Source: an uncultured virus (IMG/VR IMGVR_UViG_3300004151_000009)
Lineage: Duplodnaviria > Heunggongvirae > Uroviricota > Caudoviricetes
Virus record (IMG/VR): IMGVR_UViG_3300004151_000009
Reading direction: 5' to 3' (one strand)
Length of the DNA: 64,000 nucleotides
The notes below the pieces were generated by a model that was not told the DNA's origin, made no database searches, and saw only the letters and a list, made by a program, of their open reading frames with translations. Shown piece after piece: positions 1 through 64,000 of this stretch; the first letter of the stretch is position 1, and the number at the start of each line of letters is the position of its first letter. The translations under genes and the position numbers were made by a program.

Positions 1-486
1 CTGTCCGATGGTCTGTGTGACCTCAGAGAAGAGAGGCATGAAGGACACCGCACCAGAGGATGTCTTAGCAGCATTATCCACAGAAGAACTTTTAGGGCGC
101 AAGATGGTGATATCCGTCCCGCAGCCCCCCCGCAGGGCGTAAGTGCGAGACATCTTCTTCTGTGCTTCAAAGATGCCTTCCAGGGAGTCTTCCTCGATCT
201 TGATGAGGTAGCAGTTGGACAATGAGCAGCGGACTTCTGTGTTGCCAAGTCCGTAGAGAATAGAACCAGCAGGGATGAACTTTCCATCCCGCAAAAGTTT
301 AGCTATGGAGTCATCCTCTTCTGAGGAGTACTTGGAGACTTTGGTGAACTCCTGCACAACCCGCTCAATTACGTCGTCAAAAGACGATTCTCCTTGATGA
401 CAATACTTCTTCTGGGCGACCATACTGATGAAATCTTCCCGGTCTTTCAACCCGACTTCAATATCTTTCTTGGTAATGTGCGACAT
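1..486 (-). CDS. Ribonucleotide reductase catalytic subunit, 5' part (likely class II, NrdJ-like); runs off the window
   Basis: Not in the ORF track. Hand translation from ATG 486 (GGAGG upstream): MSHITKK...FIPAGSILYGLGN...SLSNCYLIKIEEDSLEGIF...RGGCGTDITILRPK...SGAVSFMPLFSEVTQTIGQ, which carries the SNC, GGxG and SGAVSF motifs of class I/II RNRs. No ATP cone. Confidence 0.88.
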   Translation of the reverse strand, partial: MSHITKKDIEVGLKDREDFISMVAQKKYCHQGESSFDDVIERVVQEFTKVSKYSSEEDDSIAKLLRDGKFIPAGSILYGLGNTEVRCSLSNCYLIKIEEDSLEGIFEAQKKMSRTYALRGGCGTDITILRPKSSSVDNAAKTSSGAVSFMPLFSEVTQTIGQ

Positions 487-535
487 CCCGCCTCCGGGTA
501 GATTTGTATTTTTGAAGTTGATTGCAGAAAAGTTT

Positions 536-567
536 GGGAAGCCCCAACATCCATGTCAAGGCTTCCC
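536..567. terminator. Intergenic hairpin (GGGAAGCC...GGCTTCCC)
   Basis: 8-bp inverted repeat between ORF 593-1036 and the RNR gene; no clear U-tract. Confidence 0.3.
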
Positions 568-592
568 TATTGCGGGGAGGGTGGGTAGCTAA

Positions 593-1036
593 CTAGGTGG
601 TGGAAAACTTAAACCGGACACTAGGGCCAAGCATCCCGCGCAACCGCGAGATAAGCCCATGCTCAAACTCAGACACCGTAGACTTCCGAAGGGCTTCATA
701 CTGCTCCTTGGCACGCTGCTTCAGGCACCAATCACAGTTACACTCTGGGCCGTCATCGTCCTCTGCGTCTGCGTATCCCTCATCCACATCTTCCTCAAGA
801 GACAGGTCTTCAGGGATATCATCCACCCCGGAATCGTGCTCGTAGAACTCAAAACCGTCAGTAACGGTCTTGCCGTTTTCCTGCACAACCAGGAAATCGA
901 CAGAGCCAGAGCCGTCACGCTTCATGGTCAGCGTGAACTCTTCCAGTTCACCCTCACACATGTCATCAAAAAAACACAGGGTGTTGTCGCAAAACTCCAT
1001 CACTTCATCACGCTCTTCTTCACAAAACTGTTGCAC
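593..1036 (-). CDS. Hypothetical acidic protein
   Basis: ORF with RBS, D/E-rich, CxCxxC motif. Confidence 0.6.
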   Translation of the reverse strand: MQQFCEEERDEVMEFCDNTLCFFDDMCEGELEEFTLTMKRDGSGSVDFLVVQENGKTVTDGFEFYEHDSGVDDIPEDLSLEEDVDEGYADAEDDDGPECNCDWCLKQRAKEQYEALRKSTVSEFEHGLISRLRGMLGPSVRFKFSTT

Positions 1037-1062
1037 GTTGACCTCCCCGCTGTGGCGGGCTG

Positions 1063-1968
1063 TTAGAATGTCTGAGCAGCAGCTAGCTGCTCTTTATACC
1101 ACTCTGGAAATCCTCTGGTAGCCACACGCAGTACATCCCTACCAAATATCTCCCAGAGTTTGTCCTTGATGTTGTCCTTCTCCTCTTCTGTGATGTCCGA
1201 AGTGATCTCCTTCAGAAGAGGGCCGATGTCCTGCGGAGTCTCTGTGAGCCTCCCATCTTCCCGCAAATGGTTTATAGCCTTATGCCAGCGGGCAGGAGTG
1301 CAGTACCCCTCAGACATAACTTCAAACTTACCCTTACCAGTGTTCTCTTTCTTCCAATTTGCGCCATTCACCTCTTTGAACTTCTCAGACACAAATTTTC
1401 CACAAGTAACGGGGTACTCCTTGTCTTGGAAGTAATGCGTTTGAGCGTAGTTCTTAACAACAAACCCCTCAATCATGCTACCACCAAGAAAGGACATCCT
1501 ATTCAGCCACACAGAGAAATCCTCGCTGACGGAACAAGTCCCCGTGTAGATGAGGGGAGCTACGTCAATGCCTAACCGAGAAGCAATATCCTTCTTCTCC
1601 CCCCTGGTAACAAAGTTTTCCATTTTCAGATCATACACATCCCACAAGACCAGATTCCCTTTGGGGGTGTGATCGTAGGCCAACGTGTTGTGTTTCGGAC
1701 GGCACAATGCCTCTGTGTAATAAATGTACCTGGATTCCAAAAGGCTCTCAACACTCAAAACATGTGCAATCGAAGGCTGAAATAACTTGTCAGCAGTACC
1801 CGCAAAAACTTCAGCACGCTTGCTACGGAAGTAGACCTCTGTGCTTGGCTTTGCGAACACAAAGCAAGAGCCGTCCACCTTCTCTTCCACGAAGACCTTT
1901 CCGTGAAACAACTTCCCAAGTCGCTTGTCTCCAATGGCGGCTATCTTTTGGAATCCAGGCAATTTCAT
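1063..1968 (-). CDS. ATP-dependent RNA ligase-like protein (Rnl2-type nucleotidyltransferase fold)
   Basis: Motif I EEKVDGS (KxDG), motif IV IEGFVVK, motif V-like GKFVSEKFKE. Confidence 0.8.
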   Translation of the reverse strand: MKLPGFQKIAAIGDKRLGKLFHGKVFVEEKVDGSCFVFAKPSTEVYFRSKRAEVFAGTADKLFQPSIAHVLSVESLLESRYIYYTEALCRPKHNTLAYDHTPKGNLVLWDVYDLKMENFVTRGEKKDIASRLGIDVAPLIYTGTCSVSEDFSVWLNRMSFLGGSMIEGFVVKNYAQTHYFQDKEYPVTCGKFVSEKFKEVNGANWKKENTGKGKFEVMSEGYCTPARWHKAINHLREDGRLTETPQDIGPLLKEITSDITEEEKDNIKDKLWEIFGRDVLRVATRGFPEWYKEQLAAAQTF

Positions 1969-1969
1969 G

Positions 1970-2293
1970 CTACGCCCCCTTGGTAGCCGTAACAGACTTC
2001 CGCATGGTGGAACGGAAACTATCCTCCATGTTCCGCATGGAGAGGGTCCGAAGACAGATAGCCTGATCCTTTGTCATCCCGCCCTCAACCTCAAACCGCT
2101 TGATGGCGTGCAACGTCTCATCCACACTGCAATCCGTGACATACCGAAGAGCCGCCCGAAAAATGGGGTCAACATCAGAAGCCAAAGTCTTGAGTGTTTG
2201 CACAAACGCCTTGAACTCCGGGTCATCCTTCAGAAACGGCAGCAGCCGCGCAAACTGAGCCAGTTCACTAATATCCAAGGTACTCCCTCCCAA
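1970..2293 (-). CDS. Hypothetical protein
   Basis: ORF abutting the ligase gene; the real start may be a TTG a few codons downstream. Confidence 0.55.
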   Translation of the reverse strand: MGGSTLDISELAQFARLLPFLKDDPEFKAFVQTLKTLASDVDPIFRAALRYVTDCSVDETLHAIKRFEVEGGMTKDQAICLRTLSMRNMEDSFRSTMRKSVTATKGA

Positions 2294-2340
2294 TTTTTTG
2301 AAGTTAATTTCAGGACTCCTGCCCCAACCGTCGAACGAGT

Positions 2341-2369
2341 ATAATAAGTCGTTTCTCTAGGTTTGTCAA
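2341..2369 (-). promoter_or_regulatory. Sigma70-like promoter
   Basis: TTGACA-17-TATTAT on the minus strand. Confidence 0.65.
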
Positions 2370-3259
2370 GAAGTTTTTTCAAAGTTTTTTTGACATTGCT
2401 CTTTCATAGGACAATTCCTACCCCGATACGTTGCGAAGGCTCCGTCCCGACACTCTGGGAGAGGGTCTGGAACATAGGTAGGGTCCACCACCCCGCGATT
2501 GAAGGACTCCAATGTGTCTTGGAGATACCCTACAACGTCAGGGTCTTTACGCACAGGGAACACCTTGACCGGGATACCCTTCTGGTGCCTCTTGCTGATG
2601 TAGGCAACAAAGCCCTTGTCAGGGTTGAACTGCACCGGAATCTGGGTATCTGCTTGCATCAGCATCATGTAAGCATTGACCTGTATCGTGTGGTCCCCCT
2701 TCGGGGCGGTCATAGCCTCAAAGTCCTTCCCCGAACAGGTCTTGAAGTCCAAAATGCGAAGATCACCTGGAGCCACTTCCACGAACCCGTCAATATGCCC
2801 CGTGACCCTGTAAGGGGTTTCCATCTTTAGGCTGTATTCAGAGTAGTTGATACACCTTACTGAGGAACCACAGCCAGAACACTCTTGAGAGGGACGCCGC
2901 CCGAAATACATAAAGCCGCAGTTAAGGCACTGCCACCAACCCAGGAAGTTCGTGGACAAATAGTCACCAGAGTCTTGCAAGTACCTGTGAACAGCGTTAC
3001 CAATGTCAAAGGTCATCTGCAATCCAGCCGGGGTGGCCCTCCCCCACATAACACCAGAGCGTAGTCCAAGAATCTTCTCACGAACACATACGTCATGCAG
3101 GGACGAACAACGTAAGAAGGACGAATACGGGAACTGCTCCCGCTTCGTAGTCATGTTGAACAGCGCGTGCGCCAAAAGTTGCGGGTCGGCTATGCCGTCC
3201 ACTTCCGCACTCTTAACTGGTGCTGTCACATCTGAAGAGTAAGTCCTGATAAATCTCAT
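2366..3259 (-). CDS. Cas4-like PD-(D/E)XK exonuclease with inserted zinc ribbon
   Basis: GNAVH, GHIDG...ILDFKT, QVNAY motifs; N- and C-terminal Cys; CLNCG...CSGCG insert. Confidence 0.8.
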   Translation of the reverse strand: MRFIRTYSSDVTAPVKSAEVDGIADPQLLAHALFNMTTKREQFPYSSFLRCSSLHDVCVREKILGLRSGVMWGRATPAGLQMTFDIGNAVHRYLQDSGDYLSTNFLGWWQCLNCGFMYFGRRPSQECSGCGSSVRCINYSEYSLKMETPYRVTGHIDGFVEVAPGDLRILDFKTCSGKDFEAMTAPKGDHTIQVNAYMMLMQADTQIPVQFNPDKGFVAYISKRHQKGIPVKVFPVRKDPDVVGYLQDTLESFNRGVVDPTYVPDPLPECRDGAFATYRGRNCPMKEQCQKNFEKTS

Positions 3260-3561
3260 CTTAAAAACCCCATACGTTGGCGTCTAAGAGCCACAATCTT
3301 TTCAAGCAGCGAGTCTAGCGTTTCAGTAGGCATATGCCATACGGTCTTACCCGTGGGCTTCACATCCTGACCCCATCCCGCCATGTAATCCTGCCGCTTC
3401 ATGCCAAGTTGCTCAATAACTTCCTGCACTACAGAATCTCTAGGTTCCTTCCACCCCAACCCATCTGTCAGGTAAATGAAGCCTTCGGCACAGTCACGTT
3501 GGAACCAAGCCCCCTCAACAATATCCCCAATAACCTCTGAGGCTGTGATGTCGTCATCCAT
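3256..3561 (-). CDS. Hypothetical protein
   Basis: ATG 3561 after GGGAGG and downstream of a consensus promoter. Confidence 0.55.
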   Translation of the reverse strand: MDDDITASEVIGDIVEGAWFQRDCAEGFIYLTDGLGWKEPRDSVVQEVIEQLGMKRQDYMAGWGQDVKPTGKTVWHMPTETLDSLLEKIVALRRQRMGFLR

Positions 3562-3604
3562 CTGTTGAGTCCTCCCCAATTTTTTGAACTCAATTTCAGA
3601 GCGT

Positions 3605-3633
3605 ATTATACACAATTTTCCAGATTTTGTCAA
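3605..3633 (-). promoter_or_regulatory. Perfect sigma70 consensus promoter
   Basis: TTGACA-17-TATAAT on the minus strand. Confidence 0.8.
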
Positions 3634-3650
3634 GAGAAATTATCGTGCTC

Positions 3651-3992
3651 CTACCTGTAGTGCGTGAACACCCAGAACCGCACATCCGGGGACTCTATCC
3701 CAAAGTGCTCAGTAATAAGGGCCTTCACCTTATTGCACTCAAGACGTGTTAAGTAGGGACTGATAGGCTCTAGTCCACCACACTCATCAGACCTGGATAG
3801 CACCCTCCCAATAAAGGTGTACTTCCCACACATGCCATCAAAAACAACCGTTAGTCCGTTGTGCGGAACTACTGGCTCAAAGGGATTATCCGTGTACGGC
3901 TCAACCACATCCCACATATCGTCGCCGCCTACCCCACCGTCACCTGGAAGTTTTACAGCATACATGACGTAAGTGTTCTGTTGAACACTCAT
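3651..3992 (-). CDS. Hypothetical phage protein
   Basis: ATG 3992 with GGAG RBS; DGMCGKY motif. Confidence 0.55.
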   Translation of the reverse strand: MSVQQNTYVMYAVKLPGDGGVGGDDMWDVVEPYTDNPFEPVVPHNGLTVVFDGMCGKYTFIGRVLSRSDECGGLEPISPYLTRLECNKVKALITEHFGIESPDVRFWVFTHYR

Positions 3993-4006
3993 ACTGATCT
4001 CCTTTG

Positions 4007-4210
4007 TCAAGAAGTTTCTTCAATAAGCCCCTTGCGGGAAGCACACTCCGCACAATACACAGCACCGCTACCTTCGGGGTCTGAATACCAATCCAAACTG
4101 AGCAAAAACTCCGGTATTGATATCCCAAAGTCACACAGATAACTGAGATCGTAATCGTCCTCAATGCCGCAGTCATCACAAGCAACACACAACCTGCGAG
4201 AAATTCCCAT
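4007..4210 (-). CDS. Small zinc-binding protein
   Basis: CDDC...CAEC. Confidence 0.5.
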   Translation of the reverse strand: MGISRRLCVACDDCGIEDDYDLSYLCDFGISIPEFLLSLDWYSDPEGSGAVYCAECASRKGLIEETS

Positions 4211-4218
4211 AACACCCC

Positions 4219-4452
4219 CTACTTGTTGAAAAGAATCCACCCAGGAAGGAGCAGTATTGAAGCACTCACCCAACCAACAAGAGTCGCCGCAAAAATCTTC
4301 ACAAAGCCCCAACCAATGGTAAGCCCATCCATAGGGGTGGCTTGCACACCATCAACAATGCTCACGATACCCCCGATGAAACAGACATACACTCCCATGT
4401 AAAGACCAAGAACAACACCACACAGCATCAAAAGTGAGCCTAACAGTTTCAT
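4219..4452 (-). CDS. Small membrane protein with two TM helices
   Basis: Two long hydrophobic segments; GAGGGAGG RBS. Confidence 0.65.
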   Translation of the reverse strand: MKLLGSLLMLCGVVLGLYMGVYVCFIGGIVSIVDGVQATPMDGLTIGWGFVKIFAATLVGWVSASILLLPGWILFNK

Positions 4453-4464
4453 GAAATCCCTCCC

Positions 4465-4959
4465 TCAAGATAAAAAATCGCCTGCTGACTTAGCAAACCA
4501 GTGACGGCACAGGTCGGGTAGGAGCAGCAGTCTATCCTCCCCGATCATGCTCAATGCCTTCTTGAACTTACGCTTCCCGCCTCCCCGCCAGACACCCTTC
4601 ACTTCCAGAAACAGTCCTGACTTCGGGAGGTAAAAATCCGCCGTGTACGAGTGAACTCCGTCTATATCCAACACTACCGATTCGTACTCGTACTCCCACC
4701 CCAAATCAAACTTCATTGTCTCTGCTACTATGCCTTCGTAGTTCGACCTGAACGCTTGGTTTAGTCTTGGGAACCAGATGTCACCAGGAGCCAGCCCGCT
4801 TGTAACCTTACTGCACTTGGTGGGAAGGCCCACATGGCGGGAAGTACGCACATACTCCACAAAGCAATTAAAAGAACAGAAAGCGGGACAGTCCACCTGG
4901 AGGTAGGATAAATCCTTTACGTTGAAACCTATCCCACCCCCACACACAGCACACAACAT
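4465..4959 (-). CDS. T7 endonuclease I-like PD-(D/E)XK nuclease (possible Holliday junction resolvase) with N-terminal Cys finger
   Basis: FRSNYE...YEYE...YTADFYL...FLEVKG; N-terminal CAVC...FCSFNC. Confidence 0.7.
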   Translation of the reverse strand: MLCAVCGGGIGFNVKDLSYLQVDCPAFCSFNCFVEYVRTSRHVGLPTKCSKVTSGLAPGDIWFPRLNQAFRSNYEGIVAETMKFDLGWEYEYESVVLDIDGVHSYTADFYLPKSGLFLEVKGVWRGGGKRKFKKALSMIGEDRLLLLPDLCRHWFAKSAGDFLS

Positions 4960-5273
4960 TATTCCCCCTCATCATCAAGTTTTTGAAACTGTTTGTATTG
5001 TCCTTCCCGCTTCATGCTATGGATGCAGCGCAGAGCGGCAGACGCTTCAGAGATGCGACCAGCATACACATAGGTCAGATGCTCAAAAACATCACACATC
5101 TCAGCGGAGTCTTCATCCCACACATCCTCAAAAGACATCCCAAGGTAGGCTAAGTCCCCCGTGCTGCCAAAGTTGAGTGCTGTTAAAAAGTTAGGATTTG
5201 CGGTATCCTCACATATACTGTGGTTGATGTCTTCAACCAATGCAATCAAGGCTTCTCTATCTTCTGCTTTCAC
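4959..5273 (-). CDS. Hypothetical protein
   Basis: GTG start with GGGAGG; stop overlaps the next start. Confidence 0.55.
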   Translation of the reverse strand: MKAEDREALIALVEDINHSICEDTANPNFLTALNFGSTGDLAYLGMSFEDVWDEDSAEMCDVFEHLTYVYAGRISEASAALRCIHSMKREGQYKQFQKLDDEGE

Positions 5274-5433
5274 TGTTTCCCTCCCGATTTTTTAGTGGTT
5301 CCCTACCCCATTTTTTGAAATCAACTTCACTCTTCGGGAGACAACTTAATCACTTTCTCTAGGTTTGTCAAGTCATTTTTTCAAAGTTTTTTGTGGCGGG
5401 AAGGCAGTCCCTCCCGCCAAACTGCAAGAATAC

Positions 5434-5943
5434 CTATTCAGGGATGGTGTAGAGGCTATAGTGACTCAAATCCAGTTTAGGATGCCCTGCTTTTTCATGC
5501 AATCCAGCAATCACCTTGAAACCAGAGTACTCAAAAAACACTTCCCCTTCAGGCATACCATCATAAATAAATGCGCCACTAGGCACATCCAAAGCGGCTA
5601 CAATGGCCTCCTCAAACTCCTTCCGCCGCTTCGCACTACAAGACAGGTGCGCCGACACCTTCAAGCATACGGCGGGTAGGAACTCCACCAAAGAACCGTT
5701 AAGGCCACCAATAATAGCAGGGATAGCCTTTCCGGCAAACGTAGACTTAACTCGGATAGCGTCAACAGCAACACCCGTCACTGCCATTTTCTCAAACATC
5801 TTCGGAGAAAAAGCGATAGGTGCGTCAGGAACCTCGGCAACAAAACTTGCAGTGAACCAATGCGCCGGGGAGTCTTCCCGCAACGCAGCACGTTCTTCAA
5901 TAACATCCAAGTCCTCCACAAACAAATAGACAATACTTTTCAT
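5434..5943 (-). CDS. Hypothetical protein
   Basis: ORF with RBS, followed by hairpin GGCGGGA...TCCCGCC at about 5395-5418. Confidence 0.6.
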   Translation of the reverse strand: MKSIVYLFVEDLDVIEERAALREDSPAHWFTASFVAEVPDAPIAFSPKMFEKMAVTGVAVDAIRVKSTFAGKAIPAIIGGLNGSLVEFLPAVCLKVSAHLSCSAKRRKEFEEAIVAALDVPSGAFIYDGMPEGEVFFEYSGFKVIAGLHEKAGHPKLDLSHYSLYTIPE

Positions 5944-6169
5944 CTCCCACTCCTACGGTTATAGGGTTATTTTGAAGTTGATTGCAGAAATTGCTGGCGG
6001 GTGGGTAGGCACTCAAAAACCATCAAATATGCTAAGACCAAAAGCAACAAGTGTCAAGAGGGAATCCAAAGAAAAAGAAAATATCTTGGTATCCGCAGAA
6101 AACCTTGACTTCCCGAAGCGGGGTGGCTACCTTCTACCCAACAATTAAACACATACAGGAGAAATCGGG

Positions 6170-6391
6170 ATGGCAACACAGAAGAAGAAAAAAGCAGATA
6201 TATACACGAAAGAGATCATGCTGTCCTATACCCCAGAGACACATGCCAAAATCAAGTTCATAGCCAAACAGAACAAACTCACCCTGTCTGAACAACTCAG
6301 GCGCTTCATCACCAACCTGATCGAAATTTATGAACGAAAATACGGTGTTATAGATACCGAAGAGAAAAAGGAAGAAAAACCAGATAGTTAG
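6170..6391 (+). CDS. Ribbon-helix-helix DNA-binding protein
   Basis: EIMLSYTPETHAKIKFIAKQNKLTLSEQLRRFI fits the strand-helix-helix pattern of Arc/CopG; own promoter at about 6105-6133; AGGAG RBS. Confidence 0.65.
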   Translation: MATQKKKKADIYTKEIMLSYTPETHAKIKFIAKQNKLTLSEQLRRFITNLIEIYERKYGVIDTEEKKEEKPDS

Positions 6392-6963
6392 CTAGTCACC
6401 TCTAAAACGCATCAGAATGCCCTGTGAGACGTTCTAGTATTGAAAATGACCTACCATGTGGTTTAGTAGCTAGAACGTCTCCTGGGGCATCCTGGTAAGA
6501 ATCAGAGGCATGTATACCCAACACTGAGAGCGTACAAACAACTGCCAGGAGAACCCCTGTGTTAGAGAAACTATTCCATACCAAATTACTAGGAAATGTG
6601 TTAATACGTTCTGTTGCCTTTCTCAAGTGCCTTCGTTGGAATCCGTGGCTGTTCTCTTGGCTGTTCTCGACGACAGTCGGCCAACTGGGGAATTTTCCCG
6701 AAGGGAAAATTTTCCAGCTCTTCTCACCGAAGGCTTTCAGCGAAAGCCGCAGGTGAGCTTTCTTTATTCCTATTAGCTTCTCAGAGAAGATTCCAGATAT
6801 CTTAAGGAACGGGTTTTCTCCTTGAAGTTTGAAACCACCCTCCCACTTTTTTACCAGGGTTTCAACCCTGCGGCAAAAAATTTCTCCTACCCCTCCAACC
6901 CCCATTTTGGGTCTGTTTCGAGGTCGTTTTTGATGCTTTTTTCAAGTATTTTTGATGTGCCTC

Positions 6964-6992
6964 TTGACAATCTCTTGGTTTGTGATTATCAT
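6964..6992 (+). promoter_or_regulatory. Sigma70-like promoter of the replication operon
   Basis: TTGACA-17-TATCAT. Confidence 0.7.
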
Positions 6993-7029
6993 ATACGCTT
7001 ACGAAAAACGTAGAAGGAGGGTTTTGAAG

Positions 7030-8214
7030 ATGGGTACGTTTACTCGACCTTGGGACATCGTTGCGGGGAGCCTCCCCGCTATTTTTGAAGTTGACTGCAC
7101 AAAAGAACGTCCGGTGTTCTATCTTATGGATGATCTGTTGATGGGCATGGGCATGTTGAACACCTCTGTTTTTTATGGCGTTGAGGAGTTCAAGACTGAC
7201 GGCCAAAGGTTGGCTGGGTTGGAAGTCCTTCGTCGTGTTGCCTCCCGCACCATTTCGTTCGGGAAGGCATTTGAGGTTTTGCCTCTACAGCAGATCGTTG
7301 ATCCTGGTCAGTCCCGTGGGTACTTCTGCCCACTTACGTTGGAACTTGTAACCACCACGGTAGCGAGACTCATGCGGGCCGGTCTTCTCTTGAGGTTCGG
7401 GACGGCAACCATGGGAACCGCCCCATCATATTCGCTGAACTTTCAAAAGGTGTTTGCGTCTCTGTCTGAACGTGTACCGTTGCTCGGGAAGCAGTTTAAG
7501 CAGACGGACAAGATCAAAGATGCTTTGAAGGCCGTAATCAGTCATCGACATTTCGGTGTGGCGTGTGTGTTCGCGTCTCGTTTAGGAACGGGGGTGGACA
7601 TACCAAAAAGTGATATTATGGAAATTTTAGCGGGAGTAACAAAGGACATGCCTAATTTCAAAGAGATGATGGCAGCAACGACAGCGAAGGCGAAGAAGGC
7701 GGAAGCGGCCCGCCTGGAAAAGTTGCAGGAGGCTCCGATCCTGCGGTGGAAGACCACGGTGAAGAAAGACATGGATGTTGAGAATCGTGTCTTTATCTAT
7801 CCTGATGCGGTGATTGCTCATTGGGATAATGTCGTGCAGAAGCATGACAAATTCAAGGATGCCTCCCCGACTGTGATGACGAAGGGAGACAAGGCGAGTC
7901 TGAAGTCCAAGGTTATGTCCTTGGTGAAGAAGGGCATGACAGAGGATGACATCCGTGAGCATTTCCGTCTGATCGTTTTGGGGTGGTCTTACATCCGGGC
8001 ACAGTCGGTCAAGACCGTAGGTGTTCGGGCTGATGGCACTACCTATTCGATGTACCTACCCGTCCATCCCACCCTGCGACTGTTCACTTATATGTGGGAT
8101 GACCTCAACCCGCAGTTGCTTAAATCCGCCAAGCGGTTCCAGCGTCCTGCTGAACTCCCCACGGATACGAAGCCGAAGCAGACTGCAACAGAGGAAGAAG
8201 TTTTCCATGTCTAA
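7030..8214 (+). CDS. Putative replication initiator / DNA-binding protein
   Basis: ATG 7030 after AAGGAGG; winged-helix-like segment (LVTTTVARLMRAGLLLRFG...YSLN); position upstream of loader-like and helicase genes. Function inferred from context. Confidence 0.45.
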   Translation: MGTFTRPWDIVAGSLPAIFEVDCTKERPVFYLMDDLLMGMGMLNTSVFYGVEEFKTDGQRLAGLEVLRRVASRTISFGKAFEVLPLQQIVDPGQSRGYFCPLTLELVTTTVARLMRAGLLLRFGTATMGTAPSYSLNFQKVFASLSERVPLLGKQFKQTDKIKDALKAVISHRHFGVACVFASRLGTGVDIPKSDIMEILAGVTKDMPNFKEMMAATTAKAKKAEAARLEKLQEAPILRWKTTVKKDMDVENRVFIYPDAVIAHWDNVVQKHDKFKDASPTVMTKGDKASLKSKVMSLVKKGMTEDDIREHFRLIVLGWSYIRAQSVKTVGVRADGTTYSMYLPVHPTLRLFTYMWDDLNPQLLKSAKRFQRPAELPTDTKPKQTATEEEVFHV

Positions 8215-9088
8215 TACTGGCAGCGGTGATAAAAAGATTATTGACCGGGTGTTGCGGTTTCCTTGGGAACTCATAGATTCAACGCATGTGTGGGGTGGGA
8301 CGGATGATAAAGAGGTTATCACAAAGATGCTGGCGGTGTCTGGGGTTTCTGATGCTTGTCTTGAACCACTCGTTAAGAACACAGCGAGGTTCGCTCAGAT
8401 AGCCATTCCGAATATCTTGATGTTGAACAACAGTAGGAATCCTATCCTGGCATACAGGAACTTCTGGCGTAACCTCCCGCTTAGTCGGGAGATCGACAGA
8501 CCTACGGATGTTTTGGGGCCGGAACTCACACAGGATGAACAGTACACAGTGATGCGTGCGTACAAGTTTGATGCACCGTACCGCACTGTGTTTCATTTTG
8601 CGAAGGACAAGGAGTCTGTTGATAGCCTTGCCAGTTACATTGTCGGGACGGCTATGCTGACTTCCTATGTCTGCTGCTTGTCTACGACTGTGGGCAACGC
8701 TTTTGATGTGAGCCGTGATAACTCCTTTTCACAGCAACCCCTAGAAGAGTTTGAAGCCTTGAGGCGTACCCCCATGTTGGTGCTGACTGATCTTGTAGAC
8801 GGCACTAAGATATCCGGTGATAGATTTGAAAAGGGATATGGCACCTTGAGTTCCTTGTTATATGACCGCTATCATAACGGACGTACCACTGTGTTCATTG
8901 ATGATGTGGCATGGCCTTTAATTGCTGATCCTGATGAGGGGGCACCCCGCTTTGACATGCAAGGTATCAAGGCAATCACAGATGAATGGCCTGCTATTTT
9001 GAAGAAGTATCTCATGGACACACGAACCCGCATCCATTGCGATTTGGACAAGAAGTCGAACAAGGGGGTTTGGCATGTCAGTCGGTAG
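8207..9088 (+). CDS. Degenerate DnaC/IstB-like helicase-loader-like protein
   Basis: LRRTPMLVLTDL (Walker B-like) and LLYDRYHNGRTTVF resemble DnaC; no Walker A; overlaps both neighbours. Confidence 0.5.
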   Translation: MSNTGSGDKKIIDRVLRFPWELIDSTHVWGGTDDKEVITKMLAVSGVSDACLEPLVKNTARFAQIAIPNILMLNNSRNPILAYRNFWRNLPLSREIDRPTDVLGPELTQDEQYTVMRAYKFDAPYRTVFHFAKDKESVDSLASYIVGTAMLTSYVCCLSTTVGNAFDVSRDNSFSQQPLEEFEALRRTPMLVLTDLVDGTKISGDRFEKGYGTLSSLLYDRYHNGRTTVFIDDVAWPLIADPDEGAPRFDMQGIKAITDEWPAILKKYLMDTRTRIHCDLDKKSNKGVWHVSR

Positions 9089-10643
9089 ATACTTCCTTCA
9101 ATCTTTATTGCAGGGATCAGATTCCAAAGCAAAGAAAGCACGGTTTCTTCAGTCCAAACTCGATGGGGTGGATGAGAACGCTTTTGAACGTGTTGAAGAG
9201 CGTGACGCATTTACATACTTGAATGAGTTCTTTGAACAGTATGGTGTCCTCCCTTCTATCAATGTTGCACAAGCGGATACTGGTATTATTTTCACCGCAG
9301 CGGAACTTGAAGAGCCTTTTGAGTTCTGGTGTACTGCTTTGAAGGAATATCGTAAGGAAACGCTGATTGGTGATTTGGTTGCGGAGGCATCCCGCCTGCA
9401 TATTGAGGGTAAAGTTGATATCCGCAACAAAAAGATAGAAGAGGCTTTGGAAGTTCTGCGTAATTTCGGGGAGGGCAAGAAGCACATCAAGAAATTGAGT
9501 GAACTTGTCCCAGAGATTATGGAGAGACACAACGCCATTCGCAGTAACGAGCGTGTGACTGGTGTTCGTTTTGGGCTTCCATATCTGGATGGTTTGACCG
9601 GAGGTGGGCAGGCATCTGACCTATGGGTCATTGCCGGTAACACAGGATCAGGTAAGACCTTCTTGCAGTGTCGCATGGCCCTTGGTGCTGTGATGGGTAG
9701 GAAGCCTGAACATTTTTTTGTGGGGATGGAGAACCTTCCCGAAATCTTTGAGCGTCGGCAGATTGGTCGGTTGCGGGAAGGTGAAGAACTGGAGACTTGG
9801 GAACCAGCTACAGCACTTTTCATTTCAATGGAGATGTCGAATCTTCAGATCGCTTCCAGGGCATTGTCCCTCGGGACTCTGACCAGTGGGACGCAGTTAC
9901 GTCGTGGTGAGATGACCATGTTTTCTGAGCAATTCATTCAGGAGTTCAGTTCTCGTTGGAAGGCGTGCGGGGTGGACGAACGCCTGATTCTCATCGAAGG
10001 TAATATCAACATGACGGTGAACGATGTCTTATACTATATCCGTCAGTACCGGCCAGCTATCGTGTTTGTTGATGGTGCTTACCTCCTCAAGATGAAGGGC
10101 GGGCATGGTGATAAGCAGTGGGAGAGGATTTCAGAAATCTTGGAATTGTTGAAACGTATAGCGATGGCGGAACAGATTCCTATTATTTGCACCTTCCAGT
10201 TTAACCAGAAGGCCAAAGACCAGCAGGTTCACGACATCATGGGTGGTCAGGCCATTGGTCAGATAGCCTCTGTCATCATTAAAATATCTGACGACACTGA
10301 GGACATGACCGGGAAGGCGTTTACAGTAGCCGATATGGATGCCAAAGTCGCTACCCTGCTTAAAGGGCGTTCAGGTGAAAGAGGCCAGATCAAGTTGTTG
10401 TACAACATGACATCCACGCAAATCACAGAGACATCTGTCAGTGGTACGTCTGTTGACTTCGAGATGCAGACGCGGGGGGCAGACCCTATGCAGGCATTTG
10501 TATCCAGTAATCGTCCAGACGATGCCGATGACTTCATCATTGACATTCCAGAAGTTAGGAGTACCGATGATTCCAATACGGGTAGCCCTAATAGTACGTC
10601 CTCTTCCGGGGAACGGACACTTTCTAGTTTGTTAAGGCCCTAA
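9075..10643 (+). CDS. dnaB: Replicative DNA helicase (SF4, DnaB-like)
   Basis: AGNTGSGKT, FISMEM, VFVDG, TFQFN, LKGRSGE motifs. Confidence 0.9.
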   Translation: MSVGRYFLQSLLQGSDSKAKKARFLQSKLDGVDENAFERVEERDAFTYLNEFFEQYGVLPSINVAQADTGIIFTAAELEEPFEFWCTALKEYRKETLIGDLVAEASRLHIEGKVDIRNKKIEEALEVLRNFGEGKKHIKKLSELVPEIMERHNAIRSNERVTGVRFGLPYLDGLTGGGQASDLWVIAGNTGSGKTFLQCRMALGAVMGRKPEHFFVGMENLPEIFERRQIGRLREGEELETWEPATALFISMEMSNLQIASRALSLGTLTSGTQLRRGEMTMFSEQFIQEFSSRWKACGVDERLILIEGNINMTVNDVLYYIRQYRPAIVFVDGAYLLKMKGGHGDKQWERISEILELLKRIAMAEQIPIICTFQFNQKAKDQQVHDIMGGQAIGQIASVIIKISDDTEDMTGKAFTVADMDAKVATLLKGRSGERGQIKLLYNMTSTQITETSVSGTSVDFEMQTRGADPMQAFVSSNRPDDADDFIIDIPEVRSTDDSNTGSPNSTSSSGERTLSSLLRP

Positions 10644-10651
10644 GTTTCTAC

Positions 10652-10680
10652 TTGACAGTTTTAGAACTTGTTGCTATCTT
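10652..10680 (+). promoter_or_regulatory. Sigma70-like promoter
   Basis: TTGACA-17-TATCTT upstream of primase. Confidence 0.6.
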
Positions 10681-10751
10681 AGGTATCCCAAACGTGAGAA
10701 TGGAGGGAACACACAAATGCTGCAAAAACTTTTCAAAATGGTGGGAGTACC

Positions 10752-11840
10752 GTGGACACCAAAGACGTAAAGACTTTCTTGGAACATGCCGGTCTGAAGA
10801 ACATTCAGATCGACCAGGACCGGGGGTGGGTTCGTGCCAGTTGTCCTTTTGCTCCGTACAAGCATCAGAAAGGTACGGACTCCAACCCCTCCTTTGGGGT
10901 GAGGGTTCCTGATGAGGAGGTCAAGACTCCGTATTATACCTGTCTGTCTTGTGACTCTTCTGGGAGCCTCCCCGCCCTGGTGGCATCATTGCAGTTTCTT
11001 ACTGGCAAGTCTTTGCGGGAAGCCAGTCTGTATATACAAAGTTTTCCAGAGGCATTCCCGTTCAATGAAGCGAACGGTGAGCATAAGAAAAAGCGTGTCA
11101 AGGTTGATAAGTACCTTGATGTGTATGAGCAGGAAAGGCACAACAATGTTCCCATCCCGCAGAAGACATTGGATAACTACCCATTGATTTGGGAGATAGA
11201 CTCCGCTGCGGCAGAGGAGGCCAAGGATTACTTGAAGAGTCGAAAGATTTCAGAGCAGGTTGTTAAGGATTACCAGTTGCGCCTTTACGTTGACTATCTT
11301 GGGCGGGTGGGAATCATTACTCCCATCATGGCACAGAGCGGGAAAGACACATTAGACCTGTGGGTTAGGATGGTAGCCTCTAAGAGGTTCTTCAGGCTCA
11401 CAGCAGAGATGACAGGATGTGTTGTCAACTATAAGGCCACAGGGAAGTGGTTCGGTCAGCAGTATTTGGGACAGAGCCAGACGGTCATCCTGGTGGAGGG
11501 GGCGTTTGACCTCCTACGCTTGGTGTCCATCGTTCCCAATAGGGATAAGGTGGTGGTGCTGGCATCTTTCGGGATGCCTTCCAAGGAACAGATTGATGGA
11601 CTATACGCAACCAACGTGTTCGTGGGTTTCGATGCGGATGATGCCGGGAAGGCTATGGCAAGTAAGGTTATTCGTAATATAACGGTTCCGTTTCTGGCCG
11701 TACTGTATTGGGACTTGGTTGGGGTTAAGGATGCCGGTGATCTTTCGGATTCCAGCCAGTTCGTCAAGGTGTACAACGGGATGATTCATATCGACAAGAA
11801 GACCTTCACTGATGTTGAAAATCTTAAAAAATCTTCTTGA
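10752..11840 (+). CDS. DNA primase (CHC2 zinc finger + TOPRIM)
   Basis: CPF..H....PSF...CLSC; YLKSRKI; LVEGAFD; GFDADDAG; KDAGD. Confidence 0.88.
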   Translation: MDTKDVKTFLEHAGLKNIQIDQDRGWVRASCPFAPYKHQKGTDSNPSFGVRVPDEEVKTPYYTCLSCDSSGSLPALVASLQFLTGKSLREASLYIQSFPEAFPFNEANGEHKKKRVKVDKYLDVYEQERHNNVPIPQKTLDNYPLIWEIDSAAAEEAKDYLKSRKISEQVVKDYQLRLYVDYLGRVGIITPIMAQSGKDTLDLWVRMVASKRFFRLTAEMTGCVVNYKATGKWFGQQYLGQSQTVILVEGAFDLLRLVSIVPNRDKVVVLASFGMPSKEQIDGLYATNVFVGFDADDAGKAMASKVIRNITVPFLAVLYWDLVGVKDAGDLSDSSQFVKVYNGMIHIDKKTFTDVENLKKSS

Positions 11841-11952
11841 CATTTTCTAGGAAAGTGCTTATTATTGTTTCTGAAGTCAATGTGAAAAAAGTTTGGGGGA
11901 GGAAAGAAAAATGCCATATTTTGCTTGACAAAACTAGAAAAAGTCGTATATT
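11837..11952 (+). promoter_or_regulatory. Tandem sigma70-like promoters for ssb with a palindrome copy between them
   Basis: TTGACA-17-TATTAT at 11837-11865; TTGACA-16-TATATT at 11925-11952; palindrome variant at 11872-11885. Confidence 0.6.
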
Positions 11953-12020
11953 AGTACTGACACCTGGAGTGTCAAACAACCCATGTAAAGCCCCAGAGCG
12001 GGCGATAGGAGAAGACAGTT

Positions 12021-12839
12021 ATGTCTGGTATTCTTTATGGTGACGATGGTTGGAAGCGGGATGCGGAAGAGCGTGAACGTGCAGCCGCACGCAAGATGGG
12101 AGGGGATGACTACCAGCCCTTCCGGTTCTTCCAGAAGGTGGGTGACTCCGCTTATCTGCTGTTTCTGGATGACCCGATTGCCTTTGTCGAGGAGCATGGT
12201 CTGTACCAGCCGGGGGCCAGCCCGCCCATTTCGTGGCATACCTGCGGAATGGACTTTTTCGGGAAGTGCCCTCTCTGTGATGGTGCCAAGCAGTACCCCG
12301 ACAAGAAGGCCGGGAAGTCTCTCACCCTGTACGGGTCTGTTCTGAACCTGACCGGGTATCGAAACAAAAAGGGTGAGGAAGTCAAGATGGCGAAGAACCT
12401 GATCCAGTTGAAGGCGAAGGTTCGCGCCAAGGTTCCCGACAAGAAGGCTCTGGCGGGGGGTTCGATGGCTTGGTCGATTTGGAAGTTTACCCGCTACGAC
12501 AAGCAGTCGGGGACGGGGGAGGATTTCGACTTCATCAAGAAGGTGTCGCCTGCTGATCTCCAGGCTGACCCCGAACTGATGCGGTTCCTTCCCCAAGGCA
12601 TCCCCTTTGAGGATTTCATCCAGCCGTTTGACTACGGGAAGATTCTGGCCCCTCAGAGTCTTGAAGCTCTGGAGGACGCCGCGAAGCGTTTCTTCGGTGG
12701 TGGTGTGACCAGTTACTCTCAGCCTGCTCCTGCCCCGATGGCGGCTCCCTCCCTGGTGGCCCCTTCTGAGGCCCCTGCCGACCTTGTGTCCCCTCCCCCT
12801 GCCGGTATGACCGGCCAGGACATCCGCTCCCTCCTGTAA
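12021..12839 (+). CDS. Single-stranded DNA-binding protein (gp32-like, zinc-binding)
   Basis: FRFF...LLFLD...EH...C...CPLC pattern, flexible Pro/Ala tail, highly expressed codon style, replication context. Confidence 0.65.
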   Translation: MSGILYGDDGWKRDAEERERAAARKMGGDDYQPFRFFQKVGDSAYLLFLDDPIAFVEEHGLYQPGASPPISWHTCGMDFFGKCPLCDGAKQYPDKKAGKSLTLYGSVLNLTGYRNKKGEEVKMAKNLIQLKAKVRAKVPDKKALAGGSMAWSIWKFTRYDKQSGTGEDFDFIKKVSPADLQADPELMRFLPQGIPFEDFIQPFDYGKILAPQSLEALEDAAKRFFGGGVTSYSQPAPAPMAAPSLVAPSEAPADLVSPPPAGMTGQDIRSLL

Positions 12840-12909
12840 ACCTCCAGCCTCCTTGGGATGGGAACTCACGATGGGTGGGTTCCCTCCTTTGGAGTTTCTT
12901 TGTGTGTCT

Positions 12910-12986
12910 GCTGGATTAGCTCAAATGGCTAGAGCCGCTGACTTGTAATCAGCAGGTTGCGGGTTCGAGTCCCGTGTCCAGCTCCA
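12910..12986 (+). tRNA. tRNA-Thr(UGU) with encoded CCA
   Basis: Acceptor GCTGGAT/GTCCAGC, D arm GCTC/GAGC, anticodon arm GCTGA-CTTGTAA-TCAGC, T loop TTCGAGT, 3' TCCA. Confidence 0.95.
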
Positions 12987-12999
12987 CTAAAAATTTCGC

Positions 13000-13028
13000 T
13001 TGACAAGTTTAATAACAACAGGTATAGT
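13000..13028 (+). promoter_or_regulatory. Sigma70-like promoter
   Basis: TTGACA-17-TATAGT; the ORF track's TTG start is this -35 box. Confidence 0.7.
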
Positions 13029-13068
13029 TAAAGCATACTTTAATAGAATTGTAAGAATAGGTAAAAAC

Positions 13069-14409
13069 GTGTTTTCAAAAGCCATTGATTCCACACACTA
13101 CTTCGTTCAGAAGACAGAGATTCCGATTGACTTGGATGTCCTCCGGGGGCGTCTCACAGTACGCTCCAAGTTCAAAGATAATGAACCGATTAAGACATAC
13201 AAGGAAACCGAAGATTACTTTGGTATTCCTCGTCATTATTTTGACACCGGGGCTATCGCAGACGAGATCATTGATGCCCGTTCCTTTGGGACTCCCGTAG
13301 ACATTCAGTTTGTTGGGGAGCTACGTCCCCGTCAACTCCCTTTGGAGCAGAAATTTCTTGCTGGTGTAGAGGCCGGTAGCACCGGGTTCATTCTTGCTGC
13401 TTCGACAGGGGTGGGCAAAACAGTCATGTTTCTCAACTACTTAGCGCATCTCAAAACTACAGCACTTATTGTAGTTCCTCGCTCCCGCATTGTTGACCAA
13501 TGGAAGGAACGTATCCTTCAGTTCACGAATCTAACAGAAGACGATATTGGTATTGCACAGCAGAACGTGTGCAATTATGAAGGCAAGAAGATCGTCATCG
13601 GTATGCTGCATAGTCTTGCTAAAGACAAATATCCTGAAGAGTTTAAGAAGTATTTCGGGGTGGTTTGTTTTGATGAATTGCATACGGTGGCTGCCACTAC
13701 ATTCTCTACGGTTGTAGGTATGTTTCCAGCCCGCTACCGTTTAGGATGCTCTGCTACGTTAGATCGTCCAGATGGCATGTCCACGGTGTTTGAGTGGGCA
13801 TTGGGACAGTGTAAGATCGAACTCAAGGGTACAACCGATGTTGTGCCTAAAGTCATTTTAAGGGAATACACGACAGAAAGCACGAAGCATCCGTACCTCC
13901 ATCAACTAACAGATGCAAAGAAACGCAGAGGGATCATCATTTCAGCATTGGCTGAAGATGGAAAAAGGAATCACTTTCTCTCGTCATTCATCACGCAGAT
14001 TGAACAGTCGGGAAGGCGCACATTGATGCTGTCTGATAGGACAGAGCAGTTGAAGACTGTTCAAGCCATACTGGTGCATAAACACGGTTACAATATAACT
14101 GAGGTAGGTATCTTCGATGGAAAGACTAAAACGGCTGAAAAGGAACGTGTGCTGTCTTCTTGCAAGGTTATATTGGCTACCTATGGTGTGATGAACATGG
14201 CGATTGATGTTCCTGATCTTCGGGGATTGGTGTTCGGCACCCCGACATCCCACGCAGAACAGGCTGTGGGTAGGATACTTCGCATGTGTGATGACACGAA
14301 AGAACCTGTAGTGTTGGACTTGATTGACACGGCGTACAAGGAATGTGTTCGGTGGGCTATTACTCGACAGAGTATGTATCGCAAGAATAAGGCAGTCCTG
14401 GTAGCATGA
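13069..14409 (+). CDS. Superfamily 2 helicase (UvsW/Rad25-like)
   Basis: LRPRQ, ASTGVGKT, FDELH, SAT, QAVGRILR. Confidence 0.9.
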   Translation: MFSKAIDSTHYFVQKTEIPIDLDVLRGRLTVRSKFKDNEPIKTYKETEDYFGIPRHYFDTGAIADEIIDARSFGTPVDIQFVGELRPRQLPLEQKFLAGVEAGSTGFILAASTGVGKTVMFLNYLAHLKTTALIVVPRSRIVDQWKERILQFTNLTEDDIGIAQQNVCNYEGKKIVIGMLHSLAKDKYPEEFKKYFGVVCFDELHTVAATTFSTVVGMFPARYRLGCSATLDRPDGMSTVFEWALGQCKIELKGTTDVVPKVILREYTTESTKHPYLHQLTDAKKRRGIIISALAEDGKRNHFLSSFITQIEQSGRRTLMLSDRTEQLKTVQAILVHKHGYNITEVGIFDGKTKTAEKERVLSSCKVILATYGVMNMAIDVPDLRGLVFGTPTSHAEQAVGRILRMCDDTKEPVVLDLIDTAYKECVRWAITRQSMYRKNKAVLVA

Positions 14410-15062
14410 GTGAAAACGGTAAGACTGTTTCTTACGAGCCTAAAAGTCTTCAGCGTGTCCACCCCCATTTACGGACACGAAATCGAGAGTATGATCGTCA
14501 GAAGTTGTCAGGCCAACTTGCAGAATTGGAGAGGTTGGAGAACACTCCAGAAGAATCGTTGACTGATGAAGAGAAGATCAGATTCAAGATGTTGCAGGGG
14601 AATAAGTATAGGATTGGCTGGTATCGCATCCCGCACATGCGGGAGTTGATTGACAGGAAATTGCAGTACGATAAACTCAGGTCTGAACTTGAACAAGTAC
14701 GCAAGAAAAATGCGGAGGCTATTTTTGAAGCCGAAAGCATGATACAGGACTTAGGCAATCGAGGTAATCCGTATGCTATATTCACTATTAAAGATGTTGC
14801 TGGTGCAGTTGGTAATGGTGTTCGTGTTGTCAAGATGATTAAGGAAGGTATCATTCCTGAACCGTATAAAGTTGAGACAGAGAAGCGGACGTATCATTAC
14901 TTCGATGAGTTGCAGATAGCGTTATTGTGTGAAGCGGTTGAGCATTGTGGAAAGGGTGATTGGGAATGTATCAGGAACTATTTACGTCCCAGATGGGGAT
15001 GGAGGGTGTATGACAAAGGGAACGGCACTTACAAGTTCCAACGGCTTGGTGACGGTTCGTAG
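14406..15062 (+). CDS. Putative DNA-binding protein with C-terminal MerR-like winged HTH
   Basis: FTIKDVAGAVG...KMIKEGIIPEP...YHYFDELQI; N-terminal coiled coil. Confidence 0.5.
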   Translation: MSENGKTVSYEPKSLQRVHPHLRTRNREYDRQKLSGQLAELERLENTPEESLTDEEKIRFKMLQGNKYRIGWYRIPHMRELIDRKLQYDKLRSELEQVRKKNAEAIFEAESMIQDLGNRGNPYAIFTIKDVAGAVGNGVRVVKMIKEGIIPEPYKVETEKRTYHYFDELQIALLCEAVEHCGKGDWECIRNYLRPRWGWRVYDKGNGTYKFQRLGDGS

Positions 15063-15351
15063 GACTATGTTTGGTCAGGAGGCGGTGTCTGAAGAGACTA
15101 TTGATATTCGCCCGTTTGCTACCGATCCCGCCCGGATTCGGGTTGGACGGGGCCTGACCATTGGGCTGCCGAATTACAGTTCTGCCAGGGTTGATGTCTC
15201 CATTGAGCTTCCTTGCTACGTGGAGGAGGCTGTGAAGGTCTATGAGGAACTGACGCAGAAGGTGGAGGTCTTGGTTGAAGAAGAGGCTAAGAAAATTCTG
15301 CAATTAACTTCAAAGTCCGACCAGCCCGCCAAGGCTGCAACCCTTTTCTAA
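15010..15351 (+). CDS. Hypothetical phage protein
   Basis: ATG 15010 after GGAGGG; TIGLPNYSSARVDV motif. Confidence 0.6.
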   Translation: MTKGTALTSSNGLVTVRRTMFGQEAVSEETIDIRPFATDPARIRVGRGLTIGLPNYSSARVDVSIELPCYVEEAVKVYEELTQKVEVLVEEEAKKILQLTSKSDQPAKAATLF

Positions 15352-15362
15352 ACGGAGGAACC

Positions 15363-16610
15363 GTGGCGAATTTCAACGATGTGTTGTCTTCCAGTGCCCG
15401 TCTCAAGAAGATGTCTTCCTTGGTGTCCCCGATGTTCAAGGATGAGGTATACCGGGATTACCCACGGCTCCCGTCCTATGTATTCGGATTTGACTTTGCG
15501 ACTGCTGGAGGGCTTCCCTGTGGCGTCATGACCCATCTCTACGGACTCCCCGCCTCTGGCAAGAGTACGTTCACGCACCTGATGGCGAAGGCTGTCCAGA
15601 AGACCTGTATGAATTGCCTCAAGCCGCTGTCCATGTGCAGTTGTGAGAATCAACAGGTCGGGAAGGTTCTCTACGTCCTCACTGAAGGGAACAGCATTGA
15701 CGAATCTTACCTGTTGAAACTTGGGGTGGATGTGAAGTACCTCCCCGATGGTTCGTGGGATGAAGATCGGAACAACATCATCAGGGCCATGCCGGAATAC
15801 GGTGAGCAGGCGTGTGACATCATCATGGCTGCTGTCCAGGCTGACGATATCTCGTTAATCATTGTGGACAGCATTGTGGGTATCACCTCCAAGGCCATTT
15901 TGGAGTCTGACTTTGAAGATCGTCAGTATGGTGGGGACGCCCTCCTGATCGGGAAATTGACTAAGAAGTTGAATCTGCAAATGATCCAAGAGACGAAGCG
16001 CGGACACAAAGTGTCCATCATTTTCCTCAATCAGTTACGGGCGAAGATGAACGCCTCTCTGTATGAGGAGAAGGAGCAGACTCCTGGTGGTTATGCGCTG
16101 CGTCATGCTTGTCGTTTGTCCATCAACGCCTCGCGTCTTTCTGCTGACCCCAAGGAGCGGGATGCAGACGCCAAGGTCAACTATGCTGACAAGTTCAAGC
16201 TCTCAATGGTGGGCCAGACATCCAAGCAACAGATTTTTTTGATTGCTGGTCAGGCTGATTATCGTGTCGTGCAACGCCCCTTCGATGGCTATGAAGAAGG
16301 GACTATCCTTGATGCAAATGAATGTCTGGCTGTTGCAAAAGACCGACTTGGTATCTTTGTTAAGGAAGGTGGAGTCTATACATTGATGGGGTTGGATTGG
16401 AAGTTTCTCAAGCAAGACGACTTCAAAGAGGTCTTTAGAACAGGACAGTACATTGACCCGGATACCGTGGAGGTCACAGAGGGTGCTGACGACATCATCA
16501 AGTACACCCTGGTGCAGGTTGCTCGAAGCGTTGCGCGTAGGAATATCGAAGAGAAGTACAACAAAAAAGTTATAACCATCGGTAGTAAAGACGCCCCTAT
16601 TGAGGACTAG
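15363..16610 (+). CDS. recA: RecA/UvsX-like recombinase
   Basis: GGLP.G, YGLPASGKST, PEYGEQ, IIVDS, FLNQLR, TPGGYALRH. Confidence 0.88.
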   Translation: MANFNDVLSSSARLKKMSSLVSPMFKDEVYRDYPRLPSYVFGFDFATAGGLPCGVMTHLYGLPASGKSTFTHLMAKAVQKTCMNCLKPLSMCSCENQQVGKVLYVLTEGNSIDESYLLKLGVDVKYLPDGSWDEDRNNIIRAMPEYGEQACDIIMAAVQADDISLIIVDSIVGITSKAILESDFEDRQYGGDALLIGKLTKKLNLQMIQETKRGHKVSIIFLNQLRAKMNASLYEEKEQTPGGYALRHACRLSINASRLSADPKERDADAKVNYADKFKLSMVGQTSKQQIFLIAGQADYRVVQRPFDGYEEGTILDANECLAVAKDRLGIFVKEGGVYTLMGLDWKFLKQDDFKEVFRTGQYIDPDTVEVTEGADDIIKYTLVQVARSVARRNIEEKYNKKVITIGSKDAPIED

Positions 16611-16616
16611 ATTCTG

Positions 16617-16970
16617 ATGGACATCTGCAACTATGAAGAACTTTGTGGACTACTGAATATAAGTCCAAGTTCCTTTCGGAGAATGGGGTGGCGTCGGCTG
16701 CCCCATTTCTTCGCAGGGGGCGGGAAGGACTTGCGCTCTGCCCGTTTCATGATTAACGATGTCATGGCAGTTTTTCAGGAGGAGGCCCATGACAATCGAA
16801 GGCTACAAGACCAAAGACGGGCAGCGGTATCGGGCGGTGTTCGAGTTCCAGGGACAAAGGCACAAGCAAAGAGGATTCCAGACGCAAAGGGAGGCCGACG
16901 CCTGGATAGTGGACGAAAGGAGACGCTTAAACTCCGAGATGGAACGGAGCTTGTGCTGCCACATTTCTGA
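16617..16970 (+). CDS. Putative excisionase / HTH protein
   Basis: YEELCGLLNISPSSFRR...LP...ARF HTH pattern; overlaps the integrase start. Confidence 0.55.
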   Translation: MDICNYEELCGLLNISPSSFRRMGWRRLPHFFAGGGKDLRSARFMINDVMAVFQEEAHDNRRLQDQRRAAVSGGVRVPGTKAQAKRIPDAKGGRRLDSGRKETLKLRDGTELVLPHF

Positions 16971-17841
16971 CTTTTCTAAGAAGTATTTTGAGGCAGAGGC
17001 ATCCCGCATTTCAGCACAAACGCTCAGTTACAAGATGAAGTATGTTCAGGATTTCTTTGCATTTTTGGGGAAGGATACCCCTATTGAGGACATCACCAGG
17101 GAAGTGGCTATTGCTTTTCAGAAGTACATGCTCAGAACCACCAACCCTATCAATGTGAATCGCTACATTAGAGAGTTACGAGTCCTTTGGAATTGGCATA
17201 TCACTAACACAGGGATCGTGTCTTCCAACCCTTTCAAGGTTCCTAGTCTACCTGAATCCAAGTACGTTCCGTACATCCCACCCAAAGAAGATATTGAAAG
17301 AGTTCTTGATACTGCCGAAGGGTGGATCAAGGACTTTTTGCTTTTGGTGTTAGCGACTGCTGCCAGGAGAAGTGAGATACGAAAACTCACTTGGGATGAT
17401 ATTGATTTTCAGAAGAAGATCATCAGGCTAAAGACTAAAAAGAGACGGGGTGGCGGGGAGGAATGGGACAACCTTCCGATGAATAGCATCGCTGAAAGCG
17501 TCCTTCTCCGTAGACATCTAGAGCGGGAGGGGGATGGAATCGCGGTATTCCCTCCCAAGTATCGTACCAAGAAAATGACGGCATTTCGTCATATCAATAC
17601 TGTTTCCGAGATACTTCATAAGTTATGTGTGAAGGCTGGAGTCAAGCCTTTTTCCTTCCATCCCCTCCGTCATTATGTCGCTTCCATCCTTCGGGACAAG
17701 CACCAAGCCAGCCTGTTTGAAATCCAGCACGTTCTCCGGCACAAGAAGCCTGGAACCACGGCTATCTACCTAGACACGTTGAAGACTCCTGTTGAAAGAC
17801 CTCTCAACTCCCTGTCAGATGAGTTCTCTGCCTTCCTGTGA
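16789..17841 (+). CDS. int: Tyrosine integrase
   Basis: Arm-binding N-terminus (RYRAVF...GFQTQREA); catalytic R (ARRSE), K, HPLRH, H and Y (TTAIY); GGAGG RBS. Confidence 0.92.
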   Translation: MTIEGYKTKDGQRYRAVFEFQGQRHKQRGFQTQREADAWIVDERRRLNSEMERSLCCHISDFSKKYFEAEASRISAQTLSYKMKYVQDFFAFLGKDTPIEDITREVAIAFQKYMLRTTNPINVNRYIRELRVLWNWHITNTGIVSSNPFKVPSLPESKYVPYIPPKEDIERVLDTAEGWIKDFLLLVLATAARRSEIRKLTWDDIDFQKKIIRLKTKKRRGGGEEWDNLPMNSIAESVLLRRHLEREGDGIAVFPPKYRTKKMTAFRHINTVSEILHKLCVKAGVKPFSFHPLRHYVASILRDKHQASLFEIQHVLRHKKPGTTAIYLDTLKTPVERPLNSLSDEFSAFL

Positions 17842-17842
17842 T

Positions 17843-18083
17843 CTGTGGGGTGGGCTGTGGGGTGGATTCTCTGGGGTGGTATGAAAATCATTGAAGATTT
17901 TTGGGAGGAAAGCCCACCCGCCGAAACAAAAAAGTAAGCAATTCAAGGGTTATATCTGAAGATTTTGGGATGGCCGTGTTGCTAGGTTAGCCAGTCACGC
18001 GAAACATAGAGCATAAGAAAAGGGAGCAAGTCTAACGACTTAACTCCCTTTTCGGTTTTTTGTGGGGTGACTCTGCGGGGTGG
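17843..18083. repeat. Putative attP with five arm-type direct repeats (CTGTGGGGTGG)
   Basis: Copies at 17843, 17855, 17869, 18060 and 18073 flank a roughly 180-bp noncoding core right after int. Confidence 0.65.
18017..18060. terminator. Hairpin terminator between convergent operons
   Basis: GAAAAGGGAG-CAAGTC-TAAC-GACTTAA-CTCCCTTTTC followed by T-rich sequence. Confidence 0.55.
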
Positions 18084-18090
18084 ATTTATT

Positions 18091-18348
18091 TTAGAGGCGT
18101 CCTTCCCGCATCTCCTGGTTCAGAAAGAGGACTTCTGCTTCCAGGGCATCTTTTCGTTTGGCGTAGGTGGCGGGAAGGAAACACCCTGCGTACTGTCCCA
18201 CCAAGAACTCCACTGTCCAACCGCCCTCATCCTCGTTAAACTCCACACGGGAAGCACGTTGAACTTGGGTGGTCCCCACCCCCGCCAGGAGGTCATCGTG
18301 GAGTCCTTCAATCGAACCGTCAGGGTGAATACGGTATAACTTTTTCAT
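18091..18348 (-). CDS. Hypothetical protein accompanying DUF2997/DUF1257
   Basis: IHPDGSIEGLHDD...RASRVEFNE...W.V...R.DAL.AEV. Confidence 0.6.
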   Translation of the reverse strand: MKKLYRIHPDGSIEGLHDDLLAGVGTTQVQRASRVEFNEDEGGWTVEFLVGQYAGCFLPATYAKRKDALEAEVLFLNQEMREGRL

Positions 18349-18367
18349 GGCGTTTCCTTCCCGCTTT

Positions 18368-18556
18368 TTAGCGGCTGACGGTGATGCCAGCACCTTCGGT
18401 TTTGTAGTAGTCAGCAGTCAACTTCTGATCCGTAGTGGTTCCAAGAGAGTCCATGAACTTCTTGGCAGTCTCCACACAACCCTTACCAGCAAACCCTTCG
18501 GCCTTGACTTCGATGTTCGTACCGTCAGGGGAGATGATGAATTTCACTTTCTTCAT
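18368..18556 (-). CDS. DUF2997-family protein
   Basis: IISPDG..EVKAEGFAGKGC..TA..Y pattern. Confidence 0.75.
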   Translation of the reverse strand: MKKVKFIISPDGTNIEVKAEGFAGKGCVETAKKFMDSLGTTTDQKLTADYYKTEGAGITVSR

Positions 18557-18557
18557 G

Positions 18558-18911
18558 TTAGCGAACCTCAATTTCAAGAACAAGGTTTCCTTTCGCATCC
18601 ACACCGCAGTTACGGAAAGCAGCCCCGGACATGATAGCCTTCTGCTTCAGGATGTGTTGGGTGTATTCCTGATTGAACCTGTAGTAGTCGCGGGCCATAG
18701 ACCACTCGTCCACCACAGGAGTGCCGTCCACCCCGATCACGTACTTGACCTTTCCGCTCTTGTCTCGCAGGACAGTAGCATTTTTGACTGTTTCTTTGGA
18801 GTAGGAGTTGGTGAAGTCCTGCTTCTGCATGGCCCATTCCATAGCCTTGGCAGCAACTTCAATCGCCTTCGCATTGGTCAACTTGATCGACACTTTACTC
18901 AAATGGCTCAT
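18558..18911 (-). CDS. DUF1257 (Ycf35-like) protein
   Basis: MSH.S.V..KL.N...I..A N-terminus, D.W and QEY motifs. Confidence 0.7.
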   Translation of the reverse strand: MSHLSKVSIKLTNAKAIEVAAKAMEWAMQKQDFTNSYSKETVKNATVLRDKSGKVKYVIGVDGTPVVDEWSMARDYYRFNQEYTQHILKQKAIMSGAAFRNCGVDAKGNLVLEIEVR

Positions 18912-19087
18912 TTCTTTTCCTCCAAGTACTTGTTAGAACACTCCTCACATCTAATCACACTATCAAAGAAAGTCCACCCCTCATTCTGACACCTAAGTAC
19001 AACTTCCGTCTCTGAGGTTACAGCGTACACAGTTATGAGCACACCACATTCGTCACACTCTGCTGTCATATCAGAAGGAAAAATCAC
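18908..19087 (-). CDS. Small zinc-binding protein (59 aa, missing from ORF track)
   Basis: Hand translation from GTG 19087 after GGAGG: ...AECDECG...EGWTF...IRCEECS; stop overlaps the next ATG. Confidence 0.55.
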   Translation of the reverse strand: MIFPSDMTAECDECGVLITVYAVTSETEVVLRCQNEGWTFFDSVIRCEECSNKYLEEKK

Positions 19088-19094
19088 AGTAGCC

Positions 19095-19637
19095 TCAACC
19101 TCCTTGTTTCATTCGGATAAACCGAACAGCGTTTTGTTGTTCAATTTCCTTTGGCAACGTGATGGTCAACATCTTCTGGTGCGTATCCAACGAGATGGGT
19201 TGCGTGTTCAGTAGAAGTTTGTAACTCAAACTGTCCTGTTCCACCACCCCGCTTTCAATGACTTCCTTCTTCGTCAGGATACGCCCACGGGTCTTGAAGA
19301 ACCACTTCTGCTTCCGCACCAGATCGTTGTACGACTTGACCTCTACGGTCTGCGGGCGGGCAGGAACCTCAAACTTGATGTAGTATGAATACGTCAGTCG
19401 AGGTTTCGCAAACTCTGCTTCCAATATGAATATCTTTGCAATAGGGATATCCGTCTCAAAAGCATACTTCCCAGACACACCAGCGGGCAGGACATCCGGC
19501 TTCAGTACCCATCCGTTTTTCTGTGCTTCCCATACCGGGATTTCCTTCCCACCAGAAACCAGGAACAGCAGAAACTTTGCTTGCGCTCCAGGCTTGAAGC
19601 TGTTCGTCCCACCGTTGTACTCGAAAAAGTATGACAT
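19095..19637 (-). CDS. Hypothetical protein
   Basis: ATG 19637 after GGGAGG; promoter TTGACA-16-TATTAT at 19667-19694; ends AVRFIRMKQGG. Confidence 0.6.
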   Translation of the reverse strand: MSYFFEYNGGTNSFKPGAQAKFLLFLVSGGKEIPVWEAQKNGWVLKPDVLPAGVSGKYAFETDIPIAKIFILEAEFAKPRLTYSYYIKFEVPARPQTVEVKSYNDLVRKQKWFFKTRGRILTKKEVIESGVVEQDSLSYKLLLNTQPISLDTHQKMLTITLPKEIEQQNAVRFIRMKQGG

Positions 19638-19715
19638 CCCTTCCCTCCCCGTCGTTGTTGAAATAGATAATACCACTTTCTTTGGTTTTGTCAAGGGGTT
19701 TTTCACATTGACTTC

Positions 19716-19746
19716 AAAAAAAGCCCACCTTTTTGGGGTGGGCTTC
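19716..19746 (-). terminator. Rho-independent terminator
   Basis: AAGCCCACC...GGTGGGCTT stem with a T-tract on the minus strand. Confidence 0.75.
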
Positions 19747-19750
19747 TTGG

Positions 19751-20104
19751 TTACTTCGCGTTTTCCAGCGTTTGTCGGATGTGGGGTGGAATGTCCAGGG
19801 TGATCTTCAGATGTCCTTCAGACATCGCTTCGATCTTGGCAGCAAAGTCCAGAACTGATTGCCACCCCCAAGCTACGACATTCGTTTTATCGACACCCTC
19901 AACAGCGGACAAGCAGAACTCCGTTTGAGTCCTAACGGTAGCCTTACGCACAGGGGCACCGGGCTTGAACTCCCAATCAGGAAACAGCCCTGTGTCGTAC
20001 TGTTCCATCCCGGTTTCTTGAGGCTCAATCTCTGCCAGGATAGGAGCATCCATCACAGCCACCTCCTCCACGACATCTTCTTTCACTTTACGCGGCCTTC
20101 CCAT
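19751..20104 (-). CDS. Hypothetical protein with N-terminal GRPRK (AT-hook-like) motif
   Basis: Starts MGRPRKVK, overlapping the portal stop. Confidence 0.55.
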   Translation of the reverse strand: MGRPRKVKEDVVEEVAVMDAPILAEIEPQETGMEQYDTGLFPDWEFKPGAPVRKATVRTQTEFCLSAVEGVDKTNVVAWGWQSVLDFAAKIEAMSEGHLKITLDIPPHIRQTLENAK

Positions 20105-21791
20105 CAGTCCCCTCACTAGTTTCGGGTTTATTGCCTTCGTCCTCTCCACCCCCAACAGCAGGCTCCTGACCTTGAGGATTCTGAGGATCACCTTCGCCTT
20201 GACCGTAGATCGTGCCGTAGTTGTAGAGAGACTTGCTGAAAGCAAGCGGGGAGTCCGCCCACTCTTCATGCTCACCCACATACGGACGAAGTTGTGCATT
20301 AAAGTTCTCGTTAAAGAACTCAATGAGTTCATTGGGAGACAGGACACCTGTGTTGACGATGTGGGGGAGAAGACCCATAAGGTCAGCATTGGACTTGATA
20401 ACAGGATCAACGGTGTCAAAAATCCACTCAGAAACGCCAAGGGCTTTTACGATGGTGTTGTTGATAACGTCATCGAACTTGTTGCGGGCCGGGATGAACA
20501 CCTGATCTTCTGTGGCGATACGCAGAAGGTTGGCACTCGCGTAGTTCAACCCCGTATGCTCACCAAGGAACATGGCGGGGAGGCGGAAGCCAAAGGAACG
20601 GATAGCCCCCCGGCTGTCTTCGAGATACTTCTGGAAGGTAAGGTCATCCTTGCGGTATTCAGTCAAACTGGTGACGTTGAGTTTGGGTGGGGTGTCCTTC
20701 CCCTGGAGGTTGAAAGATGTACCAGAGGCTTCCAGCAGCAGGGGCTTATTGAACTTACCGATGTCCTCTGTATGGCCCTTCAGCATCGCCAGGAGGTCAT
20801 TCATGGACTCTTCGGTGAGTTCCCCGCCAGCAATCGTAATCAAGAGGGGCGGGATGCCCTGCGACTCAAAAAGGTTGTGGTTGATGAAGTCAGCCTTGGT
20901 GATACCCATGACATTGAGAAGCGTTCCAATCCAACGTGGGATACCATAAGTACCGTTGCCGTACTTGAAGTGAATAACCTCAGTAGCATTTTCCCAGACA
21001 TCATCTGAGTTATCTTTTTCCTCTTCCGTATGCCCGGTAAGAGCATTGATGTTACGCGGATCACCGAACTCTTTGAAGAAGCGAACGTCCTTCCCTAGAG
21101 TACCAGTGACCGCCTTGGGGTTGGAGATGCCCATAACGAACTTACGGAACCTTTTGCGGGAAGGAATCTTGATGTCCTTCCCATCCCGAGTCACATCCAG
21201 CACGATGTTAGTGAAATCACGATCCAAAGGGGTGAGACGCATACGCTTGGCGTCCAGCCAGAACAGTAGGGTAGGCTCCCCTTTCAGGTTACGCACAACT
21301 TCGATGTAACCATTTCCGGTGACACTGTAGTCACGATCCACGAACTCACGCAGGGCACTGAAAGACTCCTGCCCATTCGGGCAGTCAAATAGATTCTCCA
21401 GTTTCACTTTTTCGGGGTGGGCCTCATACTTCTCAGCGGGAGGGAGGTTATCAACTTCCGACCCACTTTTAGGCTTGATCTTCCACCCATAACCACCCAC
21501 GTTGAAAATGAAAGCATCAACACATGCCTGGAGACAGCCACACTCCTCATAGAGTTCATACATACGCTCTGGCGAGTACGGGGGCTTCAGGACAAGTTTC
21601 GTCTCGTAGTGAGTCTCATAGAAGTCGTCATAGGCAACCTGACGGGAGAAGGCTTTGACGCTATCTCCCTGTTTTGAAGTCAACTGCGAAATCTCAGCCA
21701 TGATCCTTTTCCGAAAAGCGGACTTGTGCTTGGCCTCTTTCAGTCCCTCTTTGAAACCTTCCGCAAACGGGTCGGTTGTCACTTTTGCCAT
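20088..21791 (-). CDS. Phage portal protein
   Basis: PPY.P, DYSVTGNGYIEVVRN..G, EVIHFK, YGIPRW, F...GIP, NYA motifs typical of PBSX/HK97-type portals. Confidence 0.88.
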   Translation of the reverse strand: MAKVTTDPFAEGFKEGLKEAKHKSAFRKRIMAEISQLTSKQGDSVKAFSRQVAYDDFYETHYETKLVLKPPYSPERMYELYEECGCLQACVDAFIFNVGGYGWKIKPKSGSEVDNLPPAEKYEAHPEKVKLENLFDCPNGQESFSALREFVDRDYSVTGNGYIEVVRNLKGEPTLLFWLDAKRMRLTPLDRDFTNIVLDVTRDGKDIKIPSRKRFRKFVMGISNPKAVTGTLGKDVRFFKEFGDPRNINALTGHTEEEKDNSDDVWENATEVIHFKYGNGTYGIPRWIGTLLNVMGITKADFINHNLFESQGIPPLLITIAGGELTEESMNDLLAMLKGHTEDIGKFNKPLLLEASGTSFNLQGKDTPPKLNVTSLTEYRKDDLTFQKYLEDSRGAIRSFGFRLPAMFLGEHTGLNYASANLLRIATEDQVFIPARNKFDDVINNTIVKALGVSEWIFDTVDPVIKSNADLMGLLPHIVNTGVLSPNELIEFFNENFNAQLRPYVGEHEEWADSPLAFSKSLYNYGTIYGQGEGDPQNPQGQEPAVGGGEDEGNKPETSEGTDGKAA

Positions 21792-21801
21792 CTGATTGCT
21801 C

Positions 21802-24426
21802 CTAGAGTTGATAGTCTTCAAGGGTTGCCAGGGTTTTACCTGTCTGGATATCCGACCCGAACGGGATGGGAAACTCAATCCCAAATTCTTTCTTAATCGG
21901 CGGGTTGACCATGCACTCATACAGGCGGGGTGCAAACGTCGGGATGAAGTCATCCCTAACCATGTAGATAAGTTCGTCGTGGATGAAGCAAACCAACTTC
22001 GCTTTATCTTCACAGATGTTCTGTCTGTGGGCAGTCAACGCAGAGAACAAAACAGTATCATTACTAGCAGACTGAATCGGCGTGTTGATTGCAGCCCGCT
22101 CATCTTCAGACCGTTTAGAGAAGTCCTTGGAGTTGATATTAGCAAGCCTACGAATAAACCCATAGTCTGTACGGACAAACCCCTGCTCTTTGGCTTTAGC
22201 TATTTCGTCTCTATGCCATCCTTCTAGAGCGGGGTAAGCAGTGAAGAACCCTTTTCTAAAGGCTTCTGCCTCTGCGAGTGTGATCTTAACCCCGTACTCA
22301 TCACGAGCATATGCTTGCAACTTTTTCGCCTGCATACCGAAGAGCAACCCGAAATTCACAGCCTTCGCCTTGGTGCGGTAACTCTTCATCTCAGATGCAG
22401 ACATATCCTGCGGGTTGCGTCCGTCCATAGCAATCAGCATTTCTGCTGTATGTGTGTGGACATCTTTGCCCTGCACGTACAGCCCTCGCAGAATCTCATC
22501 GAAGGCTCTGACAGCAGCCCAACGCAATTCTGCCTGTGAAGCATCGGCAGTGACGAAGGAGTAGCCGGGGTCAGCAATAATCAAAGAGCGAATGACATTG
22601 GCGATGTCTTTGTTACGCTTGGGAATCTGCTGCAAGTTGGGGTTGGAAACCGCAGTCCTACCCGTGGCTGTAGCACATTTACTGATGTTGGGATGGAACC
22701 GCCCATCAGGAAAGACGCATTTAGGAAAGCCATTGAGATAGGTGGAGTACAACTTCTGGTATGGTCCCCACTCTATGTAGGTTGAAATCAGTTCCTTGGC
22801 GGGATGGTCATCATCCAATTCATCCCGCATACGCACCAGGAGTTTCCGGCCCACCCCATCCCCACCGGCAGGGGTCTTCTCCAGAGGATTGAGATTGAAG
22901 CCTTCCTTGGAAAACAAAACATCCCGCAGAAGGTCAGTACGAGACAGTTTAAGTCCCTTCTCCCGCTGGCGTTCAAGAACTTTTCTGGGCATGAGCGAGA
23001 TGAACTTGTTCGTCTGCTGATTCAGGAAATCTGCCACCTTCTCTTTAGCGGCGGGAAGGCGTTCCTGGTCGAACAATACACCGTTCTTCTCAATCTCATA
23101 AAGCACTTCTGTCGTAACCGGATGCACCAACTTGATGTAGTATTCAGCAAGTCTCATGTCGGTACACAGACGATCTTTCAAGATAGTTGCACAATCAAAA
23201 GTAGAGGCAGTGTCACCACAAGCGTACTGCGAGTGTCTTTCGGGATTCTCTTTTGCAGCAGCAAGCATGTCAGACTTATCAACTTCCTGTGCAAACTTCG
23301 CTTTATGGTCAACACGATAAGGAGCAACTGCGGATTGAATGTCTTGCAAAGATGCTCTCTTGTACATGTCAGGATCGAGTGTGTGCATCACTGATTGGAC
23401 ATCAAGTGTGTACGCTTTGACTTCCTCCCGCTCAATGCCTAACTGACGAAAACGATGAAGGTCATAGTTACCGTTCATCATGTACTTTTTGATGGTCGGG
23501 TCGGAAAGAATCGTGCGAAGTTCTTCCACCTTTTCATCATAGTGTGCTGCTTTCTTCACAAAAACATCAACAAGTTCTTCCTTCCTCCCCACTTTACGGG
23601 GCCATTTGATAACAAGTTCATGTTCCCCTTCCACCACCTCTGTAGCCAGCCAGATATTGTATCCATTGGTCGGGCTGGTACTCACAGAGTACGAAATCAC
23701 AATGGAGTTGGGGTTGGCGAAGTCCTTCCCCTGCGTCTCCGTGTCCACCGCAACCGCTTCAGGATTTGAAGCGATTAGAGATTTAATCGACTCAACGTCA
23801 CGATAATCCAGTTCTCCTGTTTCCATCAACTGATATCCGTTCTTCATGAACTGGAACATCTGGGAGATGTCTGGACGCCACTTTGCAAACTGCTTCTGGT
23901 CACGGAGGCAGAAACCAGTGGCATACGTTGGCATGACCCAACACTGAAAGTCTTCTGAATACTGGAGCATCCCGCGACGTTTGGAGATGCCTGTCTGGTT
24001 GAGGACTTGCTTGAAAGCAGTATCCCCAAGGGTGAGGATCATTTTGGGTTGGAGGTGCTTGAGAACATCATTAACGTAAGGCTTACAATGCTCAAGCACA
24101 CTCTTCACCAGTTTCTTGTTCTGCTTCTCTTCAATGGTCAGGTGGCAACGGTGAGCAGGCATGTAATACGCCTTGTTGCCATCAAATCCGTTGGCAGCAA
24201 GCTCGTTGGCAAGTACAGTACGCTGATCCCCGGTCATTATTAGGCTCTTAGCCAAGTCCTCTGCCGATGGCCCGTCAGTCACCACCACAATTTCGGGGTG
24301 GTCTGTATTACCGAATCCTTTGAGATTGGTGAACAGACCCTCCCCGACCTTGCGACGGTATGGACCCAAAACAGGAACCTTCTCTTTTCCGATCTTTTCA
24401 AAGAGCGGACATCCCTCGCAGTGCAT
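21802..24426 (-). CDS. Family A DNA polymerase with N-terminal uracil-DNA glycosylase-like domain and 3'-5' exonuclease
   Basis: CEGCPL...C...C UDG-4-like cysteines; Exo VDTET, NGNYD, YACGD; Pol TGR..SNPNLQQIP, DASQAELR, KAVNFG, IHDEL; ATG 24426 after GGAGGG. Confidence 0.92.
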   Translation of the reverse strand: MHCEGCPLFEKIGKEKVPVLGPYRRKVGEGLFTNLKGFGNTDHPEIVVVTDGPSAEDLAKSLIMTGDQRTVLANELAANGFDGNKAYYMPAHRCHLTIEEKQNKKLVKSVLEHCKPYVNDVLKHLQPKMILTLGDTAFKQVLNQTGISKRRGMLQYSEDFQCWVMPTYATGFCLRDQKQFAKWRPDISQMFQFMKNGYQLMETGELDYRDVESIKSLIASNPEAVAVDTETQGKDFANPNSIVISYSVSTSPTNGYNIWLATEVVEGEHELVIKWPRKVGRKEELVDVFVKKAAHYDEKVEELRTILSDPTIKKYMMNGNYDLHRFRQLGIEREEVKAYTLDVQSVMHTLDPDMYKRASLQDIQSAVAPYRVDHKAKFAQEVDKSDMLAAAKENPERHSQYACGDTASTFDCATILKDRLCTDMRLAEYYIKLVHPVTTEVLYEIEKNGVLFDQERLPAAKEKVADFLNQQTNKFISLMPRKVLERQREKGLKLSRTDLLRDVLFSKEGFNLNPLEKTPAGGDGVGRKLLVRMRDELDDDHPAKELISTYIEWGPYQKLYSTYLNGFPKCVFPDGRFHPNISKCATATGRTAVSNPNLQQIPKRNKDIANVIRSLIIADPGYSFVTADASQAELRWAAVRAFDEILRGLYVQGKDVHTHTAEMLIAMDGRNPQDMSASEMKSYRTKAKAVNFGLLFGMQAKKLQAYARDEYGVKITLAEAEAFRKGFFTAYPALEGWHRDEIAKAKEQGFVRTDYGFIRRLANINSKDFSKRSEDERAAINTPIQSASNDTVLFSALTAHRQNICEDKAKLVCFIHDELIYMVRDDFIPTFAPRLYECMVNPPIKKEFGIEFPIPFGSDIQTGKTLATLEDYQL

Positions 24427-24524
24427 ATATTCCCTCCTAGTGTCAAAGGGATAATATACATCATTTTCGAGATTTGTCAAGGTAAAATGGGGACTTTTCT
24501 TGGTTTTGAAGTCAACTTCAAAAA

Positions 24525-24800
24525 CTATTTCTCTGCCACGGGCAGGGTGACGGTCTGCTCCATCTTTCTTCCGTTGGCAGTGGTGACTGCACACTTAACG
24601 CTGTACTTCTGTTTTGCCGTCCCGCCAGACAGCCAGACAACCGCTTTGGTGGTGTCGTTTGTCTGACTCATTTTTGTAATGCCTGTGGGAACAGTCCAGG
24701 TAACTGCGGAAATGGTGTCCCCTGTGACAAGACGGGCAGCCCAATCAACAGTGTAGTCCAATTCTTCTTCGGGGTCTTTAGAAGGCCATAACAGTGCCAT
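24525..24800 (-). CDS. Small Ig-like virion adaptor protein
   Basis: KDP.E.LDY.VDW...VWLSGGT...Y.V.C.VTT..GR pattern. Confidence 0.65.
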   Translation of the reverse strand: MALLWPSKDPEEELDYTVDWAARLVTGDTISAVTWTVPTGITKMSQTNDTTKAVVWLSGGTAKQKYSVKCAVTTANGRKMEQTVTLPVAEK

Positions 24801-24811
24801 ATCTTAACTCC

Positions 24812-25087
24812 TTACGCTTGAACGGTTCTATTTTCAGAGGATACAGAAACAGAGCGTGTTTCCGACCCGACAACCACGACTCTAACTTCTTCACCTAGGG
24901 TTACTACCCTGTTTTCCATATCAACCTCTGCTAGTTGTAGGTATCCAGAATCCCCCTCCCCCACTGCACCGTTGGTGCCCGACACAGCGGGGGGAGGGAC
25001 TTCTAAAGCCCTGGAAGCGGAAACCACGATAGTGATTATTCTATCGCCGCCGCCAGTAGCCATAAAAGCGGGAAGGAGAACGCTCAT
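24812..25087 (-). CDS. Hypothetical virion-associated protein
   Basis: Operonic overlap; C-terminal ExRxV repeats. Confidence 0.5.
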   Translation of the reverse strand: MSVLLPAFMATGGGDRIITIVVSASRALEVPPPAVSGTNGAVGEGDSGYLQLAEVDMENRVVTLGEEVRVVVVGSETRSVSVSSENRTVQA

Positions 25088-26280
25088 AAAGGAGTCCTAG
25101 TCGTACCATCCAAGCTCAAGTCAAAGGAGAATATGGGTGTAACACCGTCGTCTTCGTAGATAGTGATACGCTGTCCACCTTCAGCGGTTACTGTGATTAT
25201 TGCTTTATTGACGGATGCTTTTCTTGCTGAAGAAGACTCTTCCGCCGCTTGTTGTAACCAGTTCTCTTGCTCTGTCGTAAGTCCTCCAGCCCCTCCATCA
25301 TTTATCTTCTTGCCCATAGTACCTGTGACAGTGAAGGCTTCTGCTTGGCAAGACCACACAGCATCCGCTAACGCCTGTGGGGACAACTCTGTGTAAGGTA
25401 GGGCAGACCCCACCATATGCCCCAGAGCATAGGGGTCGAGATTGCCAGAAAAGGACATACCAGCAAATGCTGTCCTAGCAGGAGGTGAATCATCCAAAGG
25501 TAACATGGCAGCCGTTCCCGTAACAGTGAGCGTGGACGTAGCATTTCGTGCGGGAGGGGAGTCATTAACAGGCAGTATGTTCACTACAGGGACATTTAGG
25601 TGTATAGTGCCCGTAGCGGTGTATAGTTGGATTTCCATGTTCAACGGACGCGGGGTGGCTTCCCCGTATATAGAAACTTGAGCAGAACCATCTGCATCAA
25701 GCACCGCCCCCAACAGAGCAGTTGTGAGCATCCCTATAAGTGCCTCACCACTACGACTAGGGGGAGAATCGTCTAGAGGATAGGCATCAGCGTCACATAC
25801 CAACTCTAATTGGGAGTGCCCTGTGCGGGCAGGAGGAGAATCGTCTAGGGGGAGGATGTTTGCGGTAGCACTAAATGTTATTGCAGAGGAACCAGCCCCT
25901 TTGACGTTTGCTTCGAGTTTAATGCTACCGGGCTGCATGGTTATGGTACAGGTGCCGGTGCCCCAAGCAATCAACTGCCCGTCTAAAGAGGCAGGGGTTA
26001 TGCTCAAGGCAATAACGCCCGTGATCGGGACGCCCATCAGGCCGTTGGCGGTGGCCGTGATCGTGTTGCTGAAAACGCGCCCACACAGGTCGCCGCCTGT
26101 GATCGGTGGCACGAACCCGGACATGCCGTAGCCCACCGGCACAGCCGACTGCCGCCGGACACCCGCCCATCCGGTGTAGGCCGCGAGGCCGTCGCCGTTG
26201 AGACGGTGCGGCTCGAAGGAGGTGAACCCCGTGTCCAAGGTTTGCGCGGTGCGGAGATAGTTGCCGTTTGCGATCAACAT
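25084..26280 (-). CDS. Putative virion structural/fibre protein with internal repeats
   Basis: G/T/A-rich; four PL(D/N)DSPP(A/S)R-type repeats; LADAVW...GTMG motif. Confidence 0.55.
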   Translation of the reverse strand: MLIANGNYLRTAQTLDTGFTSFEPHRLNGDGLAAYTGWAGVRRQSAVPVGYGMSGFVPPITGGDLCGRVFSNTITATANGLMGVPITGVIALSITPASLDGQLIAWGTGTCTITMQPGSIKLEANVKGAGSSAITFSATANILPLDDSPPARTGHSQLELVCDADAYPLDDSPPSRSGEALIGMLTTALLGAVLDADGSAQVSIYGEATPRPLNMEIQLYTATGTIHLNVPVVNILPVNDSPPARNATSTLTVTGTAAMLPLDDSPPARTAFAGMSFSGNLDPYALGHMVGSALPYTELSPQALADAVWSCQAEAFTVTGTMGKKINDGGAGGLTTEQENWLQQAAEESSSARKASVNKAIITVTAEGGQRITIYEDDGVTPIFSFDLSLDGTTRTPL

Positions 26281-26283
26281 GGA

Positions 26284-27396
26284 TTAACCCCAGGCCGTCT
26301 CAAGATACCCGTAAAGGCTTGTCGCCGCAGTGGTTGCGCCGCCAGCGTACATCAGGAAGTCCAAGCACGCACCGTCGTAAATGCGCGGGAGCGACGGCAT
26401 CTGGAACATTAAATTGCGCTCACTCGCGACGCCCGCTGCCGGGATCGGAATGGAGGCAATCGGACGGGCCAGCACCAGCGCGGCGGCAGCAGACGCCCCC
26501 GTGTAGGCCGTGCCGCCAGAGAAGGTGAACGACTGCACCGAACGGATGCCCGTGTCACCGGCCTGGAGCGGGATGAAGTTCAGCTTGTTCGCACCAGCAG
26601 CCGTGTGGATGATCTGTCCGGCGGGGGGAGTCGCGTTCATCGACAGCGTGGCAATCGGGCATTTGCAACCGGATGTGCCTGCTTGGTTGGTGTAGGTGAA
26701 CTCGGTCAGGTTCGGCCCGCCAGCCGTCGCGGCGACGGTGGAGACGAAGAAGGCCCGCACCCCGGCCCCGGTGGCGTAACGCGGCAGGGTGATGGTGTTG
26801 ACCAGGGTACGCTGCGACGTGCTTATAAGGTCGGCGGACGCAATCGGATAGTACAGGAGGTGGTCCATCAACATGAGCCAGGACGGCCCATAAGCAGCGG
26901 CAGTCACAGCCGCGCCCAGGTTGACGAGGTGCTTCTGGTCGGTGGAAACGTCGCCGCCATGCCAGATGGTCGGGAAAGCACATGTCAAGGTGGGCGTTCC
27001 GGTGCTGGAGCCACCCGTGACTGCCGAGATCGTGAACGATGTCCCCGCGCTGATAGCCGTGATAAAGGCGTTGGCCGGGATTGTGACCGTGCCCGCCGAC
27101 CCGGAAACCAGCATCCCGATGGCAAGCCCGGAGGTCTGCGTGGTTGAGATTGTCGCGCTGGCGGCGGTGGCCGTGCCCGTGGTGATGTTGACCGGCGTGG
27201 AGGACATCGCCACAGCGGTCTTGGTCGTGCCGCCGAAGAGGAACGCCGGGGGCGTGCCTCCAGCAGGCAGGAGGCTGTACCAGACCGACGCAACCTGAGC
27301 AGCGGCGTTGGTCACGCGGGCGAAATCCTGACGCCACATCTTGCCTTGTGTCGTGACTTCAGACACAAAATCGTCTATTGAACTGAATCCAGCCAT
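26284..27396 (-). CDS. Putative virion structural protein (paralog of 27409-28290)
   Basis: T/A/G-rich beta protein; LPRYATGAGV, AGDTGIRSVQS, DGACLDF. Confidence 0.55.
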   Translation of the reverse strand: MAGFSSIDDFVSEVTTQGKMWRQDFARVTNAAAQVASVWYSLLPAGGTPPAFLFGGTTKTAVAMSSTPVNITTGTATAASATISTTQTSGLAIGMLVSGSAGTVTIPANAFITAISAGTSFTISAVTGGSSTGTPTLTCAFPTIWHGGDVSTDQKHLVNLGAAVTAAAYGPSWLMLMDHLLYYPIASADLISTSQRTLVNTITLPRYATGAGVRAFFVSTVAATAGGPNLTEFTYTNQAGTSGCKCPIATLSMNATPPAGQIIHTAAGANKLNFIPLQAGDTGIRSVQSFTFSGGTAYTGASAAAALVLARPIASIPIPAAGVASERNLMFQMPSLPRIYDGACLDFLMYAGGATTAATSLYGYLETAWG

Positions 27397-27408
27397 GTTG
27401 TATCTCCT

Positions 27409-28290
27409 TTAGGACCACACGAAAGTGAGTTCTGCCGCGCTCAAAGGAGTCGTGGCGGATGTTGAACGTGCGATAAAATTCAGGTATGCACCGTCTCCAA
27501 CCTGTGACAAGAAGCCCTTCTCAAGTGTAAAATCGATCTCGTTGACGGTTTGTGTGGCGTTGTAAGACGGCGCACCTGCCGCCCAAGAGTTTGCGTTTGG
27601 GTACATAGTCGGGATATGCACAACAGGTTTGACCCACACCAGGGCGAAGACGCCGCCCACCGCAGACTCAAGTTGGATTCCCGTTACAGTTGACGGGAAA
27701 TCGCCAGGATGCAACTTGATGAAAGGGTCATCCAGACCAGCCGACGAACTGTATGACGAAAGCACAGACCCCGGGGCAAGCGAGAAGCCCGCAAGATTGC
27801 GTGGAGATGTCCGCTCCATGCCGTGCTGGTTGACGTAGGTGATCGTGAAATAGGCACTGCCCGTGCCTGCGCCCTGGCCGACCAGCATCAGCCGGATGCC
27901 ATTCCCTCCAGCGTGGCGGGCATACGCCAATTGCGATATACCCTGCACGCCGGTTTCGTCGCCGTCCAAGAAAGGCACGTACATTTCGTAATCCAGCAAA
28001 ACATACGCCACCCCCGCGCTCGTCGCGGTGCCAGACATCGAGATGCTTTTGACATACTTTCGGGCCGGGGCGACATCCGGCCCGTGGTAGATACCGTCCA
28101 CCGCAGCCAGCCTACTGCACACACCGGGTGCGCTGGCGTAGTAGTTCGCAGGGGGGCCGCCGCCTCCATAAGACATGTCCACGAAGTTGTACTGCGATAA
28201 CGCGGGCGCAGTACGTCGCCACATGGAAGTCCATGCCTTCCCGGCCTCAAGAGCGCGGGTTATCTCGTCAACGGCGTTGAATCCTGGCAT
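27409..28290 (-). CDS. Putative virion structural protein (paralog of 26284-27396)
   Basis: Shared N-terminus (GF..xD......GK.W), YxNQxG and DGAxLxF motifs. Confidence 0.55.
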   Translation of the reverse strand: MPGFNAVDEITRALEAGKAWTSMWRRTAPALSQYNFVDMSYGGGGPPANYYASAPGVCSRLAAVDGIYHGPDVAPARKYVKSISMSGTATSAGVAYVLLDYEMYVPFLDGDETGVQGISQLAYARHAGGNGIRLMLVGQGAGTGSAYFTITYVNQHGMERTSPRNLAGFSLAPGSVLSSYSSSAGLDDPFIKLHPGDFPSTVTGIQLESAVGGVFALVWVKPVVHIPTMYPNANSWAAGAPSYNATQTVNEIDFTLEKGFLSQVGDGAYLNFIARSTSATTPLSAAELTFVWS

Positions 28291-28293
28291 GGC

Positions 28294-28698
28294 CTAGTCC
28301 GCTCCAACGCTCAAGGCCCCAATGGCGAACTGCGGCTGAATGCCAGCACTCACGTTCAGCGTTGCGGACAACGCACCACTCACGAGCATCGCAACGGCCC
28401 CGCTTGCGGTGTCCACCACGGCGAAATGCGTGACGGCGTTCGTCCCGGCAGTGCAAGCCCCGAACTGGATCAGCGCGGCATTGGTGAAAGTCGAGCCACC
28501 ATCAGTCCAGGCGGAAGCCTTGGTCAACGCAACACGAGCGTAGCCGGTGTAGGTGGCCTCGTTGGCAATGCTACCGGCCTCGCCCGGGTCAGCAGTGAAC
28601 AGCGCAAGGTACTGCGTGGCCCCGGTACGCCAGGAGGGGTCTTCCCCACCAAGAACCATGCTCAAAACCGCATTTTCAGTATCATTGGACATAGACAT
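28294..28698 (-). CDS. Phage virion structural protein (fibre/baseplate-like small domain)
   Basis: YLALFTADPGEAG...YTGYARVA...IQF...VTHFAV pattern. Confidence 0.65.
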   Translation of the reverse strand: MSMSNDTENAVLSMVLGGEDPSWRTGATQYLALFTADPGEAGSIANEATYTGYARVALTKASAWTDGGSTFTNAALIQFGACTAGTNAVTHFAVVDTASGAVAMLVSGALSATLNVSAGIQPQFAIGALSVGAD

Positions 28699-28741
28699 GC
28701 TAGAGTCTCCTGTTTAAGATGGTTGAAGTTAATTTCAAAAA

Positions 28742-29320
28742 CTAAAGGGCAAATATTAAAGCCTCCAAGTCAGCACAACGTCTGAACCAGCCTTTCTTGA
28801 ACTTCTGAAGCACGGGGTTATTGGCTATGATGCTGTTGTAGAACTTCCGCCTTTCCTCGATGAAACGTATGGCAAATGTCCTATCTGCTTCCGGGTTGGA
28901 ACAGATAGCCTTTACAGCCTTTATGGTTTTAGGCCCGATCTTGCCGTCAATGGCTACCGTATGCCCAGAGTAGAAGTTACAAATCTGCTGAAGGATGCGG
29001 GACGCCCTCCCGCCACCGGCGTTGATAGCCGTGTCATAGAAGACGATGGACGCAAAAAACGGGAAGGAATCAAGATCGTAGTTATCCCAGAAGAAGTCTT
29101 TGTAGAGACGAAGCGCATCCTCTTTGGTCAGATGCTTGATGTCAGCCTTATCAATGTCTCCATCACCGTCGATATCTCCATCTTTAAGAGGTAGACCAGA
29201 TAGAAACCGAAGACTGATACCCATATTAGTAGCCCCACCAGAATCTCCAGCCACATCACAATAGCCGCCTTCCCACTTGAAGACAAAATCTTGTGCGAGT
29301 TCATAGCTACTCTTGTCCAT
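28742..29320 (-). CDS. Endolysin, glycoside hydrolase family 108 with peptidoglycan-binding domain
   Basis: WEGGY..GDSGGATNMGI; DTAINAG; DGKIGPKT; FKKGWFRR. Confidence 0.9.
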   Translation of the reverse strand: MDKSSYELAQDFVFKWEGGYCDVAGDSGGATNMGISLRFLSGLPLKDGDIDGDGDIDKADIKHLTKEDALRLYKDFFWDNYDLDSFPFFASIVFYDTAINAGGGRASRILQQICNFYSGHTVAIDGKIGPKTIKAVKAICSNPEADRTFAIRFIEERRKFYNSIIANNPVLQKFKKGWFRRCADLEALIFAL

Positions 29321-29332
29321 CTTACACCCCCA

Positions 29333-29593
29333 CTATTCATTGGTGGTTTTATCAAGTTCTTCGTACTTTTTGCTTACAACCTTGAAGAGGATAGCTATGA
29401 CAGAGGTTGCCAAAGTGCTTACCTCCCCAATCCCTAGTGGGATGAAAGTCTGGGACATAAGAGAAAGATATGCCCAAATAGACAGAATGAGAGTAGATGC
29501 CAAGACACAATAAGCAACAACGCCAGCCACAAGGATTCTCGTAGACGATGGGTTGCCATTATCATCCTCAAACACCTGTCTCCAGAAGCCCAT
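29333..29593 (-). CDS. Putative holin
   Basis: GNPSSTR followed by two TM helices and a charged tail; directly upstream of the endolysin. Confidence 0.7.
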   Translation of the reverse strand: MGFWRQVFEDDNGNPSSTRILVAGVVAYCVLASTLILSIWAYLSLMSQTFIPLGIGEVSTLATSVIAILFKVVSKKYEELDKTTNE

Positions 29594-30048
29594 TACTTCA
29601 CCCCTATCTGGTCAAGTGTGTATTTCAGGTAGCCAAACATGGTCAGCCCTATTGCCGATATAGCAGTGCCCAACCACAGCACTTTCTTGTAAGCTGCGTG
29701 CATCTCTTTGACGGGGGTGGACGCCTCTTCCACGGCCTCTTTGAGGCTCTTCAGGAGGTCTTCCTCCCGCCTGATTTCGCGCTCTACAGCCAGGGCGGTG
29801 CGGGAAGAGCACTCTCTGTCATGTGTCTGGAAACACACAGAAATGGTTTCTTCATGCTCACCGATATGCTCTTTCAGTAGTTTTCGGATGTCCTCATTTT
29901 CGGGGACGGTATCCAGGGTTTCCAGTATTCTCACAACGCTGTTAGAGATGCCTGCCAATGCTTGGGTGTTTCTAGCCACCTCTTGGGCCAGGGAATCTGT
30001 AACCTCCTTCACTAGAGAAAGGAGTTGCCGTGCCTGCTCAATATCCAC
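29593..30048 (-). CDS. Coiled-coil protein with C-terminal TM helix (lysis accessory)
   Basis: Helical cytoplasmic region, KKVLWLGTAISAIGLTMFGYL anchor; 1-nt stop/start overlaps on both sides. Confidence 0.6.
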   Translation of the reverse strand: MDIEQARQLLSLVKEVTDSLAQEVARNTQALAGISNSVVRILETLDTVPENEDIRKLLKEHIGEHEETISVCFQTHDRECSSRTALAVEREIRREEDLLKSLKEAVEEASTPVKEMHAAYKKVLWLGTAISAIGLTMFGYLKYTLDQIGVK

Positions 30049-30926
30049 TACTGACCTCTCTCTAGGTTCTGAATCTTCACCTCATTCTCCTTGAGAATTT
30101 GGTGTGTCTTTTCAGTGGCCTTGAACAACGCATCTTTCATTCTAGCCACTTCCACCTGTGCCAACTGCAACAACTCTTCTGCTTGCTGATGCCTGTATGT
30201 GACATCCCGTCCGATGGTCTGTACCTCAAGAAGTCTTCCCTGCCTGTCAAAAATGCCGACCTTCTTCCATAGCACCCATCTGTTTGAGAGTTTCGTTTCC
30301 ACACTTTCAGAGGTGGGGTTCTCCAGTGTGAGGGCTTCCACTTTATCATTGTGCATGGACATGAACTTGCCGCGCATGTAATCAGAAAGATTTGTCCCAA
30401 GAACATTCCCCAAAGACATATTCAATAAAGCACAGATGGCTTTGTTGGCGAAAGTAATGGTGCCATCGGGACGGAAACGAACAATGTAGTCAGGGGAGAG
30501 GTCAACCACAGAGTTGTACAGGTCACACTTGGATTGAAGTTCCTGTCTAAGACGGTACTTCTCTGCGGTAAGCAGTAAAACAAGCGGGAGGGTCTTCTGT
30601 TCCGTCTTCAGGACGTATGAGTCCGCCCCCGCTGCTATGGTTTCTTTGGCCGTATGCAAGTCATCGTCACTAGTGAGAACAACGATGGGGATATTCGGGC
30701 ACAGGGCTTTAACGGCATCAACACTCTGTGTGCCATAACTGTCGGGAAGGTGCAGATCGACAAGAGCTATGTCAAAGCAGCCTTCCGACAATTTGTATTT
30801 AGCATCTTCCAGGGAGCGGACGGCAGAGTACATGTAGTCTTCATCCCCCAGGCTGCGCTCTAGGAGTTTTTGGACTACAAGGATTTGTGTCAGATCGTCT
30901 TCTATGTGCAGTACGCGAAAGCTCAT
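30048..30926 (-). CDS. Receiver (REC)-PAS-coiled coil signalling protein
   Basis: REC with E9-D10-D11, D57, T85, K107; PAS with SPD.IV...DG.ITFAN...IGRDVT; helical tail with no enzymatic or DNA-binding output. Confidence 0.88.
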   Translation of the reverse strand: MSFRVLHIEDDLTQILVVQKLLERSLGDEDYMYSAVRSLEDAKYKLSEGCFDIALVDLHLPDSYGTQSVDAVKALCPNIPIVVLTSDDDLHTAKETIAAGADSYVLKTEQKTLPLVLLLTAEKYRLRQELQSKCDLYNSVVDLSPDYIVRFRPDGTITFANKAICALLNMSLGNVLGTNLSDYMRGKFMSMHNDKVEALTLENPTSESVETKLSNRWVLWKKVGIFDRQGRLLEVQTIGRDVTYRHQQAEELLQLAQVEVARMKDALFKATEKTHQILKENEVKIQNLERGQ

Positions 30927-30964
30927 GCCGTCCCCTTAATGGTTTTTTGAAGTTGACTTCAATC

Positions 30965-31279
30965 CTACTTGTTTGTGGCTTCCCGCAACTCTTTGAGTCT
31001 GGTGTTCTGTGCCCTAGCAGCCTCGTACTTTACGAACAATTTTTCAGCCCAATCCTTCAACTTCGTTATGTTTTCCATAAAAATTTCAGAGTTCAGTTCG
31101 GACTCTAGAGGTTCGTCCTGCACCATCTCCTGGTACTGCGGGCGGGGAATTTCGGGAAGGTCAAGCATCGCCTGCCCGATTTCAATCTTAGCCGGGCCGG
31201 TGGTGGGCACCCCCGCGCAGCCACTAATTGAAAATGTGAGTACGAAGATAACCAACAAGGTCTTTACTAGACTTTTCAT
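30965..31279 (-). CDS. o-spanin (Rz1-like lipoprotein)
   Basis: Signal peptide with lipobox ISG-C, Pro-rich segment, overlaps the i-spanin 3' end. Confidence 0.7.
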   Translation of the reverse strand: MKSLVKTLLVIFVLTFSISGCAGVPTTGPAKIEIGQAMLDLPEIPRPQYQEMVQDEPLESELNSEIFMENITKLKDWAEKLFVKYEAARAQNTRLKELREATNK

Positions 31280-31628
31280 CTAGGACTCCTTTCTCTATCG
31301 CTTCCTTGGCGGGGATGTAAGTCCGCTTTTCAATTACAGTTGTTTTAGCAGACGCCCTATCAACCCGCTTATCACATTCAATATCCATCTTCCCAACAAG
31401 TTCCTTCAGGCTGGTGACATCAATGGTCAACTCTTTCTTCCTGATTTCAGCTAGATTCAACTTCTCCTGCAAGGACACTTTTTGGGCTTCAAGTTTGTCG
31501 ATAGATGCCTTGAGGTTGTCAATGGTATTCCCCTGCTGGTAGGCTCGAAATACCAGAAAGAGAATAACTAGGACAACTGCCGCGTACCCCATGAGTTTTG
31601 CATTTGTTATTCCGAACATACTACCCAC
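31224..31628 (-). CDS. i-spanin (Rz-like)
   Basis: N-terminal TM helix followed by a coiled coil. Confidence 0.7.
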   Translation of the reverse strand: MGSMFGITNAKLMGYAAVVLVILFLVFRAYQQGNTIDNLKASIDKLEAQKVSLQEKLNLAEIRKKELTIDVTSLKELVGKMDIECDKRVDRASAKTTVIEKRTYIPAKEAIEKGVLDEKSSKDLVGYLRTHIFN

Positions 31629-32525
31629 CTACCCTATAAGTGTTCCAGTTATCCTAGAAGATGCAAAGACTGAGGAACTGGCCGCCGTTTGCTGTCTATA
31701 ATACAAACTGAGTGTTCTTTTTCCAGTAGTCAACACGGGGCTGTGAATAGCTGCGACACTTAAATAGTCGCCACTCGCGTAGCCAGTCGCAATCGTATCA
31801 GGAAGAACTTTTGTAGCAGACACCATATCATAGACTGAAAAGATACTCTTAAAGCTGTTGTTTGCATATTGGGCATACACATTTATCCCTATGGTAGTGG
31901 CTTCTTCACCCCAAGATAGGATATCTATTCTGTCTACAGCATCAAATACTTCAATATCCACACTAGCAGTTGTGATATTGGTACGATCTATGGATTTAAG
32001 GGCACCAAACCCAACCGAACGCCTATTGTAGTAACTAAGGACGAGTCGCTGTTGTTCAGTGTCGGCCCAGGCGGGTCCGGTGATGGGGTAGGCCATCCCG
32101 ACAAGCGTCTTGGCAGCAGTGACAGAACTAACCATCACCGTGCCGGTAGCATCCAGGGTGGGGGTGTCTGTCAGAAACTCAAGAGTCGGGCTGGAAGCGT
32201 TAGACACATAGATATAGTACAGGATGTTTGGGGTAGCTCCAGTAGGTGCCAATGTGATACCAGCAGCAGGAATCTGAACCATAACGCCATTGATGTAAAT
32301 CCAGCCCCCATTGTAGCGGGACAACAGGAGGTTGGCTCCAGACTTCGTGAGCCGAACGCTTCCGTTAGGACGGAACATCGTGGCATTGGCAGGGGTCAGA
32401 AACTTGTCATTGCTAGTAGCCGCAAGAATCTCGGCAGAAGATGCAGGAACCGCCCCCGTAAACGCCTGTTTCGGGAGGGCAGCAGACAACTCCCTACGAA
32501 ACCAGTTTCTCAAATTGATAGCCAT
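31629..32525 (-). CDS. Tail fibre-like protein
   Basis: AS.AE..A...DKFLTPA fibre repeat; YYIY motif; T/S-rich C-terminal domain. Confidence 0.6.
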   Translation of the reverse strand: MAINLRNWFRRELSAALPKQAFTGAVPASSAEILAATSNDKFLTPANATMFRPNGSVRLTKSGANLLLSRYNGGWIYINGVMVQIPAAGITLAPTGATPNILYYIYVSNASSPTLEFLTDTPTLDATGTVMVSSVTAAKTLVGMAYPITGPAWADTEQQRLVLSYYNRRSVGFGALKSIDRTNITTASVDIEVFDAVDRIDILSWGEEATTIGINVYAQYANNSFKSIFSVYDMVSATKVLPDTIATGYASGDYLSVAAIHSPVLTTGKRTLSLYYRQQTAASSSVFASSRITGTLIG

Positions 32526-32529
32526 CGCG

Positions 32530-32826
32530 CTATACCCCCAGATAAGTGATTATGCCAGACATGATAAGACAGGCACAAAAGGGCCACATAAAATCGTTTC
32601 TTCCATCCAAATCGTACTCTATTGGAGTCCAACCCCGCCACCAGCGAAGGTCTTTGGAGTGTATCTCGAAGTCACGTTTCTCCCTCCCCCAATAAAAGCC
32701 AATACCCAAAGCCGCACCGGCCCACCAATTACCAGTGGAGAAGCCAACTATCAGTTGCAGCAGCAAGGCAATAGCGGCGTGAATCACGCCATTCAGAAGT
32801 AGTTTGCTTGTCATGGCTAGGCCCAT
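32530..32826 (-). CDS. Small membrane protein
   Basis: Hydrophobic segments with H, GRE and D..WP motifs. Confidence 0.55.
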   Translation of the reverse strand: MGLAMTSKLLLNGVIHAAIALLLQLIVGFSTGNWWAGAALGIGFYWGREKRDFEIHSKDLRWWRGWTPIEYDLDGRNDFMWPFCACLIMSGIITYLGV

Positions 32827-33137
32827 GTCCCAACATTCGGGGGGCGGTCAACGATCTCGACACCACAGGTCCGAACGGCGTCCGCAAGTTCAGTGTCGTA
32901 ACACCGCAAGGCAGCATAGACCCCAGGAAGAAACGTCGTGGGGGTCAGTTCGTTGCCCTCTTCATCATAGGTGCCCGGAACGTCCACGACGGCTCCCAGG
33001 TAGTGTAGGGCGTGTCGCGGGGAGGCAGTCACAAATTCCCCCTCAAATGTCAGGCCGGGGGCTGGCAGGATAGTCACAGACGCCAGTGCGTCGTACATAT
33101 CCTCGTAGTCAAGTGTTCCAATATAGAGGTCAATCAT
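32817..33137 (-). CDS. Hypothetical fibre-associated protein
   Basis: GTYDEEGNELTP motif; directly follows the fibre gene. Confidence 0.55.
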   Translation of the reverse strand: MIDLYIGTLDYEDMYDALASVTILPAPGLTFEGEFVTASPRHALHYLGAVVDVPGTYDEEGNELTPTTFLPGVYAALRCYDTELADAVRTCGVEIVDRPPNVGTWA

Positions 33138-33147
33138 TATCCGCTCC

Positions 33148-35244
33148 TTACAGGGTCAACGCCTGGAGTTGGGAAGATGTTAAGGCACGGGGGTAGTAGA
33201 CAACACTGGCAATAGTACCCTGCCACATATTTGCTGCTGTGGTGGGGCTGCCAAGACGCAATGTTGTCAGTCCTGTGGGAACACCCCCGGCGGTGTCAGT
33301 CAACACTGTGGCTCCATTGATTGTAAACTTGAAGTCGTTTGCCTTCCATGAGAAAGCACAGAAGAACTCCGTATTATTTGGGATAACCGTGGTGCCGAGT
33401 GAAACAACGGTGGAACCACCAGTGACAACGGAAGCCGTGACTGCTTTGTTGGTGCCTCTGTTGATGTATATTCTATTACTTGTGGTTCCATCATCCAAGT
33501 GAACAAGGAGTTCGTTGCTCACCGGGGCGTTCATTGGTGTTCTGGCCCGGACAACAACAGTACCTTCGGAGGTGTTAAAATCTATGCCTGACAGCAGGAC
33601 AGTAGCGACATCCGCAGCCCTAGTAACAGTCGCATACGTGGTGTCTATGTAACTGGTTGGGATGGAGCCAGACTCAATCTGCGCTTGCGAGGCATAAACA
33701 CCATAACCAACGGTGCCCGCATAAGTAGCCACACCATAAGTCGTGACAGTTGTACCATTATACATACTCAGTGTGCCACGCAATTGCGTTGAGGTAGCAT
33801 CGACGATACAGGACACAGAGCAAAGCCAGTAGCCATCCCCCGCATAACGCATCTTAGCGGTGGGGAGAGTGCCACTGCCAGCGACGGTAGCGACATCCCA
33901 AGTGGCTGCATCCGTCCCGGCAGCACTACAAGTACCAGTGGTGAGGTCAAAAAAAGCATTGACACCATTTGTCCAACCGTTATGCACCAGACCAAGACGC
34001 ACAACATTTCTCTCAGCGGCTTTCAGTTTGACGCTAAAAACCTGTAGTGTGTTAGCGGTAACGATCACTAGGGGGGTTGCCCAGGAATACGCTAAGGTTC
34101 CAGTTGTTTCACAGATTTTTTCGGCGTTTGTTGCGCCGTCCGGGCCTGTGGTAGCGTTGGGAGTGACAGTTGTATTTGTGGGGAGGTGCATGTCCACAAT
34201 GGCACTGTAGGTACCTGACGCTGTAGACGTATCACCAGTGACAGTCCCAGAGAAAGTGCCGGTAACAGTCTTGAGTCCCAGATAAGTGGTGGTTCCAGCA
34301 GTCACATGGACAACAACACCAGCAGCCCCCCCGCCGCGCACAGTCTCACCCACCTGGAAAGTGCCAGTAACACTGGTGAGGGCCAGACGCTTGGTGACTT
34401 CCAGCATATTGGAGTACGGGCACAGATTTGTGGCAGCCGCTTCGATGAGCAGCCCATCACAAGTACCGGCGGTGACATCGAACGGAAACCGTGGGACATC
34501 CACGGCCTTGCTGGTGATAAGTCCGTTCTGGTTGATATCCGTCCCGGTTGACGCCCTGGAGTATCCAACAATCGCGGGAAGGGCCTTCGCATCAGCAAAA
34601 GGCAGCACCATAGCAGGGGTCACGGTGGGAAGGTCAGGGACCAGAGAAGCCAACCCGGCGGGGTGGATAGCTAGAGCCGAAGACGTTCCATCCAACGTCT
34701 CAGCAGCAGTGGCGAGTTCCACCAAACCAGTGCGTGTCTCATTGGCAGTCCTGTCGAGAATAGCCTGGATGGACGGGGGGAAGAACACCTCTGTGCCTGT
34801 GGGGGTGTCGGTGAAATCATAGACAGAGGGGATGGTAAAAATAGACCAATCTGCAAGGGTAGCAGCCTCCCCCACCATGCCAGAGACAGCCACAACCAGA
34901 GTTGTCACAGAATAACTGGTGACACTCCCGGTCATGCCTTTCTGGTTAGTCTCGTTCCAGATGACCACCTGAATACCAGGAACAAAGGATTTTCCAGAAG
35001 CAATCGTGAGAGTCACACTGCCAGAGGACACCATAGCCAACGAGGTGGTGGAGGCAGCAGTCAGCCCGTTACCGCCGCTGGAAGCGGACAGCGTAGCCAG
35101 ACTGTTGATCTCGGTAATGACAGCATTGATCTGTTCCGTCAGGACAGGCAACGCCCCCAAAAAGGCATCCGCTTTGGTAGCAAAATTGGAGGGGTTACTT
35201 TTGGAAGGCGGATCAATCAGTTCCGTGATTTGAGCAATAGCCAT
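33148..35244 (-). CDS. Tail fibre / receptor-binding protein with C-terminal LamG-like domain
   Basis: P.NF..KADAF N-terminus; GLVELAT.AE repeat; SRAS, PRF, GLLIE..TNL, QIE.G.PTSYI.T...TRAAD, YYPRALT. Confidence 0.75.
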   Translation of the reverse strand: MAIAQITELIDPPSKSNPSNFATKADAFLGALPVLTEQINAVITEINSLATLSASSGGNGLTAASTTSLAMVSSGSVTLTIASGKSFVPGIQVVIWNETNQKGMTGSVTSYSVTTLVVAVSGMVGEAATLADWSIFTIPSVYDFTDTPTGTEVFFPPSIQAILDRTANETRTGLVELATAAETLDGTSSALAIHPAGLASLVPDLPTVTPAMVLPFADAKALPAIVGYSRASTGTDINQNGLITSKAVDVPRFPFDVTAGTCDGLLIEAAATNLCPYSNMLEVTKRLALTSVTGTFQVGETVRGGGAAGVVVHVTAGTTTYLGLKTVTGTFSGTVTGDTSTASGTYSAIVDMHLPTNTTVTPNATTGPDGATNAEKICETTGTLAYSWATPLVIVTANTLQVFSVKLKAAERNVVRLGLVHNGWTNGVNAFFDLTTGTCSAAGTDAATWDVATVAGSGTLPTAKMRYAGDGYWLCSVSCIVDATSTQLRGTLSMYNGTTVTTYGVATYAGTVGYGVYASQAQIESGSIPTSYIDTTYATVTRAADVATVLLSGIDFNTSEGTVVVRARTPMNAPVSNELLVHLDDGTTSNRIYINRGTNKAVTASVVTGGSTVVSLGTTVIPNNTEFFCAFSWKANDFKFTINGATVLTDTAGGVPTGLTTLRLGSPTTAANMWQGTIASVVYYPRALTSSQLQALTL

Positions 35245-35257
35245 CGAATCCTCCTCG

Positions 35258-36205
35258 TTATATCAGACCTTCAACGGTCAGGCTGCACTCATCAATAGAG
35301 CCGGGATGTTTTGTCTTGATGACCACCCCGAAATCCTTAATAAACCCATAAACAATCAGGGCTTGCATGGAGTCGTTATAACTATCTTCGTTGTCGAGAA
35401 TCCAAACACAGGGTTTGGCACGAAGACTCTTCATAAACTTTGAGATGGTGTCCGTAACGGAGTTCGAGATGTAGAGCATCACATCCAAAACATCTCTATA
35501 AGCCCCCTGCTTCAAGTAGATATCTCCGAAACTGTTCTCTTCCTTAACGGAGAAGTCGATTATTCCAGAACTGATATCTTGCCCGACATCACCGATATAC
35601 TTGGTCATCCCGTGCTTGATGATACCCGCACTAGAAGTACCTCCGGGGGTGTTGACCTGAATGAACAGGTGTGTCCCATACCCAGGGGGGTAGTCCCAAA
35701 GTATTTTGTCTTTATAAGTGCTGTCCGTAAAAAAGTAATCATACCAATCAACTATGTTTGAGTCATCTATGAGAGATATCGTCTCCCATTTAATGGCTCC
35801 TGACATGTCCGCAGGGTACAGACTTAAAGATACAGAGGCACCTTCCAAGTTCAGCAGTGCAACAGATGAGGTGCGTGTTGCGTCCAACTCATACTGAACA
35901 CGCTCTGACTGCACAGTAGTGGTGTTGACGTAGGGATCGAAGGCTTTCCATCTGTTGGTGTACCCGACTTCAGCCCACTTCGGGGTGTCAGCAAGGACAT
36001 CCGTGGGGGGGTAGTTTCCAACATTACCAGCAGTAAGAGACTCGTATATCTTGTGTGTAGCCACGACACAGACGCGGGCTTCGTTCGCATAGGTGGTTCC
36101 TGCTACATAGATAGCAGGATCACCATTTGCAGTGTCCGGTTCTGGGATGTTAGAACTGAGAAGTATCGCATCAGTGACATCAACCGGGTTGATTACGGTA
36201 GCCAT
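35258..36205 (-). CDS. Minor tail (tail tip) protein
   Basis: Directly downstream of the tape measure; W..G.TNRW.FD, DWYDYFF, IIDFS.KE..FG motifs. Confidence 0.65.
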   Translation of the reverse strand: MATVINPVDVTDAILLSSNIPEPDTANGDPAIYVAGTTYANEARVCVVATHKIYESLTAGNVGNYPPTDVLADTPKWAEVGYTNRWKAFDPYVNTTTVQSERVQYELDATRTSSVALLNLEGASVSLSLYPADMSGAIKWETISLIDDSNIVDWYDYFFTDSTYKDKILWDYPPGYGTHLFIQVNTPGGTSSAGIIKHGMTKYIGDVGQDISSGIIDFSVKEENSFGDIYLKQGAYRDVLDVMLYISNSVTDTISKFMKSLRAKPCVWILDNEDSYNDSMQALIVYGFIKDFGVVIKTKHPGSIDECSLTVEGLI

Positions 36206-36208
36206 GCT

Positions 36209-39200
36209 CTAAGCCTCCGTCAGTTCGGCGGCGTAGTTGGACCGCTCAATGGCTTTGTTGGTTCTGTAGGTGTGCCCGGCAATGGCCGCTGTGTTATCCA
36301 CAACCTTACGGGTCAATTCGGCCATGTCCTGATTCATCTGGTAGATAGCAGCCACAACATCTTCACTGCTGCCCCCTGTCATTCCGTTGATCCTGACCGG
36401 GATAGCTCCCCCGGACAGGGGCACAATGGCTTCCGGGCCAGCCTCCCCGACTGTAGCCAGGGTGCGCTCGTACACAATCCCGCCTGTAGCATATTCGGGA
36501 AGGTCAACAACAAGGTTCATCCAGTAGTTCAACTGATTCTGGAGGGAGTTGACCTGATTCATGATCTGCTGGTATTCCTGCATGTACATCATGAAGGCCA
36601 TCGGAACACCCATCATCATAGCCATCATAGCCATCTGCTGCTTAGAAGCGGCCTGACTCTGCAACCCCGCAATAGACTGCGAAAGGGCCTCAATGTTGGT
36701 CTGCTTCAGCAGGTAGGTGGAGATAGCCTGGAAGTAACTAGCCATCTGATCGGCAGCAGCGTTCTGCTCCTCTTCCAAGGCATACAGGCGTTCAGCCTCC
36801 TTCCTGCGTTCGGCTATATTCAACTCCAGCCAGGAGATGTACTCTTCCTGCCCGACTTCGATCTGGTCAATCAGGGCGTCCCACTGCGACTGATCGGTAA
36901 CACCAGCAGCGATAGACTCCAGTTTGAGAACCATCTTATCGGAGACATCAACATCCTGCCCGGTGTACTTCTCCAAGGACTCCAACGCATCCACAGAAGA
37001 CAGCAGCAGTCTGGCCTGATCCTGCGACAAGTTGTCGGTGTTCAACGTACCAGCCAACAACTGCTTCAGGTCAGAGGAGGACATCAAATCATTGTACGTT
37101 GACTTAGCCAGGGCCTTAAACGAGGCTTCTGTCATGTCTCCTTCAGCGGTGTCCTTGGCGGCATCGGACATCTTAGCCAACTTCTCAAACAGCGCATTGG
37201 CATCGGCCACGAACTTGGAATCCGGGCTGTCCGACTGAAGTTCTTCCTGCACACGAGTCAGCAAATCAGACTCGTTGGTGTAAAGGTCGCTGGCGACTCC
37301 CCCGTACTCACCCTGCAACTCAGAGCGGGTGGCAGCGTTCCCAAGGCGGGAAAGCGTTCTGGCCTCAAGGACGTTGTAGTCGCTGTACGACATGGTTTTC
37401 TTGGCGGATTCCAACATCTTCTCCGCAAGTTCGGGGAGGTTCCCCATGGCCTCTTGGGCATCCGCACTAAAGTCCTTCATAGCAGTGCTGAAGTCAGTGT
37501 TGAACTCTGCACGCGCTTTGGTGAACTTCTCAAGCGGGGTGGTGGTATCTTCTGTGATGCTTTCGATAGCATCCCGCAAAGACTTGCCAAAGGCTTCAAA
37601 CGCGGTAGCCGAAGCAGACGCCTCTGCGGCCAAATCCTGCAACGCGGCTATCTGGTGTGCAACAGAATCCTTCAGCTTCTTGGTCAGGGAGGTAAGGTCA
37701 TCCTCATCGCTTTCCTGCCCGCGAAGTTCACGCAGTTTGGCTTCCATCTCATAAATCTGAGTCTCAACCAGGGCAGCTTGCTGTGCGTAGGTAGCATTGT
37801 TCTTGCGTGCATCCGCAAGTTCCTGCTCCATCGTGATAGCCCAACGGGTCATCTCAGCACCCGCAGTCTGCTCATCAGCAATCTGCCTACGGTACTTCAG
37901 TTCTGCATCCCAAGCGTAGTTGGAGAACTCAATATCAGCCAACGCCTGTTCGGCCTCTTCCAGGTTGGCGACATTCTGAGCAATCGCAACCCAATCGTCG
38001 AAGATCGAGGCAGGCATAGACTCGTTCATCGCCGCAGCATACGCAGCCCAGAAAGCGTCGGTGTTGTCCCCAATCCAATCCGTGTCAAAATTGGGAAGGA
38101 GACTCCCAAGGTCGGTAAGCCCGGAAGTGAACTGCGACTTGTAGTAGTTCACATTGGCATTAGCTCTAGCTTCATTCCCCATCGCGTAGTTGGAGAACAC
38201 GGTCATGGCCTGCTGGAAGGCATCCTCCCCGCCAGCAGCATCAATCAACTGTTCGGAATACTGAGCCAGGACGATGTTGGTCAACTGCTTGCGGTACTGC
38301 TCAAAGTAACGAACAACTTCAGCACCAGACTCGCCAACGGCCCGAAGGCTATCAGTGAGTTCGTCCGTGGTGTCCGCTTGGTTCTGCATAGCCTCTGTGA
38401 TGACACCCACCCCGGCATTAAAGCCGGTAGCAATGGCAGCATAAGACAGGATCACCGCGTCGGTGGCACCGGCCATCTTGGCTAAGTCGATACCAAGAGG
38501 CTCAACCAGGGGGGAGACAGTACCGAAGGCTTTAGCCAACCGAATCAAGGTCTGGTCCAGGCTTTCCATGCCCTGCTTGAACAACTTGACCATGTAACTC
38601 ATCTCGCCCATAGCCTGTGCAGCCGCATTGTCCTTCATGTTGTAGGACACCATCGGGGCCAGTTTATCAGGAACGCCCATAGCCTGGAAGGAGAAGTTAC
38701 GGTCCCAATTCTGGTTGAAACCGATATCTAACACCTTCATGGACTGATTGATGTCTTTCACTGTTTTTTTGAAACGCAGGCGTTCCTCTTCCATCTCCAT
38801 CGGATCAAGACCAGATGTTTGGGTGCTGCCGTCACTCATCTGGGTGACACCAAAACCAGAGAAAGAGCCGTTGGAGAACATCAGAGACTTACCAGACCAC
38901 ACTTCGGAGGGTGGCTTCTTCTTCTCTTCTTCGGCCATCGAACTGAAAAGGGTCACAAGGCCACCAACGGCCATCGTTATCCCACCAATTAACTGCCCAC
39001 CGGGGATCATGGAGATGATGCCACCAGCAGTCATCAACCCGCCCCCAATGCTCTGCATGGCGTTACCAGAGGTCAGCCCACCGATGGCTGTACCAGCCCC
39101 GGCGGCAACGGCCATCACGTTGGCACCATTGACATTCCAACCGCTACCAGCAGACTTCCCACCGTTAGAGAACGCATTGCCGCCATAACCTGCCGTCAGG

Positions 39201-42200
39201 GTGCTGCGCCCATCATGTGTAGAGTATCCCCCATTATAGAGGGATGTATTGGAACTACCCCTCCCCAGGAGGCCAGCTATATCGAAACTACCACCACCAG
39301 AACTAGCACCACCTGACGAGGTGGAAGGACTCATGAGAGATGTAAGGCCACTCTTAACCCAATTAGCTATGATCTGCTGCACGGCAGAAGCAAAAGAGTC
39401 CAGCATGGAAGCCAAGAAACTCTTCCACAGGTCTTCCAGGTTGGCAGTGCCCGCCCCAAACCCGCGAATCAAATCACCAATCCCAGAAGTCACATTGCTA
39501 GAGACATCCTGTGTCAGCCCGATCATGATGTCGGCTGTAGCTACGGCCTCTTCCCGCTTCCGCGTCTCGTAGGACTTGTAGGTATCAAACTCCAAAGACC
39601 AACGGGCACCAGCAGCAGCATCCGGGGAGCCGCGTTTAACTGTGTCCTCAAGACCCTGGCGTAAGGTATCTTCCTTCCCAAGTTGGGCAAAGGCTTTGAG
39701 TTCAGCGTTTCCAGCCCGCTCTGCTTCGGCAATCATCTTGTCATACGCATCAAGGCGGGAAGACAACATCTGCTTAGAGTTATCTTCAAAGTCTTTCAGG
39801 ATAGAATCCCAAACGTCCTGTTCACCCTTCCCGCCCGCCTTGGTGAGTTCATCCATCTTGGCGTTGCTGGCAGCCAACTTTTCGGGGAGGGTGGTCGCAA
39901 CCTCTTGCAGTTCTTGCAACCGCTTGAGGGTGTTTTCTGAAGTCAACTGCAAAATCTTGTTCTTAAACAGTTCTGTCTGTTCCGCAGACCACCCCAAAGC
40001 CTTGGCAGCCGCATCCAGATTGTCCGTCATGGCCTGAAGGTCTTCAGCCTCTTTAGCCGAAGGGAACATGCCTTCAAACACGTTCTTATACACAGCGATA
40101 GACTTGATACCCTTCTCGTAGGTATTCCAGTATTTCGCTATTTCGGTATCCTGCCCCTTGATACTGTGGCTCTCTATCTCGCGCTCTTGCTGATTAAATG
40201 TCTTCTCGATCTTAGCCATCTGGGACGCAATGTCATTACCAGACAGAGATTCCTGCAACACCATAGCGTTGTCACGGATTTTTTCTGTCAACTTCTCGTA
40301 AGCATTCTCTTGAAGAGCCGCTGTCTTTGCGCCAGCCTCACCTTTTTTATTGGCGCGGTCCTGCGCCTCAGCTATGTTTTTAAGGGCACCCTCCCTCTCA
40401 GCGTACATAACTTGCACGCCGGTCCAATAGGCTTGTTCATTAACCATCCCCTTTTGAGCACGAGCATCAAGTGCTGCAAGTTTTTCACCAAACTTCAGCA
40501 CGGCAGCGTCCGCCTGACTGATATCCCCATAACGAGGCAACTTGCTCAAGTCTATGGAGGCGTCTCCGTACTTGGCCTTATATGCCTTACTTTCAGCAGA
40601 ATGGTCTGCCATGTCCTTAGCGAGGGCCGCTTGAGCCTTCTCGACTTCGGATATGGCTTCCCGCTTGGCGGCTGGAATGTCTTTAACGATCTTTTCCAGG
40701 CGTTTAAGGTCTTCCATTGCCTTGGGATCAGCCTTCCCGCCCCGGCGGGCTTCTTCCTTCGCCATCTCTCTGGCGTTATCCCGCTGAACTTCCAGTTCCT
40801 TTATATAGTTAGGATTGTTCAGGAGTTTTAACTGTGCATCGGCCTCCTGCATCTTCACTTCTGCGGAGTTTTTAGCCAACTTACCTATGGTAGCGATGAG
40901 CAGATTCACCTGACTCATATCAACAGCAGTGTAAATCTGCACCACATACTGCTTTCCGGTCAACTGCGTGATTAGGTTAGATAACTCATTAACCTTGGTA
41001 TTGTTTGTTTCGGTGTTTATGCCTTGGGCAGCCATCATTTGGGCTGTCTTGATCTTATCGATCAAGTCCTCAATGATTTTCTTTCCCGCTTCAGAAGACC
41101 TGAACTGTTCCTGATACTTCTCCAGCCCAGACCCATCCATGTTATTCCCGCGCTGTTTAGCCCCTTGAAGTTCTTCAATGGTCTTCTTCAACTCCAAAGC
41201 GCGTTCCACAGAGTGTTCTATGGTGGACAACTGCTTCTGAGAGTTTTCAATATCCTTGTTAGATGTGAGTAGAGCCTCCCCCAACATGCTAGTCAGCGGA
41301 TTGCCAGAAAGCACACCAGCAGTCAGCCCGAGTATGCTCTGACCTGAGATGTCTGAAAAGTTTGTAACTCCAGTTAAGAGGGCTTTCTTGAGGTCTTTAG
41401 TGCGCTCACTCTTTGAGAGGGTTCCGCTGATACCATCAAGAATGGCGGTGGCTATCTTTGCTCCAACAGACACGAGGTCGGCTAGCGTCTGGTCGTCAGC
41501 AAACTTCATGAAACTGTTTTTCATGCGTTCAAGGTTGGCGGTAGCGGTGTCCGCAGCCTTCTCCCAACCAACCCCAAACTTCTCAAGTTCAGGCACAAAC
41601 TTTCTCAAAAAGTCGATGGAATCCAGATCGCCTGCTTTCATCAACTCTTTGAACTGCGCGACAGTAACCCCCATCGCGTCAGCACCCATTTTCATGGCAC
41701 CGGGGATGCGTTCAGCAAACTGTAATCGAAATTCTTCCGCAGAGACAGTTCCCTTGGAAATCATCTGAGTCAGAGCGGTAAGGGTTCCCCCCACATCGTC
41801 AGAGGAGCCACCCATCTTAACAATGGCAGCGGTGACAGCCTCAAAGATACGTTGAGACTCTTTGGCGGACATCCCCACATAGTCAGTAGCCGCAGAAAAC
41901 TTTCTGTAACCGCCAGCAACAGACTCAATGTCCTTCCCAAACTTATTAGCAGTATCCATGACGTAAGTGAGGTGTTTGGCCCCGGCCTCTGCCGAACCAA
42001 AAACCCCCTCAAAAGACTTGCGTAATACTTCCATCTTGAGGCTGACGCCAATGATAGCCCCAGGCATCTGCATGAGGATGTTTAACAAGGTGTAAGCACC
42101 AGAATAGAGAGCCGTGTTGGTGAATATCTGGCTGATGGATTTGATGCCAGTGATGCTCTTGACGATGTTGTTAAACTTTGTGCCCATGCTGGAGGGATCG

Positions 42201-43564
42201 GCTTCAGCAGCCTTCAACTCCTGACGGAGTTTTCTAAGGGCGGCTATCTGGCCGTTAAGGGCCGCGTTGGCGTCCCCACCACTCAGATCGCGGCGGGACA
42301 GTCTGCCATAAGCGGCCTCAACTTCGGCCATCTCTTTCTTGATAGCAGAAGCAGAGCGCCTACCAATAGTGGCCCAATCATCCAAAGGCTTGACAAGAGC
42401 CTCCCGCATACCCGAGGACGCCTGCTTGGCAGAAGCAGCGACTTTGGACATGTTAGCATCTGCGGCAGCAAAGGCTTTCTGTAACGAGGCTTCTGCCCCG
42501 CCGAACATGGAGTCGTAGACAGACGACGCCCCCACATATCCATGCCCAGGAGCAATGGTCTGCGAGGTGGTTGTCCCGAGATTTTGTGTCTGAATCTGCT
42601 TCAGGCGCTCTTGCAGTTGCTTGGCCTGTAACTCCTGACGAGTGATTAAGGCTTGCGCCTTCCCGCTTGCCTGCTCAATAGCCTTATCCAGATTACCATA
42701 CATGCTCTGGTAAATGGCTTCGCTGGAGATAGTGCCCTGTCCGTGGGGGGCTATGAAATTCGGGCCGGTGGTCAACTCCTTCATAATGCGCTGATTCACC
42801 ATATCACTGCGCGTGACCAACTCCTGCGCCTTGACTGTGACAGCGTTCAAAGCGCGTTCCATCGGTCCCCAGAAGGAATTGTACACAGCGTCCGAAGAGA
42901 CAGACCCCTTACCAGGGGCGATTGTTCCAATCCCCTTACTGGTGAGGTTCTTTGTGCCAGAGAAAGCGTTAGCTATCTCTTGAGATTTGGTGTAAACTTC
43001 AGCAGCCAGCGTGTTGAGTTGGGCGCGAATACCTTCCGTGACTGCCTTTAAGTAGTCACTTTTGTGCTCTCCTCCCCGCTTGTTTTTGCCAACAGCGTCC
43101 AGAGCCTTGTCCAGGTCAGTGATCTGCTTGATGATCCCAGGCATGTTGCCAGTGTTACCAAGGTTCTTGAAAGACCCTTCCAGAGCGCGAACTTGCCCCT
43201 GTAGCTTCTGGACGTTACCAGTGAAATGGTTGGTTGTGGCCCCGAAACGGCTGGTCACTTCCGAGTTGAATCTGCCCAACTGATCGTAGAAAGACTGAAA
43301 CCCACGAAGAGCGTTGAGCCTGTTGGTCTGCCGCTCAAGAGCCTGAATGTCCTGCGTCATCTTCTGAAGAGTGCTGATGAAACCCTTACCCTTACTCCCA
43401 TTCTCCAGAGCGTCCATAGCCCCACTAATCCGCTTCGTGGTGTTAGCAAGCGTTTTGGTAGCCTTCTCGGCCTCCCCGACAGACTTCACATACTGCTGTG
43501 CATCCTGCACAACATTCTGCGTACCTGTGGAAGAGAAGGAAACGGATAATTTGGCTAAATCCAT
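36209..43564 (-). CDS. Tail tape measure protein (2451 aa)
   Basis: Long Ala-rich helical protein; QMISKG.V.AEE...ERIPGA domain; Gly-rich TM block; ATGG...VGEAGPEAIVPL; follows the chaperone pair. Confidence 0.92.
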   Translation of the reverse strand: MDLAKLSVSFSSTGTQNVVQDAQQYVKSVGEAEKATKTLANTTKRISGAMDALENGSKGKGFISTLQKMTQDIQALERQTNRLNALRGFQSFYDQLGRFNSEVTSRFGATTNHFTGNVQKLQGQVRALEGSFKNLGNTGNMPGIIKQITDLDKALDAVGKNKRGGEHKSDYLKAVTEGIRAQLNTLAAEVYTKSQEIANAFSGTKNLTSKGIGTIAPGKGSVSSDAVYNSFWGPMERALNAVTVKAQELVTRSDMVNQRIMKELTTGPNFIAPHGQGTISSEAIYQSMYGNLDKAIEQASGKAQALITRQELQAKQLQERLKQIQTQNLGTTTSQTIAPGHGYVGASSVYDSMFGGAEASLQKAFAAADANMSKVAASAKQASSGMREALVKPLDDWATIGRRSASAIKKEMAEVEAAYGRLSRRDLSGGDANAALNGQIAALRKLRQELKAAEADPSSMGTKFNNIVKSITGIKSISQIFTNTALYSGAYTLLNILMQMPGAIIGVSLKMEVLRKSFEGVFGSAEAGAKHLTYVMDTANKFGKDIESVAGGYRKFSAATDYVGMSAKESQRIFEAVTAAIVKMGGSSDDVGGTLTALTQMISKGTVSAEEFRLQFAERIPGAMKMGADAMGVTVAQFKELMKAGDLDSIDFLRKFVPELEKFGVGWEKAADTATANLERMKNSFMKFADDQTLADLVSVGAKIATAILDGISGTLSKSERTKDLKKALLTGVTNFSDISGQSILGLTAGVLSGNPLTSMLGEALLTSNKDIENSQKQLSTIEHSVERALELKKTIEELQGAKQRGNNMDGSGLEKYQEQFRSSEAGKKIIEDLIDKIKTAQMMAAQGINTETNNTKVNELSNLITQLTGKQYVVQIYTAVDMSQVNLLIATIGKLAKNSAEVKMQEADAQLKLLNNPNYIKELEVQRDNAREMAKEEARRGGKADPKAMEDLKRLEKIVKDIPAAKREAISEVEKAQAALAKDMADHSAESKAYKAKYGDASIDLSKLPRYGDISQADAAVLKFGEKLAALDARAQKGMVNEQAYWTGVQVMYAEREGALKNIAEAQDRANKKGEAGAKTAALQENAYEKLTEKIRDNAMVLQESLSGNDIASQMAKIEKTFNQQEREIESHSIKGQDTEIAKYWNTYEKGIKSIAVYKNVFEGMFPSAKEAEDLQAMTDNLDAAAKALGWSAEQTELFKNKILQLTSENTLKRLQELQEVATTLPEKLAASNAKMDELTKAGGKGEQDVWDSILKDFEDNSKQMLSSRLDAYDKMIAEAERAGNAELKAFAQLGKEDTLRQGLEDTVKRGSPDAAAGARWSLEFDTYKSYETRKREEAVATADIMIGLTQDVSSNVTSGIGDLIRGFGAGTANLEDLWKSFLASMLDSFASAVQQIIANWVKSGLTSLMSPSTSSGGASSGGGSFDIAGLLGRGSSNTSLYNGGYSTHDGRSTLTAGYGGNAFSNGGKSAGSGWNVNGANVMAVAAGAGTAIGGLTSGNAMQSIGGGLMTAGGIISMIPGGQLIGGITMAVGGLVTLFSSMAEEEKKKPPSEVWSGKSLMFSNGSFSGFGVTQMSDGSTQTSGLDPMEMEEERLRFKKTVKDINQSMKVLDIGFNQNWDRNFSFQAMGVPDKLAPMVSYNMKDNAAAQAMGEMSYMVKLFKQGMESLDQTLIRLAKAFGTVSPLVEPLGIDLAKMAGATDAVILSYAAIATGFNAGVGVITEAMQNQADTTDELTDSLRAVGESGAEVVRYFEQYRKQLTNIVLAQYSEQLIDAAGGEDAFQQAMTVFSNYAMGNEARANANVNYYKSQFTSGLTDLGSLLPNFDTDWIGDNTDAFWAAYAAAMNESMPASIFDDWVAIAQNVANLEEAEQALADIEFSNYAWDAELKYRRQIADEQTAGAEMTRWAITMEQELADARKNNATYAQQAALVETQIYEMEAKLRELRGQESDEDDLTSLTKKLKDSVAHQIAALQDLAAEASASATAFEAFGKSLRDAIESITEDTTTPLEKFTKARAEFNTDFSTAMKDFSADAQEAMGNLPELAEKMLESAKKTMSYSDYNVLEARTLSRLGNAATRSELQGEYGGVASDLYTNESDLLTRVQEELQSDSPDSKFVADANALFEKLAKMSDAAKDTAEGDMTEASFKALAKSTYNDLMSSSDLKQLLAGTLNTDNLSQDQARLLLSSVDALESLEKYTGQDVDVSDKMVLKLESIAAGVTDQSQWDALIDQIEVGQEEYISWLELNIAERRKEAERLYALEEEQNAAADQMASYFQAISTYLLKQTNIEALSQSIAGLQSQAASKQQMAMMAMMMGVPMAFMMYMQEYQQIMNQVNSLQNQLNYWMNLVVDLPEYATGGIVYERTLATVGEAGPEAIVPLSGGAIPVRINGMTGGSSEDVVAAIYQMNQDMAELTRKVVDNTAAIAGHTYRTNKAIERSNYAAELTEA

Positions 43565-43574
43565 GAATGTTCCT

Positions 43575-44000
43575 TTACTTTGACTTGGTTTTCGACTTGC
43601 TCTTCAGTCGTTTGGCTGCGTCTCCAAGGAAGACATCATCCAACTTTGTGACTACATCTACTTCCCAAGCGGTTAAAGGGAACTTACGGAGGCGTGTCCA
43701 ACTTTCAATCTCTGTATAGGTTATGGGGGAGGGTCCGAATCCGTTGCTACCCCGCTTCCTGCTCATCTCGAAAAAAGCGACTAGAAGATAATCAAGTTCG
43801 TGCGGGATATCGGCTTCTTCGTCTAAGTCTCTGATTGCGGGGTTGGAGGCTTCAAACAGTAACCTCTCACCCTCTGGCAACCCCTTCATCTGGTCACGAA
43901 CCTGCTCAAGATGCTCACGCATGGTGTTTCCATCTTCCTGGATAACATCATACGTGAGCTTCTGTGCAAGAGCTTCTTCAAGTCGCTCTATTAGTTTCCC
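43575..44000 (-). CDS. Tail assembly chaperone, -1 frame extension (gpGT-like)
   Basis: -1 frame open from the slippery site into ORF 43575-43922 (GFGPSPITYTEI..W...LD). Confidence 0.8.
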   Translation of the reverse strand, partial: GKLIERLEEALAQKLTYDVIQEDGNTMREHLEQVRDQMKGLPEGERLLFEASNPAIRDLDEEADIPHELDYLLVAFFEMSRKRGSNGFGPSPITYTEIESWTRLRKFPLTAWEVDVVTKLDDVFLGDAAKRLKSKSKTKSK

Positions 44001-44377
44001 AGGAAGTTACCCCGATCACCAATAGCCATATCAACCTGCTCCTTCATCCAGGGGTAGGTACGATACACCTTCTTGGCATTGTCCACGGTGAAGGGAACGG
44101 TGACACCATCCTCCTCAACACCCTCCCACGCCATAGTGCAGTGGGCCAGGAGGTCAATGGCCTCATTCTCCAGTTCTTCAGCGCGGGTCTTGAACTTCTT
44201 GTCGTTCAGACGCTTGTTCAGCAGCTTGCGCTGCGCCTTGCGGTACAGGTCGGAGTCCGACCCGGCCACAGTGATGGTGATGCCCAGAGGATCGCCGGTC
44301 ACAGGATGCACAACGTCAACAGTCGTACCAGCGTTAGCCAGAGTCACCACATCCAGGTTCTTCAGATCAAATCCCAT
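43991..44377 (-). CDS. Tail assembly chaperone (gpG-like)
   Basis: HPVTG, GSDS, W.G, YPW..EQVD..RGNF; ends CTG GGA AAC TAA. Confidence 0.82.
   Translation of the reverse strand: MGFDLKNLDVVTLANAGTTVDVVHPVTGDPLGITITVAGSDSDLYRKAQRKLLNKRLNDKKFKTRAEELENEAIDLLAHCTMAWEGVEEDGVTVPFTVDNAKKVYRTYPWMKEQVDMAIGDRGNFLGN
43994..44000 (-). other. Programmed -1 frameshift slippery site G-GGA-AAC
   Basis: XXXYYYZ heptamer directly before the stop; -1 frame reads KLIERLEEAL...GNTMREHL. Confidence 0.85.
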
Positions 44378-44493
44378 TTTCTCTTCTCCCATCAGAATGT
44401 TTTTCCATCGCTTTGTGGATTTCTTGGGGCGGCTGGATGAGCGATGGGTTCCATCCACGGTCTAGAGCCGTTTGCCGCCCCAACTTTTATGAT

Positions 44494-44967
44494 CTACCCC
44501 AGAAATTCTTGGGGGAAACCAGACAGACCAATCGCACGGCCTTCAAGGCGGGGGAGGGCATATTGCCAACCCTCTTCATCCGCTTTGGACACACCCACCC
44601 CACAAAAAACAATGGTCGCTTCAGGATCGCACTCAAGCACCATCAGGGCAGCATACAACGCAGAGCCTCCACCACTCATCAAGGTCTGGTAGGACTCGCT
44701 GCCGGGGGTGGGAAACCAAGACACTTCAGTATACTCTTCAGAGATGCCCTGCTCTGCCCGGATGTGCCTCCAGGCGTCCGAGACGCCACTGTAAGCCACC
44801 CAAATGTCGATGGGCTTGGGGCATGTCATCCCGGCCTCTTCAACGCCTACAAAGGCGTATTCGCCGTCCAGAAACACCATGTCATCCAGGGCTTCGGAGT
44901 TCCCACCGAAGATCACATATTTGTGGGTAACTGGAACCTCAAAAGAGACTGTTTTTGCTTTAGCCAC
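44494..44967 (-). CDS. Hypothetical protein, possibly a degenerate glycosyltransferase-like fold
   Basis: VIFGG, SGGGSALYAA...IVFCGV motifs; GGGAGG RBS. Confidence 0.45.
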   Translation of the reverse strand: MAKAKTVSFEVPVTHKYVIFGGNSEALDDMVFLDGEYAFVGVEEAGMTCPKPIDIWVAYSGVSDAWRHIRAEQGISEEYTEVSWFPTPGSESYQTLMSGGGSALYAALMVLECDPEATIVFCGVGVSKADEEGWQYALPRLEGRAIGLSGFPQEFLG

Positions 44968-45002
44968 TGTATGCCTCCCGCTTTTTCACATTGACTTCAA
45001 AA

Positions 45003-45422
45003 TTAGTTGGGGGTGTACGCCGTGCAGCGGATAAAAACCGGGACGGTGAACCAACCATTCTCATCTTTGTACCCGCCCATAGCCGCAGCAGACTGCACCA
45101 CAATCTCAAAATCCGGGGTGGCTATACGAACACCCCTTTTGAACTCTGCAATAATGTCTTCAGCATCATCGAAAGTGTTGCCATAGCCTTCACCCAACAC
45201 ATCATGAATCAGCACATGGAAGGTAAACGTGATCTTGTTCTGTCCAAGTTCACCTAAAAACTGTTGGGAAGGAGTTCCGAACGAGCAATACACCTCAAAA
45301 TATTTGTTCCCTGTGACCGGGGTGTACTCCTCGTTGTCTACAACAAATGTCCAACTCTTGGTGGTAGCCAGAGTGCCGAACTTGTTGTTCATTGCGGTGT
45401 AGATATCGCTGTAGATGCCCAT
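45003..45422 (-). CDS. Tail terminator-like protein
   Basis: Size, position, N..Y.P, G.G...A..I...F.RG, W..VPV pattern. Confidence 0.65.
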   Translation of the reverse strand: MGIYSDIYTAMNNKFGTLATTKSWTFVVDNEEYTPVTGNKYFEVYCSFGTPSQQFLGELGQNKITFTFHVLIHDVLGEGYGNTFDDAEDIIAEFKRGVRIATPDFEIVVQSAAAMGGYKDENGWFTVPVFIRCTAYTPN

Positions 45423-46030
45423 TACTCAGAGAATCCTTTGCTACCCCGGATCGGGGAGTTAGGCATGGTATCTCCACGGATGCCACGATTCTGCGACAAG
45501 TGCCCGATCTCACCGGCAATAATAGCGTTCAGGATGGACTCCGCATCATTAAGAACCGGGGTGACAACCCCATTGGGGGCTTGGCTTTTAGAGTGCCCTG
45601 TCTCCAGCGCAGCAGCGTACTTGGTATTGTTCTGAATCCTAATTTCCTGCCCAGGCTGTGCCTTCCAGATGGCATCCCGCATACGACGCTTTACCGCTGC
45701 TCTTTCCAACCCGACATTAGTAAAGTGAGTGCGTGCATCTCCGTACTTGGACTTCTTGGTGACAGCCGCTTTGACCGGATTCATCATATGGACTTCGGAT
45801 GTGGGGATGTTACCAATACCGGCCTGCCAGTTGGTAACGAAATGCCCCGTGTCAATCGGGGAGTTGTCCACAACCCGGAAGGCGCACTCCGTAGCAAACA
45901 ACCGGGGAATACGGCTAACGGACTCAATAACAGCATCCACAACTTCGGCTACAGCCTGCGAGACGGGGCCGGTAGCGAAACCTATGGTGCCCCTTTTCCC
46001 GTACCCTTCTTCAACTGCTGGGTGGAACAT
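45422..46030 (-). CDS. Neck/tail completion protein (HK97 gp10-like)
   Basis: SPIDTG.F..NW; N..YA..LE.GHS.SQAP.G. Confidence 0.75.
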   Translation of the reverse strand: MFHPAVEEGYGKRGTIGFATGPVSQAVAEVVDAVIESVSRIPRLFATECAFRVVDNSPIDTGHFVTNWQAGIGNIPTSEVHMMNPVKAAVTKKSKYGDARTHFTNVGLERAAVKRRMRDAIWKAQPGQEIRIQNNTKYAAALETGHSKSQAPNGVVTPVLNDAESILNAIIAGEIGHLSQNRGIRGDTMPNSPIRGSKGFSE

Positions 46031-46395
46031 TACGCGGCCTTCAACTGGAACGTCCAGGTGATGTTAGCAGGATCGTTCTCAATGTGTGTCACTTCGTAAG
46101 TAACTCCATCCGCAATCAGCCTGTCAAAGACCGCAGGGGTCGTACTCAAAGACGACTGCTTGCAAGTAAACACTTTCACAAATTTGGTCTGCGTTCTGTC
46201 TTCCTGTTCCCACACAGTCTCGTTATAAAGCAATCCAACAACAGAAAATGTGCTAGGGGTCGTAGTCACAGGCTTCCCGGTAGCGGGGTTGATACCCCCC
46301 TTGGTGGTGCGGGAGAGCGTAGCAGTGATGGTGAACTCTTTTAGTGTGTCAAAGAGCGTATCCACCGCTTGGGAGACTTTGCCTAGAAGTCCCAT
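46030..46395 (-). CDS. Head closure/stopper protein
   Basis: NPATG, D.....G..Y.V...DPA...W pattern; position. Confidence 0.65.
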   Translation of the reverse strand: MGLLGKVSQAVDTLFDTLKEFTITATLSRTTKGGINPATGKPVTTTPSTFSVVGLLYNETVWEQEDRTQTKFVKVFTCKQSSLSTTPAVFDRLIADGVTYEVTHIENDPANITWTFQLKAA

Positions 46396-46397
46396 GA

Positions 46398-46997
46398 TTA
46401 AAACCCGTAAGCGGTCATACCGCTAGCAAGATAGGGCTTGAGGTAAAATTTGACGATACTGGTAGCACCAAAAGCCGACTTATCAAGAAACTCTTTCGTG
46501 ACCTCCCCCGCTTTCTGGCCGAACTGCACCTGCAACTTGCCAATTCCGACAAAGTTTGTCTGTGCAGAACCTTCCTGCATGGGGTCCAGGGTATTGTAAT
46601 GGTTCTGGATAACCTGAAAGGCAATCTCCACCTGTGCGTGCTTCACACCATCGGGGATGGAGGGCATGGTGTAACTATTCTCTGTAGCATCCGTCTGCAT
46701 GTCTTCCCAGGTGTCGTAAGAGTTCTCATACGCAGCCTTGGTGGCATCCCACCAATCCGTTCTGGGAAGGATACGAGGAAAAGCAAGCACCTGTGCATTG
46801 GTGGCTTTCACCCCGCGAAATCTTAGAGAATCCAAAATCGGGACGGCCAGGGTCAGGTTCCACTCCTTCTGCTCATCAGACAAGGCGTTCCACGCAGTCA
46901 AATCAAAACCCACCCGGTTTTCCAGGTAGGTTTCAGCGTCAGCCAGTGAGATGTACGAATTGGCTTCGGGGTCCGCGATTGTCGTCACTAAGGTCAC
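46398..46997 (-). CDS. Head-tail adaptor (DnaT-like family)
   Basis: ANSYISLADA..Y, Q.LAFPR, IP..VK.AQ.E.A. Confidence 0.75.
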   Translation of the reverse strand: MTLVTTIADPEANSYISLADAETYLENRVGFDLTAWNALSDEQKEWNLTLAVPILDSLRFRGVKATNAQVLAFPRILPRTDWWDATKAAYENSYDTWEDMQTDATENSYTMPSIPDGVKHAQVEIAFQVIQNHYNTLDPMQEGSAQTNFVGIGKLQVQFGQKAGEVTKEFLDKSAFGATSIVKFYLKPYLASGMTAYGF

Positions 46998-47005
46998 AAG
47001 AAAAC

Positions 47006-47056
47006 TCCCTTTTTTATGTTAAGGGGGCCGGTCAGGAGGGAGGGAACCGGCCCCCA
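47006..47056 (-). terminator. Terminator-like hairpin after the capsid genes
   Basis: GGGGGCCGGT...ACCGGCCCCC stem at 47023-47055. Confidence 0.45.
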
Positions 47057-47074
47057 TGTGGAGGGAGGGGAGAG

Positions 47075-47428
47075 TTAAACCACGTCCTGCCAGATCACGA
47101 GCAACTTCTTAGCCGTGGTGACGGCGGTGATCTGAAAGTTTCCAGCCGTGATAGCCAGCCCGGCAAGGGAAACGTCGGCAAGATCGGTAAGATTGATGAT
47201 GTGTTTGATGCTATCACCAACGGACAGGCCAGTAACGGCGATGTTGGTGGCGGTAGCAGCACCAGTGACGGTGGTGAACTTCAGGTCTTGGACAGCGGAA
47301 GTCTCTGTCTGAAGGGCCTCAATAGCCGCCTTCATTTCGGTAAGGATGGACTTCAGCCCACCTGTACCCTGCTCAGAGAGTTTCGAGCCGCCCTGCCCGA
47401 AGTTGGAAGGAATAGCCTGCAAAGCCAT
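47075..47428 (-). CDS. Putative capsid decoration protein with N-terminal coiled segment
   Basis: C-terminal domain paralogous to 47471-47713; follows the major capsid gene. Confidence 0.55.
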   Translation of the reverse strand: MALQAIPSNFGQGGSKLSEQGTGGLKSILTEMKAAIEALQTETSAVQDLKFTTVTGAATATNIAVTGLSVGDSIKHIINLTDLADVSLAGLAITAGNFQITAVTTAKKLLVIWQDVV

Positions 47429-47470
47429 GATCTATCTCCTATGCAAAAGTGCGTTTAACTTCAAAAAGAC

Positions 47471-47713
47471 TTAGCCAGCGGAAGAGTCGATCCACAGAAC
47501 GATCAGGTTCTTGGAGGCGGTGGAGGCAGTCACCTGGAACTTACCAGCGGTGATAGCCAGACCAGCCAGGGACACCGCAGCCGGGGTGGTGATGTCGATG
47601 ACCGACACAACAGTGTCACCAACAGCGAGGCCGGTGCAGGTAATGTCGGTAGCGGCATTAGCACCAGTGCAAAGGGACATCTTGATCTTCTCATGCTCAT
47701 TCTTACAAGACAT
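47471..47713 (-). CDS. Putative capsid decoration protein
   Basis: Small beta protein directly after the major capsid gene. Confidence 0.55.
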   Translation of the reverse strand: MSCKNEHEKIKMSLCTGANAATDITCTGLAVGDTVVSVIDITTPAAVSLAGLAITAGKFQVTASTASKNLIVLWIDSSAG

Positions 47714-47786
47714 GGACGTATCTCCTTATGTGTTTTATGTGAATCGGGGGAGGGGTTTAGCCTCCCCCACAAGTTACGCGGGTTGG

Positions 47787-48716
47787 TTACGCGGGGGAAG
47801 CGATGTCGGTGATGACCACCATACCAGCCTCGTCCTCAACAGCGAAGTCCGAACGCAGGGTCAGGACCACGATGAAGACGCGGCTACGGATGTCACGGTC
47901 AGTCTCCACCATGATGTCGCGCTGAATACCCCAGATCATGTTCTTCGGCTCAACGAACAGCATCTTGGTGTCGGGGATGAGGGCAGCGGACTCGACGGGG
48001 ACGCCAAACGCCTGGATAGCGCGGTTGGTTTCCAGCAGGGAGTCACCAGTGGCGGTCTGACGATCAGCCAGCACATCACGGTACATCACTTCCTGGTTGG
48101 GCGAGATGAAGAAGCGCATGGCCTGCTTGTTCCGCTGGTACTTCGCGGGCATCTCAAGCTGAGCCTTCTTGAACAGGGCCTTGCCCATAGCACCGCTGGA
48201 AAAGGACACGGTGTGGGAGGTGGCACGCTTGATGATACCGTCCTGAAGGGCCAGATCAGCATCGGTGGACGTGGTGTCACCAAGCAGGAAAGCCTCTTCC
48301 AGGTCAAGGGCAACCTGAGTAGCCATGTGGCCCATGATGGTGTTTTCCAGCCCACCCTTTTCAATGTTGTCTTCCAGCACATCGTAGGGGATGTGAATCT
48401 CCGCGATGCGCTCCTTGGTCACGAGTTCCAGCTTGCTGGTGGTCGGCGCACCGCGCTTGCTGGCATCCAGAGTCACACCAGAAGAGGGGGCGGCATGGAG
48501 AATACGACTACCGAAGCCGATCTTCTCAATGTAGCGGGTGGGGGCACCCATCTTCACCAAACGAGCCTGCTTCAGCAAGGTCGGCTCATTGTAGACCAGA
48601 CCGATGAACTTGTTGGCCTGCTCATGTTCCAGATAGCCGCCGTTGGAAACGAGGCTGGAAACCGCCAGATCGGCCTTGTCTGCCGTCACTAAATCCCGAT
48701 TTGAAATCTTCGACAT
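47787..48716 (-). CDS. Major capsid protein (HK97 fold)
   Basis: GGYL..EQA..FI, LEDNIE, DLE...L.GD, DG.IK, MP.KY motifs; strong codon bias. Confidence 0.9.
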   Translation of the reverse strand: MSKISNRDLVTADKADLAVSSLVSNGGYLEHEQANKFIGLVYNEPTLLKQARLVKMGAPTRYIEKIGFGSRILHAAPSSGVTLDASKRGAPTTSKLELVTKERIAEIHIPYDVLEDNIEKGGLENTIMGHMATQVALDLEEAFLLGDTTSTDADLALQDGIIKRATSHTVSFSSGAMGKALFKKAQLEMPAKYQRNKQAMRFFISPNQEVMYRDVLADRQTATGDSLLETNRAIQAFGVPVESAALIPDTKMLFVEPKNMIWGIQRDIMVETDRDIRSRVFIVVLTLRSDFAVEDEAGMVVITDIASPA

Positions 48717-48739
48717 TGTGTCTTCTCCTGTATGTCCAA

Positions 48740-49699
48740 TTAGTAATTGGAGCATTTAAGTTCTTGATATGTACACCCAGGAATAGCGTGTGCTTGCCTG
48801 TGACATTGCTTACAGAGTGTTATGCAGTTGTCTACATCAGCAGATTCTATGGGGTTACTGACCACCGGGTCTACATGATGGCACTCCAGACTTTCTTCTA
48901 CGCCAACACCGCACTTCTGACAGGTGTAGTTATCTCTTGCCAGAACTAACATGCGGAGTTCGGGTTGCACTTCTCTATTACCAGAAAACTCTAATAAGCC
49001 TGGAGTTAATGTTTTCTTGTAATAGACAGGGCACACCTGTTTGCACCCTTCAGAGCAGTAGAGGCGCATCTCGGCACCGGCAGACATTTTACCGTCTATG
49101 GCCTCTAAGCGGTTCTTAACCTGTCCATTGGTGGGTAGGAACCACTGCCCACAATAATTGCATTTAACTTCAATATACCCGGAGCCTGTACGCCTAACCG
49201 TGTCGTACATACCTAAACGATCTCCGTATGTGTCAAATAAAGCCCAAGACTTTTTCCAGATTTTATTCAAGTCGCTGCTACGAACTACCCTGTCGGGGCT
49301 GGACGCTCTACGCTCTTTATTCTTAACTGAAATAACATCTTTATTAGCAGCATAATAAGTCGCGTGTTTTTCTTGCAACAACTCTTTTTTCTGATCTCTG
49401 TAGGATACCTGATAAGCACGGTTCTGCTCAAGAAGTTTTGCTTTGTTCGCTTCATGATAAGCACGGTTCTGCTCAAGAAGTTTTGCTTTGTTCGCTTCAT
49501 AATAGCGTTTCTTGGTAGCTAAACGCTTCTCACGGTTCTTGTCATAAGAGGCTTTATTAGTGGCAACAGCATCTTTCCTAGTACAAGAAATGCACCGGCT
49601 ACACGGCTTTCCGGCCTCTTTCCCGGTCTTGTGGAAGTAGAACTCCGTAAGGGGCAGTTCTACTCCACACCCGTTGCATTTTTTGTGGCTGCTATCCAT
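48740..49699 (-). CDS. Free-standing HNH homing endonuclease
   Basis: N-terminal CxxC zinc finger; RDNYTCQKCG...HH...N..TLC..CH...H; more AT-rich than its neighbours. Confidence 0.85.
   Translation of the reverse strand: MDSSHKKCNGCGVELPLTEFYFHKTGKEAGKPCSRCISCTRKDAVATNKASYDKNREKRLATKKRYYEANKAKLLEQNRAYHEANKAKLLEQNRAYQVSYRDQKKELLQEKHATYYAANKDVISVKNKERRASSPDRVVRSSDLNKIWKKSWALFDTYGDRLGMYDTVRRTGSGYIEVKCNYCGQWFLPTNGQVKNRLEAIDGKMSAGAEMRLYCSEGCKQVCPVYYKKTLTPGLLEFSGNREVQPELRMLVLARDNYTCQKCGVGVEESLECHHVDPVVSNPIESADVDNCITLCKQCHRQAHAIPGCTYQELKCSNY
49411..49500. repeat. Perfect 45-bp tandem duplication inside the HNH gene
   Basis: GATAAGCACGGTTCTGCTCAAGAAGTTTTGCTTTGTTCGCTTCAT x2, encoding EANKAKLLEQNRAY twice. 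Confidence 0.95.
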
Positions 49700-49721
49700 A
49701 TAAGTGCCTGGTTTTTAACGC

Positions 49722-50666
49722 TTAACTCGCGGTGCGGGTAATTTTGAGGTTCGTCTGCTCTGTGGGGTCCAGGAGACTTTGAAAAGGCATCGACAGAGTG
49801 ATGGGGCCTTCACCCGAAACCGCAGTATCAGAACCAGAGTACACCAAGCGGGGAATCAGAATGGTGTAGGACTTGGTGGTGCCGTTCCCAAGCACGATCT
49901 CGACACTGGAAACAGTCTCGTTCACGAACTTGTTGAACATGGTAGTGTCCTGAAAGAACGCAGACAGCGTACCAGTGAGGTTGGACCGGCCCGCCGTAAT
50001 ACCAGCGGCGTTGCGGTTGCCCAGAACAAACAAGGCTTCCAGGCCGTTCTGCAACTGGATATCCAGCCCGGTCACAAGACCAATGGTGGTGCCACCTTCC
50101 TTAATGGTCCCGCTAAAGCCGTCGAACGGCAGTTCAGCCTGCGAAGCAGTGGGGGACGCATCGAGGGGGGTTCCGGTCATGGCTTCAACGGTCTTGGCAA
50201 GCATGTTGAAGGAACCAGTGACCATCGCGTTGGGCTTGATGGACAGAGAGAACGTGTTCACCATACAGCCCTTGTAGACCTGATACTGTCCGATATCAGA
50301 GAACGAGCGTTCGATGGAGAACGAGGAGACGGGGTTGGTCTTGGCGGGGGTGGACTCAGCATCCCAAGAAGCCTTGAGGACGTTGGAGTTCCACTTTCCG
50401 AAGCAAGCAGCTTCGAGGAAGGGATCAAACTCCTTCCAAGAGAACTCGAAGGCCACATCACCACCACCGCGCTGGTTGCCCTGCTTGAAGCCGTAAATCT
50501 GGCGGTCAGAACGAAGCTCGGCGGACTGAAAGGCGTCCTTCGTCAACTGCATGGAACAACTGGTGTAACGGAGGTCCACCATGCTAGGGGTTGTGGGGGT
50601 GGTCCCGTAAGTCACCTCGGGCACGTAGCGGAATCCCGCAGAACTTCCGGCAGCGTAAGCGCACAT
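49722..50666 (-). CDS. Major tail tube protein
   Basis: EVTYGTTP, S.ELRSDRQ, SFSIE..F.DI, G..V..SL, F...N, L.F...D pattern of siphophage tail tubes. Confidence 0.82.
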   Translation of the reverse strand: MCAYAAGSSAGFRYVPEVTYGTTPTTPSMVDLRYTSCSMQLTKDAFQSAELRSDRQIYGFKQGNQRGGGDVAFEFSWKEFDPFLEAACFGKWNSNVLKASWDAESTPAKTNPVSSFSIERSFSDIGQYQVYKGCMVNTFSLSIKPNAMVTGSFNMLAKTVEAMTGTPLDASPTASQAELPFDGFSGTIKEGGTTIGLVTGLDIQLQNGLEALFVLGNRNAAGITAGRSNLTGTLSAFFQDTTMFNKFVNETVSSVEIVLGNGTTKSYTILIPRLVYSGSDTAVSGEGPITLSMPFQSLLDPTEQTNLKITRTAS

Positions 50667-50688
50667 AGCGTGTTACTCCTTATCCTTA

Positions 50689-51738
50689 TTAGCGGACGTT
50701 ACCAAAGAGGGCACCAGTGAAATCACCCTTCTCGGCAGCGGTCTTTTCTTTGGTAGCGACAGGAGCATCCTCAGTCTTGTCCACAACCACACCAGGAACA
50801 AGGCTCTGCATCTTGGTGACTTCCTTCCCCATATCTTCAAACTTGGAAGCAAGACCAAGAACCAGGGTCTTCAGTTCAGTGATGGTGGCCTCAAGGGCAG
50901 CCTTCCCGCCATCCTCGGCTTTGGCCTCTTCCACAACGGCCTCTGCGGGGGTGGTAGCCTCTTCCTTCTGCTCGACCTTGGGTTCAGTCGAAGCAACAAC
51001 GTCTTCGGTTTTCTCTTCCACAACAGTCTCCTTGACATCTTCGGTTTTAGGTTCTGCTTCGACTTCTCTCTTCGTCGGCAGGAACGCCTCTCCCTTCGTC
51101 ACGCTCAACACGTTATCGAGGAAAGACGTAAAGTTCTTCCAGATACCCTGGACGGCTTTCAACTTGGACTTGGCATCCCCTTCAGTCTGGTTCAAGATAC
51201 CGGAGATAGCAGCCCACAGGGCGTCCATCTCATCCCAAGTCTCCCAAGACATCATCTTGGTGACAGTTTCGGCGGGGATGGGGCCAACCTCATCATCAAG
51301 GACGATAACTTCAGACTTCTGCTTGAAGAGTTTGCCAAGCAGCCCGCTCTTCTCCTCGTCCTTGGGGATACCAACGATGGCTTTGATCTTGTGTTCAGCA
51401 TCGAGTTCCACAATCTCAAAAGAATCATCCTTGAAAGCCTCGCGGGCGTGCTGCACAAAGGACACACCAGAAGCAGACTCAAGAGAGGCATCAGACTTAA
51501 AGGTAGCCTGGATGTCCTCCCCCAAACACTGCTTGATGACCTCTACGTCAGTGCCCTTCGGGGCCAGAATCGAATGGATTACACGCATACCAACCTCGCT
51601 CTTATGGATTTTTTGACTCTTCACAACCTTGAATGGTATCTGATTAGCCGCGTACTGAACGGCACTGACGTAAATAGCCTCTGGGTTAACCATGAAGTTG
51701 ACTTCACGTTCGGCTGTATGTGTCTCTTGAATTGGCAT
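50689..51738 (-). CDS. Putative scaffold / prohead-associated protein
   Basis: VS.V...AN...F.VVKS N-terminus; E/K/A-rich low-complexity tail; lies between protease and capsid genes. Confidence 0.6.
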   Translation of the reverse strand: MPIQETHTAEREVNFMVNPEAIYVSAVQYAANQIPFKVVKSQKIHKSEVGMRVIHSILAPKGTDVEVIKQCLGEDIQATFKSDASLESASGVSFVQHAREAFKDDSFEIVELDAEHKIKAIVGIPKDEEKSGLLGKLFKQKSEVIVLDDEVGPIPAETVTKMMSWETWDEMDALWAAISGILNQTEGDAKSKLKAVQGIWKNFTSFLDNVLSVTKGEAFLPTKREVEAEPKTEDVKETVVEEKTEDVVASTEPKVEQKEEATTPAEAVVEEAKAEDGGKAALEATITELKTLVLGLASKFEDMGKEVTKMQSLVPGVVVDKTEDAPVATKEKTAAEKGDFTGALFGNVR

Positions 51739-51778
51739 GTGTGCTATCCTTCCCGCTTTTTGAAGTTAACTTCAGTGC

Positions 51779-52336
51779 TTACTCGACAAAAAAGCGGTGG
51801 GAGTGGGAAAGTTTGGTGGCTGTTGCGGTTGTGGTCAGAATGTCGTGCGTATGCTCGTAGGCTTTCTCACACACGGCCATCCCCACAGTACCGTCAGCAT
51901 TAAACTCCACATAGATGGAGTGCTTGTGGACCGGGACTTCATCAGCAGAAACACTATCCTCGGTGTCTCCAAAGAAAATCTTGGCAACTTCGGTGATGAC
52001 CTTCTTGGCGACTTTGTTGACACGCATCTGCACAGAGAAGCCGTTCAACTCACCTTTACTAATCATCTCCCAGGTGGGGTTCTCTTCGTCAACACGGACA
52101 CCAAGCACCCAAGCACCTTCGGGGTAGGTAGGATCATCTGATTTGGCAATGAACGATTCGACAACTTCACAACCGTTGATGATATTGTCGTGACCCGTGT
52201 CGATATTGAGAACTTTTCCAGAGGCAATGAAATCGTGAGCCATTTTCTTGATGTCAGCAGCCAGCATGGTTTCCCCATCCGTATCTAGGATGTTGGGGGC
52301 GTACACCACGCCTTCTACATAATGCTTCTGACCCAT
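51779..52336 (-). CDS. Prohead protease (XkdF-like)
   Basis: GVVYAP...D.DGE, AH.F, D..H, VVES, G.W, W..I..GELNGFS. Confidence 0.82.
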   Translation of the reverse strand: MGQKHYVEGVVYAPNILDTDGETMLAADIKKMAHDFIASGKVLNIDTGHDNIINGCEVVESFIAKSDDPTYPEGAWVLGVRVDEENPTWEMISKGELNGFSVQMRVNKVAKKVITEVAKIFFGDTEDSVSADEVPVHKHSIYVEFNADGTVGMAVCEKAYEHTHDILTTTATATKLSHSHRFFVE

Positions 52337-52509
52337 GATATGCCCTCATATTGACGATTTTTCGTCAAAATTTGAGGCTAATATAGCGATTTCTGGGAAT
52401 TGTCAAGCAGAGGTTCTAATTGGCAGGGATACTTGAATATTTTCAATGAGAACTGTTGTTATATTTGACGGTATAGCATTAAATTAACGATATATCATAA
52501 TTTAGGCAT

Positions 52510-52540
52510 AAAAAAAGACCCCCAATCTCTTGGGGGTCTT
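52510..52540 (-). terminator. Rho-independent terminator
   Basis: AAGACCCCCAA/TTGGGGGTCTT stem plus T-tract on the minus strand. Confidence 0.8.
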
Positions 52541-52564
52541 AGTATGTAGTTGTTGTGTCCGGTG

Positions 52565-52750
52565 TTACAGTGACAAGTGTTCTTTTAGCATCCTTCGAGT
52601 ACATTCGTCACATATATCGAGGATAATCACCCCGTTCACCCCCGAAATCTCCATAGTGCCCAGATACATGTGCTCAAACTTCTCCATGTCTTCTGATGTG
52701 GTGTACGCCTTCTGACAAGCATCACACTTCATGCTAAGAATCTTCATCAT
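52565..52750 (-). CDS. Small zinc-binding protein
   Basis: CDAC...DICDEC. Confidence 0.5.
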   Translation of the reverse strand: MMKILSMKCDACQKAYTTSEDMEKFEHMYLGTMEISGVNGVIILDICDECTRRMLKEHLSL

Positions 52751-52799
52751 CCCCGTCTCTTCCTGATTATACGTCAGCATGTACTTCCCCCCCCATTTG

Positions 52800-53294
52800 T
52801 TAAGATTTAGTCACTTCGGTCTTCAGAAGAGACACCACGACAGTACGCACCCCGAACTCTCTCATGTCTTTCTTGTTGGACACAAGTATATCAATAGTCT
52901 TCTTGTGTTTCTTGGGCATCAGGTCATTGATAACAAAAAGACCCACACCATGAACTTTGATGATCTTACCTTTAGACCATCCCGCTCTGTGCAGGTCTTG
53001 GGAGACGGCCACCCCACCAAGGAAGGGTTCCGTACCGAACGCAGTTTCGTTAGGGTTACTGTCGCAAGAGGCTTCTGTCGCCATATAGGCAGTAGCCTTG
53101 AGGGATATCGTCTCAATGTGGGAGGTGTTCTGAAACACCTTGGCTGGCTCTGGGTCTGGCATCTCAATACGGGGGGCCGGATCGTGAATGACGGGTCTTC
53201 CAGACGACAACTCTTTGGACAGAGTTCCCGCCAGAAGGACGATGGAGATAAACAGCAGAATGTACCAAATAACGCTTGCTTGCTCTTTCGACAT
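52800..53294 (-). CDS. 3D-domain (MltA/Sps-like) protein with N-terminal membrane anchor
   Basis: ATAY, TA.G, VAVSQD, IND, IDI motifs (three aspartates). Confidence 0.8.
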   Translation of the reverse strand: MSKEQASVIWYILLFISIVLLAGTLSKELSSGRPVIHDPAPRIEMPDPEPAKVFQNTSHIETISLKATAYMATEASCDSNPNETAFGTEPFLGGVAVSQDLHRAGWSKGKIIKVHGVGLFVINDLMPKKHKKTIDILVSNKKDMREFGVRTVVVSLLKTEVTKS

Positions 53295-53332
53295 ACTCTT
53301 CACATTTCTCTTTTTTGAAGTTAAGTTCAGTT

Positions 53333-53593
53333 TCAATCCACCCGTTTCCGAATCCATCTTAAATCTGTGTTAGCTGGTTTTTGTCGTGAGCGAATCCACA
53401 GCACATCGAAAATGCCAGGACTACCCACTACACAAAAACCAGTGGCTTCTGGATGCGTGTTTGCAGCAACAACTACAGGGCGTCCTAGAAATTTTACCAT
53501 CCCAAGTAGTATCGGGTACAACCCTCTATCTGGGAGGGCATCTAAGCCATCCAAAGACATAAGTGTGACTACATCCCCTTTCCTAAGTCTCAT
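53333..53593 (-). CDS. Small SH3-like protein with C-terminal tag
   Basis: LRKGDVVTL...M.KFLG..V.V...F...WI; ends NTDLRWIRKRVD. Confidence 0.65.
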   Translation of the reverse strand: MRLRKGDVVTLMSLDGLDALPDRGLYPILLGMVKFLGRPVVVAANTHPEATGFCVVGSPGIFDVLWIRSRQKPANTDLRWIRKRVD

Positions 53594-53897
53594 TACAGCC
53601 TCCCACCCGCTTCCGAATCAGTCTTATATCCTTGTGTTCTGCATCCCGCCTTACTATCTCCACACAGTTGGGGGGCAGAATCCTGACATCCCCCGTGTCC
53701 ATCTGTATGATGTAGCCATCTTGGAGTTGGGCCAGCCCAAGAATGTATCCAAACGTAGTCCCCTTCAGAAACGGCTTTATGGGGTCTTCCAGAACGTACT
53801 TCGGAAGGTCTTTTATGCACCTCAGTTCCTTCCGGCTCTTGATGCGGCACCTTCTGTGTACGTTTTTGGTCAGTTCTTCTGTCGAGTATGTAACCAT
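53583..53897 (-). CDS. Hypothetical protein with C-terminal tag
   Basis: Ends HKDIRLIRKRVGGCNET. Confidence 0.6.
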   Translation of the reverse strand: MVTYSTEELTKNVHRRCRIKSRKELRCIKDLPKYVLEDPIKPFLKGTTFGYILGLAQLQDGYIIQMDTGDVRILPPNCVEIVRRDAEHKDIRLIRKRVGGCNET

Positions 53898-53928
53898 GTG
53901 CGTACCCTACACAGTCTTCTCTCTTTTG

Positions 53929-54138
53929 TCAAGAGATATCTCGCATACCTCTCATACAACCGCACGCGATGACCGTCCCGCCCTTCAAGTTGTCCACTCT
54001 GATGGTTTTTAGGTTCCCGCAGTTGAGGCACTTGCATATCCACCAAGTCTTACCGGAGTTATCCTGCGGGGTGGCTCTGGCCTTCACCAACAACTCCCCA
54101 AACTGCTGACCTACGAGGTTTGAAGGTCTTCGTGGCAT
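53929..54138 (-). CDS. Stand-alone N-terminal domain of AP2/HNH-type homing endonucleases (possible remnant)
   Basis: L.GQ.FG.L.V...W.CKC..CGN...L..G...CGC with no nuclease domain. Confidence 0.55.
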   Translation of the reverse strand: MPRRPSNLVGQQFGELLVKARATPQDNSGKTWWICKCLNCGNLKTIRVDNLKGGTVIACGCMRGMRDIS

Positions 54139-54347
54139 GTAACTTCCTCCTGCTTCACGAACTTGGCACAGCCGTAGTTACCCACGTTATGGAACAGTTC
54201 TGAGATGTAGAGACTTGCACCTTCTGGGTGGTAATACTTCACAAGTGTTCCGTACAGCCCGCACTTCCCGTAGAAGATGCCCTGGACATGGCTCTCTACA
54301 AAAGGCTCCAGCCTGTTCGCACAACTAAAACAATTCTCCTTGTGCAT
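54111..54347 (-). CDS. Small Cys-containing hypothetical protein
   Basis: CFSC...C...GC.KF. Confidence 0.45.
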   Translation of the reverse strand: MHKENCFSCANRLEPFVESHVQGIFYGKCGLYGTLVKYYHPEGASLYISELFHNVGNYGCAKFVKQEEVTCHEDLQTS

Positions 54348-54363
54348 CCTACCCCCACTTTGG

Positions 54364-54909
54364 CTAGTATTTGTGCATGTCAACAACATCAGGCCCCAGG
54401 TAGGGGTCAAGCAGTTTCCGCCACAGTGTATATCCATTCTTGGTGAGATGCACCCCATCAACTGTGAAATTCTGACTCAATCTGTTGCTATTGTCAAGAA
54501 AAAACAGATGAAAATCCAGAAAAAGAACCTTCGGGTCCATCATGTGGTGGCAGAGAAGTCGCAACTCTGTGTTCACCCTATACACATGGGGATTCAATTC
54601 ATCTCGGCGGGTGGGCAGGACAGACTGCACATAAATCTGCGTCTCCGGGGAGCCAGCCCGAATTTTTTCAATCAGGGCTTGGTATTTTGCAGTCAACTTC
54701 AAATCTTGAATCTGATTGATACCCACCATGATGAAGATTTTCTTGGGCTTCTGTGTCAGCACCGTATCTACCATCTTGGACATATCAGCGATTGTGCCAG
54801 ACACCTTCCCGACGATCACGGAACCGTTAGGAAGCAGCGGGGAGGACTCCCACCCCTTGGTGATAGAGTCCCCCAGAAACACCAGCAGAAACAGATAGAC
54901 AGCACTCAT
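54364..54909 (-). CDS. SGNH/GDSL hydrolase
   Basis: FLGDSIT, G.N, QSVLP, DGVHL..GY..W. Confidence 0.88.
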   Translation of the reverse strand: MSAVYLFLLVFLGDSITKGWESSPLLPNGSVIVGKVSGTIADMSKMVDTVLTQKPKKIFIMVGINQIQDLKLTAKYQALIEKIRAGSPETQIYVQSVLPTRRDELNPHVYRVNTELRLLCHHMMDPKVLFLDFHLFFLDNSNRLSQNFTVDGVHLTKNGYTLWRKLLDPYLGPDVVDMHKY

Positions 54910-55166
54910 TAACCCTTCCCCTCGCACGTAAAAGTTATCTGGTCTGGACGCCACAGCCAGTCCGCAGGACGTTTAGACAGGTGGTCCAGCAGTTCCTTGT
55001 GGGAGTTCACCACGATACAGTTATCACAGGAACTCGCCCACGGAGCATTTCCATACCCACACACAGGACACTTCCATCCCACCGGGACGGGCTGCGGAGT
55101 CTCACAGGTGTGTCCAGAACTCTCCACGATCTTGCCACAATACTGACAGTAAGTCTTATGGAACAC
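54909..55166 (-). CDS. Small zinc-binding protein
   Basis: CQYC..H.C; GWKCPVCG..NAP...C..C. Confidence 0.5.
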   Translation of the reverse strand: MFHKTYCQYCGKIVESSGHTCETPQPVPVGWKCPVCGYGNAPWASSCDNCIVVNSHKELLDHLSKRPADWLWRPDQITFTCEGKG

Positions 55167-55169
55167 GGT

Positions 55170-56186
55170 CTAAACCTCCACGTAACAGGATAAGATGAAC
55201 TCATCTCCAACCCTTGGGTCATACAGGTTTTTCTCTGGCGGGTAGGCATCCTGCAATGCTTTGATTTCTTCCAGCCCATCAACCAGAATCTTCTCGCAGT
55301 CTGCCCAAGGAACCTTTCCTTGCTTCACTTCCAGCAACTTGTCGGCACACGGAAGCGGGAAGGAAACCCCCCAACCAGTAGTGAGAAGTTGGTGCATCTG
55401 ATAGAGACAGCGAAGGGCATGAGAGACTGCCTTCCAATCCACCCCCTCATTACTGGCTGCCTGAATAGCCCGCTGTCCGTAGCGTTCAAAATCGCCTGTA
55501 ACGCGGGTGGCAAACTCCTGCATGGTGATACCCCCCATGTGGACCTTCCCGCAAAGCACGAGGCTTCTGGAGCCATTCACAACCTTCTCAAAGCAGTACG
55601 AGGCATCCCCACATTCCGCAAGAATCTCCGTCATCCAGAAGTCCAACTTGAACTCAAGGATTTTGGGGTGGGCCTTCGTCAGCCAATCATAGACTTTCTT
55701 GATGGCGTTGAGCCTGGACCCCTTGATCGAATACTTCTTCGTCTGCTGCATGATGTAGCCCAGGTAGCCCTGAACCTTGGCCGGGTCATACAGATATCTG
55801 TGAATCTCTAGGAGGTCATTAACGAGTGACCAATCATCCTGCAAGAAACACTTGGGGTTGGTATGGGCATACAGCAGATCGAGGGCGTTGGTGTCCCCCA
55901 TCCCCAACAGTTTGAACCAATACTGCACAGACCACAGTTGAATGTCTACGTCGTCAGGGCTGTTCTTTCCGTCCCCCTCCTTCGACTTGAAGGACAGGTG
56001 CTTGCAAGTCTTCCCAAGGAACAAAGACCTTGTGCTTGGCAGAAAGATGCCTTTCACATCTGTGTCAGACGCTTCCGTGTTGGTGCCGTACAGACGGCTC
56101 CCGAAATGCGTGAGGTAGAGAAGTTCGTGTCCCTCCGTAGCACACATGCCCTCTGCCTTCTCTACCAATTGCTCATCAGTCCACAT
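55170..56186 (-). CDS. DNA polymerase beta-superfamily nucleotidyltransferase (RlaP/YcgL-like)
   Basis: FGSRLYGT...SDTDVKGIFLP; DWKAVSHA.R; L.VK.G. Confidence 0.82.
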   Translation of the reverse strand: MWTDEQLVEKAEGMCATEGHELLYLTHFGSRLYGTNTEASDTDVKGIFLPSTRSLFLGKTCKHLSFKSKEGDGKNSPDDVDIQLWSVQYWFKLLGMGDTNALDLLYAHTNPKCFLQDDWSLVNDLLEIHRYLYDPAKVQGYLGYIMQQTKKYSIKGSRLNAIKKVYDWLTKAHPKILEFKLDFWMTEILAECGDASYCFEKVVNGSRSLVLCGKVHMGGITMQEFATRVTGDFERYGQRAIQAASNEGVDWKAVSHALRCLYQMHQLLTTGWGVSFPLPCADKLLEVKQGKVPWADCEKILVDGLEEIKALQDAYPPEKNLYDPRVGDEFILSCYVEV

Positions 56187-56361
56187 ACTTCCTCACCCCC
56201 AATCCCTCTAAGATTTTTGCACGACGCTCAATCCCACCCCGAAGCATGTACAGATATTCGGGTAGGCCCTCCAGGTCATCAAAAGCATCCAAGAGATCGA
56301 GTTCCCATACAGTCTCTTCGATCAAATCTTGGAACAGTTCAACATGGCTTCTCTTTTCCAT
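56176..56361 (-). CDS. Hypothetical protein
   Basis: ATG after GGAGGG; overlapping operon. Confidence 0.45.
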   Translation of the reverse strand: MEKRSHVELFQDLIEETVWELDLLDAFDDLEGLPEYLYMLRGGIERRAKILEGLGVRKYVD

Positions 56362-56557
56362 GCACCCCTCCAAAAGTAGCAGTCCACTCCCCGTCCGTAA
56401 ACAGGTTCTCCCAATCCCGCTGAAGTTCCAGGTACTTGTCGTGGTGCTGATTAAGCATGAAGCGACAGGCATCTGGTACTTTCGTAGACACCGCGCCAAG
56501 ATACACACACTTGAACAGTAAGTCAAGTTTTTTGTTCAGTATGTCCATTTTTGTCAC
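56339..56557 (-). CDS. Hypothetical protein
   Basis: Overlapping operon. Confidence 0.4.
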   Translation of the reverse strand: MTKMDILNKKLDLLFKCVYLGAVSTKVPDACRFMLNQHHDKYLELQRDWENLFTDGEWTATFGGVHGKEKPC

Positions 56558-56760
56558 GAGTTAAAGTCCTCGTAAACGGTATTGATAACATAGTCCATGA
56601 GTGCCGGGGTTTTGGCAACTATAGCAAGCGCGGCTATCTTAGCCATGTGTTCGGGAACCAAGTCCTCGTCCTGCATGGTAGGAAGATACATACGCATAGA
56701 GCCATCCGGGGACATCACCAGAGCCGCCTCATCCTCCCCACACTTCAGATCAATCGTCAT
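56554..56760 (-). CDS. Hypothetical protein
   Basis: ATG 56760 after GAGGAG. Confidence 0.5.
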   Translation of the reverse strand: MTIDLKCGEDEAALVMSPDGSMRMYLPTMQDEDLVPEHMAKIAALAIVAKTPALMDYVINTVYEDFNS

Positions 56761-56977
56761 CTGTGTTCTCCTCGACGTAGTGAGAGGTTGTGTCCTGAAG
56801 ATACCACTCCTCCTTGGAGGGGATATCTTTTGGATGCCGGGTTTCCGAACACCGGATACATACAGGGACGCCCTCCCCATCGGGATCAGTCCAGTACGGG
56901 GTGGGTTTGAAGCAGAAAACGCAGTTCTCATAAGGCGTGCCAAGATTCTTGTCCTCTGGAAACACAACGATTGTCAC
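56750..56977 (-). CDS. Small zinc-binding protein
   Basis: CVFC..PT.YW...VC..C...P.K.EW; AGGAGG RBS. Confidence 0.55.
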   Translation of the reverse strand: MTIVVFPEDKNLGTPYENCVFCFKPTPYWTDPDGEGVPVCIRCSETRHPKDIPSKEEWYLQDTTSHYVEENTDDD

Positions 56978-57017
56978 ATGGACCTCCTAGTGGGTGTTTT
57001 CCCGTTCAACTTCACCT

Positions 57018-57126
57018 AATATACGGGTTTTTCGTCTAATGTCAAGCAGAAATCAAGATTTTTTTGAAGTCAACTGCAAAAAACTTGGAAGAAACCCCTT
57101 GACAAAACCCAGAAAAACTGTATATT
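57018..57126. promoter_or_regulatory. Divergent sigma70-like promoter pair with a central palindrome
   Basis: Minus TTGACA-16-TATATT (57045-57018); plus TTGACA-16-TATATT (57099-57126); palindrome at 57065-57078. Confidence 0.7.
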
Positions 57127-57197
57127 AGGAGATGAACAGCGGGTATGAAGCAGGTATTTCCTGAAATCAACTTCAAAAACAATCCTGACCAAAAAGG

Positions 57198-64000: not shown

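What the first reader, a model, noticed from the sequence alone, without database searches (positions are those of the whole stretch)
29333..30961. Receiver-PAS signalling protein coupled into the lysis cassette
Seen: gene order is i-spanin, o-spanin, REC-PAS-coil, coiled-coil/TM protein, holin, GH108 endolysin. REC-PAS, the TM protein and the holin are joined by 1-nt stop/start overlaps at 30048 and 29593. The REC domain keeps the CheY-type acidic pocket, D57, T85 and K107, and there is no output domain. No histidine kinase is visible in the window. Known: lysis timing is normally set by holins and antiholins. Inference: the phage may read host phosphorelay state or a PAS ligand and pass it through the membrane-anchored coiled coil to the holin, giving signal-gated lysis timing.
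Basis: partly seen in the sequence, partly recalled or inferred. Interest (0 to 1): 0.86.

Follow-up and report, generated by a model that had tools for sequence, protein, structure and literature searches.

The report
Phage receiver-PAS sensor inside lysis cassette
An uncultured 106-kb freshwater phage carries, among its cell-bursting genes, an intact bacterial-type phospho-receiver/PAS sensor always paired with a membrane-anchored helical protein, so it may let host signals set the moment of lysis, though nothing has been tested at the bench.

Summary
On the minus strand the order is i-spanin-like, o-spanin-like lipoprotein, REC-PAS-helix (292 aa), tail-anchored helical protein (151 aa), 2-TM holin-like protein (86 aa), GH108 endolysin. 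The 1-nt stop/start overlaps are at 30048 and 29593. No kinase domain is found in the complete 106-kb phage genome.

It is not a recent host fragment. It belongs to a phage-only family of 8 full-length proteins, 33-74% identical to the window's, and all keep E9, D10, D57, T/S85 and K107.

In all 3 phage lineages whose DNA I could read (GC 41-54%), REC-PAS is followed by an overlapping gene for the same helical membrane protein family, inside a lysis cassette. The endolysin type differs among them, and so does the holin candidate in one.

Best reading, at about 0.5: a two-protein sensor that tunes holin triggering. Binding, the signal and any effect on lysis are untested, and the one co-fold gave no verdict.

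I found no description in print. This scan noted the same kind of pair on other DNA (e1-5346751).

The parts
31224..31628 (-). i-spanin-like protein (134 aa): N-terminal TM segment followed by coiled coil
   Evidence: TM-like segment at residues 4-33. Weak matches to DUF2570 (E 6.5e-4) and to phrog_739 Rz-like spanin (E 0.0039).
30965..31279 (-). o-spanin-like lipoprotein (104 aa), whose gene starts inside the i-spanin-like gene (56-nt overlap)
   Evidence: Signal-like segment ending in ISGC, then a Pro-rich stretch. No family match at E <= 0.001.
30048..30926 (-). REC-PAS-helix protein (292 aa). REC is residues 5-110 (nt 30597-30914) and the D57 codon is at 30756-30758. A linker helix spans residues 107-137. 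PAS is residues 137-247 (nt 30186-30518). The C-terminal helix is residues 243-291 (nt 30054-30200).
   Evidence: Pfam; AlphaFold2 model with mean pLDDT 81.7; Foldseek matches to receiver domains and to a REC-sensor kinase fragment, 6oaq; family alignments.
29593..30048 (-). Tail-anchored helical-hairpin protein (151 aa, 'CC-TM'): helices 3-47 and 52-148, the second running into a C-terminal TM segment at 123-141
   Evidence: mean pLDDT 86.3. A family of 19 representatives in 1.84 billion proteins. P49, C80 and R83 are invariant and H76 nearly so. No Pfam, PHROG, NCBIfam or PDB match.
29333..29593 (-). Holin-like protein (86 aa): two TM segments within residues 17-73 and a charged C-terminal tail
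   Evidence: The homologue in L004 is 29% identical (E 1e-8). No known holin family matches.
28742..29320 (-). Endolysin with GH108 and PG_binding_3 domains and no signal or SAR segment
   Evidence: Pfam; phrog_315 endolysin, E 1.3e-38; no TM-like segment.

Best explanation
The REC-PAS-helix protein and the tail-anchored helical-hairpin protein form a phage-specific, two-protein signalling unit dedicated to lysis control.

Proposed mechanism:
- REC-PAS is a cytoplasmic sensor, probably dimeric. Phosphorylation of Asp57 by a host kinase or a small phosphodonor, and/or a cue sensed by the PAS domain, shifts its C-terminal signalling helix.
- The cytoplasmic hairpin of the membrane partner reads that helix.
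- The partner's TM helix then acts in the membrane on hole formation, either as an antiholin-like or co-holin factor for the 2-TM holin, or as the membrane effector itself. This advances or delays lysis.

Shown: the domain architecture, the intact receiver pocket, the lack of a phage kinase, the conserved adjacency and gene overlap of the pair, and its place inside lysis cassettes of three diverged phages.

Inferred: the contact between the two proteins, the contact with the holin, the nature of the signal, and the sign of the effect.
For: 1. Architecture. REC, then a long helix, PAS, and a 49-residue terminal helix with no output domain. The nearest solved fold is a REC-sensor fragment of a dual-sensor kinase, 6oaq.

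2. Receiver pocket. E9, D10, D57 and K107 are invariant in 8 of 8 family members. T85 is T in 7 and S in 1; Y104 is Y in 7 and F in 1. Identity to the window protein is 33-74%.

3. Pairing. In 3 of 3 lineages with readable DNA, REC-PAS is immediately followed by a CC-TM homologue, with overlaps of 1, 4 and 14 nt. The three are the window phage G001 (50% GC), L004/G002 (54%) and L025/G003 (41%).

4. Specificity of the pairing. A CC-TM profile hit ORFs only in loci of those three records, out of all 33 loci plus the window.

Contig lengths of 94,297, 88,764, 66,363, 2,771 and 4,267 bp are listed both for REC-PAS members and for CC-TM members. The simplest reading is that these are the same contigs.

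6. Lysis context survives gene replacement. The window has GH108, whereas L004 and L025 have Amidase_2 with PG_binding_1. Only 5 ORFs are shared between the 16.9-kb L004 locus and the 64-kb window, and three of them are the holin, CC-TM and REC-PAS.

7. Domain divergence. The terminal helix diverges fastest: 26-28% identity against 54-64% for REC in the P0004-P0007 clade. The partner diverges similarly, at 19-25%. This fits a co-evolving interface.

8. No kinase. No HATPase_c or Hpt match in G001 (100% complete), G003 (91%) or G002 (58%).

9. Requirement for a holin. The endolysin has no export signal, so a holin-type membrane step is needed.
Against: No experiment exists, and no computed evidence of binding was obtained.

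L025 lacks the window-type holin and has an unrelated 108-aa TM protein instead. The pair is therefore not tied to one holin family.

The 'holin' and 'spanin' names rest on topology and position only.

Genes next to lysis cassettes are also a common site for late-expressed accessory genes unrelated to lysis.

Fifteen further CC-TM representatives (P0031-P0046, P0035 left out) come from contigs I could not read. Whether they sit beside REC-PAS or beside lysis genes is unknown, except for P0041, which is the L025 partner.

Fast divergence of the helices may simply reflect weak constraint on coiled coils.

Cultured phages with the nearest capsids, about 45% identical, have no REC-PAS detectable by tblastn.
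Confidence: 0.5

Rival explanations
1. The tail-anchored CC-TM protein is itself the hole-forming or membrane-damaging effector. REC-PAS is its direct cytoplasmic gate. The 86-aa 2-TM protein is the antiholin or a second holin.
For: The pair is constant while the small TM protein is not. Members give marginal TM-region matches to holin profiles: phrog_689 at E 0.018, phrog_1296 in 2 of 20 members, and Phage_holin_3_3 at E 0.064. Mycobacteriophage F1-cluster phages need both a 2-TMD 88-aa protein and a 1-TMD protein with a large cytoplasmic part for efficient lysis (abstract).
Against: All holin-profile matches are far below significance. A single TM helix with only about 10 residues beyond it is unlike the characterised class III holins (recalled).
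Confidence: 0.2
2. The pair is a late-expressed accessory module that acts on the host rather than on lysis. It could be a membrane-tethered phosphate sink or decoy that blunts a host two-component response such as envelope stress or defence. It would then lie by the lysis genes only because that is a permissive late-gene site.
For: It is an orphan receiver with an intact pocket and no output domain, and the phage has no kinase. Phage response-regulator genes have been annotated as auxiliary genes, for example the 'PhoB' g48 of Alteromonas phage R8W (passages).
Against: The pair keeps its place inside the cassette, between spanins and holin or endolysin, in three phages that share few other genes. 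The genes overlap with those of the cassette. PADLOC gave only marginal hits, E >= 7.7e-4.
Confidence: 0.17
3. The module serves superinfection sensing or exclusion, or a lysis/lysogeny decision, rather than the timing of holin triggering.
For: The phage encodes a tyrosine integrase at 16759-17841. T4 and N4 link superinfection to delayed lysis (listing and abstracts; passages).
Against: The sensor is cytoplasmic. There is no DNA-binding domain. The genes lie in the late structural and lysis block, not by the integrase.
Confidence: 0.08
4. It is a recently captured, decaying fragment of a host REC-PAS-output gene and has no function.
For: The PAS segment resembles the N-terminal part of multidomain signalling proteins. 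Examples are the NCBIfam Tlr1612-family c-di-GMP phosphodiesterase, model positions 141-272 (E 7.7e-23, 80 bits against a 1600-bit cut-off), and P0008, a REC-PAS-cyclase protein that is 34% identical over 85% of the query.
Against: There are 8 full-length homologues of 291-334 aa with conserved ends and a conserved pocket. Its GC content is 48.5% against 50.4% for the window. The best cellular identity is only 23-40%. No relative turned up in 185,579 species genomes with the patterns used.
Confidence: 0.03

Closest known systems
T4 lysis inhibition: holin T with antiholins RI (periplasmic) and RIII (cytoplasmic) (PMC11413866 and PMC8385771; search listing and abstracts only)
   Same: Extra proteins encoded by the phage modulate holin triggering in response to a signal, and one of them acts on the cytoplasmic side.
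   Different: There is no sequence relation. T4 senses superinfection, not a phosphoryl or PAS signal. There is no receiver domain and no tail-anchored partner.
Mycobacteriophage F1-cluster LysF1a/LysF1b (bioRxiv 10.64898/2025.12.04.692442; abstract read)
   Same: A roughly 88-aa 2-TMD N-in/C-in protein together with a 1-TMD protein that has a large cytoplasmic part sets lysis timing. This matches the 86-aa protein plus CC-TM layout seen here.
   Different: LysF1b has its TMD at the N-terminus (N-out/C-in), whereas here the TM is C-terminal. No soluble sensor is involved. The host envelope differs. I did not test homology directly.
Phage N4 gp62 lysis regulator and gp63 pinholin (PMC12642591; passages read)
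   Same: A lysis regulator co-occurs with the holin, and regulation is proposed to act on a cytoplasmic region.
   Different: The 'Receiver domain' in that paper is the authors' own name for a region of the pinholin, not a two-component receiver. N4 uses a SAR endolysin.
Bacterial REC-sensor-helix modules: dual-sensor histidine kinase 6oaq and diguanylate cyclase DgcR 6zxb
   Same: A receiver is joined by a long helix to a sensor or output domain, and the signal passes along coiled-coil helices. The D-x-T residues at the end of the PAS domain are conserved. Their role as a PAS-to-helix coupling motif is recalled, not tested.
   Different: Those proteins end in a kinase or cyclase domain. The phage protein ends in a bare helix and is paired with a separate membrane protein.
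Single-domain or output-less response regulators that act by protein contact (CheY, DivK, CpdR, RssB; recalled, except that the RssB structure 3f7a appears)
   Same: The phospho-receiver's output is binding to a partner rather than DNA binding or catalysis.
   Different: Those are host-encoded with known kinases. None is known to target a phage lysis protein.
Alteromonas phage R8W g48 'PhoB' near holin g46 and endolysin g43 (PMC8228385; passages read)
   Same: A cultured phage carries a response-regulator gene within a few genes of its holin and endolysin.
   Different: It is annotated as a DNA-binding PhoB-type auxiliary gene. No PAS domain and no membrane partner are described. It was not hit by my tblastn searches.

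Membership tests
Two-component receiver domain (CheY-like, PF00072) | Profile match above the curated cut-off | tested here: met
   54.2 bits against a cut-off of 30.2, residues 5-110. The L025 homologue scores 73.3 bits.
Two-component receiver domain (CheY-like, PF00072) | Acidic pair, phospho-acceptor Asp, Thr/Ser, aromatic switch residue and Lys | tested here: met
   E9, D10, D57 and K107 are invariant in 8 of 8. T85 is T in 7 and S in 1; Y104 is Y in 7 and F in 1.
Two-component receiver domain (CheY-like, PF00072) | Alternating five-strand, five-helix fold | tested here: met
   The AF2 model has strands 3-8, 31-36, 53-56, 81-85 and 103-106 with helices between them. Foldseek gives TM-scores normalised by target length of 0.8-0.87 to receiver structures.
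Two-component receiver domain (CheY-like, PF00072) | A cognate histidine kinase or Hpt encoded with it | tested here: not met
   No HATPase_c or Hpt in G001, G002 or G003. The only HisKA match is sub-threshold and lies in the tape-measure frame. It is an orphan receiver.
Two-component receiver domain (CheY-like, PF00072) | Is phosphorylated on the conserved Asp | not testable with these tools
   Needs Phos-tag or a radiolabel assay.
PAS domain | Profile match above the cut-off and a PAS-type sheet | tested here: met
   PAS_4 at 37.4 bits (cut-off 23.1) and PAS at 27.8 bits (cut-off 22.6). TIGR00229 sensory_box at 38.4 bits (cut-off 22.9). The model has strands 147-151, 156-160, 209-213, 216-226 and 232-241.
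PAS domain | Bound cofactor or ligand | not testable with these tools
   The helical segment at about residues 184-200 varies between clades. No cofactor motif was tested.
Antiholins and holin regulators (T4 RI/RIII, P1 LydB, lambda S107) | Encoded in or beside the lysis cassette | tested here: met
   True in 3 of 3 lineages.
Antiholins and holin regulators (T4 RI/RIII, P1 LydB, lambda S107) | Sequence membership in a described antiholin or lysis-regulator family | tested here: not met
   No Pfam, PHROG or NCBIfam family matches CC-TM at E <= 0.01. REC-PAS matches only signalling domains.
Antiholins and holin regulators (T4 RI/RIII, P1 LydB, lambda S107) | Binds the holin and shifts triggering time | not testable with these tools
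   Needs genetics or biochemistry.
Holin (the 86-aa protein) | Small size, at least one TMD, charged C-terminal tail, and a gene abutting the endolysin | tested here: met
   86 aa; hydrophobic stretch at 17-73 split by a short polar stretch; tail SKKYEELDKTTNE; the gene ends 13 nt before the endolysin start.
Holin (the 86-aa protein) | Member of a described holin family | tested here: not met
   No match in Pfam or PHROGs at E <= 0.01, or in NCBIfam. The Atlas neighbours are unnamed viral clusters.
Two-component spanin | An inner-membrane protein with N-terminal TM and coiled coil, plus an outer-membrane lipoprotein whose gene overlaps it | tested here: inconclusive
   The topology, the lipobox and the 56-nt overlap are present. 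Family matches are only weak: phrog_739 at E 0.0039 and DUF2570 at E 6.5e-4.
GH108 endolysin | Glyco_hydro_108 and PG_binding_3 profiles above their cut-offs | tested here: met
   62.6 and 55.2 bits; phrog_315 endolysin at E 1.3e-38.

The most novel reading that the evidence does not exclude
A phage-only, two-protein device plugs a two-component-type phospho-receiver and a PAS sensor directly into the lysis clock. The soluble part is REC-PAS-helix and the membrane part is a tail-anchored hairpin bearing an invariant Pro and an H-x3-C-x2-R signature. The phage would read the infected cell's own kinase activity, acetyl-phosphate level or a redox/metabolite cue, and would gate hole formation post-translationally. 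That would be a mode of lysis control with no described precedent. The unit is portable between phages with different endolysins and holins.
Probability: 0.35. Interest if true: 0.85.

Novelty: new variant of a known kind. Interest (0 to 1): 0.7.

Why it matters
Lysis timing sets a phage's burst size and fitness. The described controls are holin accumulation, antiholins and superinfection-triggered lysis inhibition. A receiver/PAS input would mean that some phages couple the lysis decision to the physiological state of the infected cell through the host's own phospho-signalling.

The idea can be tested directly with a four-gene cassette and point mutants at Asp57. It would also give a function to a metagenome-only membrane protein family. 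If confirmed, it would supply a natural, compact, signal-gated lysis switch.

Tried and rejected
- Co-fold of REC-PAS (A1) with the cytoplasmic part of CC-TM (A3, residues 1-122): no answer, score 0.01. This is evidence neither for nor against binding.
- Sequencing runs: no RNA holder is listed. Two wastewater libraries labelled RNA-Seq cDNA hold 150-249-nt pieces with 0 or 1 differing letters from the holin, CC-TM and REC-PAS junction region, but they may be DNA. This says nothing about expression.
- Foldseek of the CC-TM model against the PDB: no match.
- ESM Atlas for CC-TM and for the holin: only unnamed viral clusters.
- Context of the distant CC-TM homologues. tblastn of P0036 and P0033 against GenBank phages found nothing. 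Scans with P0032, P0034 and A5 found nothing. Alignments A3 and A4 were too divergent for the locus finder.
- Genome collection scan with A1: no relative among the pattern hits.
- Promoter and terminator scan of 28000-33500: no more sites than in shuffled sequence.
- The small hairpin between the o-spanin stop and the REC-PAS start is not unusual, z = -0.37.
- PADLOC: only marginal hits.
- Host clues: no psbA-type gene in G001-G003, so the host remains unknown. The similarity of the PAS segment to the Tlr1612 family and a Chamaesiphon hit are too weak to name a host.
- Other viral receiver hits. L030 is a 160-aa REC-helix protein in a 197-kb contig, not beside lysis genes. L031-L033 are REC-only genes beside ankyrin and major-vault-protein genes. 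None has a CC-TM homologue, and I set them aside as unrelated.
- P0035 (1405 aa, 8 matched stretches) was left out of alignment A3 as a repetitive protein.
Full report
**What is there.** The window is part of a 106,007-bp virus record (G001), which CheckV rates as 100% complete. It encodes a tape-measure protein of 2451 aa, a tail tube, a capsid, a portal, PolA, a DnaB-like helicase, a primase, PhoH and a tyrosine integrase. The nearest cultured capsids are about 45% identical and belong to Stenotrophomonas and Vibrio siphophages. There is no nucleotide match in GenBank phages.

On the minus strand between tail-fibre genes lie six ORFs:
- 31224-31628: 134 aa, N-terminal TM segment plus coiled coil.
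- 30965-31279: 104 aa, a lipoprotein-like signal ending in ISGC. Its start lies 56 nt inside the previous gene.
- 30048-30926: 292 aa.
- 29593-30048: 151 aa.
- 29333-29593: 86 aa.
- 28742-29320: 192 aa.

The 292-aa protein matches Response_reg (residues 5-110, E 2e-14) and PAS_4/PAS (137-247, E 3e-9 and 3e-6), and nothing else. The 192-aa protein is a GH108 endolysin with PG_binding_3 and has no hydrophobic segment. The 151-aa protein has one hydrophobic segment at 123-141. The 86-aa protein is hydrophobic over residues 17-73 and has a charged tail. The stop/start overlaps of one base at 30048 and 29593 are real. The names spanin and holin, however, rest on topology, position and weak matches only.

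**The sensor protein.** An AlphaFold2 model built from the 7-sequence alignment (mean pLDDT 81.7) shows four parts:
- a five-strand receiver;
- a helix from residue 107 to 137;
- a PAS-type sheet over residues 147-241;
- a single helix from 243 to 291.

Foldseek places the receiver on many solved receivers. The whole chain best matches a REC-sensor fragment of a dual-sensor histidine kinase, 6oaq. The profile search of PDB sequences gives receivers of DgcR, NtrC1, PhoP and others. The protein thus looks like the input half of a signalling protein whose output helix ends free.

The complete phage genome has one receiver and no HATPase_c or Hpt domain. Its one HisKA hit scores 17.5 bits, below the cut-off, and lies in the tape-measure frame. 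I take that hit as spurious.

**It is an established phage gene family, not a fresh host fragment.** The word-indexed search of 5.8 billion proteins gave 22 hits at E <= 0.001 among 1556 candidates. Seven of these, the window's own protein included, are full-length proteins of 291-293 aa at 44-100% identity. The other 15 are 23-40% identical; 12 of them cover only 36-49% of the query, and the three longer matches (46-98%) are to multidomain signalling proteins. The closest of these with the same architecture is a REC-PAS-cyclase protein, 34% identical over 85% of the query (P0008).

An eighth, more distant member of 334 aa (35% identical, E 9e-59) was found through its neighbour gene. In the 8-sequence alignment E9, D10, D57 and K107 are invariant. 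T85 is Ser in one member and Y104 is Phe in one. C50, C76 and the D241-x-T243 pair at the PAS/helix junction are also invariant. The gene's GC content (48.5%) is close to the window's (50.4%). No relative was found among one genome each of 185,579 species with the patterns used.

**The partner protein.** The 151-aa protein has no match in Pfam, PHROGs, NCBIfam or PADLOC beyond noise. A profile of four sequences searched against 1.84 billion representatives found 19 proteins at E <= 0.001, of which 18 are 139-189 aa long. I left out one long repetitive hit, P0035.

The 20-row alignment has P49, C80 and R83 invariant and H76 nearly so. The signature reads roughly EPTR ... H-D-x-x-C-x-x-R, and every member ends in a hydrophobic helix. 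The model (mean pLDDT 86.3) is a hairpin of two long helices, with the second continuing into the membrane segment. No solved structure matches it. None of the members looked up carries more than the name 'hypothetical protein', and all come from metagenomes. Two members searched against GenBank phages found nothing.

**Conserved context, the key result.** DNA could be read for three lineages.
- Window phage (GC 50%): spanin-like pair, REC-PAS, partner, 86-aa 2-TM protein, GH108 endolysin.
- L004/G002 (67 kb, GC 54%; REC-PAS 44% identical): Gp77-like adaptor, a homologue of the 86-aa protein (29% identical, E 1e-8), REC-PAS, partner (22% identical, E 2e-6; 4-nt overlap), an Amidase_2 + PG_binding_1 endolysin, then a lipoprotein with a C-terminal hydrophobic segment.
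- L025/G003 (87 kb, 91% complete, GC 41%; REC-PAS 35% identical): Amidase_2 endolysin, a 56-aa ORF, an unrelated 108-aa TM protein, a spanin-like pair with overlapping genes, REC-PAS, partner (14-nt overlap), then convergent SbcCD-like genes.

The L004 locus (16.9 kb) shares only 5 ORFs with the 64-kb window, and three of them are these genes. G002 has no detectable homologue of the window's portal or tail tube.

Profiles of the three families were run over every ORF of all 33 loci and the window. They found the partner only in loci of these three records. The window-type holin is found in G001 and G002 but not in G003.

Cluster look-ups list the same longest-contig lengths (94,297; 88,764; 66,363; 2,771; 4,267 bp) for both REC-PAS members and partner members. 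The 4,267-bp length is listed for a holin homologue as well. The simplest reading is co-occurrence on those contigs, but this is inferred from lengths, not from reading DNA.

A contig from another freshwater run covers 29084-30209 with 16 differences. A strain variant therefore keeps the endolysin, holin, partner and REC-PAS junctions.

**How it most likely works.** The constant unit is REC-PAS plus the tail-anchored hairpin, always inside a lysis cassette, while the endolysin type and in one case the holin candidate change. The endolysin here needs a holin-type membrane step because it has no export signal.

I therefore favour a two-protein sensor that acts on hole formation. Asp57 phosphorylation and/or a PAS cue would alter the terminal helix. 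The partner's cytoplasmic hairpin would read that helix, and the partner's TM helix would act on the holin or on the membrane itself. Phosphorylation would have to come from a host kinase or a small donor, since the phage has no kinase.

The terminal helix is the fastest-diverging part of REC-PAS. It is 26-28% identical in the P0004-P0007 clade, against 54-64% for the receiver. The partner diverges as fast. This fits a co-evolving contact but does not prove one. The sign of the effect (delay or trigger), the signal and the contacts are all inferred.

**Rivals.**
- The partner is itself the effector and the 86-aa protein is its modulator. This reading is close to the main one.
- The pair is a late accessory module aimed at host signalling.
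- The pair has a role in superinfection sensing or in lysogeny.
- The gene is a decaying host fragment. The data disfavour this.

**Comparison with what is known.** Five full-text searches found no paper describing a two-component receiver or PAS protein in a phage lysis cassette.

The one paper holding 'receiver domain' together with holin uses the term for a region of the N4 pinholin (passages). The nearest functional precedents are these:
- T4 RI/RIII (listing and abstracts).
- N4 gp62/gp63.
- The mycobacteriophage LysF1a/LysF1b pair, a 2-TMD protein and a 1-TMD protein (abstract).

Alteromonas phage R8W carries a 'PhoB' gene two genes from its holin (passages). Host LytSR control of the holin-like Lrg/Cid proteins and the PAS-containing VqmA of Vibrio phage VP882 are recalled from memory, not from a call.

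Notes from earlier agents of this scan describe the same kind of REC-PAS plus membrane helical partner in another phage (e1-5346751). They also describe single-domain receivers with helical partners and holin candidates (e1-5979755, e1-5979762). These are AI notes on other DNA. My synteny result was obtained independently on the loci above.

**Verdict.** It is a real, conserved, phage-specific sensor pair embedded in lysis cassettes. It is a new variant among lysis regulators if the function holds. The function is untested.

Noticed in passing
window 29593-30048, and alignment A3: The membrane partner family has an invariant Pro at the hairpin turn. On the second helix it carries an H-x3-C-x2-R signature (H76 nearly invariant; C80 and R83 invariant in 20 of 20 rows). 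This could be a metal, redox or thiol site. REC-PAS also keeps C50 and C76 invariant in 8 of 8.
   Followed up: partly
window 25084-28290: A GC-rich block (61.5% GC at 26-28 kb, against about 50% for the window) holds three ORFs of 398, 370 and 293 aa with no Pfam match. The 398-aa protein repeats a P-L-D-D-S-P-P-A-R-like motif, and three 21-nt DNA copies were found. They are probably exchangeable fibre or receptor-binding genes.
   Followed up: partly
window 32530-32826: A 98-aa membrane protein (TM-like segments at 3-33 and 79-98; phrog_1443, unknown function) lies three genes upstream of the cassette. It is a further small membrane protein that could take part in lysis or exclusion.
   Followed up: no
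window 48740-49699: A 319-aa HNH endonuclease gene sits between the major capsid gene (47787-48755) and the tail-tube gene (49722-50666). It looks like a homing-type insertion in the structural block.
   Followed up: no
window 21802-24594: The DNA polymerase A gene carries an N-terminal uracil-DNA-glycosylase-superfamily domain (residues 93-233) ahead of the exonuclease and polymerase domains. Its frame overlaps the portal ORF (20088-22013) by about 200 nt as listed.
   Followed up: no
window 1063-1968, 55170-56186, 57198-58379, 60619-60987: The phage carries an RNA ligase, an RlaP-type nucleotidyltransferase, PhoH and a small RF-1-domain (ArfB-like) protein. Together they suggest an RNA-repair or ribosome-rescue gene set.
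   Followed up: no
L030 5986-6468 (197-kb viral contig): A 160-aa receiver-plus-helix protein, 35% identical to the window's receiver, lies among HNH-like genes and away from recognisable lysis genes. It shows that phage receivers also occur in other contexts.
   Followed up: partly
L004 10319-10684: A 121-aa protein has a lipobox (FIGC) and a C-terminal hydrophobic segment, and lies just after the endolysin. This is the layout of a one-piece (unimolecular) spanin, in place of the two-gene spanin of the window.
   Followed up: no
window 28308-28615: The Gp80-like fibre gene next to the endolysin attracts very deep, divergent contig cover in wastewater runs (word depth up to about 1000). This segment is therefore shared by many other abundant phages.
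   Followed up: no
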